From Tubulanus polymorphus (Eukaryota; Animalia; Nemertea): a stretch of DNA of 64,000 nucleotides. A program made the translations under genes and the position numbers. This document shows positions 1 through 64,000 of the stretch, piece by piece. The notes under the pieces are model-generated. The model worked only from the letters and a program-made list of their open reading frames with translations, was not told the origin of the DNA and searched no databases. Location of the stretch: NCBI RefSeq assembly GCF_964204645.1, contig NC_134027.1, positions 15,718,485 through 15,782,484 of the forward strand, read 5' to 3'. How positions within the stretch are numbered: the stretch's first letter is position 1; the number at the start of each line of letters is the position of its first letter.

Positions 1-382
1 GTCAATTCTTTTTGAATTTATTCATAATTAGTAACATATTCTTAATAGTAATGATTTTATTATTAGCAATCTGATCTAATATATTTCTAGTTGTAAAACG
101 TAGCGTGTAAACGGATGAACGAGCAATTATCTCATTAATGAGATGATCGCTTGTAGGTCGGATGGATGGACGTATTGGTGTGTACCGGTTTACAGTGTCT
201 TTAATCAAAGATTCCATTTGATATCTGTCGTATTTCTATGAAAGAGTACAAACAGAAATATAAACCCCTATACAGGGTATAAATCAGAAATTAAAACTAG
301 GACAATGGCTAATTTGCAAACATAAAGGGAAAGATTTCTCTCAACAATCATGACCCACATAAACCGCGATCACACGGAGACG

Positions 383-735
383 ATTTGGCCCGGGCCAAAT
401 TAGCACCGATCAGGCTCGGGCCAAATTTGGTAATTAGAGAGTGCGTTCACACGCATACCATTCACTCGATACTAAACAATGCTCAAATAAAGCGAAGTGG
501 ATCATTTACGGTGCTAGTTGCAATTCAAACGCAGTCATTTGTCTGGTGCTTGGGCCAGGTCCGACGTTTTTTGTCGGGCCAAATTTGGCCCGGGCCAAAC
601 AGACTCGGGCACATTTGGCACCCGTGTGAACAGTTGTTCCGGGCCAAATTTGGCCCTGGCCAAATATACACGTGCGATCGCGGCTATAGAGACGATTTGT
701 CGGGGCTAAATTGGCTCGAATCAGGTCCGACTTAA
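383..735. repeat. Cluster of short palindromic GGGCCAAAT/ATTTGGCCC motifs, probably part of a non-autonomous element
   Basis: Perfect palindrome ATTTGGCCCGGGCCAAAT at 383-400. Related GGGCCAAATTTGGCCC motifs lie near 576-591 and 641-656. The overlapping ORFs are artefacts of the repeat. Confidence 0.6.
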
Positions 736-1589
736 ATTTTACGTATGGCTCGCCAAAGAGCGCGCAGATTTTCATGTTCAAATTCATTTCACATTCAAAT
801 TCAAACCCATTCATTCGTTAATAAACAATGCTTAAACCATGGAATCTAAACCGAGTCCATACTTAAACCAAGCGAAGTGACTGTCTCCCAGAACCAGTTT
901 AAATCAACACGCTTAATTTAATTTGACTCAGGTCTGGTCCGTCGTTTTTGGTCGGGCAATTAGGCACGGGTCCATTTTGCGCCCATTACTGTTTTTTTCG
1001 CCAGATCTCTCCGTTCCTACACCTTTTAACTTGATTTTTATCATCCACGTATTTAAATTTCGATTCTTTCAGCTGGTGTTAATTTAATACTCATGCAAAG
1101 CACACTGATTACAATTTGCAGCAGTGCGTTATATAATGAAATAAGTAATATTGATTGTTAATATCAATATCAAGTGTGAATTTGCAGTTGTAAAATAATT
1201 GATTTGATTAACAGTATAGTTTGATCTAGACCTCCCAGCGTCAATCAATGAAGAAAAAATTTAACTAGTCAAAGACTCAAGATCAAGTAAAGAAAAAGGA
1301 AGATGCATTCTAACAACTGATTGCGATGTGAAGACTATATTAGGCTTATTATTAGAACCTGCACTACAGCTATTCAACTTTCTATAAACCATTCGTCCCA
1401 GACCCTCAAGTACCGTGTACATTATCACTCAAATTGCCTAAATATGTCTGGTGTCGTCGCTATAGTATACTACTTATTAAAACAATTATTACACCAATAT
1501 AATTAATATATATACCTATCATTCTAAAAGCTCAGGTTTTTAGCGTTTAGTGGTTTTGAAGAACATTCATCCCAAACTCTATATATCGA

Positions 1590-1800
1590 ATAACAGACCA
1601 GGTCCAGTTTCCTTCGTTTGACATTCGGAGGAACATTCCTCCCGAAGTCGATACTTTGAATATCAGACCTGAAGGTCAAATTCTCTTCGTTTGACCTTGG
1701 GAGGAATATTCCTCCCTAAGTCAATTGTTAAAATATCGGACCCCATGGTCAAGTTTCCATCGATTGACATTGGGAGGAATATTCTTCCCAAGGTCAATTT
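1590..1800. repeat. ~73-bp tandem repeat (3 units), each with a ~34-bp palindrome
   Basis: TTGAC(c/a)TTGGGAGGAATATTCCTCCC..GTCAA-type palindromes start at ~1618, ~1690 and ~1764. The intervening sequences are also similar to one another. Confidence 0.75.
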
Positions 1801-1837
1801 TCCCAATAGCGGTCCTCTTAATTGGTGACACTCAAAG

Positions 1838-3150
1838 CGGTGTTGTCATATCGCGGAAAGACGGAATCGCGGAATTTTTTCCAAAAACGCGGAATTTCTT
1901 CATTTTTACTTTAAAAAGTAAACGGGTTTTCCCACGGGGATACCCACTGTCGGACAGGGCACCGGACCGATCGATGCAACGAGTTAGGTTCGAATCCCAT
2001 TATTTGCAGGCAATTTTATATGGAATTATTATATTACGATAACGTTGACTGGGCCAAATTCGGTTTTCGTATCTAGTCAACTAGTGGTCGGAACTAATAA
2101 CCGAATGCGCTTGATTTTCGAACTATTTCCGGAATATAGTTCCGACTATCGGACATTCGGTTTCGTTTAGTTCGACTATACTCGACTAACTCAGATAACC
2201 GAAGGTGGCCCTGGCTGCCACCTGTAGAAGAAGTCAGAATCAAGTGGGGTGAAAGAGACCAGGCACCTAATGTCTATTTCTACTAGGCAAACTTCGGTTA
2301 TCGAAGTTCATCGACTTTTTGAGAACTTCAGAAACGAATATTATCAGATAAATATTGAGCACGTTCGCGGTGTCGGACCGTAGTTGTAGATGGTTGCAAA
2401 CATGAAATCCTACGACCAAACAAGTACCGGTTCAAATTCCTTTGAAATTATTATAATTTTACGGCCGTCCAGTACCGGTACCAATAAGATTCTTTCGATC
2501 CAAATAATCAGCATAGGGACATATATGTTATAGCAGTCACAAAGTTAACATTAAAAAAAACGAAACCATTTTATAATCTTTCATATCATTTAATTCTAAA
2601 AGATAAACCACATTCGCTTATAACAACAATGTAGACACACAACACGCATGAACAATCCTAAGCCAGAATGAAATATACATAATGTCTATTTATTTTCGTC
2701 TGACATCGATCCAGTTCCACAGTTGTGAGTTAACTCACAGTTACTTAGAATCAATTCATTTCCAATGTTTTAAATCCAGAGACCAGAGTCAAATCTTAAC
2801 TCGGAAATGAGTCCTGGAGAATTACCCATGGTGTCATCACAAATCCTACGTTTACGTACCATCGATTTGTATTCCTTCAGTTAATGCAGCGATACTCTGT
2901 ATCACTGAATTCGCAAAGCACGTATTGCCTAGGTTCTCCATTATTTGGAACAGTATCGTTAAGTTGTTGACTGGCGATATAATAAATTATCAAATACTAA
3001 TTCCCGGTGTTGAAAACCTGGGTCCGGTGCCCTGTCCGACAGTGGGTATCCCCATGGGAAAACCCCGTTTACTATTTATAGTAAAAATGAAGAAATTCCG
3101 CGTTTTTGGAAAATTCCGCGATTCCGTCTTTCCGCGATATGACAACACCG
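1838..3150. mobile_element. Non-autonomous DNA transposon with ~130-bp TIRs and a 9-bp TSD (MULE/Mutator-like)
   Basis: CGGTGTTGTCATATCGCGGAAAGACGG... at 1838 is inverted at 3022-3150. It is flanked by the direct repeat CACTCAAAG (1829-1837 and 3151-3159). A partial second copy lies at 58104-58683. Confidence 0.9.
2050..2212. mobile_element. Small imperfectly palindromic MITE nested in the MULE-like element
   Basis: CTGGGCCAAATTCGGTT... pairs with ...AACCGAAGGTGGCCCTGG, with internal inverted AACCGAATG/CATTCGGTT. Confidence 0.45.
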
Positions 3151-3429
3151 CACTCAAAGAACGCGCGGCTCAGATTTCTATTGTGCGCCTATCGCGCGCT
3201 GCGCGTGAATCACTTACGTGATCTTTTCTGTAAATGTGAAGACCTCGCGGGCATTATGTTCTCTAAAGCCCAATATTATCCCAAATTCCGGACTGTTAAT
3301 AGGTTGATTTTACGGCAGAGTCGACATTTTTCAACAATTTTTAACTGTTCATTTATGAATATTTGAGGACTTATGAACTAAAAATTAGTTAAATTTTTGA
3401 TACATATTGAGAAAGTCACAAAACATTTG

Positions 3430-3866
3430 AGACTGCGTTGAAGAAGAAATCGAACCTTTCCACGAAAGCGGTGCTCGTTCGACTCTTTGCCCATTGGCGT
3501 GTCGTTTCTTTCGGGAACTGGGGTTTGCCGCATCCGGGATCATTCGCCTCACATTAGCTATTGTCCCCTGATGTGAGCTAACGTGTCCAACTGAAGACGA
3601 TGTGCCTCTCGATACATCTCCGCATAGCCGGTGCAATGAGCGCGAATGTTAGGTTGTACAAGCGAACAGCGTAGTCGTAGTTTACTTGGCGGGTCGTCGA
3701 CTACCAGCCACGGTATCGCAAACGTGTGGAACCACGCACTATCCCCGTTATGCACTACACCTATTCTGTGAAAAGCCGAACCGTAGTTCGGCCTCAAAAC
3801 TGTAGCTGGCGTTGACCCATAAGCTTGGGCGGACCAGAGAACCAGTAGTACGAGCGCAACCTGCAT
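3430..3866 (-). pseudogene. env: env-like (class I fusion protein-like) ORF of a Gypsy element, frameshifted and truncated
   Basis: Signal peptide MQVALVLLVLWSAQA and the motif NYG..F..IG......W.HTF.IP. After a frameshift come a basic RKKR site and RAPLSW. It lies directly downstream of the integrase/chromodomain, and a splice-acceptor-like TTATCTTTTCAG precedes the ATG. Confidence 0.65.
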
Positions 3867-3959
3867 TCTGAAAAGATAACAATGAGCCGCGTCAATACGG
3901 CAAACTTTGGAACAGTCATAGTTCTTCTATCGGTGCCTCTTTTTAGTTTTCCGACCCAT

Positions 3960-5245
3960 GGACTTGGACCTAGCCGCTAAGTCATCCCAATAGGCTTCAA
4001 TAACTTCCGGGGTCTAGTTTTCAGCTGGCTCAAACGTATTGTCCCTGTTGTCACAACCAACCCATTGGATGAGGTATTTCAAAATTCCCTTTTCTATCTC
4101 GTAACGAATAATCTTTTCTACGTAGTAGACAGGGTCCACGTCACTCGTAGTTGGTCTGTCTGGCAGGGCCTGTCAGGGATATTCATTTGATCCCCCATGG
4201 TCGTCTGTCAAATTATTTGGCTGGTCGTCTGGGTGATCCTCGTCCTGGTCGCCATCGTTCCCATAATCGATATCGTCGTCGATCCTGTCCAACGGTCGAA
4301 TGTCAGTAGAAAAGAAGTATTTCATCCGATTACAATGAATCGGCACTGCTAATTCCTTATTGTTTTCGTCCTCCAAGATGAAAGAAACAGGAGAAAGTTT
4401 TCGAACAACCCGATATGGGCCAGTCCATTGATGTAAGAGTTTCTTACTCAGCCCTTTTACTTTCTTTGGGGAGAAAACTAAGACTTATTCACCCAAGTCA
4501 AAAGTTTACGGGACTGCTGTTCTGTCCAGACGTTCCTTCATCCTTTCTTGAGCCCTTTTGATGTTATCTCTGGCTAATTTCCTGGCTTCTTTCAACTTCG
4601 GTAACATGGCCTGAATAAAACCTCCTGAGTTGAAGTAGACATCTTTCGGGTTGAGAAGAGCAACATCCATTGGGAGCTTTGGCTCTCGACCGTACATTAA
4701 AAAGAACGGAGAATATTGTGATGTGTCTGACGCTGGATTAACAAAAACCTGTATGCAAAAAGAATTGGATCTAAGTACGTATCCCAATCTGTCTGACGGT
4801 CGTTACAATACATGCTTAAAGCCTTGACCATTACCAAATTAATGTGCTCAACTTGACCTTGAGTCTGTGGTCTATAAGCACGAGAGCGTGCCCGAGGCGT
4901 ATAACAGAGTCGCGACACCTCATTCATCAATTTACTCAAGAAATTGGTTCCGCGATCGCTCTGTAACACAGATGGGGCCCAGTGTCGGCAAAAGATTTGC
5001 TCATAGAATATTCTTGCAACTGTCGTTGCCTCTTGGTCTTTCATAGCAAATGCTTCGACCCATTCGATAATCAACGAAAACTAGAATATACTTATTCCCT
5101 GAAACAGTTGTTGGAAATCGACCATATACATCCATTGAGACCCTGTCCCATGGTCCAGTGACAGCGATTGGATTAACTGGGGCTCGTATTGGCTTTCGCA
5201 GCTTATTTTTGGTTGCACAGTCTCTACAAGATTTGATCCACTTTT
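3960..5245 (-). pseudogene. Ty3/Gypsy integrase with C-terminal chromodomain, frameshifted
   Basis: Zn motif CRDC; WDRVSMDVYG..P....GNKYILVFVDY; QSDRGTNF; YRPQTQGQVE; SPFFLMYGREP. A chromodomain YYVEKII...KYLIQWVG...DNTFEPAEN*TPEVIEAYW lies at ~3987-4127. Confidence 0.9.
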
Positions 5246-5493
5246 CTATAGACCATGTTTTACGAGTATCGAAATTTAACATGAATGATGAATACAATCA
5301 AAAGCTAATCTGGAATTGGAAAAACCTGAGACCTCTTGAAAAGAAGGAAAATATTAGGAAAGGAAATGAACTAGATTTACAGTTATACTTGGAGCAATTA
5401 GATAAAGCAAATACATTTATTGAATTATGGAATAGTAGCTCGCAGAATTGCCCACATACTGAATCTTTAGAAGCGCTTATCATAACAGCCTGA
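5245..5493 (+). pseudogene. HNH/endonuclease VII-like gene remnant (Polinton A)
   Basis: IDHVLRVSKFNMNDEYNQKLIWNWKNLRPLEKKENIRKGN matches copy B 35804-36130. Its 5' end abuts the Gypsy fragment. Confidence 0.85.
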
Positions 5494-6275
5494 TAGCACT
5501 TAGCCTATATAGCTGCATGTAAATAGCTCTGGGTGTGTTTACTAAAACATCTGTTACCAGCTTACACTTCAATTGGAAAGAATCAATTAATTTCATTAAG
5601 CCTATAAAAGAACAGCTGTCAAGCGTTTCCATGGCACCAGACAGTGCCTTGACGTATTGAGACATAGTGAATCACCCACCTCTGGCGCATTACATCATCC
5701 TCGATCGCATATACAGGACGCATAGGATATTCTCTCTCGAAACACAGTTTACAGTTCTAAATCTAAATGTAAGTACCGTTTTTTGTAGTTATTATGAAGT
5801 AGGGAGAGGGGGTTACTAAATATTGCTAAATATACCTTTAAACATATCTAAGTACAGTAATTCATATCTAACAACAACGCTGTGAGTATAAGACTTCCGA
5901 AAGGGGTTATTTGTATTAAGATATATTCAACAACAGCTCTGTGACTTTGGAATACTCCGAGCTGTAATAAAGTGAGATAAGAGACACTTCCTAAACTCAC
6001 AAGCTATGTTTTGTCTTGCTATTTTAAGCATAAACCTGGTTCAACTTCAAGTTAATTATGTTCTACGCTAGATATCTTTTAGATAACAAAATGAAGACCA
6101 TTTGAATCAAGAAAGTGAAGATGGATGGATGTGGAATCAGAAATTATGGATATTTTATCTCAAGACTCTGAAGCTGTTTCATGACATTGTAATGTATATA
6201 CCGGAATTGCAGTTGCGCGTACATTCGTCGTTCGGCTGTTGTTAATGGTGGCAGCTGCTCTGTACTGATTGGTGA

Positions 6276-6486
6276 TTACGCAATAACCGGTCCTATAGGA
6301 CCGCATTTCTATTGTTCTCAATTATTCTATCTTCGATCGTTGTTGATAGAAACAGCTTTTCTGTATTGATCGGTTACAGTTCTATGTTTGAATATTTTAG
6401 TTTACAGAATAAAAATATAACTATGTTTTACGCAATAACCGGTCCGATCGGACCGCTTATTGTTCTCCATTGTTCTATCTTCGATC
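6276..6486. repeat. Two ~60-bp direct repeats with short palindromes (Helentron/HINE-like remnant) within an insertion in Polinton A
   Basis: TTACGCAATAACCGGTCC(tata/gatc)GGACCGC...TTCTATCTTCGATC at ~6276 and ~6428. Confidence 0.45.
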
Positions 6487-7036
6487 CCTACAATTTGCAA
6501 AATAAATACATGTGTTTATGAAATAGTAATTCCACCCGGTGTTTTCGTTATATTACTTTTCAGTTGAGGATTTTTTATCGAGGATCCGAAATGACTTATC
6601 TGGACGGTTATAGTTACCGCTCCTATAGATAGACAAAAGTAGTGAGATATTGAATCCTAATTTAAATAAAATATATTTAAAAAACAATAACTTCAACTAG
6701 CTAGTGAATTCTATTATATTTCTAATATTTTCTTATGCAATTCTAATCAACACTAGATTAAATATATTTTGATAAGATTTGAATAAAAATTACATATCTT
6801 CAAATAGATAGTGAATTCAATTATATTTTCAATATTTTCTTTTGCAATTCTAGTTAACACTAGATTGAATAGATTTTGATAAGATTTGAATAAAAAAACA
6901 ATAACTTCAAATAGATAGTATTCTTAGTGTTAACACTAGAATTCTTTAACTTAACTAAGCTAGTATTAACTAAAGAGTTACTAGAATCATTTGAAGAATA
7001 CTTATAATATTTTTTCGCTTTTTTTCTCTAATATAA

Positions 7037-7619
7037 ATGTCAAAGAAATTGAGTAAGAATAGTATTGATATTGAAAAGACAATTGAGGATTTAGGTATTA
7101 CAGATAATAAGGATACGGTTGTTTCTAATTGTGCTCAAGTTGATGATAATATTGATTACGAATACTATTTATATTGTAAGCCACATCTAGAATTACTAAT
7201 TGCCGGCGGCAAATCTAAGGATTTCTTGTGGAAAATTATAACTTTTCAAGAATAAGATAACATGAAACCAGATAAAGTAATCAAACATTTCAAAATATAT
7301 GAAGAAGCTAGATTAGCTAGAACAAATGACTCTATAAGTGATAGTATTATCAAATGTTACTCTAAGTTATGTAACCGAGATAATTGTAATACCAATTGAT
7401 GATGAAAATAAATTATATACTGATTTAAAAAATGATTACTTAGTTATGACAGAACTACAAAAATGGGTTGGGTACGCTTCATTCCAATTAGGTGGAATAA
7501 TGACATTGATTTCTACTGGAGTTATAACATTTTCTAATATCAAACCTATAGAATGTAAAGATAAAAGTAAATCAGAAGATATTGAATCAGAAAAAAAATT
7601 AAGTAAAATAAATGAGTGA
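7037..7619 (+). pseudogene. Conserved Polinton hypothetical protein (homologue of 34948-35556), with a premature stop
   Basis: Near-identical to the copy B ORF. Carries TAA at 7253-7255 and a later frameshift. Confidence 0.8.
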
Positions 7620-7950
7620 TGATATTCAGAAAAAGCCTAGATCTGAGAAACAAATTAAATGGGCTAGGGAATTAGGTAAAAGATCTTCAGAATTAAAAAG
7701 AGCTAAGAAAAAGAAATTAACTGATATAAATGAATCACAGACTTTATCTGGTATTGATTCGAATGATAATCCATCTAATTCTTCTAATACTGGAAGAAAT
7801 AATTACTTATACATTACAATTCGGTTAATCACAGTTATTATATTCTCTGGTGTAATATATAAATATAAGTATAAATCTGATGATAATGATAAACCTATTA
7901 TACCAGAAAATAAGTCAAATGACAAATCTAAATTATTATTAATGGATTAA
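7612..7950 (+). CDS. Small basic protein with one TM helix (Polinton A; homologue of 34599-34955)
   Basis: Basic KKPRSEKQ..WARELGKRS N-terminus and a hydrophobic ITVIIFSGVIY segment. Confidence 0.7.
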   Translation: MSDDIQKKPRSEKQIKWARELGKRSSELKRAKKKKLTDINESQTLSGIDSNDNPSNSSNTGRNNYLYITIRLITVIIFSGVIYKYKYKSDDNDKPIIPENKSNDKSKLLLMD

Positions 7951-7956
7951 AATAAG

Positions 7957-8542
7957 ATGAAAAAAGAACAATATTTAAGAGATTTATATTATAACCCAGA
8001 GAGTGAAGTATCATATTCTAGTGTTACAGAATTATGGGATAAAATTAAATTTGATAATGAAAATATAAAATATAGTGAACTAAGATTATGGTTACAAAAT
8101 CAACCAACATATCAAATCCATAAGAAAATGCATAATAATTATTCAACAAGAAAAGTTATGGTTTCATATATTGATCAACAATGGCAAGCAGATTTAATTG
8201 ACATGAACAACTTAGAAGAACACAATAAAGGATATTTTTGGATATTAAATGTTATAGATATATTCAGTAGATACGCATGGAGTATACCAATCAAAAACAA
8301 AACTGGTTTAGAAGTAACAAATGCTGTTAGAAATATATTTAAAGAAGCTATTCCAGGTAAGATACAATTTGATGAAGGTAAGGAATTTTATAAAAAACAT
8401 TTCAAAAAATTATTATCTGATAACGATGTAGAGTTTTTTCAACGCATTCAGATAAAAAAACATCTATTATAGAAAGGTTTAATAAAACATTGAAAACTAG
8501 AATGTGGAAATATTTTACTGCCAATGAAACATATAAATATAT
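7957..8542 (+). pseudogene. Polinton rve integrase (copy A), frameshifted and 3'-truncated
   Basis: LYYNP, QWQADLIDM, VIDIFSRYAW and IQFDEGKEF motifs. Frameshift near 8440, break near 8542. Confidence 0.9.
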
Positions 8543-8707
8543 CATATTTTTCTTTAAGCTTATTATATTCTTACCCTATATTCCTTTTCAGTGATATTGG
8601 TATAATTCCTAAATGATTCCCGAGTTTATATCAATAGAATGTTTCTCTTGAAAATATTTTTTCGAGAAATAATCTATAAATGTTTTTCTATACCACCGAT
8701 AATCTAA

Positions 8708-9480
8708 AGGCTGGCGTATGTCGACAAGCTACGCGACGCCTACCGACTCCTACCGATGCAACTGAGAGCAACTGCGATCGCAGCCCAGCTTATGTCGACT
8801 GCGCTCCGATTCGCAGCAACTGAGGCCGACTACCGGGATATGAGATCCTCCCAGTTGCTTCCCTGCTTATTTCGGTTGCGATTACTAGTAACTGTATTGG
8901 CTCAAATGGTCACGTGATTAGCATTTTGAGAATAAATTTGAATTATTGGGAAATATATTTCTATTAGAAAAGCTATTTGTTTAAGACTTTGTTCTTTCTG
9001 ATTCTGTTTTGAATACAACGTGCTAGCGACATTATATAAAGATGGCCGCTCACACCATAATTCTACCAATTTCGTTTCTAGATCTTCGGTCAAGTCCTCT
9101 GCCGTGCTGAAGGTTTGGTTTACGTTTTGAACAACTTGAATTTGAAAGTTTATGACTAATTACGAATGACGCTAACTAGCGGTGATAATTTGCACTATGT
9201 ATATGCGGTCTCTCATTGGCTGGAACCCCTGCGCTCAGTTCCGTCGCGTCACAGATGAGCTCATGTCGGCTGCGATCGAAAGCAACTGTCCGCCCACCGT
9301 AGGCCGGAGTAGAACATGGGCAACTAGCCGGATACGGCTTGCGACGGCTCGCAAGCCGGCTTATGTCGAACCGATAGAGCAGCAACTGGCGGCCTCTCGT
9401 AGGCCGCTAGTTGCTGCTAATCGGCGATAAACCCAGTTGCGTCGGTAGGCGTCGCGTTGCTTGTCGACATAAGCCAGCCT
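8708..9480. mobile_element. PIF/Harbinger non-autonomous element with a MADF/Myb-domain remnant
   Basis: 40-bp TIRs AGGCTGGC(g/t)TATGTCGACAAGC..CCTACCGAC with TAA TSD (8705-8707, 9481-9483). Internal ORF 8902-9093 (-) reads LVELWCERPSLYNV...Y, which is MADF-like. Confidence 0.9.
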
Positions 9481-9694
9481 TAATATATTCATTTTATTGA
9501 ATTTTGGATTTATAATTAATGGATTTTCTATTACATTATGTGTACCTATATGTTTAATTGAGTATTTATGATTCAATTGTTTATCATATATTACATATTC
9601 TCTACATTTTTCACACCAAGATTTAAATACCTGTATTGCATGGGCTGAATCATTTCCACCTTTGGTTTTTAATTTATAATGTTTTGACCAATTA

Positions 9695-10084
9695 GGGAGC
9701 GTTCACAAATTACGTACCTCAAAATCTCCCGTTTTTCTGACCCCCCCTCCCCCTTGTACCACCTTTGTACCAAATTCACTGACCCCCTCTTAGGTACGTA
9801 CCATCGCACCCATGACCACCCCCCCCCCCAATTATATTGATGCAAAGAATTAAGCAAGTATTGTTGTTTATTGATTTTATATACCCGGTACTAAAAGCCG
9901 ATAAAACACCAACGGCTATTTTCATTTGAGTTTGGTACATAAAGTACGTACCAAGATTGATTAATACCCCCCTCCCTCAAAGTACGTACCTTTTTTGCTG
10001 ACCCCCCTCCCCCATGTACCACTTTGTACCAAAATTTAGTAACCCCCCTCCCCCAACGGAGGTACGTAATTTATGAACGCTCCC
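9695..10084. mobile_element. PIF/Harbinger MITE
   Basis: TIRs GGGAGCGTTCA(c/t)AAATTACGTACCT, TTA TSD (9692-9694, 10085-10087), and internal ACCCCCCTCCCC repeats. Confidence 0.92.
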
Positions 10085-10188
10085 TTAGCCTTTGTTATAT
10101 ACAAGTAATTGTAAAAGTGGGGTTTCAGACCAGAGGACGAGAGGACGACACACCACTCATCACCACAAGTAACTTTTCGGCATAATAA

Positions 10189-10512
10189 ATGGGAGATAGA
10201 AAAGCATTCTTAGCAACAATAAATAACAGAACAAAACCAACAAAAAAACAATTTGAAATAAAAAAGTTAGTCGATGTTACAAAAGAAATTGAACGCAAAA
10301 TATTGAAATTAGAGAAGATAAAAACTTATGGAGAGAAAGTAACAGCAAATTTAAGCTAATGTAATGTTAGTACAACGCGAGAATTTAAAGTATTTTTACC
10401 TGATAAATGGGTTTTATTGAGTACAGAGGAATTAAAAGATTTAGAAGGATTTAAAATAATTTACCATGGGGAAAATGAAGACGGGCACCATGATTTCGAA
10501 GTTGTTGACTAA
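10189..10512 (+). pseudogene. Divergent paralogue of the Polinton SSB-like small protein, with one internal stop
   Basis: Translates KKL...KTYGEKV...*...FKVFLPDKW..LSTEELKDL...IYHG...GHHDFE, homologous to 24212-24550. Starts at TAAATG; TAA at 10357. Confidence 0.7.
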
Positions 10513-10874
10513 ATAATTAAGAAATAAAATAATTTTAAAAAAAATTAAAAAAAATGAATATCAAGAATCCGAAATGACTTATCTGGACAATTCAATAGCT
10601 CCGCGTAGATAGAAAAAAGTAGTGAGATATTCAATTAATTAAAATAAAATTTTTTTTTTTTTTTCTAAAATATTAATGCATTTCTTTTATTGTGAATTTT
10701 GGAATTTCAGAAGTATTTTTATTTTTAATAGCAGTAGTTTCAGAATTATTAATATCATAGATTTTATTTGATTTTTTATACCAACTACACCCAATCAAAA
10801 TGAATACAATTACAAATCCAGTTGTAAAATATGAATATTTATCAAATATTCTATTATCAGGAGTATAAATAACA

Positions 10875-11007
10875 ATATTATCAATATTAAAAGTGTGAGT
10901 AAAGTGTGAGTAAAATAATTTAGATTTTCAATATTAAAAGTGTGAGTAAAATAATTTCGATTTTCAATATTAAATATGTGAGTAAAGTGTGAGTAAAATA
11001 ATTTCAT
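10875..11007. repeat. AAGTGTGAGTA subrepeats matching the subterminal region of Polinton B
   Basis: TCAATATTAAAAGTGTGAGTAAAGTGTGAG matches the reverse complement of ~36648-36675. It is joined directly to the broken MCP gene. Confidence 0.7.
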
Positions 11008-11586
11008 ATATTCGATAATTTATAACCTATATCTTTAACAACGCTGGATATTACTATTTCATTAACAGGAGCAAATGTTATCTCAAATATAATATAAGTC
11101 TAATGGAATTTTATATTTGCTTCTATAAATCTTTTTTATTGAATTATCTTTAGCATTAGTAATTATTGCATTATTAGCTTCAGATCTTAATTTATTATGG
11201 TTTTCTGATTGGATACCTTGAAATATCATATTATTTCTATTTTCTTTTGTTAACCATACATTTTTGTAATGGATAAATAGATTATAATCATCTAATGAAA
11301 AAACTGTTTCCGGACCAATCTTTACAGTTAATTTTTTAATCAAATATATTCCAACATTATCAACAACATAATTATTATCATTGCCTGTTACTTTTATATC
11401 AGCTGATAAATAAATACTATTTGGAACATAAAAAGTATTTTGTGTTAATCGAGGGATTCTAACATATAAAGTTTCATCAGGATTAATATTAGAAGGATTA
11501 CGAGTAATTATATGATGAGATCTTTCTGCCTTAATAGCCTTATATATTCTAGAATTCTTAGAAGGATTTATGTAACTCCCACTCAT
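11008..11586 (-). pseudogene. Major capsid protein, copy A (5' half)
   Basis: About 90% aa identity to the N-terminus of 29823-31070, with an internal deletion and truncation. Confidence 0.85.
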
Positions 11587-11604
11587 TTATTTAAGAAAAA
11601 AAAT

Positions 11605-13317
11605 TGATTACTTATATTTGATCATATCACTAATCCAAAAATAATTGCACTTACAACTGTAACTAAAAATAAGATTATATGTTCAGCAGCAAAGTTAAGA
11701 ATATTCCCAGCAGATTTCAATATAAACCAACAATCGATGCTATAATTCCAGGTAAAGCTGCAGATTTTTTAGATAGTTCCCATAGATATTTTGCTAATTT
11801 TTTAAACCATCTTTAACTTTATCTTGTATTGAATTAGTACTCGGTGGTTTATCCGGTTTGTAAGGTGTAGGTGTAGATTTTAATAAATTTGATATTGCTA
11901 AACCTATTGTTGTAAATAACATAGTTACAGCTGTTAGAATTGAAAGAATTGTTATTCTTTCTAACTTAAATAATAATCTTATTCTATCTTTCAATGATAT
12001 TTTAGAATCTGGTTTTATTATTAAATCTTTAAAAATAACTTTTAATTTCTTAATATGATGAAGATCAAATGATTTTAATAATATATCTCTTTCTTTTTCC
12101 TGTATATCTTTGTTATATTTTAAATCATCAATTTCTTTTTCTAAAGCTAACTTTCTGCTTTCATAATCAGGTTCCTCGATTAATTGAAGATCTCTATTTA
12201 ATTCTAATTGTTTTAATTCTTCATTTGCATCAGTTAATTCTTTTTCTAACATGGTTATTTTAGAAAATCTCATCTTAATATTAGCAATTTTACCAGATGA
12301 TTCTTGCATACCTTTAATTTCTCTACGCGCTTGTTCAGGAAATATTCTTCTTCATTTAAATCAAGTAATCCTTTTTCTAATAAATGTTGTATTTGATTTG
12401 TTCCAGTTTCAGTACCAGGTGTATCTAAAATACTATTCATCTCTTATTCAAATGAATGAACTGTATCTAACATGCTATCAAAATATTTTACTAATTGTAA
12501 TTGACTTGAACCGTTATCAATTTATTGAATATCTCTTCTCGATGTTTCTGGTGAAGTTCTTAATTTATCTAATCGATCTCCATACTCTTCCATTTCTGGA
12601 TCAACATAAGTAGGATTTAAATTTGGATTTTTAAATGGTGAATATTTGTTAATAGCAATACCAACATTTGGTTCTTCTTCATTTATTCTATCGAGTGCAT
12701 TCCATATAATTCTGAGAAATTCTGTACCACCTTATGAATGTTCAATTGAAGATCCTGCTCGCATTTCAGGATGGTACAGATCTTCTTGCCCCATTTTAGA
12801 GAATTGAATTGATACAGTTTTGTTATTTAATTCAACATTATAGTACCATGAATCATTTTTAAATTCTAAATTATTCATGAAATGTATGTCATCTTTTGCT
12901 AACTTGTTCTGAAATATCTTCTGGTTCAATGTTATCTGTTACATTTTTTGGTAATAATTCTTCAATAACTGTATTTGTTACACTATGTTTTATGTATAAT
13001 AATTCTTTTTTGAATTCAGGGTTTTCTGTTCTTTCTAATCTATTAATTAAATCTTTTCTTTCTGGTCTAGTTTTGATTATTATCTCATCGCGGGTTCTTA
13101 AATAATCTATTAATTTTTCACTTGTTTCAGTATCATCTTTAAATTCATCGTAATCAAATAATATAGGCCCACTAGAATCATCTTCATCATTATTTAAATT
13201 ATTATTATATGCTGATCCACCATCATTATCAATATTAGTTTCATTAAAATCAGGTTGTGGTTCGTCCCCTATACCAGGGGTGTCACCAAAAGTATCCATT
13301 GGAATATCTTCTTCCAT
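11605..13317 (-). pseudogene. Coiled-coil/hydrophobic membrane-active protein, copy A (frameshifted)
   Basis: The C-terminal region is near-identical to 28760-29782. The N-terminal ~230 codons are divergent. Confidence 0.8.
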
Positions 13318-13332
13318 TTATATAATAAAAAA

Positions 13333-16300
13333 TTAAAATTTAAAATATAATATTCCTCCTATTACAATTCCTATACAAGTTATAGCTAATTTAGTATTTT
13401 CATGGGATTTATTATCATTATTACTTTTAATTATTTCATGTTGAATAATATCAGTTTTTATATTTTCTGATGTATTGTAATCTTTTATTCTAGAATCATT
13501 ATTTAATTTGATATTTTTAGTTTTAGTTTCAGTTGATTGAATATAATTTTTAATTTTTTCACCTTCCATTTATTTTTGAGCGGTAATAATCTTTTTATTT
13601 ATGTCATTTAACCCAAACTTATTATTTATTGTTGCAGTTTTAATCAATTTATTATAACCAATTATATTTCCAATCTTTAAAATTAAATCATCAGATATAA
13701 TTAATAAATTAGGTCCTATACAATAATTTAATCTTACATGAGATTTATCTAAATAATTTTGGTACCTGACTATATTTTCTGGAATTGATCTATTTTTATC
13801 ATTATGAATTGAATCTTCAAATAATACTTTGAATTTTTTTGTGTATCAAATGAAGTATTATCATTTCCAACTATTGGTGACCTTGTTTCAACTTGTGCAC
13901 CTAAAATACATATCAAATAAGTTCTAATTGATAGATTTATTTTCTGAATTCCAGCTTTAGTAAAACCTTCACTATTTTTTAAAATGAAATTAATCCATCC
14001 ATTATTATTTTGTTGTTGTATATTATTATAATATTTTGGTAATTCATTCCAATTAAGTGTTCTTATATCTGTACTTGTTATTATTTTACCACATTCTCTA
14101 GTATATAATATTCCTTATCCGCCTATTGTACCTATTTTGCTCTTAAATCGTTATTTGAATTAATATTAAATTCATTACATATTTCATAAAACTTAGATAG
14201 ATTTATATTATTATCCAGTTCTTTGAAATATTTTGATCCAGGTAAAGGACATTCTAATTCATTTAATATTAATTTTATTTGAAAATATGTATGAAATCTA
14301 AAAAGAGATAATATTAATGGTAAACTTGGTTTATTTAAATGATCATTCCAACTTATACCACACCCTGTTGTAGCACAATAAACAGCAAAATTTAATTGGT
14401 TCTGCCAATATTTCATATTAGATTTTAATAACCATTGTTTTGCCTCATTTAAATTTTTAAAATTAATTACGTAAATATTGAATATATTTTCCACCTTAAC
14501 ATTGAAATTATAAGTTTCAGTAACATAAATATCTAAATTAATTTATGAATTTAAAACTTCATTTCTATATGAAATATCTTTATTAAAATCTATTGCTGGA
14601 ATACTATATTCAATTGATTTATTATATTGAAAAATTTATGGAAAACTAATTGCAATTTATATAATAAAAAATTAATAATTTATTAATTCTTTTAATAATT
14701 TATCCTGCTCTTGAATTGTTATGTTACCATTTAAACTTATTATATAATCCAGGAAGAAAGACACTCTAAATATTTGGATGGATATATGAAAGCTGTGGGT
14801 ACTGGAGTGTGTAATGGGTAGTGTAGTGTGATCTGTGTGCATTTGTGGCCAGCACATTGTTCATTGGGGTTTGGTCCAGGACTCGCGAGATTTTCAACAA
14901 CACGGAAGTAACGTGTAATAAATGATGACTTGAATTGCATGACTACCTACCACCCCTCATTATTGTTGGAAAACTAAACGTTCGGCACCGACTAAAAATT
15001 AGTAATAACATTTTAGAAATGGCCAGAATTTTAACTTAGGTTCTATCTCATTTTTATTTTACAATTGCGATTGGTATAATTTTTTTTAAACGGCCGTTAA
15101 GGCTTCATGTTTCGTCTGCAATTCACTGCAAATAGTTACGCAACTACGCACATTCCATTGTTTTGGCAGCTGTACACTCAATCGGCACCGTTGTAATTGT
15201 AACTGAACTACTAATAATAAAATAATATATAATATTTTTTCTTTTTAATTTTTAAATCATTTTCAAATTCTAATATTTGTTTTTCCAAATATAGTTTAAA
15301 TTTAGTTTTATTTATATCATTAGGAATAATATCAACATTATCAATTTTATCATCCATTTAATTAGAAAAGAAATTACTTATTAGTAAATTTATAAGCAAC
15401 AAATAATACAATTACTGTTCCACCTAAAATCCAAATTATTTCATATTTCTTATGTTTATTACTTGTGGTATAATAATCTGATAATTTAGGTTTATATAGA
15501 TGTAATTTTGTTTGTTTGTTACTGCGTTATATAAACTCATAGCTTCATCGACTGATTTAAAATCTCTATGTGTAATTTTCTGGTTTTATAATTCTTTATT
15601 GATATAATCCTTATAATTTTGTCTTTTTTCTCTATATTCTTCTGCTGCTTAATTGTATTTCTCTAATGCTAAATTATGTCTTCTTTGTTCTGCTAATGAA
15701 CTATTTTTTATCAATATGCTTAAATAAATACCCACCACCTGTAAATGCTAAAGCATTAACAATTGCCGATCCTATAATAGTTATAATTGCAGATGCCATT
15801 TATTTAACAAAAAAATTACGCATTTATATAGGAGAAATATATTTTTGTTTTTCTAAATAATCAATAGTTAAATTAGATAAAGTAACTGCTAACGTTAATT
15901 TTAAAATATCATTGATATCAAATTTATCAACGTTACCCCTTCCCATTCTAAATAATTTTTTTAATACCATTGTATAACCAACAGATAACAACTGATAATA
16001 ATGCTCCATTATATAACCCATTTGATATCCACTTATTATCACTCATTTATTAATTAAAAAAATTAATTTCTTCAAAATATTTTGTTATCATACTTATAAT
16101 TATTTCAACATTGATAATATTATTAGTTTCATTTTTATATATTTCAGTTATTATTTGTTTAATATTTGTTTCAATAATGAAATCTTCATCTAATTCATAA
16201 AATCTTAATGACTCTCTAATTAAATCAGTAATCTTTTCTACATTAAAAGATTCTTTATTTATTGTTGTTCCATATACAAATGTTGTTTCATTAAAAATGT

Positions 16301-17545
16301 AATATTTTTGATATGAGTTATTACATCATTAATGTTAAATTTCATTCACGTTTAAAATCAAATCCAAAACATATACTCGGTCCAACAGTTATATTCATTT
16401 ATATAGTGAAAAAATTATTCTTTACATCTTATAACTAATTCATAAATTACAGGAAAGTTATTCAAATCAATTAAGTAACCATTATGATTTCTTATTTCTA
16501 ATCTAAAATTATTAAATTTAGGAATACATGGTTTGAAATCACACTCAGCTAAATTATAACTTATTTGTGTTCCATATTGTTTAACATTTTTTAGTGGTAA
16601 AATATTTAATATACTAGACTTACAAATTGTATCTTTAGTTGCTTCAAATGTTTTTCAATTAAATTACAATTAATATAAAAGTGTGTAAAAGGCAATATAT
16701 TTGAATTACCGTCTATGTTTCCTGTAACAGTATCTGGTGCAATTCCTAGCAATTTAGCTAATGGTTTTTTTTTGCCATAAATGCGTTTTGACTTTCATCA
16801 TATACCTTTATTTTAATTTTTGTTGTGCTATCTCTTTTTATAAATCTAATAACAAATTTATTATCTCTTCTAATTTTCAACCGTGCTCTTCGATTAATTT
16901 CTTGAGCTAATGTTTCTAAATTATATAATCCTGGTTTTAAAATTAGATGAAACCATTTATTTATATTTCTAATATGAATTAAAAAAGTATTATCTTCAAT
17001 AGTTTTATCCGTTATATTATATAAAAAGAATTACATAAACTTACATTTACTAATTTTAAATCTACGCAATTCTTAAATTCTCTATCTAATTGTACTAGTA
17101 AATTATGCGATTTAGAATTTAACAGTTTTCTAGAATCAACATATATTCCATATTCTTTTAATTTATCTTGCATTCATTTTACATATTTTTTTATTCGAAA
17201 TCTATATCATGGTGCCCTTTTTCACTCATACCTTTGTATATGAAATAGAAATCACCAGAACATAATTCTTCTAGATCTTCACTAGATAATCTATGAAATC
17301 TATCTGGTAAATATGTTCTTAATTTATATTTATTTCCTTTTAACCCTTCATATTCTAAGTGAATAACTCATTTATCTCCATATTTATTAGCAGCTGTATC
17401 AATATTTGTAATTAAATATTTCTTATGAATTGTTAGTTCATTTAACTTCTTAAATTTATAATCCACAGATTTTACATTTGTAGTATCTTTAATTCTATCT
17501 AGAAATGATTTGTTGTTCTCACTGTGTACTTGTTTACTCTCCATT
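13333..17545 (-). pseudogene. Decayed copy A structural block (homologues of the B genes at 26838, 26388, 25921, 25699, 25342, the penton and the SSB-like gene)
   Basis: ORF fragments 13333-13569, 14132-14494 and 15824-16042 match B proteins. Nucleotide collinearity continues to 17545. Confidence 0.85.
14751..15191. other. Foreign higher-GC insertion replacing the middle of a Polinton A gene
   Basis: Polinton homology stops at ~14750 and resumes at ~15192. The sequence between has no match in copy B. Confidence 0.55.
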
Positions 17546-17611
17546 TTAATAACAAATTTTTATTAAAATTGAATTATAGCCGATTACCATGTAATAATCC
17601 TTTTCATAATC

Positions 17612-19684
17612 TCATTCTCTTTTGACTCTTCTCTTTTTAGATTTCAAGTATTCATCTAAATTACAACCATAAGCAACTGTGTGTATACCATCATCGAGAA
17701 TATATCTTTTATCATCGAAAGGATTCAAACTTATCTTATCTATCTCTTCAATAAACATTTCATGATCTTCTGATCTTAAAACATTTCATCTTATGTTTTC
17801 TAACTTCTTCATTAAATATACAATTGATGTAATCTTTGAAATGAATATTCTTTTTCACTTCGCTTTTGGTAATTCCTTTCAATTTCTTTGATTCATGAGT
17901 TTTAGTTTTATATGAATACATTTTAGATCGAATTTCAATGAACTCTATCATTTCTTCACCTCCTAATTCATCCTTTAACTTCCCTGGCACCTTTTTATTA
18001 TCATTGTTAAACAATTCATGATCCTTAGGATAATTACTAAAGTCAAAATGATGTTTTAATGTTTTTAAATCATCTGTTATGTTATTAGTTTTTATCTTTA
18101 ATATGTAACTGTCAGTATCAAAATATAAGATTTCTATATGCTTTTGATATGATATGATATGATTTATTTGCATAAAAGATTGTTACAGAGTTTACAAATG
18201 AATACACAATATATGGAAAACAATGTACCAATAAATTATGCGAGGAATTAGAAGCCAAAGTTGGCTTAATCTAGTCCTAATCCCTCGTCCATACACTCTC
18301 ACATACACACAGACATATACACCAATTCACATTCATTCCTAGTTTACCAAACAAACCAAATATACATAATATACATAGACAATTGCAGATAAAGTAATGT
18401 GGCACGTTATAAAAGATTACACAGATAATTAATAAGTGGAACGAAGATAACGCTGAAGCTGAATTTTGAAGTTGGATATCGAGTCTAGATATTTTAATTT
18501 CTCTGGTAAACTATTCCAGAATTTCGCTCCTTGAATTTTCATAGATGTATACTTGTATTTAGATTTAGCAAATTCTATTGATAAGGCCATAGGCCTGCGA
18601 CTAGAACGAAGATTTTGGGTGTTCCTGGGAATGAAAAAATCTTTGAAAATAGTCGGTAATAAAAGGTTGATACTTAAGAAGGCAAGCGATCCAATTTGAT
18701 GTCTGTAAATGTCATCCAGTTTAAGAATTTCTAATTTCCTGAAAATCGGGGATGTATGTTCAAGCCAATCTGAACGAGTGATTATCCGAAGGGCTTTTTT
18801 CTGAAGGATGTATAATGGTTGCAAATAAATTTTACAGGCATTTCCCCAAATAAGATTGGCATAATGTAGGTGTGAGTGAACGAAACAATAGTAGAGATTT
18901 TTTAGAATTTTTTCTCCAAAATGAGGTTGTAATACGTTATAATAGAATTCATACATTAATAACTTTGATATTTCTAAAACTGAAGCACCAACATAGATTG
19001 GTTTATTAAATTTCATAGAAGTTCTCCTCATTTTAACTGCAGCTAAATTTTCATCAAATATTCTGTTACCTATGAACTTAGGATATGTTTGTAAATGTCT
19101 AATTCTTCTACCATTACTAACTAACTCAATATCATTTCTATTTCTAATATTTTCACAAGTTTTTCCATAGAATTCATTATTCATTAACTTGAAGAAATCT
19201 TTCTCAAAATCAGTTTTAGCTTTAGTTAGCTTGTTTGTAGGATATCATTGGAAAAAGGTAGTTTTTGCCAGATGTTTGAAAGAATGTTTTGAGGTGAATT
19301 TTGATGCGGGGTTGGCGGTGTTTGTTTTGAAAATAAAGAATATGCGTGGTCGTAATACGTTGTAATACGAGGTTGTAATGCGAGAATGTAATACGTTATA
19401 ATAGAATTCATACATTAATAACTTTGATATTTCTAAAACTGAAGCACCAACATAGATTGGTTTATTAAATTTCATAGAAGTTCTCCTCATTTTAACTGCA
19501 GCTAAATTTTCATCAAATATTCTGTTACCTATGAACTTAGGATATGTTTGTAAATGTCTAATTCTTCTACCATTACTAACTAACTCAATATCATTTCTAT
19601 TTCTAATATTTTCACAAGTTTTTCCATAGAATTCATTATTCATTAACTTGAAGAAATCTTTCTCAAAATCAGTTTTAGCTTTAG
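17612..19684 (-). pseudogene. polB: Protein-primed PolB C-terminal fragments, copy A (interrupted by a LINE and a duplication)
   Basis: KLMNNEFYGK (present twice), KPIYVG, YFDTDS, KLKGI and DDKR motifs. Confidence 0.9.
18146..18909 (-). mobile_element. 5'-truncated CR1/L2-group LINE inserted in PolB A
   Basis: RT C-terminal motifs LYYCFVHSHLHY...WG, LQKKALRII, HTSPIF and WNSLP, followed by AATAAA and a (CATAT)n tail at 18146-18170. It is in frame with PolB, giving the chimeric ORF 18429-19184. Confidence 0.88.
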
Positions 19685-19810
19685 TTAGCTTGTTTGTAGG
19701 ATATCATTGGAAAAAGGTAGTTTTTGCCAGATGTTTGAAAGAATGTTTTGAGGTGAATTTTGATGCGGGGTTGGCGGTGTTTGTTTTGAAAATAAAGAAT
19801 ATGCGTGGTC
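18928..19810. repeat. 424-bp tandem duplication spanning a PolB/LINE junction
   Basis: 18928-19351 repeats at 19387-19810 (offset 459), separated by a 35-nt filler. Confidence 0.92.
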
Positions 19811-20718
19811 TAAATATATGCTTTTTCTGATGTTGACTAAAGGAGATAAGTTTTCCGCGGTGAAGTAATTAGAAAAGTAATGGGGTGAAGATTTGATGGT
19901 GTTTTGAATAAAAAGTGCAGTTTTAAGGATGAGGACATCATTGATTTTGAGGATTTCAAGATTTTTGAAAAGTGGGTCTGTGTGTGCAGTGTACTTAGAG
20001 TTGGTGATTATTCGAACAATCTTCTTTTGGATTGGGAGGCATTTTTTATTATAAGGCGAGTGGCCCCAAGCCAACAAGCCATAGTTCAAATGAGGATAGA
20101 CTAAGGTGTAGTAAAGAGAAAGTAAATTTTGTGTGTCTAGGATGTTTTTAGTTTTGTTTATGATACCAGTAATTTGTGAAATTTTCTTGTGTATTTTGTC
20201 GATATATGGTTTCCAGTTCAGATTTTCATGTATTGTCAAGCCGAGGAAATCTATTTGTTTTACTCTTTCAAGTTCAAAGTTGCCTATTTTGATTTGTTGT
20301 ATGTGGTTTATGAATGGTCTTCTCTGATAATTATGAAATATGATATATTTAGTTTTGTTCAGATTAGGGGTTAGTTTATTAGCGATAAGCCAGTCATTCA
20401 ATATGTTTAGGTCATAATTAATATACTGTATGAGTGTGTTGAGGTGTGTATGAGATACAATGCAATTTGTATCGTCAGCGAATAATATGTACTTCATGTT
20501 TACCGTGGAGGCATAGATATCATTGATGTATATTAGAAAGAGAAGTGGACCTAGGATGGAACCCTGGGGTACACCGATGTGTGAGGATAGTGTAGAGGAG
20601 TTGTAGGATTTGTACGAAACGTATTGTTGACGATTAGAAAGATATGAGGAAAACCAATCTCTTGCTATTCCTCGGATGCCGTAATGTTCAAGTTTATCTA
20701 GTAGTATATCGTGGTCGA
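19685..20718 (-). mobile_element. CR1/L2-group LINE RT fragment
   Basis: DHDILLDKLEHYGIRG, GVPQGSILGPLLFLIYIND, LFADDT, FLGL, LYYTLVYPHLNYG and HTDPLF motifs. Confidence 0.92.
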
Positions 20719-20770
20719 TATTTCAATATTCATATTTGTGTGAGTTAGATTTTTAAACATTAAAAGTGTT

Positions 20771-23700
20771 AAAGTAAAATTTATAAAATCTGAATATAAA
20801 TCAATATATAATATAAATTCTCATTCACAACATATTATATCGAAACAACATATAGATGATAAATTAGATAAATGTTATAATGAAGTAAAAACTAAAATAG
20901 AAGAGAAATATTTTGAAGGATCTGGTTTAATATTTGATGAGATAATATTTATGACTTTACATGTTTATAACACAAAATATAATAAGTTAACTAAATCAAA
21001 ACCAATTGATGAAAATAATGTATCATATTATAAAGAACCAGATATTGAAGCATCGAGTTATATTAAACTACCATTTAAAACTAATGCTGTTATAAATGTA
21101 CAAAATGATGATGATAAATGTTTTCTATGGACAATTATAAGTTGTTTACATCCAACAGAAGATATTACACATAGTTTTAGATTAACTCATTACAAACCAT
21201 TTGAAAATAATTATAAGATAGATCCTGTTAGAATGTAGAAGTATCCTGTTAGAATTAAAAACATCCCAAAGATAGAAAGAGATAATAATTTAAGAATAAA
21301 TGTATTTGATTTAATCAAATTACCAAATACAAAAGGTAACAACATAAAACATTATACATTAGAACCTTTATATCTATCAAAAGATTATGATTCAAATGAT
21401 GTTATAGATATACTATATTATGAGAATCATTATAGGTGGATTAAACAAATCGATTTATTTTTTAAATCAGAAAATGATCACCATAAAATATATCTTTGTA
21501 GAAAATGTTTACATAAATTCAGTAATGAAAGTACATCATTAAATCATAAACAATTATGTGAAAATCATGATTATTGTAAATTAGTTTTACCAAATGAAAA
21601 GGATAAAATATTAGAATTAAAAAAATATGATTACAAAAATAAAGTACCATTTGTAATATATGGAGATTTTGAATCATTAAATAAAGAATTAACTGATCAA
21701 GATAGAAAAGAAATATATTATAAAAGAAAGAAATTAAATTCTAATGAAAATGATTTTTCAGATGAACCACCAAAAACAAATACAATTAAAAAGATTCATC
21801 AATCAGCTGCAGCTTTCGGGTTATATATAAAATCTGATTATCCAGAACTAATTGAAAGTGAATATTATGATTATAGAAATGAAAATGTTATCAATCATTT
21901 TTGTGACTTATTAATTGAATATGAAATAAGATTTAGTAAATTATTGAATACAAATATAGAAATTATAATGACAGAAGAAGATAAAGAAGCATTTGCGTTT
22001 GCAGATAAATGTTATTATTGTGAAAATATATTTAATTATAAAGATAAAAAAGTAAGAGACCATGATCATTTGAACGGAAAGTTTAGAGGCGCTGCACATG
22101 AGAATTGTAACTTACAAGCTAAGAAAATTAACTTTGTACCAGTTATATTTCATAATCTATCAGGATATGATGCACATTTATTCATCAAACAGTTATGCCA
22201 TAAAATAGAAGAAATCAATAATGAAATAGAAATATTAAATTCAAATAGATCAAAAGATAAAATACCAACTTATAAATTTAGAATGTTAGCTAAAACATCT
22301 GAGAATTATATATCATTCCAATTTGGGTGTTTAAGATTTATAGATTCATATAGATTTTTAAATAGTTCATTAGATAACTTATCAAAATCATTAGTTGATG
22401 ATGAATTAAAAATATCAAAGCAACACTATCCAAATAATGATGATTTCCAATTAATGAGATATAAAGGAGCAATTCCATATTCATTTTATAAATCACATAA
22501 TGATTTTAATATAACTGAATTATTGAAAGAACAATTCTATGATGAATTAAAAAATGAATATGTTAAAGATGAAGTATATAATAGAACATTGAATATTTGG
22601 AATCATTTCAAAATAGAAAATCATGGACAATTAGTAGATTTATATTTAAAATCAGATGTATTATTATTAACCGATATATTCGAAAGGTTTAGAGATGTAA
22701 ACCTAAAATATTTTAACATTGATCCTTGTCATTGTTATTCAAGTCCAGGATTAACATGGGATTGTGGATTAAAATTTACGGATATAAAAATGGATTTGTT
22801 AACAAATATAGATCAATTATTATTATTTGAAAAATCTATAAGAGGAGGAGTTTCAGGTGTATTAGGTGATAGATATTTCAATGTAAATGAAAACCCTGGA
22901 TATAAGTTATTATATATAGATGCAAATAATTTGTATGGTTGGGTAATGATGGAACCACAACCTTATGGAGTATTTGAATTAACTGAAGTTTTACAGAATG
23001 AAAATAATGATAAATTTGATTGGAAGAAAAGAATTCTAGATATTGCAGATGATTCAGATACTGGTTACTTCTTTGTTGTAGATTTAGAAATTACCAAAAA
23101 AGATCAAATTACCAAAAAAGAATTAAACCTGAAAATCATATTCATACAGAAAAGTTAATGGTAACTCAAGAAGATAAATATAATTATGTAGTACATTATA
23201 GAATGTTAAAGTTTTATTTGAATCAAGGAATGGTTCTAAAAAAAGTACATGGATATATTTCATTTAGTCAATCAAAGTGGTTAGAAAAATATATAGATTT
23301 TAACACCAAACAGAGAACTGAAGCTAAAACTGATTTCGAGAAAGATTTCTTCAAGTTAATGAATAATGCATTCTATGGTAAGACTTGTGAAAATATTAGA
23401 AATAGAAATGATATTGAGTTAGTTAGTAATGGTAAAAGAATTAGACATTTACAAACATATTCTAAGTTCATTGGTAACAGAATATTTGATGAAAATTTAG
23501 CTGCAGTTAAGATGAGAAGAACATCAATGAAATTTAATAAACCAATCTATGTTGGCGCTTCAGTTTTAGAATTATCAAAATTACTAATGTATGAATTCTA
23601 TTATAATGTATTACAACCACTTTTTGGAGAAAAGCATATAGAAATATTATATTTTGATACTGACGGTTACATATTAAAGATAAAAACTGATAACATAACT

Positions 23701-24159
23701 GATGATTTAAAAATATTAAAACATCATTTTGATTTCAGTAATTATCCTAAAGATCATGAATTGTTTAGCAATGATAATAAAAAAGTTCCCGGTAAATTCA
23801 AAGATGAATTAGGCGGTGAAGAAATGATTGAATTCATAGGTATTAGATCTAAAATGTATTCATATAAAACTAAAGAACATGAAGCTAAAAAGTTAAAAGG
23901 AATAACCAAAAGTGTAGTAGAAAAGAATATTCATTTCAAAGATTACATCAATTGTATATTCAATGAAGAAGTTAGAAAACATAAAATGAGATGTTTAAGA
24001 TCTGAAGATCATGAAATGTTTATTGAAGAAATTGAAAAGATAAGTCTAAACCCATTTGATGATAAAAGATATATTTTAGATGATGGAATTCATACAGTTG
24101 CTTATGGTTGTAATTTAGATGAATACTTAAAAGAGAAGAAACAAAAGAGAACGAGATAA
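20771..24159 (+). pseudogene. polB: Protein-primed family B DNA polymerase (5'-truncated, with stops and frameshifts)
   Basis: EGSG, INVQNDDDKCFLW, YGDFES (ExoI), an endoVII-like insert CYYC..VRDHDH..G..RGAAH..CN, FHNLSGYD (ExoII), YLKSDV, YIDANNLYG, KLMNNAFYGK, YFDTDG and DDKR. Confidence 0.95.
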
Positions 24160-24211
24160 TGAAAAGAATTCTAACGTGTTAATCAAATTTTAATAAAAAT
24201 ATGTATTATAA

Positions 24212-24550
24212 ATGGAGAGTAAACAAGCGAACAGTGAGAACAACAAATTACTTCTAGATAGAATAAAAGTTACTTCAAATGTCAAATCTGTAGATTATAA
24301 ATTCAAAAAGTTAACAGAATTAACAATTCATAAGAAATATCTAATTACAAATATTGATACAGTTACTAATAACTATGGAGATAAATTAGTTATACACTTA
24401 GAATATGAAGGATTAAAAGGAAATACATATAAATTCAGAACATATTTACCGGATAGATTTCATAGATTATCAAGTGAAGATTTAGAAGAATTATGTTCTG
24501 GAGATTTCTATTTCGTATACAAAGGTAAGAATAAAAAAGGGCACCATTAA
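24212..24550 (+). CDS. Small Polinton protein, putative OB-fold ssDNA-binding protein
   Basis: Pattern FKKLTEL...Y.I......YG.KL...L...YLPDRF...VYKG. Lies directly downstream of PolB and is conserved in copy A. The fold is inferred. Confidence 0.6.
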   Translation: MESKQANSENNKLLLDRIKVTSNVKSVDYKFKKLTELTIHKKYLITNIDTVTNNYGDKLVIHLEYEGLKGNTYKFRTYLPDRFHRLSSEDLEELCSGDFYFVYKGKNKKGHH

Positions 24551-24582
24551 ATAGATTTCGAATAAGAAAATATGTAAAATAA

Positions 24583-25325
24583 ATGGTAGAATTTAAAGAA
24601 TACAGAATATTTGTTGATTCTAGAAGACTTACAGATTATAAATCACATAATTTACTAGTACAATTAGATAGAGAATTCAAGAATTGTGTTGATTTAAAAT
24701 TAGTAAATATAAGTTTATGTAATTCTTTTTATAATATAACGGATAAAACTATTGAAGATAATGCTTTTATGATTCATATTAGAAATGTAAATAAATGGTT
24801 TCACCTAATTTTAAAACCAGGATTAGCTCAAGAAATTAATCGAAGAGCACGGTTGAAAATTAGAAGAGATGATAAATTTTTAATTAGATTTATAAAAAGT
24901 GATAGCACAAATAAAACTAAAATAAAGGTATATGATGAAAGTCAACATGCATTTATGGCAAAAAAACCATTAGCTAAATTGCACCAGGAATTGCACCAGG
25001 TACTGCTACAGGAAACATAGATGGTAATTCAAATATAATACCTTTTACACACTTTTCTATTTATTGCAATTTAATTGATCCTACAAAAACTTTCGAAGCA
25101 ACTAAAGATACAATTTGTAATTCTAGTATATTAAATATTTTGCCATTAAAGAATGTTAAACAATTTGGAACTCAAATAAATTATAATTTAACTGAATGTG
25201 ATTTTAAACCTTGCATTCCTAAATTTAATAATTTTAGATTAGAAATTAGAAATCACAATGGATACTTAATTGATTTGAATAACTTTCCTGTGATATATGA
25301 ATTAGTTATAAGATGTAGAGAGTAA
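24583..25325 (+). pseudogene. Minor capsid protein (penton, single jelly-roll), frameshifted
   Basis: N-terminal IFVDSR...L...FKN...LKL.....NSFYNI, an IYCNLI motif and C-terminal EIRNHNGYLIDLNNFPVIYEL. Comparison with copy A shows a frameshift near 24980 and an 18-bp deletion near 24820. Confidence 0.75.
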
Positions 25326-25341
25326 TTTTTTCACTATATAA

Positions 25342-25698
25342 ATGAATATAACTGTTGGACCGAGTATATGTTTTGGGTTTGATTTTAAACATGAGAAAGA
25401 AATGAAATTTAACATTAATGATGTAATTACACATATTAAAAATATTGCATTTTCTAATGAAACAACATTTGAGTATGAAACAACAATAGATAAAGAAACT
25501 TTAAATGTAGAAAAGATTACTAATTTAATTAGAGAATCTTTAAGATTTTATGAATTAGATGAAGATTTTATCATCGATGATATTAAAAAAATAATAATTG
25601 AAATATATACAAATGAAACTAGTAATGAAATAAATGTTGAATTAATCATCACTAAGATAACTAAATATTTTGATGATAGTAATTTTTTCGATAAATAA
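25342..25698 (+). CDS. Polinton hypothetical acidic protein
   Basis: Open ORF starting at TAAATG, conserved in copy A (~16050-16398). Confidence 0.7.
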   Translation: MNITVGPSICFGFDFKHEKEMKFNINDVITHIKNIAFSNETTFEYETTIDKETLNVEKITNLIRESLRFYELDEDFIIDDIKKIIIEIYTNETSNEINVELIITKITKYFDDSNFFDK

Positions 25699-25920
25699 AT
25701 GAGTGATAATAAGTGGATAATAACTGGATTATATAATGGAGCATTACTATCAGTTGGAACTGTTGGTTATTCAATGGTATTAAAAAAAGTATTTAAAATG
25801 GGAAGTGTTAATGTTGATAGATTTGATATAAATGATATTTTAAAATTAACATTAGCAGTTACTTTATCTAATTTAACTATTGATTATTTAGAAAAGCAAA
25901 AATATATTCCTCCAATATAA
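25699..25920 (+). CDS. Small hydrophobic Polinton protein
   Basis: 73 aa with two hydrophobic helices and an ending DYLEKQKYIP. Conserved in copy A. Confidence 0.75.
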   Translation: MSDNKWIITGLYNGALLSVGTVGYSMVLKKVFKMGSVNVDRFDINDILKLTLAVTLSNLTIDYLEKQKYIPPI

Positions 25921-26367
25921 ATGCATAATTATTTTCCTAAATTAATGGCTTCTGCAATTATAACTATTATAGGATCGGCAATTGTTAACGCTTTAGCATT
26001 TACTGGTGGTGGATGTTTATTTAAACATATTGATAAAAATGGTTCATTAGAAGAACAAAAAAGACATAACTTAGCATTAGAGAAATACAATAAAGCAGCA
26101 GAAGAATATAGAGAAAAGAGACAAAACTATATGGATTATATTAACAAGGAATTATATGATCAGAAGATTTCACATAGAGATTTTCAATCAGTTGATGATG
26201 CAATGAGTTTATATAACGCAGTAACAAATAAAGAAAAATTACATCTATACAAACCTAAATTATCAGATTATTATACCCCAAGTAATGAACAGAAGAAATA
26301 TGAAATAATTTGGATTTTAGGTGGAACAGTTATTGTTATATTTGTTGCTTATAAGTTTACTAATTAG
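25921..26367 (+). CDS. Polinton membrane-associated protein (N-terminal hydrophobic helix, coiled coil, C-terminal TM)
   Basis: MASAIITIIGSAIVNALAFTGG...EEQKRHNLALEK...PKLSDYYTPS..QKKYE followed by a TM segment. The true start is probably Met9. Confidence 0.8.
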   Translation: MHNYFPKLMASAIITIIGSAIVNALAFTGGGCLFKHIDKNGSLEEQKRHNLALEKYNKAAEEYREKRQNYMDYINKELYDQKISHRDFQSVDDAMSLYNAVTNKEKLHLYKPKLSDYYTPSNEQKKYEIIWILGGTVIVIFVAYKFTN

Positions 26368-26387
26368 TAATTTTTTTTGCTAAATAA

Positions 26388-26821
26388 ATGGAAGATAAAG
26401 TTGATAATATTGACATTATTCCTCATGATATAAATAAAACTAAATTTAAAACATATTTAGAAAAACAAATATTAGAATTTGAAAGTGACTTAAAGATAAA
26501 AAAGAAAAAATATTTAAAAGTAAAATTATATATTATTTGATTATAAGTGGTTCGGTTACAATTAGTTCTGTAATAACATTTCTAGCAATATTCAGTCCAT
26601 TAACACCTTCAGCTATATCAATTGGTGTATTAGGATTAAGTTCAAGTGTTTTAACCGGTATAAGTTCAAAATTAAATATAAAAAGTAATAAAGAAAAAAT
26701 TAAAACTAATATAAAAGAAATTAATAAATTGAAGAATACACTAGATTAAATAATAAGTTTAAATGGTCATATAACAGTTGAGGAACAAGATAAATTATTA
26801 AAAGAATTAATAAATTATTAA
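26388..26821 (+). pseudogene. Two-TM Polinton protein with a premature stop
   Basis: ATG at 26388 (TAAATG), a hydrophobic hairpin, and TAA at 26747 in frame with the continuation seen in copy A. Confidence 0.65.
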
Positions 26822-26837
26822 TTTATTAATTATATAA

Positions 26838-28162
26838 ATGGCAGATAGTTTTCCAAAAGCTTTCCAATATAATAAATCAATTAAATATAATATTCCAGCA
26901 ATAGATTTTGATAAAGATATTACATATAGAAATGAAGTTTTAAATTCATTAATTGATTTATATATTTATGTTACTGAAAGTAATAATTTTCATGTAAAGA
27001 TGGAAAATATATTTCATGTGTATACAATTCATTTCAAAAATTTAAATGAGGCAAAACAATGGTTATTAAAATCTAATATGAAGTATTGGCAGAACCAATT
27101 AAATTTTGCTGTTTAATGCGCAACAACAGGATGTGGAATTAGTTGGAATGATCATTTAAACAAACCAAGTTTACCATTGATGTTATCACTTTTTAGATTT
27201 CATACATATTTTCAAATAAAATTAATATTAGATGAATTAGAATGTCCTTTACCAGGTTCAAAATATTTTAAAGAATTGTATAATAATATTAATTTTTCTA
27301 AGTTTTATAAAATATGTAATGAATTTAATATTAATTCAAATAAAGATTTTAGATCAAATATTGGAACAATGGGTGGATTAGGAATATTATATACTAAAGA
27401 ATTTGGAAAAATAATGACAAATTCAGATATAAGAACACTAAATTGGAATGAATTACCAAAATATTATAATGATATACAACAACAAAACAATAATGGTTGG
27501 GTTAATTTCATTTTAGAAAATAGTGAAGGTTTTACTAAAGCTGGAATACAAAGAATAAATCAATCTATTAGAACTTATTTGATATGTATTTTAGGTGCGC
27601 AAGTTGAAACAAGATCCCCAATAATTGGAAATGATAACACTTCATTCGATGTGCAGAAACAGTTTAAAGTTTTATTGGAAGATTCCATTCACAATGATAA
27701 AAATAGATCGATTCCGGAAAACATTGTAAGATATCAAAATTATTTAGATAAATCACATATTAGATTAAATTATTGTATAGGCCCTAATCTATTTATTATT
27801 CTAATGATTTAGTATTAAAGGTGGGAAACATAATTGGTTATAATAATCTAATTAAAACTGCAACAATAAATAATTCATTTGGATTAAATGATATAAATAA
27901 AAAGATTATTACTGCTCCAAAATTAATGGAAGGTGAAAAAAATAAAAAACACATTCAATCAACTGAAACTAAAACTAATAATATTAAATTAAATAATGAT
28001 TATAAAATAAAAGATTACAATACATCAGAAAATATTAAAACTGATATTATTCAACATGATATAATTAAACTAAATGATGATGATAAATCCCATGAAAATG
28101 CTAAATTAGCTTTAACTTGTATAGGAATTGTAATCGGAGGAATATTATATTTTAAATTTTAA
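26838..28162 (+). pseudogene. Conserved Polinton protein (WQNQLNFAVxCATTGCG family) with C-terminal TM, disrupted
   Basis: Fragments 26838-27116, 27177-27812 and 27821-28162 join into one gene by comparison with copy A. Confidence 0.8.
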
Positions 28163-28178
28163 TTTTTGTATTATGTAA

Positions 28179-29782
28179 ATGGCAGAAGGCGGAGAAGATA
28201 TTCCAATGGAAAACAGGGGAAATAATGATGATGCCAATACTAACAATGATGATTATATGACTGCTGATACTAATATTGATAATGATAATGATACAACATA
28301 TAATTCTAATTTAGCAGATAGTGGTTCTAAAGCCCCATCAACAGAAGAAAATGATAGAAGAATTAGATCGAGAATACCTACTGAAAATTTAGACCCAGGT
28401 TTAGAAAGAGAAAATTATGAAAATTATGAATTTAAGTATGAATTTCAACATGTTTTTAAAGAATCTGGATATAATATAAATGATAGAGGCGCCAGACTTT
28501 TAGTGAAAAAATTAAAACTTTTTAAAGGTAAATATTATTATCGTTTGGATGGTGATTATTATATTGATATCACTGATCAAAGAACAAAACTAAATAAAAT
28601 ATTAGCGGAATCAACTTTGAGAAAATTAGGTTCAGATAAAATTAAGAGAATAAGTAATAGTAATGAAATAACTGATGTTACACAAGAAGAAAGAGATGAT
28701 AATATAAGAGTATTTAGTCAAAGAATTGATGACTTATTTAAAATAATCAAATATAATCCAGAAACAGAAATGGAAGATAGAGATTATAGAGATCGATTAA
28801 ATAAATTAAGATCTTCAACACCAGAAACATCGAGAAGAGATATTCAACAAATTGATAATGATTCAAATCAATTACAATTAGGAAAACATTTAGATAACTT
28901 ACTGGATACAATGAATTCATTTGAAGAAGATATGATTAGTGTTTTAGATACACCCGGTACTGAAACTGGAATAAATCGAATACAATCTTTACTAGAAAAA
29001 GGATTTCTTAAATTAACTGATGAAGAATTAGAAACATTTCCTGAAAAAGCACGTAGAGAAATTAAAGGTATACAAGTATCAGCTGATGAAAATGCTTATA
29101 TTAAGATGAGATTTTCTAAATTACCATGTTAGAAAAAGAATTAGCTATTGCAAATGAAAAATTAGAACAATTAAAATTAGATAAAAATCTTCAATTAATC
29201 GAGGAAGCTGATTATGAAAGCAGAAAGTTAGCTTTAGTAAAAGAAATAGATGATTTAAAATATAACAAAGAATTACAGGAAAAAGAAAGAGATATATTAT
29301 TAAAATCATATGATCTTAATCATATTAAAAAATTAAAAGTTATTTTTAAAGATTTGTTGATTAAACCAAATTCTAAAATACCATTAAAAGACAGAATAAG
29401 ATTATTATTTAAGTTAGAAGGTATAACAATTCTTTCAATTCTAACATCTGTAACTATGTTATTTACAACAATTGGTTTAGCAATATCAAATGCTTTAAAA
29501 TCTACTCCTACTCCAAATAAACCGGATAAACCCCAAGATAATAATTCTATACAAGATAAAGTTAAGGATGGTTTAAAGAAATTAGCAAAATATTTATGGG
29601 AACTATCTAAAAAATCTGCTGCAGCATTGCCAGGAGTTATTGCATCAATTGTTGGTTTTATATTGAAATCTGCAGGAAACATTATCAACTTTGCTGCTGA
29701 ACATATTATTTTATTTTTAATTACAGTTGTAAGTGCTATTATTTTTGGGTTAGTAAATATGATATCAAAAAATATCAAGTAA
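28179..29782 (+). pseudogene. Large coiled-coil and hydrophobic-helix protein (putative membrane-penetration protein), one frameshift
   Basis: ORFs 28179-29132 and 29126-29782 are contiguous in copy A (KMRFSKITMLEKEL). The C-terminus has ITILSILT...LPGVIASIVGFIL hydrophobic helices. Confidence 0.75.
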
Positions 29783-29822
29783 CCATGATCAAAAATAAAT
29801 AATTAATTTTTTTGTTAAATAA

Positions 29823-31070
29823 ATGAGTGGGAGTTATATAAATCCTTCTAAGAATCATAGAATATCTAATGCTATTAAAGCAGAAAGATCACATCATATA
29901 ATTACTCATAACCCTTCTAATATTAATCCCGATGAAACTTTATATGTTAGAATCCCTCGATTAACACAAAATACTTTTTATGTTCCAAATAGTATTTATT
30001 TATCAGCTGATATAAAAGTAATCGGTAATAGTAATAATTATGTTGTTGATAATGTTGGAAGATATTTGATTAAAAAATTAACTATAAAGATTGGTCCAGA
30101 AACAGTTTTCTCATTAGATGATTATAATTTATTTATGCATTATAAAGATTTATGGTTAACTAAAGAAAATAGAAATAATATGATATTTCAAGGCATCCAA
30201 TCAGAAAACCAAAATAAATTAAGATCTGAAGCCAATAATGCAGTAGTAACTAATGCTGTAGATAATTTGATAAAAAAGATTTATGGAAGCAAATATAAAA
30301 TTCCATTAGACTATGAATTGATAAATAATAATGCACCTTTATATAAATACGCAATTCAAGAAGATGTTATATTCGAAATAACATTTGCTCCTGTTAATGA
30401 AATTGTATTATCAAGTGTTGTTAAAGATATGAGTTATAAATTATCGAATATATGTTTACAATATGATTCAGTAACTGATGGAAATATTTCAAGTATAATT
30501 CAAACTCAATACAATCAAGGATTTTCATTATTATATGATTATATTGATAAATTTAAAACTGTAACTATTAATGCAAATGATGAAATTATTAATGAGAATA
30601 TTCACTTCCCAAGAAGATCTATTAAAGGTATATTAATATTTTTTACCATTGCAACATATACTAATGGTGCAATAAATGTTGATAATTATTATAATCCTGA
30701 AATAACAAAAGTAGAAATAACTATCGAAGGAATAGCAAATAAAATATTTTGTCAAGGAATGAGAATGATTGATCAATGGCCAGAAATTAGAAAACATTTT
30801 ATGAATGAAAAAGTAAAATCATCTGAAAATTGTAATATTAATCAAATTGATTATTATACCGGTAATAAATATGCATTATGGTTAGAATTTAGAACAACAG
30901 AGGATAATTCATTACATGGTTCTGGAATAAAATTACAAAACACTAAAGATGGAATACAATTATTCATGACAAAGAAAAAAGGAAGCCTAAATTTCAAAAT
31001 GCACATTTATATTATATCTGACGCGCAATTAAATATTGTAAATTCACAATTAGATAGTGTTATGTATTAA
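29823..31070 (+). CDS. Major capsid protein (double jelly-roll), intact
   Basis: 415-aa beta-rich ORF with N-terminal NPSNINPDETLYVRIPRL...VPNS.YLSA and C-terminal HGSG and DAQLNI, typical of animal Polinton capsids. It sits in the structural block. Confidence 0.8.
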   Translation: MSGSYINPSKNHRISNAIKAERSHHIITHNPSNINPDETLYVRIPRLTQNTFYVPNSIYLSADIKVIGNSNNYVVDNVGRYLIKKLTIKIGPETVFSLDDYNLFMHYKDLWLTKENRNNMIFQGIQSENQNKLRSEANNAVVTNAVDNLIKKIYGSKYKIPLDYELINNNAPLYKYAIQEDVIFEITFAPVNEIVLSSVVKDMSYKLSNICLQYDSVTDGNISSIIQTQYNQGFSLLYDYIDKFKTVTINANDEIINENIHFPRRSIKGILIFFTIATYTNGAINVDNYYNPEITKVEITIEGIANKIFCQGMRMIDQWPEIRKHFMNEKVKSSENCNINQIDYYTGNKYALWLEFRTTEDNSLHGSGIKLQNTKDGIQLFMTKKKGSLNFKMHIYIISDAQLNIVNSQLDSVMY

Positions 31071-31102
31071 AATTTTAACTTTAATAAATATTTATTATAT
31101 AA

Positions 31103-32188
31103 ATGGAAGGAGGTAAAGTATATAAACATATTCCATATATCGATACACATGAAAATAATGATGGTTTATATTATGTAATACCTTGTAATATAGCTTTGAT
31201 ATTTGATCCTATTTTCAAAATTTATAAAACTAAACTAATAGAAATCAATAATAATAAAAGTGGTGTTGTTGATAATTTAAGTAATGTAATTGATAATAAT
31301 GTAATACCTTCTACATCTAATAATGTAATTCCTACTACATCTAATAATGATAAGATTGAACCTGATATCAAAACCAAAAAGACAAATGAAAAATATTGTG
31401 ATGTATGTAAGAAATATATATCATATAAAAATTGGGCATCACATAAGAAATCAAATAAACATATAGAAAAAGAAAATAATAATGATAATAATATATCTGA
31501 TAATAATATAATAGATAATATCATAGATAATGTTAATACAATTGAAACAAATGATACCATAGATAATATAACAGATAATGTTGATACAATTGAAACTAAT
31601 GATAATGAAACAATTGATGATTCTAAAAAACATTGTAACATTTGTGATTTAGATATTTGTAAAGGTAATTTTTCTAAACATAAAAAATCTCAAGCGCATA
31701 TCGAAAATGAAAGGAAGTTAGAAGAACATGAAAAGAAATTAGAAGAAATAGAAATAAATAAAACGTGTCAATATTGTAATAAAAAAATTGAACCTGTTGA
31801 TGAAAATACTCATTATAAATCAAAGTTACATCTAATTAATGTTTATAAAATGGTGAGTATGATACCATTGTTAAATAACCCAAATAAATATATCAAATAT
31901 TATAATCCTAAAACTAACCAATATTATATATTCTATTAGTTGTTATTTGATAAATTATTAGCTTATGCAGAAGATAATCCTAAACAAATATATAAATTAT
32001 TATATTTAAGAAAAATAGATTTAAGTTATCTAATAAATAATTTTGGACATCATTTTGATATTGATTATGATGATTTTGATGAATACTTAGAAAAATTAAG
32101 AGAAAAAGCTAATTTACCTACTAATAATTATGTTAAGATGGCTCAATTAAAATCAATAAATCTACCTTTTAAGACTTTTGGTGAATAA
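31103..32188 (+). CDS. Multi-C2H2 (U1/matrin-type) zinc-finger protein; probable in-frame continuation past the TAG at 31937-31939
   Basis: Fingers CDVC...HKKSNKH, CNIC...HKKSQAH and CQYC...HYKSKLH with Asn/Asp repeats. ORF 31940-32188 follows in the same frame. Confidence 0.75.
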
Positions 32189-32268
32189 GATATAAACAGA
32201 GATGATTTTATAAATATATTAGAAACAAAATTAGAATAATTATTATAAAACTAATTTATATAACTATA

Positions 32269-32808
32269 TACTAGACGTACGAGTAAGAATCCAAGAATCC
32301 AAGAATCCAAGAAATCTTACTTTCTTACTCGTACGTCTAGTACATAAATATATATAATAGTTTTCATAAAAATTAAAAACATAAAATTATTAATCTAAGT
32401 ATAGAAATAGTTATAATATAATCTATTTTTATTATTATTAAGAGAAAACATATAATTTATTCATTTTTATATAATTCATTTAATAATTTATATATCTATA
32501 TACTAGACGTACGTAAGAATCTAAGAATCTTACTTTCTTGGCAAGAATCTTACTTTCTTACTCGTACGTCTAGTACATAGATATTTATAATAATTTTCAT
32601 AAAAATTAAAAACATAAAATTATTAATCTAAGTATAGAAATAGTTATAACATAATCTATTTCTATTATTATTAAGAGAAAACATATAATTTATTCATTTT
32701 TATATAATTCATTTAATAATTTATATATCTATATACTAGACGTACGTAAGAATCTAAGAATCTTACTTTCTTGGTAAGAATCTTACTTTCTTACTCGTTC
32801 GTCTAGTA
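32269..32808. repeat. Three hairpin-bearing tandem units (period ~233 bp) between the convergent gene blocks
   Basis: TACTAGACGTACG..TAAGAA...TTCTTACTCGTACGTCTAGTA at 32269, 32501 and 32734. The first has a perfect 21-bp stem. Confidence 0.92.
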
Positions 32809-32854
32809 CATAGATATATAAATTAGTTTCTATAATATTCAAAATTATAAATAG

Positions 32855-33466
32855 TTATTTTATAAATTTATATTCATATGGAAATTGTAATCTCAGTAAT
32901 AATTTTGAACCTTTATTATTCTTTAATTTATTCATATATTCATCATGTAATTCAGTAGGTATAATTTGATTTTCTTCCAATGATTGTTGCATAGATTTTT
33001 TATCTTTGTTATAAAATAAAACTAGAAATCGAATGTTTTCTCTAAAGTCTTTAACAATTGAATTATATTTTTGATTTAAAACCCATGTTGTTATCCCGAA
33101 ATGTCTTCCAGAGAAAGCTAAATAACATAACTCACTTTCTCTCACTTTTGAATCATGTAAATTTGCGCAATCATCTATAATGAATAATGTATTTGATCCT
33201 TTATAAGTATCAATTGCTATTTTAATAAAATTATCTAAATTTTCTTTTACTGTTTTAGGATTTAATATAATAAACTTTTTTATCTTAACTATATCTCTAT
33301 TATATGTTTTATTCATTTCATAAGTAGGACAGAATAATATTATATTATCAAAATGATTCTTATAAATAGTTTCTAACAAGTCTAATATGAAATGTGTTTT
33401 ACCACAATTGGTTACTCCAGTTATTAACATATTGTGCGGTTCAAATATGGATAAATCTTTATTCAT
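32855..33466 (-). CDS. A32/FtsK-family genome packaging ATPase, intact
   Basis: Walker A GVTNCGKT, Walker B LFIIDD, arginine finger GRH and sensor LNQ. Confidence 0.92.
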   Translation of the reverse strand: MNKDLSIFEPHNMLITGVTNCGKTHFILDLLETIYKNHFDNIILFCPTYEMNKTYNRDIVKIKKFIILNPKTVKENLDNFIKIAIDTYKGSNTLFIIDDCANLHDSKVRESELCYLAFSGRHFGITTWVLNQKYNSIVKDFRENIRFLVLFYNKDKKSMQQSLEENQIIPTELHDEYMNKLKNNKGSKLLLRLQFPYEYKFIK

Positions 33467-34577
33467 TTATTATTTTAATTTTACTAGATAAAATCCATTC
33501 ATTAAACTTATCATCGTATCCTTTATATTTCACCAACGAATATTTTTTTCCTTTAAGAGTTTTTGTTTTCAATACTTTTTCTATTTTGTATTCTATTTCA
33601 TCTGGATTTGGTACAAGTGATAATTCTTGTTCATAGAAATAACCTAATATTTCTTCATCTTTTAAATCTTCTAATTTATAAACAAATGGTTTAGTTAATA
33701 TTATCTTTTTAATCTTGAATATTTCTTCAGTAAAATTTGGGGTATAACCTTTATAAAAGGTTTTTCTATATTTAGATATTCTTACGTGTTGTCCAATTTT
33801 AAATTTAGGTTCTCCAAAATCATGTGTAACAAATGCTCCATATAAATTATTTCATACTATTTCCGAATTATCTTCTTTTCTAGCTTGTATAGGTTTCATA
33901 TTTATAGAACAATGTTTAGAATTATTATAACCTTTCACTAAATCATCTAATACATCGATATATTCATATGTTTCATTAGCAGTAAAATATTTCCACATTC
34001 TAGTTTTCAATGTTTTATTAAATCTTTCTATAATAGATGCTTTTTTATCTGAATGTGTTGAAAAATATTCTACATCGTTATCAGATAATAGTTTTTTGAA
34101 ATGTTTGTTATAAAATTCCTTACCTTCATCAAATTGTATCTTATCTGGAATAGCTTCTTTAAATATTGATTTAAAAGCATTTGTTACTTCTATACCAGTT
34201 TTATTTTTGATTGGAATTGACCATGCGTATCTACTGAATATGTCTATAACATTTAATATCCAGAAATATCCTTTGTTGTATTCTTCTAAGTTCTTCATGT
34301 CAATTAAATCTGCTTGCCATTGTTGATCGATATATGAAACCATAACTTTTCTTGTTAAATAAGTTTTATCCATTTTCTTGTGGATTTGATATGTTGGTTG
34401 ATTTTGTAACCATGATTTTAGTTCACTATATTTTATATCACCGTGTGGGTGCCATACGGCACCATTACCATTTTCATTATCAGATTTAATTTTATTCCAT
34501 AATTCTGAAACGTTAGAATATGATACTTCACTTTCTGGGTTATAATATAAATCTCTTAAATATTGTTCTTTTTTCAT
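33459..34577 (-). pseudogene. Polinton rve integrase with C-terminal chromodomain; single TGA at 33852
   Basis: QADLIDM, IQFDEGKEF and IERFNKTLK catalytic motifs. Beyond the stop the frame reads FKIGQHVRIS...FYEQEL...YKIEKVLK...LVKYKGY...NEWI. Confidence 0.93.
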
Positions 34578-34598
34578 CTTATTTTAATCCATTAATAA

Positions 34599-34955
34599 TT
34601 ATTTAGATTTAGTTTCAATGGCTTTATTATTTGACTTATTTTCTGGTATGATAGGTTTATTATCATTGGAATCATTATTGTTATAATCAGATTTATACTT
34701 ATATTTATATATTACACCGGATAATATAATAACTGTTACTAATCCAATTGTAATATATAATTTATAATTACTTCCAGCATTAGAAGAATCAGATGGATTA
34801 TTATTTGAATCAATATCAGATAAAGTCTGTGATTCATTTATATCAGTTAATTTCTTTTTCTTAGCTTTTTTTAATTCTGAAGATCTTTTACCTAATTCTC
34901 TTGCCCATATAATTTGTTTCTCGGATCTAGGCTTTTTCTTAACGCCATCACTCAT
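34599..34955 (-). CDS. Small basic single-TM Polinton protein
   Basis: Homologue of 7612-7950. Confidence 0.7.
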   Translation of the reverse strand: MSDGVKKKPRSEKQIIWARELGKRSSELKKAKKKKLTDINESQTLSDIDSNNNPSDSSNAGSNYKLYITIGLVTVIILSGVIYKYKYKSDYNNNDSNDNKPIIPENKSNNKAIETKSK

Positions 34956-35556
34956 TTATTTTAGTTAATTTTTGTTCTGATTCATTTTCTGTTTCGACGT
35001 TTGGTTGTAGTATAGCGTCATCTGTTTCGTTCTTACCTGATTTATATTCCATAGGCTTGATGTTCGAAAATGTTATGACACCAGTAGAAATTAATGTCAT
35101 AACCGATCCTAATTGAAATGAAGCGTAACCAACCCATTTTTGTAATTCAGTCATAACTAAGTAGTCATTTTTCAAATCACTATATAATTTATTTTCATCA
35201 TTAATTGGTATTAACTGGTTACATAATTTTGAATAACATTTGATAATACCATCTGAAATAGAATCATTTATTCTAGCTAATCTAGCTTCTTCGTAAATCT
35301 TAAAATATGTTATTACTTTATCGGGTTTCATAGAGTCTAGTTCTTGAAAAGTAATGATTCTATTTAAAAACTCCTTAGTTTTTCCACCGGCAATCAATAG
35401 TTCTAGATGATGCTTACAATATAAATAGTATTCATAATCTATATTACAATTAACTTGAGCACAATTAGTTACAACTGTATCTTTATTATCGCTTATACCC
35501 AAATCATCTAATGTCTTTTCAATATCAATACTATTCTTATTAGATTTCTTTGACAT
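34948..35556 (-). CDS. Conserved Polinton hypothetical protein
   Basis: Intact 202-aa ORF with a homologue in copy A. Confidence 0.75.
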   Translation of the reverse strand: MSKKSNKNSIDIEKTLDDLGISDNKDTVVTNCAQVNCNIDYEYYLYCKHHLELLIAGGKTKEFLNRIITFQELDSMKPDKVITYFKIYEEARLARINDSISDGIIKCYSKLCNQLIPINDENKLYSDLKNDYLVMTELQKWVGYASFQLGSVMTLISTGVITFSNIKPMEYKSGKNETDDAILQPNVETENESEQKLTKINE

Positions 35557-35803
35557 TTATATTAGAGAAAAAAAGCCAAAAAAAATATTATAAGTATTAT
35601 AAAATGATACCAGTATCTCTTTAGATTAATACTAGCTTAGTTAAAGGTAAAGAATTTTAGTATTAGTTATTGTTTTTTTAGTATTTTTTATTTGTGATAT
35701 AAAGTATTCTTTTTTGAAAAGAAAATATTAAAAATATAATAGAATTCACTAGCAGTTAAAGTTATTGTTTTTTCATCATATTTTATTCAAATTCTATTAT
35801 TCT

Positions 35804-36475
35804 TCAACCACTCATTAAAGACTCAACGTATTGTTCATTAGTTGGATCATTGTTCCATTGATCAATAAATTTCTTTGCCTTTGTTAACTGTTCTAAATAT
35901 AACTGTAAATCTAGTTTATTAGATTTAATTATGTTTTCCTTCTTTTCTAAAGGTCTTAGATTCTTCCAATTCCAAATAAGTTTTTTATTGTATTCATCAT
36001 TCATGTTAAATTTAGATATTGGTAACACGTGATCAATATGGTAATAATCCCCATAATTATCTATATTCATTTTATCATCGAATTGAAATATAATCCATGA
36101 TTTGAGAAATTCATCTGTACAACCCAACAAATTATATAATGTTTCTGAATGTGTTTCTTTGTTGAATAATTGTGTTAATCTAGATCTTAAGCATTGTTTT
36201 AATCTAAAATTAAGATCTGTTTGATATCTTTCTCACATATATTCTGTCATATAATCATTATAAGCTTCTCTATTATCTTCTCGGTATTGTTTGGTATATA
36301 GTTTAAAACAAGTTTTACAGCAATATTGAAAACCATCTTTGCTAATCTTACGCTCACTAAATTCTGTTAAAACTAATTTATCTAATTCACATTTAGAACA
36401 CTTCTTGTAGTATATATTCATAACACCACCAGTGTTATTTGTAATATTGATAGTTTGTGGTTGTTCTGATTCCAT
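35804..36475 (-). pseudogene. HNH/endonuclease VII-like nuclease with an N-terminal Zn ribbon (large-DNA-virus type), frameshifted
   Basis: KKCSKC...F...KDG...CKTC, then LGC...L..W...QF...M...NYG..YHIDHVLP.S.F...W.NLRPL...EN..KSNK. Confidence 0.85.
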
Positions 36476-36735
36476 TTATTATACATATTTTTTACTAAAT
36501 TGATTTTAGAAGTTCAATGATTTATATCATGTATTATTTCAATCACACTTTACTAACACTTTTAATGTTTAAAAATCTAACTCACACAAATATGAATATT
36601 GAAATAATGTTGTAAATATATACTTTTATATCTATTCTACAAGAGCTCACACTTTACTCACACTTTTATATTGAATAATCTATCAATTTATATGTTATTC
36701 ATATATATTTTATTCATGTATATAAATATTTTAAG

Positions 36736-37007
36736 AGTAATAGGGATAATGGGCTTTCATATCAAAGGTTGAAAGGGCTAGTGAGTAAAAAATGAAAAAT
36801 ATGAAAATAATAATAATTTCTATTTGAATTAGGAGTGAAACTCATATAAAATGAAAAATAAATTCGAGTGTGCGAGAATCATTTTTCATTTTATATGAGT
36901 TTCGCTACTAATTCAAATAGAAATTGTTATTATTTTCATATTTTTCATTTTTTATGAGCTCGACCTTTCGACCTTTGGTATGAAAGCCCATTATCCCTAT
37001 TACTACT
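36736..37007. repeat. ~270-bp foldback palindrome at the Polinton B terminus
   Basis: AGTAATAGGGATAATGGGCTTTCAT... (36736) is inverted at ...ATGAAAGCCCATTATCCCTATTACTACT (37007). The arms are ~125 bp. Confidence 0.9.
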
Positions 37008-38939
37008 GATAAAATTTTTTGTGTATGTTTGTTTACTATTGGGTTTTTGTTTTGTTCTGTGACTACACGCAAAAGCGATAAAATGGTCCGAGAGTGGTGT
37101 TGTAAGGATGCCCAAGTAATAGTTATGTGAGTTAGTAAATATGTTGTCAATTAGAGTGGCACTTCGGTGAGTGACTCTAGTTGGCAGGGTAATGAGTGGA
37201 GTAAATGAGTTTGTGCTAAGTAATTCGAAAAAAAGAGAGCTTTAATTTTCTTGATTTGTTTTTATCAGGTCAATATTAAAGTCTCCACAGATGAGGATAT
37301 CTGTATTCAAGGAACTGAGTTTAGCGATTTCCGTTTTCAAAGCTTGTAAAAATTGATGGGTGTTTGATGCTGGGGGTTTGTAAACTATTCCAATTATTTT
37401 CTGTGCGTGATTTTCATTTTTTTTCCAAATTTTGTAGAATTTCCATTGTACATTATTATCTGTTGGATTTGAGACGAAGTTACATTCTTTGTACTGAAAG
37501 GTTTTAGAAAGGAAAAGACCTATCCCACCTCCATGGGAATTTCTAGGTTCAGAGATGAAATTATAATTTTTTAGAAGAATTTGAGGTTCGATGATAGAGT
37601 TGAGTTTAGTTTCTTGGACTGCAATCGCGTCAAAAGATAATTTACAGTCAGAATTTAGAATGTTTAGTAAGTTTTGAAGATGGTTGAGTTTGTTCAAAAG
37701 TCCATTGCAGTTCCAGTTCAGGATTTTAAAGTCGGAGTTTTCATAAGGATGCTGTTGGTTTAAAGTTTCCAGATCATAGTAAGGGGAGCTGTTCATTTTA
37801 AGGGATTTTTCAGAGTCATCGGCATTTAGTAATGATGATAGATCTAGACTTTGATTGCTTACTCCATGGTTAGCGAGAATTTTGGATTTAAGATAATTTA
37901 GATTGTCTTGCAGAGAGGGGGTCATTACAAAGAAAGACAGTTAACACAAACGTACTAGTAATTAGCAGTAGATGGCGAGCTCGACTCATTGATGAATTAG
38001 TGTAATAATTAGGGGGTGACACATGAGTAGAATTGATAGAATAATAGTTGTTGTAGGTTGTTGATAGAGTAATTAAAAGCTGATAGTTAGTGTATGGTTT
38101 AAGTATTAAGGCATAGGGAAGAGACACAAGTTAGGTGAAAGATGGAGGATATGAAAATAGAACATAAGTAAATCACGAATATCAAACCATTATATCCATG
38201 TCCAAGTTCAATACTGATCAGTCCATAAATCGTTATTGTTTGTCCATTAGTCCCGAGTATTAGCGATTAAGTAGGTTCATAAGTAGAGATTTTAAGTCTT
38301 TCATATTCATGTTGTTTTCTGATCTTTGGACGTTTCTTGGTCGGCGAAGAGAAGACGGCGGATTTAGAGCGGATTTCCAGGCTAACGCTACCTTGTAAAT
38401 CGAATCCTTATTCACGTGTTTGTTGTCGTAGAGTTCATCACGAGAAATACGATGTTTCACAAAATTAACATTATTTGTCTTACTATAGTTTTCCAATCGT
38501 TGATTCATAGCATCAATTTCCTGATCGGTTTTGTCCTTTCGAGGAAGGAGCGACGCAATTTTCACTTTGGCGTTTGGCCACGTTTTTTTAACGGTCTCGA
38601 TGGATTTCTTCATCTCCTGGAGAACTTTTGCATCTGTTTTTGTGTCCCAATCGTTTGTACCGCAGTTGATGAGTACGGAATCAGGGCTGCACGGTTTTTC
38701 GTTATTCCTTGTCGTAATCACATCCTTAACGTCCGAAAGTGTAGAGCATGGATATACGATCGTTTTTCTGTTTTCCCCGGCTAATCCAGCTGGAGAAACA
38801 AATTTACGATTGCTGTCGGCAATGACGATACCAGTAACTTTGCGAGGTTCAGTAGATGCTAATGATGGTGGATTCTCGGATATTTTCTCTTCTTTAGTTA
38901 TTTTTTCCTTTTCTTTTTCTTCGAGAAGAGTTAATCTTA
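37008..38939 (-). mobile_element. 5' part of a CR1/L2-group LINE (SGNH-type ORF1 C-terminus plus AP endonuclease)
   Basis: ORF1 has IADSN, INCGTND and YDNKH motifs. The ORF2 endonuclease has ILNWNCNGL, AVQET, GGGIGL, VYKPP, GDFN, DNIFTN and SDH. It breaks exactly at the Polinton terminus. Confidence 0.9.
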
Positions 38940-39234
38940 GTTTGACTCACAACTGAGAGGTCGAGGGTTCGAATCCTAGTGAAACCATGCATTACCACAG
39001 TACAGCGCCGGCGCGCAACAATTGTTTTATTAATGAAACAACATGGTGGATAGTTGAAATTATTTTCGGCTTAAATTTATCGCGAGTTTTAGGACTTTAA
39101 TGAATTTCACGAAACCATGATTTCTAAAATGAGTCAATTGATTAATTCTATTCGTAAATCAATTTACGTTGGCTACATTTCCTGAAGATTTCGGGGTCAA
39201 ATCAACGTGATATGGACAGAAATTGTAGGAATTT
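38940..39234 (+). repeat. Dispersed repeat with part of a tRNA-derived head (matches 47873-48167)
   Basis: Near-identical ~295 bp with B-box GGTTCGAATCC. Confidence 0.8.
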
Positions 39235-39380
39235 TGGCGCTATTGCACTTTCGTACCCCCCTCCCAAAAATGTTTATTTTAGCATATTATTTATCAGTGA
39301 GGTCTTGGGAATAAAAATCAGTAATTTTTATCCAAAAAAAACTTACTTTTTTTGGGTCAAAATTTTAATATTTTGGGCCT

Positions 39381-41173
39381 GAATTAGAGCCGTTTTTCGA
39401 CCGAATGAGACGCCATATTGGTTTCTCCGACTCCACAGTCGTGCTAACTACCCCCGAAAACCGTCCTATGGAGCACTCCCACTTTCGGTCAGAGAAAACT
39501 GCGGGGTCGTGGTTTTCGGGAGTGTTACAACTCGTGTATTTTCATATGGATTATTTCAATGAAGCAAGCTAGTGGTTCAGGCATAGCCAGCCATTTCTTG
39601 GATATTTAGGTTGGCCCTTAAAAGGGCCGTTTTGACGGAAGGATGACAGAGGGACTAGACGACTAGACGACATAAAGATCAGTTGCTATCTGATTCCAAA
39701 AGTTGAAATAGGCATGATCACCAAAACGTTGGACCCACATGAATTCGGCTAGGTAATCGGGTATCATCGCGCGATTTGACGGACCAGCCATCGCTTTAAA
39801 TTTCGCCTTGGCTCGCTGCCACATCGCCTCCACACGGTTTGTCGTTACGGCTGTGGCTGGGTCGACGAAGTTGACCGTATGGTTGACTGTGCCGTGTTGG
39901 TACCCCAGCTGGCCAATCTGATTATATGCCTGCCACATATCAGACCATATGGTGGAGCCGGGACGAATCCATCGTTGTATGATTGGCAACAGCGTGGCAG
40001 CATCTCTCCTGGGTACCGGTACAAGGAAACCTTGTTTCGTCTCTGCCTCGTAGCCACCGAATATCCACTGCTCCGCCACGATTCGTCCCTGTTTATATTT
40101 TCGCCGAGCAAAAAGAGATTCGTCTATTTCTACCAGTCTACCTGGTCCACCAAGCTGTGTCGGATTATTTACGAAGTAGGGCACACAGACATCGCGGCAG
40201 AACTGATTCCAATCGACGATGGTATGCTCCGACTGTATTTCAAGCTCGTGCATGGTGTCGGCAACACTCATGCCACGGCTTGAACCAGCACTTCGGCTCC
40301 AGATGTAGGTGAGCCCCAGCAGCTGCCACAAGTGAAGATGCGACTTCTCGAAAAAACTCCCACGTCGAATACTAAAAACTCGCTTGCATCGTCGTGCTGT
40401 ACATCTCCAAGCCACTCCGTCGACGTAACGCGCCATACCCTGTTCTCGGCATTGGCCTCCGCAGTTTGGACACACCATATTATTCGCCAGCAGGCCATGC
40501 TGTCTACACCAGCCGATCGTGTGTTCTCTGTCATCCTTGAAATTCGCACCGATCTGAATCAACGAAACAAAGTCGAACTCTGCCAAATCTGGAACGCGGG
40601 CCATCTTCTCGCAGAAATAAGACGTTATGAACGAATTGAGCAGACCCATGACGACTTATATACTATTCACCCGTGAGAAAATCCAGAAGTCTCACGGCCA
40701 CCAGCACCGGGATTGCCTCATGTAAAGTCTTTGATCCTGGCTTGATTGACATGGGAACCAGTAACCCTTCCGATTTTTGTCACGTACGCAGAAGAAAATA
40801 CATTCAAATTAAAAAATAAAATGCTCTAATTGCTGCAGAAAAAGAATAAACAAGTAGATGATACAAATTATAGCTTTATTTATATTTTTCCAATGTATAT
40901 TACATATGTTCTATTTTTAAGAATCTGGTCACAGTCTGAAAATATCATAAACTCTAATTTAACCGATCCCAATTAGCAAACGATGCGTGGGCGGGTTGCA
41001 GCGCTTGACATGTGTCAATATGCGCGCGTCGCACGTGTCCGTTCGGTGACCGTAGCCGGAGCGCTCCATACGTGGGAGTGCTCCATAGGACGGTTTTCGG
41101 GGGTAGTTAGCACGACTGTGGAGTCGGAGAAACCAATATGGCGTCTCATTCGGTCGAAAAACGGCTCTAATTC
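39381..41173 (-). mobile_element. Merlin (IS1016/ISXO2-like) DNA transposon
   Basis: 102-bp TIRs at 39381-39482 and 41072-41173 enclose the transposase. No TSD is evident. Confidence 0.92.
39663..40649 (-). CDS. Merlin/IS1595-family DDE transposase, intact
   Basis: Zn ribbon CPNC...WRC...C, SIRRGSFF, VEIDES, IWSDMW.AY, VNH..NFVDP and TNRVE.MW motifs. Confidence 0.93.
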   Translation of the reverse strand: MGLLNSFITSYFCEKMARVPDLAEFDFVSLIQIGANFKDDREHTIGWCRQHGLLANNMVCPNCGGQCREQGMARYVDGVAWRCTARRCKRVFSIRRGSFFEKSHLHLWQLLGLTYIWSRSAGSSRGMSVADTMHELEIQSEHTIVDWNQFCRDVCVPYFVNNPTQLGGPGRLVEIDESLFARRKYKQGRIVAEQWIFGGYEAETKQGFLVPVPRRDAATLLPIIQRWIRPGSTIWSDMWQAYNQIGQLGYQHGTVNHTVNFVDPATAVTTNRVEAMWQRAKAKFKAMAGPSNRAMIPDYLAEFMWVQRFGDHAYFNFWNQIATDLYVV

Positions 41174-41616
41174 CACAGGGACTTGTCACGATTGATAATG
41201 GATGAGACCAATGATGGGGGTACCAGTATCCCTGCAACTGTATAATAAAATAACAAGGTTGGCAACAAATTTTCAATCTGACAATGACTTCTCCACTTCA
41301 ATCGACTGTAATTCCAAAAATTCTCAACCGATTCACATGAAATAAGCTTTAATACAACCTAGAAGACTTTCTGCTTCGAACGAGCCTTCAACCACCACTC
41401 TCCGATTATCTCACAACGAAATCACCTTTTTTGACGAGAGATAGCTCAAAATGGAGGTCTACCGATTCTATGGTGGACAGCAAAATGGTCGTTTTTTTCA
41501 CTTCAAACGATGATTTCTATGTGAGATCTTAGAGAAAACCCCAACAAACCATACATTTTTTAAAACTACGCGGTCATACCTGTACGCTTATCTCATTTAT
41601 TTGTATAATCCACGCG

Positions 41617-44600
41617 ATGTTAATCATTGACTTGTTTTGGAGTAAACTGAATAGCCCTAAAAATACCAATGCCACGTGGCTTGGTGTCTATGCTCTACGA
41701 GACTGTAGTAATAGATTTTCACAACAAACTCATGATTTCAAATAGTATCCTAAGATATCTATATATTATTTCGCTCCTTACCTAAGTAATTCTTACATTT
41801 GATTGCTTAATTACAGATGGAAAGAGGTCAGATGGCATGAAAATCGACTGTGGCTGACTAATTGGCGCGAGTAACCAAAATGCTTCAATCATCAGGGGTA
41901 GACAAATTAGCCGAAGATGAATGAAAACTTCACCTTGACGATCATCAGTTGATTTTGCTATAATTATTTGCCTGGATATATCCTTCATTTCAAAATCTGT
42001 CTTCGGTAGAATTTCTTTCAATAAAATATTTTGAATTGATCTTAAAACCAGAGAAAGCATTCAGAAATTTAGAAAATCCTTGACTCATAATCAAATTCTG
42101 TGAAGTCAGTTAAGATCTTTTTGGTCGAATCAAGCCGAGGGCTCAGGTGACTAAAACTCAATTCCTCACTGTCTTATAATGCCGAGTACGACGGAGTTTA
42201 CACACTGAAACACGTTGGGCTGTGTAAGTGTTATTTGGATAAGTCCACAATATAATGACCGCCCTGCCCCGCTGCATCTGAGACGTCAACAAGTTAGACT
42301 GTATTGCTTCGATGACAAACTGACTCCTACGCAAGATGACCATCCAATTCAAATGTAAATTAAGAAAGAAAACAACAAAACTAGTTGCGTTGATCAACAA
42401 AAATAAATCAATAATTTATTACGATACTTCAAATTCAAAGTAAGGATAGGAAAAAGTGAACAATAAGTGTGTTTGCCATGCGTCTTTGAATATTTCCCAA
42501 GAATGTCTTTGTCTGGCCACCACCTGCCTCGACGTCAGACTTTTTCAAGATTTTCGCTAAAAATACGAAACTAGACAAAATTGATGGATGGGAATCATAC
42601 ATGCTACATTCACTTTTACTGCGAACATTGGAATGAGCTAAAGCAATTTTCTAGGAGGAAAAATTGAGTCAAATGATGTTTCAAAATCTGGACGGGAAAA
42701 GTTTTACTGAATTGTATGGCTAATGGCAAATACATGTTTATATTGATAAGGTAAATATCTGTATAAAAGGTTGTATAGCAACTTGAATTGAAGGATTAAT
42801 GCAATAGGTCTCTTATTCTAAAAGACGAGTGAGCCATACTTACTAAATTGGTCATGTGAATCAACATCAAATTTAGAACTATCATCCATTTTTAGTTTTC
42901 AATCAAAGACTAACCTATGAAATAAAGTACATATTTTTCTGATAACAACCTGGAATAAATTAAAATAAATCTGAGGAATTCACCAAATTTCTGTATCGAA
43001 CCCCTAATAGGGCCTATATAACCTATAGATTGATACTTACATACGACAAATTGACGAAGAAACTTAATTTGACAGTATACAAACTCGCGGACAAACTCCC
43101 AAAATGAATCATGTCCTATTCACCTAGAATCAAACAAAATACAACTAAAAAATTCACAATACAGATTTTGGTTTCGAATCCTTCAAATAGCTGTTTACTT
43201 ACATGAAACGAATTATCAAACTACTTCTGCCGACAGCATACCAACTCGCTGACAAACCCCCAAAATGAAACGTGTCATGATAAACATCTGGAATTAAACG
43301 TAATAAAGCTACAAAATTTACAAAATGTCGGTTTCGAATCCCTCAAATAGCCTTACACTTACAAATGATGGATTATCAAACAACCATGAACTCCCAAAAC
43401 GCCACATGTCTTTGATAATCTACAGTGAAAACCTGGAATTAAATGAAATAAATCTTAAAATTCCGATTTGAACCCAACGTAGGCCCTCTCTCTACTTGTA
43501 GGCCTAAGATCTTGAAATAGGATAAATAATGTTATGATGAAAGAGGCATAATGGTTCGGAAAAAATTGAATTCAATATGGCTCTTGGCCCGGCAAAGTTT
43601 GCTTTTGAAATATCCTTTTGATTAGGCCTAGTTACACATTTTAAAAGCAAATTTCATTTTGCATCAAACTAAAAGCGGCTTTGTTGAGGAAAAGATTCGT
43701 TTGAATCGTAAAATTTATAGCCTAGAACCAATTTCTTGGTCAAAGCGTGATGCACAATTTTGACTGGGTCTTATTATTTCCACGTGGTAGTGGACAGAAA
43801 ATTTGAATAGGCCTAAATAATAGAATAATCTTTCTTAGGTTTCATGATAAAGATGTAGTCAGTAACCTGTCTGTGGTTTAGTTTCACGATCGGATATTTT
43901 CACAAACCACAGTCAGGAATGGGAAGGTCATTTTTGTATGAAATCTTCGTCAGCCAATTTGACTGACGAGTAATTTGCCTGGCATTTCATTGTCTCTTAA
44001 GATATCCGTCTAATTTTTGTTGTAATCGACGCACAACAGATTCGTAGTTTGTCTGATACCTATAACACCTAACCTGACGATCTTAATCCATGTGCAAATC
44101 GGCCGTAAAGTGAGAGTAAATTTCCGTCCAGTCAACAGCTGCCATTTTGAAAATTACTGGAGGTGCTGGCACCTGTGGACTGACGCCAGGACAACAGCAC
44201 AAACTAACAAAGCGAAACGACGAAATTAAAAAAAATTAAGAAATCAACACTTATTCACATTTTTCTTTTAACAGAAATGTATTATTTCATTATTTGTTAT
44301 GGAAAACTCGAAGATTTGAAATAAAAGTTGGAAAACCATCAAAAATAAAAATTGTCGTTTCGTCTTGGAAGTTTTATATAAATCCTTGTAGGTCCCCTTG
44401 TCTTATCATGCCACATGTGCAATACAGAGAAATGGCGGCCAATGGCGAAATTTGTGGAGAAATTAATTAATTTCTCAAAATAATGTTGATTAATCACTCG
44501 AAACATACATAAAATTGGATTATTTCGAAAGGTACCTGTGTTAGTTTGGGAATTAAGCCATTAATTGTGGACTGAAGTGAATAGAAAGTATATTTTTGAA

Positions 44601-45152
44601 GTGTTACTTTTTTCAACCGTGTTTTGGTCCTTGTCATCCCTAACGTTGGTATAAGCCCATCCGATTATAAAAAGCTTACCACCAACGATTAGGTAACTAA
44701 CTAGATAAAGATGCAGCATTAACATAGATTAATGCTTATCTTTTACAATTAGGCTTATGTTTCAAAGGAAAACGCCCACAGTTGGTCGAACAGGGGTTAG
44801 GCATTGATGGTAGAGGGGCTGTGTGTGTGCTGAAACAGAGATAAAAATGCACGGGAACGAGTTTGTCGAGTGGAGCTTATTATTCCATCAGGGATAGTGT
44901 ACTTATAGTCATGTTATATATCAAAATGTTCCTTATTAGTTCCGCTGCATCTCTAAAAACAAATTGAGATAGGTTTCCCTGCATTTTTTACATATTACAT
45001 CACTTACAACGATAAACGTCCGTCGCCGACTGGAAAATTCACAAAAACTTCCGTATTGAGAGCGCCACCGCACCAATTCAAATTGGATCGGAAACCCTCC
45101 AGCAATGCACTCTATGATCTTTAGAACCTGTCTTTGCTGACGGGGAATAAGA
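41617..45152 (+). repeat. First copy of a local duplication (second copy 48890-57641, interrupted by BEL)
   Basis: Near-identical sequence runs from ATGTTAATCATTGAC (41617/48890) to GGAATAAGATA (~45152/57641). Confidence 0.92.
43856..44703. mobile_element. 848-bp non-autonomous element with a 10-bp TSD and TAG...CTA ends (AcademH- or MULE-like)
   Basis: GATAAAGATG occurs at 43846-43855 and 44704-44713, with a single copy at the empty site near 57186. The imperfect TIRs are TAGTCAGTAACCT and TAGTTAGTTACCT. Confidence 0.8.
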
Positions 45153-45159
45153 TATTTCT

Positions 45160-45300
45160 CAGCTGGAAGGGGGCGGGGCGCAGCGTCACCAGGTCCCGCT
45201 CCGCGAGGAAGCTAGATTTTCTAAGAAATGAGTGCACGCGACGGCCGTGACCACTTGTTAGTGACGTCATCAAGAATGATGGCTCCGATGATCGCCACAT
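45160..45300. promoter_or_regulatory. Possible CpG-rich promoter-like patch
   Basis: GC box GGGGCGGGGC at ~45170 and CRE TGACGTCA at 45262-45269. No linked gene is seen. Confidence 0.2.
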
Positions 45301-47409
45301 CACAGGTTACTGTGAATAAATGGGATTCGACCATTCAAAAGTTCAAAATGTACTTTCTTGTTTTGTAAAACAAGTTTATTCATGTCGTTATATAAAGCAT
45401 TTTGTTTGAAACATTCTTTAATAATGTTTGTTGAGTTTAAAGCCAATTGTCGTTGTGTAATTCCATACTACTGGTCACTGACATCAAAGTTTTAGTTTCT
45501 GTTCACATGTTTCGACTTATAAATATCCAATTTGTATGTTCTATCTTTTAATACAGGCCATGTGATTAATTGCGTATCACTCCATTAGTTTAAAAAGAGA
45601 GCACATATTTCGATATTGTTAAATAATTAACTACATTTTTTTCTGTCACACGTTGATTTTTTACCCATCACTTATAAAATTCAAATGTACGTGATGTATT
45701 CTGTAAGCTATGTAAGCTTGTTCTTAAAAATACACTATGAATTTTCAATTTGTACTGACCATAATAGTTTTTTTTTCGTAAATAAAATTTATATTTTAAT
45801 TAAATAATTTCAAAATCTTTTCTATGCCCTCTGCAACAGAAAGTTACTAAGGACTATTACATATTCAGATGTACGTTGATAATTGATTTCAGTCGTCCCT
45901 TCAAATAATTATATGAACATTATTTCGGAAAATGCAGGTGGCGCACAATCATAATACATACAACTCATCAAGCTGACGAGTCGTTTCTAACCAATGTTAC
46001 AGACGGGTAACCAATCTACTCGACTCCACAGACAACTAAACGACCCGAGTAACCCCCAATTTGACTATAATTATAAATTATGTTATGTTAAACCGCATTG
46101 GTGTGACTTGACACATCAAATGCGTATCCCGTATTGATATATTTCTTTTATCCACTTTTCAAATTATGAATAGCACGCCTGTTCAGAAAACCCGTTATCG
46201 CTGCTTTGCAGCTATATTTATTTTTTTCCCTTTTCCACATAGTTTTTGTTAAAAGTGTAAAGGCTTCCTTACCTTACCGCTGTCGCCGATACAATCCGTA
46301 TGATATCCTTCAGCTCACTTCAATCTCCAGATACTGCATGGGAATTTTGATAAATCCACGTTATAAAGGCACTGTCGAGCCGTAAACGTCGGAAATTTGG
46401 CTCCGTTCAATTAGTAGCCATGTTGTGTTTTCTTTCCGAAATTTCTCTCTTCTTTATGAGGAAGAGCTATCGAATTATTCCCTCTCTTCTCCACAATCAA
46501 TTTCAAAGTCAATTTTATGAATTTATTGCTCAGCAGTTTACGAGTCCGGCGTTCGCGTGTCTGACAGGTTTACGGGCATTTGTTTGTTACCACTTTAATA
46601 TTTTTGATTTCTTGTTATTCCGGTTATTTCATTTAAGTATATTGCTGATCAGTTCATGTAACCAAAAGCGTCAATAAACAGATTTTGAATTGATCAAGTT
46701 TAAATCAAGGTCGTTGAGTCGCGGAGGGCTGCTAGAATTACGGCACAAGGTATATTTCTAAAAGGAAATATACTGCGACAGGTGGTTTTGCAAAGTCATT
46801 AAAAGTCAAGATCAAAAGCGTCTAAGGATACAATTATTCCGATTTTGGAGAGAGAAGTCATAAAGAATGAATAAATTAATGAAGATTAAAAAATCGGAAG
46901 TAATAAACGAACAGTTTAAAAGCGGAAGCACCCGTCGCGATAAAATGAAGATTTAAATAAATTACAAAATCATTATGAAAAACGAAACGAAAAGAAACAA
47001 ATGCTACCGTTGATAGTATTCACGTACAAATTGTAGAATGAGAATAGAAAATTTAATTGAATACAAGTCACGATGAGCAAAGAGATTTAGACAATCAATC
47101 CGGGGCTTGAAATAAAGAAACTGCTTAAAATGAATAAACTCGAATGCAAGATCTTTGCTTTCGAATGATTTGTTAATTACAAGGTAGACCTAAGGTTCAT
47201 ATAAATCTATATTTTTGAATTTTGAAATCAGGGGTTCTAAAAATAGTATTCATCATTAGCGGGACGTCGATTCAGCAATTAATTTTTCAGGGAAGAGCCA
47301 ATCAGCCTTCCAGAAAGGGAATGCGTGAGTGTCGCAAAAAATTATCTCATTGCTAATTTAAGTTGAATAATAACATGTACGTTGTTTTCTGAATACTAAA
47401 AGATTCTTA

Positions 47410-48167
47410 ATTAGGGTTTTCTGTTACATCACAGAAAACCCTATTGAGATTCGCGTGTTTCTTATTATTATTATTAGGGTTTTCTGTTACATCACAGAAA
47501 ACCCTATTGAGATTCGCGTGTTTCTTATTATTATTATTAGGGTTTTCTGACTTTCGTCGAAAACCCTTTTGTAATTCTGTTGATTGTTATTATTATTATT
47601 TACATATTTTCCACTTTTTTTTCGCACATAAAATTCATCTTCTATCAGATTCGACAACTAACTGCTTCTAATTGAAATGTAGAATTCTGATAGTAATATA
47701 ACACGCATTCGCTCCGCGTAGATTATACCTATGCACTCTCCGTCCTATTTTAAACTTAAAATTACTTACTGAAAGATAACACCGGATGATAGTAGCAATC
47801 GCGACTCGCCCTGTCCGGTACTCCCACTAACGATAAAAACAGCGTCCTGTCCTGTGGCATGGTGGATAAGGTGTTTGACTCCCAACTGAGAGGTCGAGGG
47901 TTCGAATCCTAGTGAAACCATGCGTTATCACAGTACAGCGCCGGCGCGCAACAATTGTTTTATTAATGAAACAACATGGTGGATGGTTGAAATCATTTTC
48001 GGCTTAAATTTATCGCCAGTTTTAGGACTTTAATGAATTTCACGAAACCATGATTTCTAAAATGAGTCAATTGATTAATTCTATTCGTAAATCAATTTAC
48101 GTTGGCTACATTTCCTGAAGATTTCGGGGTCAAATCAACGTGTTATGGACAGAAATTGTAGGAATTT
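47410..48167 (+). mobile_element. Helentron/HINE-like non-autonomous element carrying a tRNA-derived segment
   Basis: Repeated TTAGGGTTTTCTG...CAGAAAACCCT hairpins with (TTA)n tracts at 47410-47600. A-box TGGCATGGTGG and B-box GGTTCGAATCC at ~47854-47909. Confidence 0.55.
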
Positions 48168-48239
48168 CCACACGGAATTTTACTTCCGCGTTCAGTTGAC
48201 GACTCGTATCGATGACAACGACAGCGGAGTTTATGTATT

Positions 48240-48276
48240 CATAGAACTATAACGGATATTCCGTTATAGTTCTATG
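48240..48276. mobile_element. 37-bp minimal foldback element with a 7-bp TSD (P-element-like CATAG ends)
   Basis: CATAGAACTATAACGGA-tat-TCCGTTATAGTTCTATG, flanked by ATGTATT on both sides. Confidence 0.8.
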
Positions 48277-50911
48277 ATGTATTTTAAGGTGAGAATCCGT
48301 TAACCAGGGAATGTATAAATGATTTCTTTAATAATATGAGTAATGCTAGCAAATGAGTAGGCCTACTCGGTGAAGCAATGATCATTGTTGGCTACTTACT
48401 TAATGCCTAGCTTTTTTGGGGGATGCGCCTAGAATAGATTTAGGCCCTAAATATAATGGGTAGAGCCAGTCAGTGGAATGCCTTAATAGCAGCTAGTTAT
48501 GGCCTGGTTTACACTGAATGTGCATGACAATTTATTTTGATTACTTTCTTTCCAGCTATTATTCGTGGAATGAACTGGGCACTACGGTCTTCAATTCCTT
48601 TGCGGATTCTTGCAGGAATATTAAAACACAGTGCGCAAATGTATGTTTAAAATTAGGCTTTTTCGACATTGACAGCCAAAGACGTAACTTAACAGGCTAA
48701 CTTAAGCGCAACTGTCTCAGATGCTGTAAGTACTTGACGTTTTGCGTAATTTTTTTTTTGTAATGCAATATTTGGATTAGTAATCAGTCGTGCTAACGTA
48801 CATGCAGAATTGGATTCATTGTAATTATGGGATGATAATTCATGGGCGTCACGAGTCCTGCAACATACCCTTGATATGAAGCTTTTTTAATGTTAATCAT
48901 TGACTTGTTTTGGAGTAAACTGAATAGCCCTTAAAATACCAATGCCACGTGGCTTGGTGTCTATGCTCTACGAGACTGTAGTAATAGATTTTCACAACAA
49001 ACTCATGATTTCAAATAGTCTCCTCAGATATCTATATATTATTTCGCTCCTTACCCAAGTAATTCTTACATTTGATTGCTTAATTACAGATGGAAAGAGG
49101 TCAGATGGCATGAAAATCGACTGTGGCTGACTAATTGGCACGAGTAACCAAAATGCTTCAATCATCAGGGGTAGACAAATTAGCCGAAGATGAATGAAAA
49201 CTTCACCTTGATGATCATCAGTTGATTTTGCTATAATTATTTGCCTGGATATATCCTTCATTTCAAAATCTGTCTTCAGTAGAATTTCTTTCAATAAAAT
49301 ATTTTGAAGATTGAATTTGAATTGATCTTAAAACCAGAGAAAGCATTCAGAAATTTAGAAAATCCTTGACTCATAAGCAAATTCTGTCAGTTAAGGTCTT
49401 TTTGGTCGAATCAAGCCGAGGGCTCAGGTGACTAAAACTCAATTCCTCACTGTCTTATAATGCCGAGTATGACGGAGTTTACACACTGAAACACGTTGGG
49501 CTGTGTAAGTGTAATTTGGATAAGTCCACAATATAATGACCGCCCTGCCCCGCTGCATCTGAGACGTCAACAAGTTAGACTGTATTGCTTCGATGACAAA
49601 CTGACTCCTACGCAAGATGACCATCCAATTCAAATGTAAATTAAGAAAGAAAACAACAAAACTAGTTGCGTTGATCAACAAAAATAAATCAATAGTTTAT
49701 TACAATACTTCAATTTCAAAATAAGGATAGGAAAAAATTGAACAATAAGTGTGTTTGCCATGCGTCTTTAAATATTTCCCAAGAATATGTCTTAGTCTGG
49801 CCACCACCTGCCTCGACGTCAGACTTTTTCGAGATTTTCGCTAAAAATACGAAACAAGACAAAATTGATGGATGGGAATCATACATGCTACATTCACTTT
49901 TACTGCGAACATTGGAATGAGCTAAAGCAATTTTCTAGGAGGAAAAATTGAGTCAAATGATGTTTCAAAATCTGGACGGGAAAAGTTTTACTGAATTGTA
50001 TGGCTAATGGCAAATACATGTTTATATTGATAAGGTAAATATCTGTATAAAAGGTTGTATAGCAACTTGAATTGAAGGATTAATACAATAGGTCTCTTAT
50101 TCTAAAAGACGAGTGAGCCCGACTTACTAGATTGGTCATGTGAATCAACATCAAATTTAGAACTATCATCCATTTTTAGTTTTCAATCAAAGACCAACCT
50201 ATGAAATAAAGTACATATTTTTCTGATAACAACCTGGAATAAATTAAAATAAATCTGAGGAATTCACCAAATTACTGTATCGAACTCCTAATAGGGCCTA
50301 TATAACCTATAGATTGATACTTACATACGACAAATTGACGAAGAAACTTCATTTGACAGTATACAAACTCGCGGACAAACTCCCAAAATGAATCATGTCC
50401 TATTCACCTAGAATCAAACAAAATACAACTAAAAAATTCACAATACAGATTTCGGTTTCGAATCCTTCAAATAGCTGTTTACTTACATGAAACGAATTAT
50501 CAAACTACTTCTGCCGACAGCATACCAACTCGCTGACACACCCCCAAAATGAAACGTATCATGATAAACATCTGGAATTAAACGTAATAAAGCCACAAAA
50601 TTTACAAAATGTCGGTTTCGAATCCCTCAAATAGCCTTACACTTACAAATGATGGATTATCAAACAACTATGAACTCCCACAACGCCACATGTCTTTGAT
50701 AATCTACAGTGAAAACCTGGAATTAAATGAAATAAATCTTAAAATTCCGATTTGAACCCAACGTAGGCCCTCTCTCTACTTGTAGGCCTAAGATCTTGAA
50801 ATAGGATAAATAATGTTATGATGAAAAAGGCATAATGGTTCGGAAAAAATTGAATTCAATATGGCTCTTGGCCCGGCAAAGTTTGCTTTTGAAATATCCT
50901 TTTGATTAGGC

Positions 50912-53900
50912 TGTTGAGGATTTATGTATTATGATTTATGTATCATATGTTCATGTATTATACACAGTTGTAACTGCTTTGCGTAGTTGACTGATTTTCT
51001 GTAACATAGTTCAATGAGCATGACTGTACGTACTATAAGTAGCCAAACTGCAAATAAAATCATTATTATATATCAAGTCTATACCAGAGTTCGTGTCTGT
51101 AGTCTTGTTGAGGACCTAACCTAAGGGAAAACAGCACATTTTGGTCCCTCGAACCGTTCAGAATGGCAGAAATCTTGAAATCTAGCAACTATCAGGCGTT
51201 GGTGAGAAAAAGAACTGCACAGAGAGCTCAATCTACTAAGATCATCAACGTAGCCGACGAGATCACGAACAGCCAAACCTGCCAGCCACCAGACATCAAA
51301 AAACTTCAACGTAGTTCATGTCAGCTACAAGACAAAATCCGAGAACTCGATATGATTAACGAATCCATGTTGGAGATGATCGACAACGATGAAATGTACA
51401 TGAAAGTGTCGGAAGAGGCGGAGGATGTAATCTCCAAAGTGAAAGACCGTAAGTTGTTTTACGACCAATATGCTAATGCGCGAACGTCTCCAAACTGTCC
51501 GTCAGATATTAACAGTTCAAACACCCGAATTAAAGTTAATCTCCCGAAATTAGAACTTACCACATTCAACGGAAATGTTATGAAATGGTTACCATTCTGG
51601 GACTCTTTCAATGCAGGCGTTCATTCAATACATTCGATTCCGAATGTTCAGAAATTTCAGCATTTGAAACCATTATTGTCCGGTCCAGCTCTTGATTGCA
51701 TTCAAGGGTTGACACTAACTGACGCAAATTACATACATGCGATTGATATTTTGACTCGACGTTTTGGCCAGGAACATAAAATCATCGACAGCCATATGCA
51801 AGCGTTAATGTCCGAACCAACACCTTCGTATAACTCTTTCTCGATGAGGAAATTCGCAGATAACTTTAAGTGTCACGTACGAGCGTTAGAAAACCTTGGC
51901 GATATGTCATACCGAGATATGTTAGTTTCTTTAATCTGGAATAAATTGCCACCAGAATGCAGAGGTAATATTGTTCGCTTTCATGGCAATAGAAGATTTT
52001 CCCTGAATGAAATACGACAATTTCTGTTTAATGAATTAGATATTTTAGAAGCTGGAGCAGGGAAGCGAGAATCATCAGTTTCAACATTGTTCACTAATCA
52101 GAAACAACCTGTAAACGTATTCCGAAATCCTAGGAATCAAAATTTTACTGATAAATCGAGATCTGTGCATTGCACATATTGTAAGGCTAAAGACCATAAC
52201 TCAGAAAACTGTTCGAATTTGAAATCTGTGGATGATAGGGTTGCTCATATAAAATCAAATAAATTATGTTTTAACTGTTTAGGTCCGCATCTCATATTAG
52301 CTTGTAAATCTCGATATAATTGTAGATTGTGTAAAAGAAGACATCACACTAGCATTTGTGCATCAATATATCAAGCTAAATCAAGAAATAATCAAGTACT
52401 TGATAATCCAATTGTATCTTCTCATCAATTTCAGGCTTCTCGACAGTTGTTGGCTACTAATACTTCAAATGCTCATTCGAACGTTGACAGGGATCAGTCG
52501 CGTTTACAGCAACAGGGTGATTCAATGTTGAACTCGGTTCAGTCTCATCAACCGACTGCAGACGTATCCTTATCCATTGGCACTGAGCGAAAATCAGTGT
52601 CTACGTTATTCACAAAAGGTCATAGTACAATACTTTTAAAGACAGCAATAGCGCCCGTACTCAACCCTGAATATCCTCAACTCCGTCCACTCGCTAACAT
52701 AATTTTCGATGACGGTTCTCAGAGATCTTTCATTTCACATGACTTGTCGCAACAACTCAATCTTCAACCATTGAGGCAAGAAGAACTTAACATTTCTGGT
52801 TTTGGTTCAACGAACTCTGGTCATCAAATTCTTAGTGTAGTAAATCTTCACATTGTTTGTAAAGATGGCAGCTTGGTACAATTAGAATTATTAGTATTTC
52901 CTACGATATCGACTCCAATTGACGTTAGTTCGATAACACAAGTACATAATTACTCTCATCTTCGTGATCTCGAATTAGCACATTCCCCAGGAAATGGTAC
53001 CTTCACAATCCAAATTTTGATAGGTGCAGATAATCACTACAAAATAGTTGACGGTCATTGTATTAAAGATGTGAATTCTAATTCCCTGACTGCCGTAAAA
53101 ACAAAACTAGGTTATGTCTTATCTGGTCCAGTAGAATATCCAAATCCTAGTTCTCAATCAATTTCCATGATTAGCTTAGTAGAGAATCATTCCGAGCAAA
53201 ACCTGAATGAGTTTTGGAAAATAGAATGTTTAGGGATAGATGATAAAATAGCAATCCTGGAAAGTGAAACTGATTTCATGCAACGTTACTCCGAGACCAT
53301 TATTCAACAAAACAATGGTCGATACATAGCTCCGTTTCCTTGGAAAATTGAGCATGAATCACTGCCTACCAACTATGATATATGCATGACTCGCACTCGC
53401 AAAACAGCTCGACGTTTAGGCAAAGATCCAGACATGTTACGTTTGTATTCCAAAATTATCCACGAACAAGAATCCCTCAAAATCATTGAACGAATTCCTC
53501 TTCACGAAAAAGTTCGTTATGATGGAAAATGCCACTTTATTCCTCATCACTCCGTGTTTAAAGACTCGCCTACAACGCCGATTCGCATCGTGTATGACTG
53601 CAGTTGTCATGAAAATTCTGACTCTCCTAGTTTGAACGACTGTCTTGAGCCCGGCCCTGCCTTACAGAATGACATTTCATCCATTCCTTTACGCTTCAGG
53701 TTATTCGAGTATGCCGCCATTTGTGATTTAGAAAAGCCTTTCTTACAGATTTCTTTAGGTAACGACAAAGACTTCACTAGATTTCTGTGGTTGTCTGATC
53801 CAAGCGATCCTGAAAGTCCATTCGTTGAGTATCGGTTCTGTGTTGTTTTGTTTGGTGCAACTTCCTCCCCGTTTATACTAAATGCAACGATTATCAAACA

Positions 53901-56900
53901 TCTACTACAATACGATTCTACTGTTTCCAGATCCATGCTTTCTAACGTTTATGTTGATAATTTCGGTGTATCTGTTCCGTCATCCGATGAATTGGACAAC
54001 TATTATCTTGAATGTCGCGAATTAATGAATGATGCAAGATTCAATCTTAGATCTTGGGCTTCTAATTGCGAATCTACACATGGACTTGCTGTTTCCGATG
54101 GGGTCTCTGACAATTCTACAACTGTCAAATTTCTAGGTTTAAAGTGGAACGTTCATTCCGATAAACTCAGTTTAATATCGAAGCCCTCTTTGACTGCACC
54201 AGATGAGCTCCTAACCAAACGTGAAATCTTGAGTGCAGCCAGCAAGATATATGATCCACTTGGTCTGCTTACCCCTGTAACTATTCGCGCGAAAATATTC
54301 ATGCAAAAACTCTGGTCAATGGGCGTAGAATGGGACGAGCCACTGAATGATTCAATTGTTGCTGAATGGTCGAAACTATCCATGTGCTTACATACTATAA
54401 GTTCTACTTTTTCTATTCCCAGATGCCCGGATCCAATTTTTCGTACTGATGTATTGAATTTACATGTCTTTGCCGACGCATCAGCAAAAGCGTATGGGGC
54501 ATGTGCCTATCTTTGTTGCAATAGAAGCTCGATTTCAAATTTGATCATCGCCAAAAGTCGAGTAACTCCGGTAAAGACAGTGTCTATTCCGAGACTAGAA
54601 CTGTGTGCAGCTGTTGTTGCTTCGAAGCTAGCAAAACACATCATTGAGAGTTTAAATTCTGAGATCAATCCACATGTTCATCTTTGGACGGATAGTCTGG
54701 TTACTTTAGGGTGGATCCGAGTCAAAGTCATCAAAGAATTGGTCGGTACAAATCCATGGAAATACGTTCCATCTCAAGATAACCCGGCTGACATTCTCAG
54801 TAGGGGCTTCAACGGTCAATCTTTGAATGAAAGCCAACTATGGTTAAAAGGGCCCAGCTGGCTTACCATTACTGATAAATGGCCCTCAAATCCTGGAGTA
54901 AAGGAAACCGTTTCTGATGATACGGAGATATCTTTGTTGAGCAGAGATACATTCGTCTACCTCGAGCCTATTATTGATATTTCTCATTTTTCTTCACTTC
55001 GCACATTGCTACGCGCGACTGCGTATGTTTTTCGTTATATCAATTGTCTGAAGTCAAAGATTAGAAACACAGACGAATTAACAATATCGGAGTTACATGC
55101 ATCTGAGTTATTCCTTGTAAAATCAGTTCAGAATACTCACTACAACCATGAAATAAAATGCCTCAGTGAAAACCTACCTTCTAGGCAGTATCCAATCATC
55201 AATCAATTGCGTTTGTTTTTGAAGGACGGCATACTCCGATCTGCAGGTCGTATTCATAATGCTCATATTCCATTTGAGACGCGATTTCCAATTCTATTGC
55301 CGCCAAACGATCCATACACGAAGTTAGTCGTTTGGGATAGTCATAATCGGTCATTCCATCAGGGAGTCAATCAAACTGTGACGGTAGTTCGAAAAAAATA
55401 CTGGATTCCTAGAGTACGACAAGTTGTCAAATCTGTCATTCGTCCATGTGTTACATGCAAAAAAGTGATCGGAAAATCTTACATGGCACCTCAAAGCCCC
55501 CTTTACCTTCACTGCGAGTCTCTGAAGCACGTCCTTTCGCTATCTGCGGTGTGGATTTCACAGGGGAAATCCTGGTCACTGATCAACCTGAGAAAATGTA
55601 CATATGCCTATTTACTTGTGCTGTCACAAAGGCTCTTCACTTGGAGTGCGTGTCCAATTTATCTGTTGAAACTTTGATGCATACTTTCCGCCGTTTTGCA
55701 AGTCGTCGAGGCACACCTCAGAAAATGATGTCGGATAATGCATCAACTTTCTGCTCCGCATCACAGGAAATAAAGAATCTACTGACCTCACCTAGCTTAA
55801 CATATAAACTGCAATGAAAATGTGGAGTGGTCGTTTATTCCAAAACGAGCCCCTTGGATGGGCGGATACTGGGAGAGGCTCGTTGGTATCGTCAAAACAT
55901 GCTTGAAAAAGGTACTCGGCCGGTCTCGTGTCAATAGTACTGAGTTGATAACAATCGTCACTGAAATAGAGAGTGTCGTAAATGACCGTCCATTGACATG
56001 CGTGTCATCCAACATTACTGATCCCGACCCTATCACCCCTGCACATTTCCTAACAGGACACATGATACGAAATTTGCCACATGTTGAGATTGATGAGACT
56101 GGATCAAAAGATCCCGAATTTATCTTAACGAAACAAAATGTTTCCAATAGATTACGAAAAATGAGTTTTATTTTCCAACAGCTGTGGAGAAGGTGGCATT
56201 CTGAATATTTACTTTCGCTCAGAGAAAAGTATAAATCCGTGTCAGGTAAATACAATGATAAAATCCGGGTCGGAGATGTAGTTCACATATACGATGAATC
56301 GCCGCGAATAAAATGGAAACTCGGCGTTGTTATGGAAATACATACCGGGAAAGATAACCTTCCGCGATCAGCTACGGTGAAGACTGCTGTCGGTAGGACC
56401 AACAGACAAATCGTTAAACTTATACCGCTCGAAATAACGTGTACGCCGGACTTCGTATCTTCCGTACCAGGAAATATAGATGCTTTTCGTCCAGAGATCA
56501 ATCGTCCGCGTCGTCTTGCCGCCGAGGAAGCGTCCGTGAGAATCAGGAATATTCTCCAACAAGACGATTGACATTTTGCGCCCCAGAGGATGCGTATTAT
56601 AATTTGTGCAAAGATACGTGTGATTGATTTGTGAAAGTACGAAGTTTTTGTGAAATCACGTATATTATTTGTGTTTATATTTTTTGTAATTTTCATTTTT
56701 CGGCCCGGAGAATGTTGAGGATTTATGTATTATGATTTATGTATCATATGTTCATGTATTATACACAGTTGTAACTGCTTTGCGTAGTTGACTGATTTTC
56801 TGTAACATAGTTCAATGAGCATGACTGTACGTACTATAAGTAGCCAAACTGCAAATAAAATCATTATTATATATCAAGTCTATACCAGAGTTCGTGTCTG

Positions 56901-56939
56901 TAGTCTTCTTGAGGACCTAACCTAAGGGAAAACAGCACA
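50912..56939 (+). mobile_element. Full-length BEL/Pao LTR retrotransposon
   Basis: 227-bp TG...CA LTRs at 50912-51138 and 56713-56939 (1 mismatch). TSD TAGGC, with the empty site at ~43623. PBS TGGTCCCTCGAACCG (tRNA-Tyr-like) and PPT-like CGGCCCGGAGAA. Confidence 0.97.
51163..56571 (+). pseudogene. BEL/Pao gag-pol polyprotein with two frame disruptions in the integrase
   Basis: LPKLELTTF.G...W..FW gag motif, three Cys/His knuckles, protease FDDGSQRS, RT YVDN, RNase H FADAS, and integrase HHCC, GVDF, SDNA, WERL. Frameshifts near 55495 and 55817. Confidence 0.95.
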
Positions 56940-57879
56940 TAGGCCTAGTTACACATTTTAAAAGCATATTTCTTTTTGCATCAAACTAAAAGCGGCTTTG
57001 TTGAGGAAAACTAAAAGCGGCTTTGTTGAGGAAAAGATTCGTTTGAGTCGTAAAATTTATAGCCTAGAACCAATTTCTTCGTCAAAGCGTGATGCGCAAT
57101 TTTGACTGGGTCTTATTTCCACGTGGTAGTGGACAGAAAATTTGAATAGGCCTAAATAATAGAATAATCTTTCTTAGGTTTCATGATAAAGATGCAGCAT
57201 TAACATAGATTAATGCTTATCTTTTACAATTAGGCTTATGTTTCAAAGGGAAACGCCCACAGTTGGTCGAACAGGGGTTAGGCATTGATGGTAGAGGGGC
57301 TGTGTGTGTGAAACAGAGAGATAAAAATGCACGGGAACGAGTTTATCGAGTGGAGCTTATTATTCCATCAGGGATAGTGATTAGTGTACTATAGTCATGT
57401 TATATATCAAAATGTTCCTTATTAGTTCCGCTGCATCGCTAAAAACAAATTGAGATAGGTTTCCCTGCATTTTTTTACATATTACATCACTTACAACGAT
57501 AAACGTCCGTCGCCGACTGAAAAATTCACAAAAACTTCCGCACTGAGAGCGCCACCGCACCAATTCAAATTGGATCGGAAACCCTCCAGCGATGCACTCT
57601 ATGATCTTTAGAACCTGTCTTTGCTGACTGGGAATAAGATAATTCAATTTCAATTTCAATTAATTCTTTATTGTTCCGTAACGTAGTTAAACGTTATAAG
57701 ATTAAGTACAATAAAGATAGGGGGATAAAATATAACATTTTACAGATAAAGATAACAAAAACAATAACAGTTTAATATACATATATACACGATGTAGACA
57801 GGTTTTCAGTAAGTGAATCAGTGATAGTTTAATTAATGGATACTGCGACGTAACACTCAGATTTCAGATTGTTTTTTTT

Positions 57880-60800
57880 TCATGAGTTAGACCCTTTCTC
57901 GATGTTTTTCCCTAAATATTTGGCCATTTCTATAGAGGACATTATAGTTACAAATTTGACTTTATCATTTACATTCGACATGCTAGGATATTGATTATAA
58001 AATTTATTCAACAGATCTGTTCTTAAATTATCAAATTTTGCACACTCCATTACAAAGTGGAACTCATCTTCTACTACTCCGCATCTGCTACATAAGCATT
58101 CTTCGGTGTTGTCATATCGCGGAAAGAGAGAATCGCGGAATTTTCCAAAAACGCGGAATTTCTTCATTTTTACTATAAATAGTAAACGGGTTTTCCCACC
58201 GGGATACCCACTGTCGGACAGGGCACCGGACCCAGGTTTTCAACACCGGGAATTAGTATTTGATAATTTATTATATCGCCAGTCAACAACTTAACGATAC
58301 TGTTCCAAATAATGGAGAACCTAGGCAATACGTGCTTTGCGAATTCAGTGATACAGAGTATCGCTGCATTAACTGAAGGAATACAAATCGATGGTACGTA
58401 AACGTAGGATTTGTGATGACACCATGGGTCATTCTCCAGGACTCACTTCCGAGTTAAGATTTGACTCTGGTCTCTGGATTTAAAACATTGGAAATGAATT
58501 GATTCTAAGTAACACATAGTTAACTCACAACTGTGGAACTGGATCGATGTCAGACGAAAATAAATAGACATTATGTATATTTCATTCTGGCTTAGGATTG
58601 TTCATGCGTGTTGTGTGTCTACATTGTTGTTATAAGCGAAATAATGTGGTTTATCTTTTATAATTAAATGATATGAAAGATTAATATGTAATAGATGAAA
58701 TCTAAGTGACGGACGCTTCGTCACTGCAGCTTGATTTAATTTTTACGACTAAGATTAAGAAATCATAACGATTCGAAAACAACCTCGTTCACGGAGTGTA
58801 ACAAAACCACTCAAAATAATGTCAGTGACTAAAGGAACACCGAGAAAATTAATTGTTGTCAATGAAACTGCCAAGAAACTCTTACTATAACTCTGGTGGT
58901 TATAAAAGTTAATTATACGCGAAAATGCATCAAATCGGTAGTCTTCCTAATTCACCGAGTACTGCTAAATTGGTAGTTTTTTTGTTTACATGCAATATGA
59001 ATTTGCAGAATTTGACAGTTAATTTATTGAGTAGGTCATCCTTTTCCATTACTTCCTCAATTGGGAATGTACCCTTGTTTTTGAATATTTTCTTAGCAGT
59101 GCTCGTTTTTGGTAACCAAATCTCACAACCATATAGTAGGATGGGTGTTACCAAAGTGTCAAACAGCTTTAACGATACATTGGGTGGACAATCTTGAATA
59201 CCAATAATTTTTTGAATACTGAGCATGGCTCGGTTAGCCGATTTGAATAGATCTTCTCTAGCTTTGTTAAAACACCCTGATGCTGTAAATATAAGTCCTA
59301 GATATTTGTACTCTTTTACTAATTCAACATTAATTCCATTTATATAAAAATGTGTGTTAATTGGTATATGGCCTTACTCTTTTCAATGTTTATTTCTAAA
59401 TTCCATTTTTGACAGTATTCTGCAATTTTGTCAAGGCAGTTTTGAAGACCATGTTTAGAATTCGACACTTATACAAGATCGTCGGCATATAATAGATAAT
59501 TTATCAGTATGTCGCCCAGTGGAACTGGGTCACAAGACTCATCGAATATAGACATAATATCGTTAATAAAAATGTTGAAAAGCATCGGACTCAGAGTGTT
59601 TCCTTGTTGTAACCCAATATTTGAGCTGAATTTGCTGGATGTTTGGTACTTGTTAAGTTTCACTCTACAGGTGATATTCCGATACATACTTTCAATGATG
59701 CGAATGAAGTGATCTCCTAATTCTAATTGTTTCAATTTGTATATTAGACCCTGGTGCCAGACTGAGTCAAATGCTTTTCGGAAATCAATGAAACAGGTAT
59801 AGAGTTTATTGGATGAGGATAATTTCTTATCGACAAGTCTCTTTAGTGTGAACATATGATCTGTGGTCCTACATTTAGGCATGAAACCAATCTGCTGAGG
59901 TACAATCAAATTGTTTGATTTCAAGTGCTTTGTTAGTCTGACATTCAGGATATGACAAAACACTTTACCGAGACAACTGCTTAAGGTAATTCCCCTATAG
60001 TTATCGGGCAATGATTTATCGCCCTTTTTATAGAGAGCAATCAGACCTTCAGCCCATGAATCTGGATAGAAGCCGCTAGAATAAACGTAGTTAAATAATT
60101 TTGAAAGGGGCTTGACAAGATAGTCTTTCCCGTACTTTAAAATTTCGTTGGTTAATCCATCAGGCCCTGGTGACTTGTTGTTCTTCAGGGCTGATAGAGC
60201 TTCCGAGATTTCTCTTTCCGTGATAAGAATGTCCAATTCAGTAGAAGTAGGTAAATGATTTGGTAAACCCCCCAGGTCTGCTCGGTTTAGTGAGTTTGCC
60301 TTTGCTAAATTTATAGACTTGAAATGGTCAATAAATATTTCCGGATCACAGATATCATTTTTATTCATTGTTTTCCCTCCATCGTTCTTTAACTCTTTGA
60401 TTATATTCCAATAGTCACGGGGTCTGCCTTTTAGTGAGGTAAGCATTGAAAGCTTGGATTGCCGAAATGCATTGCGTTTTACTTTAAGAAGTTTGCGGTA
60501 TCGTCTTTTCAGTATGAAATATTTCTCTCGGGTGACCCCATTAGTTTGCTTATGCAACATTTTCCCTGTGGCACGCAAATCATTCCTTAGAGGCGAGCAT
60601 TCTTTATCAAACCAACACTTTTCGCAGTTTACCTTAGTATTCTTTTCCATGCGTTTTTTCTTGGGCATTTTGATATCTTTATGTAGTATGGCTACAAATT
60701 CATCAACTATGTTGTTCACAGTGTGAATATCAGCAGTGTCTGAGGACCAGATATCTTTGTTGCATAGGTTATCTAATTCAATGATGATATCTGGGTTTGA

Positions 60801-61757
60801 TAAATACGAGTCTATTTCTTCTGGGTCTTTTAGTTTAGCAAACTGACTATTGTAAAAATCTGTATAAGTTGGTGGGTTATAGGCTCCCTCCAGAGGTCCA
60901 ACTGTTTCGTATTGCAGGCCTAATCCTATGGCACAATGATCTGAGAGCTCACTAAGTTGGCTATGGACATGAAAGTATTTGATAAGAGGGAAGATTTCAT
61001 CATTAATTAGAGCCAGATCTACAACACTACTTCCATTCCATTGGTGACAGGTATATTCACCAAAGTGGTCACCGGGGCACCGACCATTTAGAATACATAA
61101 ATTATTGGACATACACATTTCAACTATATTCTTGCCCATTTTGTTAATCGTTCTATCTTTGCTCCTCCTTATGGGCATTTCATTGACTGGTATGTATAAT
61201 TCGTTTAATACTGGTATGTATTCACTGTCATTTAAGTTAACATTATTACATTCATTTATAAGTCAAGTCCGAGCATTAAAATCCCCTAATAATAGGATAT
61301 TTCCAAGACTTGAGTATTTGGTGCACCCTAATTCAAGTAACTGAAAGTTCTCGTCTGAATTCTTCGAACCAAATGTAGAATTAATTGGGCTTATGTAACT
61401 TGCAGCAATAAATAAAGGTTTCTGTTGGATATCATGACTTGTGGTAGGGGTATATTTTAACCAAATTATTTCAGACGAAGACCTTTCAATTACTTTCACA
61501 TTATTCTTTAAACTATTTTTACATAAAATCACTATTCCACCATAGTTTCTCTTTGCATTTATACTACGTTTCCTTGTTAGATGGATGCTAAAATAATCCG
61601 ATATTTGTGGAAACGAGTCTTCATCGGTGTGCGTTTCGGTGAGACAAACAATGTCATAATTTTCTATCTGTTTTAAAAAATAACTGTCATTTAACTTGTT
61701 AGTGTACTGGTTAGACAGTCCTTGGGTGTTCCACGCACCTATGTTGAGCATATTCAC
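57880..61757 (-). pseudogene. LINE ORF2 (AP endonuclease, reverse transcriptase, C-terminal CCHC), disrupted
   Basis: AWNTQGL, LTETH, GDFNAR, SDH, KSPGPDG, NYRGITL, FIDFRKAFDSV, QGNTLSPMLF, YADD, and C-terminal CSRCGVVEDEFHFVMEC. It has stops, frameshifts and a MITE insertion. Confidence 0.93.
58104..58683. mobile_element. Partial second copy of the MULE-like element, inserted in LINE ORF2
   Basis: Reverse complement of ~2574-3150, including one TIR. Confidence 0.88.
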
Positions 61758-61779
61758 GGACTCTGGTAGTTATTGCGGT

Positions 61780-63849
61780 CTAACCAAACTCTCGTCTACG
61801 AGTGAAAAGGTTTAAGGCTCGTCGCACTGAGCTTGCAAGATTGTTCGCAAAACGTTTTATACCATCTCTATCGTTAATATGCACTGGATCTCGGTAAAAG
61901 TGTTGGCGATTGTTGAGGTTCTCGTGGCGGCATACGAAAGTGTTTTTGTCGAATTCCGCATGGCTTTCAATAGTCGCATTGAATATACGTGACTGTATGT
62001 CGTATCTGTTATGATCAAATCTAGGCGGCACTAGCGATGTCACTAATTTAGTCTCCGGAAATTTGTTTTTGATTTCATTGACAAGATCAATATAACGGTC
62101 CACACACTTATCGGCACTATTTGTGTTACGGATATCATTGGTCCCTACATGAAGGACAATACACGACGGATTTTCACTGATATCCCTGACAGCGCTAGAT
62201 ACTTCATTTATTGTGTACGCTGTTAGTTTCTCGACATCACACGAATCGTTAACAAAACGGTCAGGATCAATGAGCTTCGTATTAGAATCACCTATGATAA
62301 CCACTCGTCCACGCTCACGACGACTACGAGTGCTGCGGCTACGCTTGTCGCCATGGTGAGATGTTCGTCGACTTCGTTTATGGACGACTTCGAATGACGC
62401 ATGACGATCACTAGTTTCCGGACAGTCGTATACGCTTTCATCACTGGGACTATCGGTAGTCAGTGGGTTACGGTGAGAATGGGCATCCGGACTGCGCGAC
62501 TCATTCAAGTTCTCTACGTTCGATTTTTCACGCGAGACCCTTTCCTGCAGGTCTTTCACCTCGTTTCTCAAATCATTGTCATCATTAGATTTCTGTAGGA
62601 TGTCTTTTATCCTGCAGGCGTTCCTGTCGACAACTTTTTTCAGGTGGTCGACGCCCTTTTCCAAGTTCGGTAGCGGCATTGACAGTTCAGAGATACGGTC
62701 GATTCGTATGATCGCGTCATCAATTTTAGTATGTATGGATTTTAGTTGAGGAGTCTGTACGCATTGGTTCACTTGTTGAGTTAGGGTGACTATGGAAGCC
62801 TGTAGTGACTTAAACATATCCAGAATCTCGGCACCATCTAGTATTGTAGAGCTGGAGTCAGTCTGGCAGGCAGCATTAGCAGAGAAGTCGTGGATTTCCA
62901 CAGACGTACTGCCATCTTTAAATGACTTCATATCGGCAGGTTCGGAAGTTTGGGCGTCATCGGCTTTTCGAACCAGGTTAGACGGGTTACATAGCGGGCA
63001 GATGTAGATCTCATGTATGTCGGACGTTATCCGGGCCATGTCTTGTTTCGTGAGGCCAGTACATATATTATGCGTCCAACTTTCACATAAAGAGCATTGA
63101 ACCATCTGTCTGTTATCTGGGTTTTGGCAAACGGTGCAACTAGACTTTTGAGGAAGTTTTTTGGGTCCATTCTGGGGCGACTGGTGGCCTAACTGGCTCT
63201 GTTTGGGTTTATTCAGTTTTTCCAACATTTTCGGGAAGGTGTCACTCACCCAGAGTAGGTACGAGTTCCCTTGGATATGCAGCTTGGGAGTCTTTTTCGT
63301 TGACCCTCTATACAGAGTTGCGTAAATGGTACCCAATTCGTTGTTCTGGCTGTCAGTATACATTCCAGTAAACTGAAGACCGTGATCCCCGCGGTCTATC
63401 GGATTACCATAGCTAGCACGGAGTACCTCGAGGATCGACTTCGCTTTTTCTTTGCATAGCTCTATTACCACTGACTGTGTTTTCTCACTTATCACAACCT
63501 TGCGGCTTAACAAACCTAGTTCATCATCAGATGAGTTTACCGTAGTTCTGCTGCTGGATCTCCTCTCAGATTTCTGGCCTTGCTGGAGTATATGGTCTCT
63601 CAGTTGGGTGTACGCAGAGTTTAGTTTCTGGAACGAGGTGGTGGCATCAGATCTGTTGCACTTATCAGGGTGTATTTCTTTAGCAATGGAGATGTATTTG
63701 ATCCTAACATCATCAAGGCTTGAGGGCAGCTTATCGAGTTCTAAGATTTCGAGAAGTTCCGCGATGTTACTTCCGGGTTCCATGGGCGCCGCCATATTGG
63801 AATTTTTATGCAATCCCGATGGAAAAGTTTCACAATAAATTTCACACAT
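61780..63849 (-). CDS. LINE ORF1: DnaJ domain, alpha/beta domain, PHD finger, coiled coil and SGNH esterase-like domain; intact
   Basis: LEILEL...DDVRIKYISIAKEIHPDK...ATTSFQKLNSAY (J-domain); C4HC3 PHD CTVC...QCSLCESWTH..C...YICPLC; IIGDSN, LHVGTND and DPVH (SGNH). The likely start is Met19 at 63795. Confidence 0.9.
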   Translation of the reverse strand: MCEIYCETFPSGLHKNSNMAAPMEPGSNIAELLEILELDKLPSSLDDVRIKYISIAKEIHPDKCNRSDATTSFQKLNSAYTQLRDHILQQGQKSERRSSSRTTVNSSDDELGLLSRKVVISEKTQSVVIELCKEKAKSILEVLRASYGNPIDRGDHGLQFTGMYTDSQNNELGTIYATLYRGSTKKTPKLHIQGNSYLLWVSDTFPKMLEKLNKPKQSQLGHQSPQNGPKKLPQKSSCTVCQNPDNRQMVQCSLCESWTHNICTGLTKQDMARITSDIHEIYICPLCNPSNLVRKADDAQTSEPADMKSFKDGSTSVEIHDFSANAACQTDSSSTILDGAEILDMFKSLQASIVTLTQQVNQCVQTPQLKSIHTKIDDAIIRIDRISELSMPLPNLEKGVDHLKKVVDRNACRIKDILQKSNDDNDLRNEVKDLQERVSREKSNVENLNESRSPDAHSHRNPLTTDSPSDESVYDCPETSDRHASFEVVHKRSRRTSHHGDKRSRSTRSRRERGRVVIIGDSNTKLIDPDRFVNDSCDVEKLTAYTINEVSSAVRDISENPSCIVLHVGTNDIRNTNSADKCVDRYIDLVNEIKNKFPETKLVTSLVPPRFDHNRYDIQSRIFNATIESHAEFDKNTFVCRHENLNNRQHFYRDPVHINDRDGIKRFANNLASSVRRALNLFTRRREFG

Positions 63850-64000
63850 GAATTTACGACGATCGACGAATATTACAGACCAGAACGTTGCTCGGTTTTC
63901 TTATCTTTCTATAGCACATAGCCTTTTCTGCCTACGTTGGGGTAAACAGCATTAAATTGTAATTTTCTCCGGACACGTAGTTTGTTGTGATCACACGTGT

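Follow-up and report, generated by a model that had tools for sequence, protein, structure and literature searches.

The window analysed here, a 64,000-nucleotide stretch of the genome of Tubulanus polymorphus (NC_134027.1, positions 15,718,485 to 15,782,484), contains two copies of a Polinton, A and B, both of them broken, and the host carries this element in many copies. The features are listed below with their strand where one applies; T at -9 refers to the base nine positions upstream of TAAATG.

5247-18145: Polinton copy A, in inverted orientation, 80-89% identical to copy B and decayed further
20719-37007: Polinton copy B, capsid-coding, decayed, truncated on the left by a LINE-like insertion
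20719-20778: remnant of the left terminal inverted repeat, a 97% inverted match to 36549-36606
20951-24159, +: protein-primed DNA polymerase B with an endonuclease VII-like domain, fragmented, 5' end and start context lost (Pfam DNA_pol_B_2, E=6e-13)
24212-24550, +: small OB-fold-like gene (weakly SSB-like, matching several OB/SSB folds at Z 4-5); TAAATG start, A-run, T at -9
24583-25325, +: penton (minor capsid) gene, broken, named from its L001 homologue; TAAATG start, A-run, T at -9
25342-25698, +: 118-aa gene, no assigned function; TAAATG start, T-run
25699-25920, +: 73-aa hydrophobic conserved gene; TAAATG start, stop/start coupled, T-run
25945-26367, +: conserved gene of about 140 aa; start by homology at 25945, the listed start 25921 being a coupled upstream ATG; T-run kept
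26388-26820, +: two-TM gene, SLATT-like via its L001 homologue, broken; TAAATG start, T-run
26838-28162, +: conserved gene of about 440 aa, no assigned function, in three pieces; TAAATG start
28179-29782, +: conserved gene of about 485 aa with a hydrophobic C-terminus, in two pieces; TAAATG start, T-run
29805-29825, +: major capsid promoter, with a T-run to -9, a spacer and TAAATG
29823-31070, +: major capsid protein (MCP), 415 aa, intact (Pfam Capsid_N, E=0.0026, below cut-off)
31103-31939, +: zinc-finger-containing gene; TAAATG start, A-run
32237-32851: three palindromic repeats of about 233 bp each, separating the convergent gene blocks
32855-33466, -: A32-type packaging ATPase (Pfam Pox_A32, E=2e-12); TAAATG start, A-run
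33480-34577, -: rve integrase, truncated (Pfam rve, E=8e-10); start TAAGATG, without T at -9
34599-34955, -: 118-aa gene, no assigned function; TAAATG start within the 3' end of the upstream gene
34948-35556, -: 202-aa conserved gene, no assigned function; TAAATG start, T-run
35804-36475, -: Zn-ribbon/HNH nuclease gene, in two pieces; TAAATG start, A-run
36549-37007: right terminal region with a palindrome of 124-nt arms (36736-37004)

Copy B carries the Polinton hallmarks of a protein-primed DNA polymerase B (pPolB; homologues of 930-1210 aa) and an rve integrase, both recognized by Pfam, and its terminal inverted repeats are present as a 60-bp remnant at 97%, the left terminus being truncated. 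A 6-bp target-site duplication is a further hallmark of Polintons, and many reads leave the element at about 37004. The packaging ATPase is clear by Pfam, whereas the jelly-roll capsid assignments of the MCP and penton are tentative: the MCP has 76 homologues and no match among PDB sequences, and the penton homologue of L001, in a low-confidence model, has the mavirus penton in its top Foldseek rows (E=0.005) and viral proteins as its atlas matches, its single-sequence fold being poor (pLDDT 39). The SSB-like assignment of the small gene at 24212 is tentative, being based on fold matches at Z 4-5. No adenain-type protease was detected in copy B or L001 by a Pfam-type family scan. In L002-L004, different palindromes occupy the position of the 233-bp repeats of copy B.

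An earlier note, made from this DNA alone, had assigned TAAATG starts to 14 of the 15 copy B genes with intact 5' ends, and this is borne out in coordinates and strands, with TAA directly before all 14 listed ATGs and the integrase, at 34577 on the minus strand, as the sole exception; the copy A integrase starts in the same way, and the late-promoter signal is absent from both. Among the 684 ATGs on both strands of copy B, 45 are TAAATG (4.6% once gene starts are excluded), and the first ATGs of short spurious open reading frames, used as a control for ORF-calling bias, give 29/422 (6.9%), so that the binomial probability of 14/15 is 3e-18 or 7e-16, respectively. None of the 21 non-Polinton ORFs of at least 100 aa in the window starts with TAAATG, these being GC-richer and in part spurious. 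Stop/start coupling accounts, as had been stated, for exactly two window cases (25699 and 25921). Copy A mostly retains the motif, also as claimed, in 8 of the 11 counterparts that it has of the 14 starts; one of the others has TAAAT with its ATG lost and two differ. Several exceptional starts have TAAAT one base farther upstream. The gene listed at 25921 has homologues that begin at the ATG at 25945, where the initiator is degenerate in copy B and full in copy A, L001, L006, L008 and nearly all family reads. Of the 14 listed starts, that at 25921 alone lacks the upstream T, and its TAAATG is probably incidental to the upstream stop codon.

The conserved T nine bases upstream of TAAATG is a new observation here. 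It is found at 57 of 63 element starts, compared with 34/105 non-start TAAATG sequences and 44% of 43 starts in AT-rich sister Polintons, and is often extended by T at -10 (47/63) and -11 (43/63). An A at -1 is likewise frequent (55/63 starts vs 41/105 non-starts). The earlier note had described two upstream variants, a T-run before structural genes and another shared sequence before the SSB-like, penton and HNH genes. The variants themselves stand, as the distribution is bimodal (19 A-rich, 33 T-rich and 11 intermediate) with an effect of gene on class (p=0.012), but they do not follow a structural/non-structural division, since the penton and packaging ATPase are A-run genes and the SSB-like and HNH genes change class between elements. 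The note had further related these variants to late and intermediate poxvirus promoters. AAANAA, a core motif of poxvirus intermediate promoters, is not enriched (12/63 upstream regions vs 14.3 shuffled). The intermediate promoter has an AT-rich core about 12 bp upstream of TAAA with no fixed consensus (PMC12917281), and the A-run of the element, at -14 to -10, lies nearer the start than that core at -26 to -13. According to the accessible text of PMC11980589, the conserved upstream T is a feature of late promoters that is absent from intermediate ones. Because A-run starts retain T at -9 in 17/19 cases, as T-run starts also do, and the penton and ATPase are A-run genes, a division into late and intermediate classes is unsupported.

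The TAAATG start is the mark of a Polinton clade. Homologous starts in 13 close metagenomic loci (GC 20-44%) are TAAATG in 38/43 cases; the comparison with other Polinton clades that the earlier note had proposed gave 0/42 such starts in AT-rich sisters and 1/127 in GC-rich ones. These sisters have A or G, mostly A, at -3 (37/42 and 92/127, respectively), and the T at -3 of element starts is anti-Kozak. Five more distant loci, chosen post hoc, have TAAATG at 10/11 starts, and there the -1 base is T instead of A. In an MCP phylogeny, a quick tree with long branches, 13 TAA rows and one TGA row form a single clade (SH-aLRT 100), and start type changes four times. With Kozak-like starts in sisters that share the gene set, and TAAATG in the five distant loci, the trait has been acquired or lost on several occasions. 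No MCP relatives were found in the viral contig collection. A search of prokaryote assemblies gave three short matches, which were left out of the counts.

It is improbable that the motif is a host-read signal that converged on the poxvirus one in a compact AT-rich genome, whether as a TATA-less Pol II initiator, the AATAAA polyadenylation signal of the upstream gene or a translation signal. The window starts do read AATAAATG in 7/14 cases and TATAAATG in 6/14; however, AATAAA is missing from half of the starts, the T-run lies upstream rather than downstream, and a TATA box abutting the ATG would place the transcription start inside the gene. The T at -3 is contrary to the purine in sisters, the motif is maintained at 40-44% GC (L007 and L008), and stop/start coupling covers only 4/63 starts. 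We consider still less credible the possibility that the present copies are relics of an ancestor that was a poxvirus satellite, having spread intragenomically without a helper and with inherited, unused promoters. The broken state of both window copies, the 3/11 motifs lost in copy A and the fact that no helper was seen would all fit such a history, but the motif persists in elements with capsid proteins only about 50% identical and with diverged spacers, and in about 800 reads of the capsid promoter neither TAAATG nor the -9 T has a variant reaching at least 5%, while 21/161 neighbouring positions vary. This conservation amid divergence requires continuing selection.

Poxvirus late promoters, in the accessible text of PMC11980589 and PMC5294985, place TAAAT plus G on the start codon with a conserved T about 10 bases upstream, and the element is alike in both respects, its T-rich stretch following A-rich bases as in vaccinia and entomopoxviruses. 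We measured this geometry at 97 chordopoxvirus starts and 25 starts of two entomopoxvirus records. Chordopoxvirus starts have a T peak of matching shape at -10 (72/97), so that the element T is one base closer and more strongly fixed (T at -9 in 57/63 vs 48/97, neither set being independent because the genes are orthologous and the genomes related). The entomopoxvirus upstream-T profile is diffuse (15/25), and these two records resemble the element in having A at -1 (19/25, vs 38/97 in chordopoxviruses). A matrix trained on chordopoxvirus positions -20 to -6 and tested at shifts of -1 to +1 separated element starts from non-start TAAATG with an AUC of 0.85-0.90 (0.88), compared with a mean of 0.66 for column-permuted matrices (p=0.002) and 0.72 for AT content alone; the AUC is inflated, as starts are intergenic and the non-starts lie mostly in coding DNA. 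The reverse test, an element-trained matrix on poxvirus starts, gave 0.76-0.83, and the cross-test leaves the one-base offset undecided. The element promoters match poxviruses as a group, and the post-replicative promoter reading of the earlier note is supported by clade-wide fixation, AT-matched sisters without the motif, the -3 T, the -9 T and matrix cross-recognition. About 90% of element genes use such a start, compared with 20-70% in the poxvirus stretches examined. The early core AAAANTGAAAA occurs in 0/63 upstream regions. Depletion of TTTTTNT, the poxvirus early terminator, was rejected as a poxvirus mark; core coding sequences hold 17 vs 43.5 +/- 5.8, but AT-rich sisters are depleted as well (30 vs 46 +/- 6) and a second lineage is not, which makes it non-discriminating.

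The claim that the element encodes no RNA polymerase agrees with the absence of any such Pfam family from the window or the core loci, where copy B lacks its 5' end and several ORFs have no assigned name, and a scan of 61 element proteins found no family for RNA polymerase, capping or transcription factors. Element proteins have no match in poxvirus stretches of about 20 kb, and no poxvirus-specific family was found in them. A degenerate promoter-pattern scan of viral contigs returned two loci with TAAATG starts at chance level (1/24 and 0/12), and a contig reached via the L001 deoxynucleoside kinase (37%) was rejected as a helper, with 1/19 TAAATG starts; neither trail led to a helper virus. 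A cytoplasmic helper outside Poxviridae, whether from a related lineage of large DNA viruses or in the form of a linear plasmid or a sister element with its own pox-like RNA polymerase, is an unlikely candidate. Yeast virus-like elements have a TAAAN initiator and poly(A) leaders in the accessible text of PMC6211774, pGKL2 supplies the RNA polymerase for pGKL1, the element is offset by one base from chordopoxvirus promoters, and the metagenomic contig L117, which carries entry genes of pox type together with a topoisomerase II and a highly divergent NPH-II-like helicase, starts 5/12 ORFs with TAAATG. Against this, the yeast ATNTGA (20-40 nt before the start) is unenriched (1/63 vs 4.4 shuffled), as are the ASFV TATATA and mimivirus AAAATTGA motifs, and the L117 profile is based on five starts. 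We favour the interpretation that the two-part signal fixed at nearly every gene start of this capsid-coding Polinton clade, an A/T-rich core with T at -9 as its last base followed by TAAATG, is likely a late promoter of poxvirus type, and that the element is likely read by the RNA polymerase of a poxvirus, or a close relative of one, infecting the same cell.

During helper infection, the late machinery of the helper would read element DNA lying free in the cytoplasm, with initiation within AAA and a non-templated poly(A) leader that would provide the -3 A missing from the DNA. Under a strength rule for late promoters reportedly established by Davison and Moss in 1989, the T-run starts of the capsid gene and several conserved core genes would act as strong late promoters and the A-run starts of the penton and ATPase genes as weak ones, and these strengths would match the amounts needed. 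The element would copy itself by pPolB, package itself and integrate via its rve integrase. The element is likely to depend on such a helper, and may defend the host against viruses.

The element shares with Mavericks/Polintons (Polintoviricetes, including adintoviruses; Starrett et al., PMC8502044, accessible text) pPolB, the rve integrase, the A32-type ATPase and major and minor capsid genes, as well as inverted termini and many integrated copies in an animal; it differs in its pox-type rather than Kozak-like starts and in having no detected adenain-type protease. Pox-type starts are not described in the accessible portions of PMC8502044, where the word promoter does not occur, and PMC8097293, which suggests iridoviruses as possible Polinton activators. 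Our literature search returned no report of pox-type promoters in Polintons, and the main text of PMC11296320 has no mention of promoter, motif, TAAAT or upstream; its supplements and those of its preprint could hold a motif analysis. That study found polinton-like viruses (PLVs) in entomopoxvirus occlusion bodies (AHEV_PLV1/2, CBEV_PLV1 and Ca_PLV1; Barth et al., PMC11296320), which are likewise small capsid-coding elements and proposed poxvirus hyperparasites. By their descriptions, those PLVs are about 12 kb, encode a cysteine protease, lack an rve integrase and are linked to the helper by co-purification, whereas here an rve Polinton, endogenous and present at high copy number, is linked to poxviruses by the promoter itself. 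Virophages use the late promoter of their helper (PMC10945749, accessible text), and mavirus/EMALE04 and Sputnik/Guarani resemble the element in carrying it before nearly all genes without an RNA polymerase of their own, mavirus also in combining pPolB, rve and integration (PMC10945749 and PMC6510173, accessible text); they differ in their protist hosts, mimivirus-family helpers and other motifs, and the element has a Polinton-type capsid. Yeast pGKL1/2 are also pPolB linear elements with a TAAAN initiator, one borrowing the polymerase of the other, but have an essential upstream ATNTGA, which the element lacks, and no capsid or integrase (PMC6211774, accessible text). Helper dependence is experimental for the mavirus and Sputnik virophages and inferred for this element.

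It has long been asked whether animal Polintons act as autonomous viruses, as transposons or as virophages, and we know of no activating virus. The replacement of host-type starts by late promoters of poxvirus type in this clade points to the likely class of helper, and the signal offers a direct bench test through promoter reporters and mRNA 5' ends. There is an even chance, in our judgement, that this is a widespread clade of endogenous animal Polintons that are virophages of poxviruses, silent in the genome until the late machinery of invertebrate poxviruses yet to be discovered switches them on, and possibly protective of the host. This reading predicts poxviruses in animals without any described, and deep poxvirus lineages do exist in sequence archives, where 11 unnamed NPH-II proteins fall outside the chordopoxvirus and MSEV-containing clades. 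The pattern suggests repeated switching between nuclear and helper-driven transcription within one element family. If the virophage reading is true, start-codon context would be enough to tell helper-dependent Polinton lineages from host-transcribed ones and would flag animals carrying unknown poxviruses.

The window holds two decayed, mutually inverted copies of one Polinton amid LINE, BEL/Pao and IS1595-like elements, a setting that suggests an animal host. The capsid-coding copy, copy B, has lost its left end and the start of its gene for protein-primed DNA polymerase B (pPolB), and it carries about nine genes beyond those named here.

Main coding features of copy B (window coordinates)
About 20719-37007: copy B, with pPolB bearing an endonuclease VII-like domain, an A32-type ATPase, an rve integrase, a penton gene and a 415-aa major capsid gene

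Over most of copy B the depth of genomic reads is 400-900x, compared with 30-38x in the bins of lowest coverage, and the reads are mostly 90-99% identical to it; copy B therefore belongs to a many-copy family. Between the head-to-head copies, at 18910-19696, two duplicated fragments of pPolB alternate with LINE-like sequence, and a piece of a third, more divergent element at 10189-10512 (+) contains a broken SSB-like homologue in which TAAATG is preceded by T at -9 and A at -1 (counted upstream from the first T of the motif). Palindromes occur between convergent gene blocks in several elements (window 32237-32851, and 3720-3837 and 3163-3275 in the fetched loci L002 and L004); they look unrelated in sequence and are possibly RNA 3'-end or replication signals. 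Both arms of the terminal palindrome (36788 +, 36952 -) match AAAANTGAAAA, the vaccinia early core (PMC5294985), but these matches precede no gene and their like are frequent in AT-rich loci. At ~29771, just where the ~485-aa gene ends, 16 genomic reads enter a long A tract; it may reflect a variant A-run, an artefact, or the end of a transcript that was retrocopied.

All 14 copy B starts listed in the earlier note do begin with TAAATG, and the integrase starts with TAAGATG. This proportion (14/15) compares with a background of 4.6% for all other ATGs (p=3e-18) and of 6.9% for the first ATGs of short spurious ORFs (p=7e-16). As that note also held, most copy A starts retain the motif (8/11 comparable starts), and stop/start coupling accounts for only two cases in the window, and for 4/63 when close relatives are included. 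The gene placed at 25921 probably has its genuine start elsewhere: its homologues start at 25945, and the initiator of that ATG is degenerate in copy B but complete in copy A, in relatives and in family reads. The integrase of L002 has the promoter signal, and that of the window is without it.

Relatives were sought with an alignment of 42 capsid proteins as query, and 80 of 133 confirmed metagenomic loci were fetched. Only genes that have a homologue in the window were counted, and only if the 5' end was closed and 40 bases of upstream sequence were present; the near-copies L003 and L011 were dropped. Fetched elements have TAAATG at either almost all starts or almost none: it stands at 38/43 homologous starts in close relatives (13 loci, capsid identity 47-75%, GC 20-44%), versus 0/42 in AT-rich sister Polintons (GC<40%) and 1/127 in GC-rich sisters. 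Five distant AT-rich loci (L062-64, L069, L078) have it at 10/11, a group separated post hoc with the motif already seen, which if pooled with the AT-rich sisters would give 10/53. On a quick capsid tree of 59 rows, each with at least 300 aligned residues, one clade comprises 13 TAA rows and one TGA row (SH-aLRT 100), the TAA label changes 4 times versus 13.6 when shuffled, and L062 and L064 form long branches outside the TAA clade. Because the AT-rich sisters lack the motif and it clusters on the tree, AT richness does not explain it. The TAAATG start is thus a real, clade-wide trait. In the start context, the base at -3 from the ATG is mostly A or G in sisters, as is usual in eukaryotes, and T in TAAATG starts. 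P0046 and its cluster, capsid homologues at 53%, come from short contigs in assemblies labelled Bartonella sp.; these are probably contaminating animal DNA and hint at the TAAATG clade in further hosts too.

A second promoter element lies upstream. Among 63 TAAATG starts (14 in the window and 49 from 13 close loci), T occupies -9 in 57 and A occupies -1 in 55, with an A peak at -15/-14; the corresponding counts for non-start TAAATGs of the same elements are 34/105 and 41/105. At the capsid promoter, ~800 family reads show no variant above 5% in TAAATG or the -9 T, and 21/161 positions of the stretch vary above that level.

Vaccinia late promoters have TAAAT plus G on the start codon and a T conserved at the tenth base upstream, which is described as missing from intermediate promoters (PMC11980589), and T residues are described 5-7 bp before TAAAT (PMC5294985); in the intermediate complex, the viral polymerase itself reads the TAAA (PMC12917281). 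In the 20-22 kb stretches of poxvirus records compared, TAAATG starts 5-10 of 21-30 ORFs in chordopox-type stretches, 15/22 in L095 (Melanoplus sanguinipes entomopoxvirus by source name) and 10/24 in L119, its sister on the helicase tree. Unlike the elements, with their T at -9, the chordopox pool (12 loci, 97 largely orthologous starts, near-duplicates excluded) has its T peak at -10 (72), and 48 of its starts carry T at -9 and 38 carry A at -1; of the 25 starts in the two entomopox loci, 15 carry T at -9 and 19 carry A at -1. When trained on positions -20..-6 of chordopox starts, a matrix separated element starts from element non-starts with AUCs of 0.85-0.90 across shifts of -1 to +1 (at +1, 0.88 versus 0.66 column-permuted, p=0.002, with AT content giving 0.72) and of 0.76-0.83 in the reverse test, values that are inflated by intergenic versus coding composition and do not separate the one-base offset. 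Motifs of yeast linear elements, ASFV and mimiviruses showed no enrichment upstream of element starts. From the matrix and the T peaks, the element promoter has a pox-late shape whose spacing falls one base short of the chordopox one, and element starts are well matched to poxvirus late promoters.

Two promoter classes, late and intermediate, had been proposed for these genes. The T-minus-A score at -14..-10 is indeed bimodal (19 A-rich, 33 T-rich and 11 between), and class depends on gene (within-element permutation p=0.012): penton (2/2), ATPase (5/5) and zinc-finger (2/2) genes lean to A, and the 73-aa gene (4/4), the 202-aa gene (4/5) and capsid (8/11) lean to T. The variants therefore stand, but not their assignment to late versus intermediate, since T at -9 is retained in both A-rich (17/19) and T-rich (31/33) starts; the SSB-like and HNH genes switch class between elements. 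Following the rule of promoter strength, T-run and A-run variants would be better read as strong and weak forms of one late promoter, and two temporal classes are not supported by the present evidence.

A Pfam scan of 61 element proteins (21 from copy B, plus 19 and 21) found no RNA polymerase, as the earlier note had it for copy B, and no capping enzyme or transcription factor families. Element proteins gave zero matches to the fetched pox stretches, about a tenth of each genome, and no helper virus emerged from the loci compared. The metagenomic viral contig L117 (1-14768) encodes topoisomerase II, a highly diverged NPH-II-like helicase and entry genes of pox type (G9/A16, A28), and has TAAATG at 5/12 ORF starts; together with the deep pox-like helicases present in sequence archives, this suggests that the putative helper might be related to poxviruses without belonging to their family. 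Another metagenomic contig, L101 (93.6 kb), is a poxvirus that encodes Rap94, I7 protease and NPH-II and groups as sister to two entomopoxviruses. Deoxynucleoside kinases occur in two core-clade elements (L001:10343-10981 (-) and L007:2898-3377 (-)); tblastn detects neither with the other, which suggests that this gene, typical of large DNA viruses, was captured independently in each. Judged from sequence, dependence on a helper virus is fairly likely.

Virophages carry their helper's late promoter, and a giant virus induced only the endogenous type with its own late motif (PMC10945749). For the present elements, we infer that a putative helper would drive cytoplasmic transcription, yielding transcripts with poly(A) leaders, after which the element would replicate itself, package and integrate. 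Virophage-like immunity has been proposed for vertebrate Mavericks with iridoviruses in mind (PMC8097293); antiviral defence of the host by this element is not supported by the present evidence. Polinton-like viruses of entomopoxviruses were found in occlusion bodies, in a report whose main text is without promoter analysis (PMC11296320), and none was found in the available text of PMC8502044. Pox-type promoters in Polintons are unreported in the literature searched, which took in the main text of PMC11296320, its preprint and the available text of PMC6401483, PMC11788076, PMC6510173 and PMC6211774. Their presence in a Polinton clade is a new form of the virophage pattern.

What the first reader, a model, noticed from the sequence alone, without database searches (positions are those of the whole stretch)
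61780..63849. LINE ORF1 with an N-terminal DnaJ (Hsp40) domain: a retrotransposon that may recruit Hsp70
Seen: residues ~32-87 have the J-domain pattern (ILEL..., basic helix II, intact HPD at 63664-63672, F..L..AY..L). They are in frame with a PHD finger, a coiled coil and an SGNH domain, immediately upstream of an APE-RT ORF2. ORF1 is fully open although ORF2 has several lesions. Established: PHD and esterase domains occur in CR1/L2 ORF1 proteins, and HPD J-domains stimulate Hsp70 ATPase, a function exploited by polyomavirus T antigen. I do not know a J-domain as a standard ORF1 module. Inference: the element may bring its own co-chaperone for RNP or condensate remodelling, RT activation, or interference with chaperone-dependent piRNA loading.
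Basis: partly seen in the sequence, partly recalled or inferred. Interest (0 to 1): 0.82.

Follow-up and report, generated by a model that had tools for sequence, protein, structure and literature searches.

The report
LINE retrotransposon clade with J-domain ORF1
A jumping gene in this animal genome carries, at the front of its RNA-packaging protein, a chaperone-adaptor (J) domain that a wide group of distantly related proteins also keeps, and that likely lets these elements enlist the host's Hsp70 chaperone, although no function has been tested.

Summary
ORF1 (61780-63849, minus strand, open) has a Pfam DnaJ domain above cut-off with HPD, then a PHD finger, a likely coiled coil and an SGNH esterase, just upstream of a broken APE-RT ORF2. 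It is not a one-off capture. Diverged copies in the same species keep HPD. A search using only the domain behind the J-domain found 153 protein clusters; 78 of 89 hits with room upstream carry a J-domain, 63 with HPD. One lineage, including an amphioxus protein, lost HPD. The layout fits RTEX-type ORF1s better than CR1/L2 (RT phylogeny not testable). The unannotated domain behind the J-domain is predicted to resemble the RNA/DNA-hybrid-binding TBP-like domain of RNase H3 (moderate support). Likely mechanism: Hsc70 recruited onto the element's own RNP. Against: this family's helix II is unusually uncharged, and ORF2 linkage is shown only for this copy. Ten literature searches found no report; Repbase was not searchable. 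This scan earlier noted J-domains in Gypsy, Penelope-like and plant retroelements on other DNA, but not in this LINE group.

The parts
61780..63849 (-). ORF1, 689 codons, fully open; likely start Met19 at 63795
   Evidence: start inferred from relatives that begin a few residues before the J-domain
63586..63765 (-). J-domain (aa 29-88)
   Evidence: Pfam DnaJ 34.7 bits; model pLDDT about 90 and J fold
63664..63672 (-). HPD motif (aa 60-62)
   Evidence: sequence; only a silent change listed in sibling reads
63211..63507 (-). Conserved alpha/beta domain (aa 115-213), predicted TBP-like / RNase H3 N-domain fold; marker of the family
   Evidence: no Pfam family for the window's domain
62989..63138 (-). 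PHD finger (aa 238-287)
   Evidence: Pfam PHD 27.2 bits
62485..62817 (-). Likely coiled coil (about aa 345-455)
   Evidence: weak Pfam coiled-coil hits; aligns with the coiled-coil-like region of relatives; inferred
62305..62379 (-). Arginine-rich stretch (aa 491-515, 12 of 25 residues R/K)
61804..62310 (-). SGNH esterase with GDS (S522), GTND (N571) and DPVH (D654, H657)
   Evidence: Pfam GDSL_2; weak match to the ZfL2-1 esterase 4c1b, E 0.006; motifs read from the sequence
58900..61751 (-). ORF2, APE endonuclease and RT, broken by stops near 61264 and 59470 and by small deletions
   Evidence: sibling reads or contigs differ at 59470, 59366, 60034 and 58931
58104..58896 (.). Nested high-copy repeat(s) interrupting the 3' end of ORF2
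   Evidence: depth spike and joints that skip it; 58104-58683 is 97% identical to window 2574-3150
57646..58103 (-). ORF2 C-terminal Cys/His knuckle, 3' UTR, AATAAA and a short (ATTGAA)n-like tail
   Evidence: left boundary from read ends at 57645
63850..64000 (-). Part of the 5' UTR; the 5' end lies beyond the window
   Evidence: reads and contigs run on past 64000 without loose ends

Best explanation
This is a dead copy of a multi-copy APE-type LINE, likely of the RTEX group, whose ORF1 protein begins with a J-domain that is conserved across a wide group of related proteins and likely recruits host Hsc70 onto the element's own ribonucleoprotein particle. Shown: the domain order J, alpha/beta domain, PHD, SGNH; its conservation; the LINE context of this copy. 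Inferred: ORF1p multimerises through the coiled coil and coats the element RNA. Each subunit then presents an HPD J-domain that triggers Hsc70 ATP hydrolysis locally, so Hsc70 loosens or uncoats the particle, or remodels the bound ORF2p reverse transcriptase into an active state. The adjacent TBP-like domain is predicted to bind the RNA/DNA hybrid made during target-primed reverse transcription, which would place this step at the insertion site. The PHD finger would tether the particle to chromatin, and the esterase would bind membranes as in ZfL2-1.
For: Pfam and fold. Same-species copies: 87 reads at varied identity, no joints in the region, only a silent change in HPD; over aa 19-143, 13 silent versus 14 replacement sites, pN/pS 0.31, P 0.003. 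A search with the middle domain alone gave 153 clusters at 50% identity. Of the 150 listed, 89 have at least 60 aa upstream; 78 of these carry a J-domain and 63 have HPD. Pfam confirms DnaJ in 27 of 31 long hits, 17 of them with SGNH too. Close relatives are multi-copy on different contigs. HPD is intact in 19 of 21 relatives from the first search that cover the domain. Middle domain: Z 7.6, rmsd 2.3, 69 aligned to the A. aeolicus RNase H3 N-domain; profile-profile probability 76%, score 28.8 against a maximum of 17.5 in 40 shuffles. Y180 (93%) and G194 (98%) align with the Tyr and Gly of the RNase HIII motif; in T. ammonificans RNase H3, Tyr43 and Gly52 contact the hybrid (PMC4132731, passages; my mapping is by spacing). 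Precedent: Hsp70-system activation of a hepadnaviral RT (PMC2094093, abstract and outline).
Against: No functional data. The window's helix II has net charge 0, while 61 of 62 HPD-bearing relatives are +1 or more; the R/K at position -7 (83% of relatives) is Ile53 here. Its J-domain sits on a long branch. A group of 12 rows on the middle-domain tree, including the Branchiostoma belcheri protein P0112, and a second group of 3 lack HPD although several have long open frames, so HPD is dispensable in some lineages. No genomic context was obtained for any relative, and no hit contains ORF2-like sequence. The middle domain matches CYTH proteins (Z 7.7) and KA1 domains (Z 6.6) about as well as RNase H3, and a shallow profile gave no signal. 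The pN/pS test ignores transition bias, and for the J-domain alone P is 0.05-0.075.
Confidence: 0.5

Rival explanations
1. The J-domain recruits Hsc70 against a host target rather than the element's own particle. Tethered to chromatin by the PHD finger, it would dismantle a silencing complex, much as polyomavirus T antigen uses its J-domain on host complexes (recalled).
For: J and PHD occur in one chain in 23 of 150 hits. Fast evolution of this family's J-domain and NADAR domains in two relatives fit a host-conflict role. Unchecked earlier notes report J-domains in other retroelement classes.
Against: No host target identified. The J-domain's constant neighbour is the putative hybrid-binding domain, not the PHD finger, whose distance from it varies.
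Confidence: 0.22
2. The domain works as an Hsp70-independent helical interaction module (pseudo-J, like Tim16), at least in this family and in the HPD-less lineages.
For: HPD-less lineages keep a Pfam-detectable J fold (P0112, P0116, P0150, P0176). The window's helix II has lost its net positive charge.
Against: HPD followed by K or R is kept in most clusters less than 50% alike, which is hard to explain without the Hsp70 contact.
Confidence: 0.18
3. The related proteins are host genes or belong to other element types, and only this copy sits in a LINE.
For: No DNA context could be fetched for relatives.
Against: They are long uninterrupted frames with the ORF1-type coiled coil and SGNH layout, occur as many near-identical and often truncated copies on different contigs, and match RTEX ORF1 dimensions.
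Confidence: 0.07
4. One-off capture of a host DnaJ exon by a single dead copy, or a chance match.
For: None.
Confidence: 0.01

Closest known systems
RTEX-clade LINEs of Branchiostoma floridae and Saccoglossus kowalevskii (ORF1 boundaries in PMC3905857 Table S1)
   Same: ORF1 of about 640-720 aa, coiled coil from about aa 270-350 to 380-460 and a C-terminal esterase from about aa 470-550; here about 345-455 and 514-682. A B. belcheri protein belongs to the family found here.
   Different: That table annotates only coiled coil, arginine-rich motif and esterase; the first 270-350 aa are unannotated. 'DnaJ' does not occur in the main text or in the supplement searched (one supplement file not searched). 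Clade membership by RT was not tested.
Type IV (esterase) ORF1 of CR1/L2 elements, e.g. ZfL2-1 ORF1p (PDB 4c1b)
   Same: Coiled coil, arginine-rich stretch and SGNH esterase with catalytic residues; weak sequence match.
   Different: About twice as long here, with J-domain, TBP-like domain and PHD. PMC4120745 (passages and Table 1, 448 Jockey-superfamily elements) lists no DnaJ. PMC3905857 states that esterase ORF1ps in Repbase lack structural RNA-binding domains; the middle domain may be an exception.
Viral J-domain proteins (polyomavirus T antigen)
   Same: An N-terminal HPD J-domain on a multidomain protein of a genetic parasite; fold match to 1faf, Z 7.0.
   Different: Different partner domains; the ORF1 J-domains group apart from 20 viral J-domains (support 86/97, not starred).
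N-terminal TBP-like domain of RNase H3 (Pfam DUF3378)
   Same: Predicted fold (Z 7.6) and aligned Tyr and Gln-Gly motifs.
   Different: About 18% identity, insertions, no RNase H catalytic domain attached, no Pfam DUF3378 match; binding untested.

Membership tests
J-domain proteins (Hsp70 co-chaperones) | DnaJ profile match above the curated cut-off | tested here: met
   34.7 versus 27.8 bits
J-domain proteins (Hsp70 co-chaperones) | HPD in the loop between helices II and III, J fold | tested here: met
   model helices aa 45-59 and 69-95 flank HPD; Z up to 8.8
J-domain proteins (Hsp70 co-chaperones) | Positively charged helix II | tested here: inconclusive
   R49, K51 and K57 present but net charge 0; relatives mostly +1 to +4
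J-domain proteins (Hsp70 co-chaperones) | Stimulates Hsp70 ATPase | not testable with these tools
   needs a biochemical assay
APE-type non-LTR retrotransposon | ORF1 followed by APE-RT ORF2, simple-repeat tail, dispersed copies enriched for 3' ends | tested here: met
   read depth rises from about 10-20 over ORF1 and 5' ORF2 to about 40 near the 3' end
RTEX clade | Long ORF1 with coiled coil and C-terminal SGNH esterase | tested here: met
   layout matches PMC3905857 Table S1
RTEX clade | RT domain groups with RTEX reference elements | not testable with these tools
   no labelled RTEX RT sequences were available
CR1/L2 clades | RT domain groups with CR1 or L2 references | not testable with these tools
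   no references; the ORF1 esterase ends near aa 680 versus 230-460 in the CR1 rows of Table S1
RNase H3 N-domain (TBP-like) | Fold and remote profile similarity | tested here: inconclusive
   Z 7.6, tied with CYTH; hhalign 76% with a deep profile, 1% with a shallow one
RNase H3 N-domain (TBP-like) | Binds RNA/DNA hybrids selectively | not testable with these tools
   needs a gel-shift assay as in PMC4132731

The most novel reading that the evidence does not exclude
A large, old branch of invertebrate LINEs encodes an ORF1p that is its own Hsp70 co-chaperone, fused to an RNase H3-type RNA/DNA-hybrid sensor, so that host Hsc70 is aimed at the element's particle exactly where reverse transcription begins. 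Chaperone-driven uncoating would then be an encoded step of LINE retrotransposition, and J-domain capture a strategy that several retroelement classes reached independently.
Probability: 0.3. Interest if true: 0.85.

Novelty: new variant of a known kind. Interest (0 to 1): 0.7.

Why it matters
How ORF1p is removed from LINE RNA so that reverse transcription can proceed, and what chaperones do for retrotransposons, are open questions (background knowledge). An element that encodes its own J-domain makes this testable with one point mutation, and natural HPD-less lineages provide a comparison. The middle domain would be a structured nucleic-acid-binding module in a class of ORF1 described as lacking one. 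The family will also inflate DnaJ gene counts in invertebrate genome annotations (inference).

Tried and rejected
No whole genome is held, so copies were examined through sequencing runs. No RNA holder was listed. Word-indexed search with aa 25-300 found 0 of 1622 candidates; the shorter-length search found 1 of 320. Single-sequence folding was useless (pLDDT 35). Metagenome scans found no relative (77 motif matches, all chance). Viral-contig scans gave only generic J-domains or nothing. The protein atlas gave no result. A predicted complex of the J-domain with an Hsp70 gave no verdict. Foldseek gave no match at E 0.001 or better. The middle domain has no Pfam or PDB sequence match. The shallow profile against RNase HIII was within the shuffle range. 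The RNase HIII set was collected with a recalled motif after the fold resemblance was seen, so that test is not blind. Literature: ten searches showed no report of a J-domain in a LINE ORF1; I saw most hits as listings only. The one paper with both DnaJ and RTEX uses DNAJB9 as a nearby gene name. The RTclass1 paper (PMC2829327) was not held and Repbase entries could not be read, so an earlier remark there is not excluded. Rejected: one-off capture; chance match; CR1/L2 as the closest group (on layout only).

Full report
1. Observation. Window 61780-63849 (-) is one open frame of 689 codons. Pfam finds DnaJ at aa 34-86 (34.7 bits, cut-off 27.8), PHD at 238-287 and GDSL_2 at 558-660, each above its cut-off. 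HPD is at 63672-63664. PDB sequence hits for the J region are DNAJC5 and DNAJB12. A model of aa 19-223 built on 20 rows (pLDDT 78, pTM 0.74) shows a J-domain, a disordered linker and a second well-predicted alpha/beta domain (aa 115-213). ORF2 begins at 61751, with endonuclease and RT matches. It has stops, small deletions and a nested repeat at 58104-58896, and ends in AATAAA and a short ATTGAA-like repeat near 57646. The 5' end lies beyond the window. The neighbours (BEL/Pao, Polinton-like, ISXO2-like elements) suggest an invertebrate animal genome (inference).

2. Copies in the same species. In a DNA run of another sample, depth over ORF1 is roughly flat at 11-27, including the J-domain, and rises toward the 3' end of ORF2. 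All 46 reads at 59470 differ from the window at the stop codon, so that lesion is particular to this copy. On 63420-64000, 87 reads were laid (18 at 99% or more, 32 at 95-99, 24 at 90-95, 13 under 90) with no joints. The only listed change in HPD is silent (12 of 18 reads). Over aa 19-143 there are 13 silent and 14 replacement sites (pN/pS 0.31, binomial P 0.003, transition bias not corrected); for the J-domain alone 5 and 6 (P 0.075). The indels best supported by raw reads sum to 6, 6 and 24 bases, in frame; a 1-base deletion appears in contigs only. Copy number could not be derived.

3. Distant relatives. One fragment, P0002, shared the J-domain and a PIDRG motif. A two-row profile then found seven longer proteins; P0003, P0008 and P0009 span J to SGNH at 21-23% overall identity. 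Their clusters hold up to 16 near-identical members on different contigs, and HPD is intact in 19 of 21 that cover the domain. To avoid selecting for the J-domain, I searched 1.84 billion representatives with the middle domain only: 153 clusters. Of the 150 listed, 61 have under 60 aa upstream and cannot be judged. Of the other 89, 78 carry a J-domain by a profile built from viral J-domains, and 63 have HPD. By eye, six of the remaining 11 are diverged J-like helices and five look like artefacts or out-of-frame starts. Pfam confirms DnaJ in 27 of 31 hits of 600 aa or more (one repeat artefact, P0043, left out), 17 of them with SGNH, and NADAR in two. On a middle-domain tree of 72 rows, HPD loss is clustered (6 changes versus 17.6 shuffled): a group of 12 rows that includes P0112 from Branchiostoma belcheri, a group of 3, and scattered single rows. 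Six ORF1 J-domains form one side of a branch against 20 viral ones (86/97, not starred), compatible with one acquisition; the window's is long-branched. No DNA context was obtained for relatives, so their ORF2 linkage is inferred.

4. The middle domain. It has no Pfam or PDB sequence match. Its predicted fold matches CYTH proteins (Z 7.7), the N-domain of RNase H3 (3vn5, Z 7.6, rmsd 2.3, 69 aligned, 17% identity; 4py5, Z 6.3) and KA1 domains (Z 6.6); such Z values can reflect a common arrangement. Against 26 Firmicute RNase HIII N-domains (three checked as DUF3378), a 6-row profile scored within shuffles. A 122-row profile gave probability 76% and score 28.8 versus at most 17.5 in 40 shuffles. 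Y180, Q193 and G194, among the best-conserved positions, align with the Tyr and Gln-Gly of that family. PMC4132731 (abstract and passages) shows the N-domain binds RNA/DNA hybrids, weakly but selectively, with Tyr43 and Gly52 among the contacts; the mapping to Y180 and G194 is my inference from spacing. This is a moderately supported lead.

5. Mechanism. Most likely (0.5) the J-domain recruits Hsc70 in cis to remodel or uncoat the ORF1p-RNA particle or to activate ORF2p, near the hybrid formed in reverse transcription. Every functional step is inferred. That HPD J-domains stimulate Hsp70 is established knowledge; Hsp70-system activation of a viral RT is in PMC2094093 (abstract and outline). 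Rivals are Hsc70 aimed at host silencing complexes (0.22) and an Hsp70-independent pseudo-J role (0.18). The latter is strengthened for this family by a helix II of net charge 0 (61 of 62 relatives are positive) and Ile53 where 83% of relatives have R or K.

6. Comparison. The layout matches RTEX ORF1s of amphioxus and acorn worm in PMC3905857 Table S1 (passages and supplement part 1 read), where the first 270-350 aa are unannotated. PMC4120745 (passages and Table 1) lists no J-domain. PMC5408684, PMC11203168, PMC12477816 and PMC8557442 have no 'DnaJ' in the main text (term counts and passages). PMC3753637 mentions a DnaJ homologue among L1 RNP proteins (passage). Ten searches found no report of this fusion. 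Repbase entries and PMC2829327 could not be read, and supplements of most listed papers were not seen, so a prior remark there remains possible. Earlier unchecked notes of this scan describe J-domains in Gypsy, Penelope-like and plant retroelements and NADAR in LINE ORF1s; none concerns this family.

7. Verdict. A real, conserved and apparently undescribed ORF1 architecture in a known kind of element: new variant of a known kind, interest 0.7.

Noticed in passing
window about 7900-36300: Polinton/Maverick-like endogenous element(s): protein-primed DNA polymerase B (21239-23158), A32-like ATPase (32855-33466), integrase (33852-34583) and a 415-aa capsid-like ORF without Pfam match (29823-31070; label is my guess). 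Several ORFs recur in decayed form on the opposite strand at 7900-19700.
   Followed up: partly
window 37242-38946 and 19685-20722 (-): LINE pieces: an SGNH-type ORF1 end (38260-38946) followed by an endonuclease, cut upstream near an ISXO2-like transposase (39663-40655); an RT fragment at 19685-20722. No J or middle domain was detected there.
   Followed up: partly
window 51112-56571 (+): BEL/Pao LTR retrotransposon with frameshifts.
   Followed up: no
window 58104-58683 and 2574-3150: A high-copy 580-base repeat present twice in the window (97% identical, inverted), one copy inside this LINE's ORF2.
   Followed up: partly
proteins P0133 and P0172: Two family members carry a NADAR domain as well as the J-domain.
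   Followed up: no
proteins P0112, P0114-P0116, P0120, P0127, P0129, P0131, P0142, P0150, P0176, P0180; and P0096, P0105, P0108: Two lineages with HPD-less J-like domains; the first includes Branchiostoma belcheri KAI8495381.1, annotated 'hypothetical protein'.
   Followed up: partly
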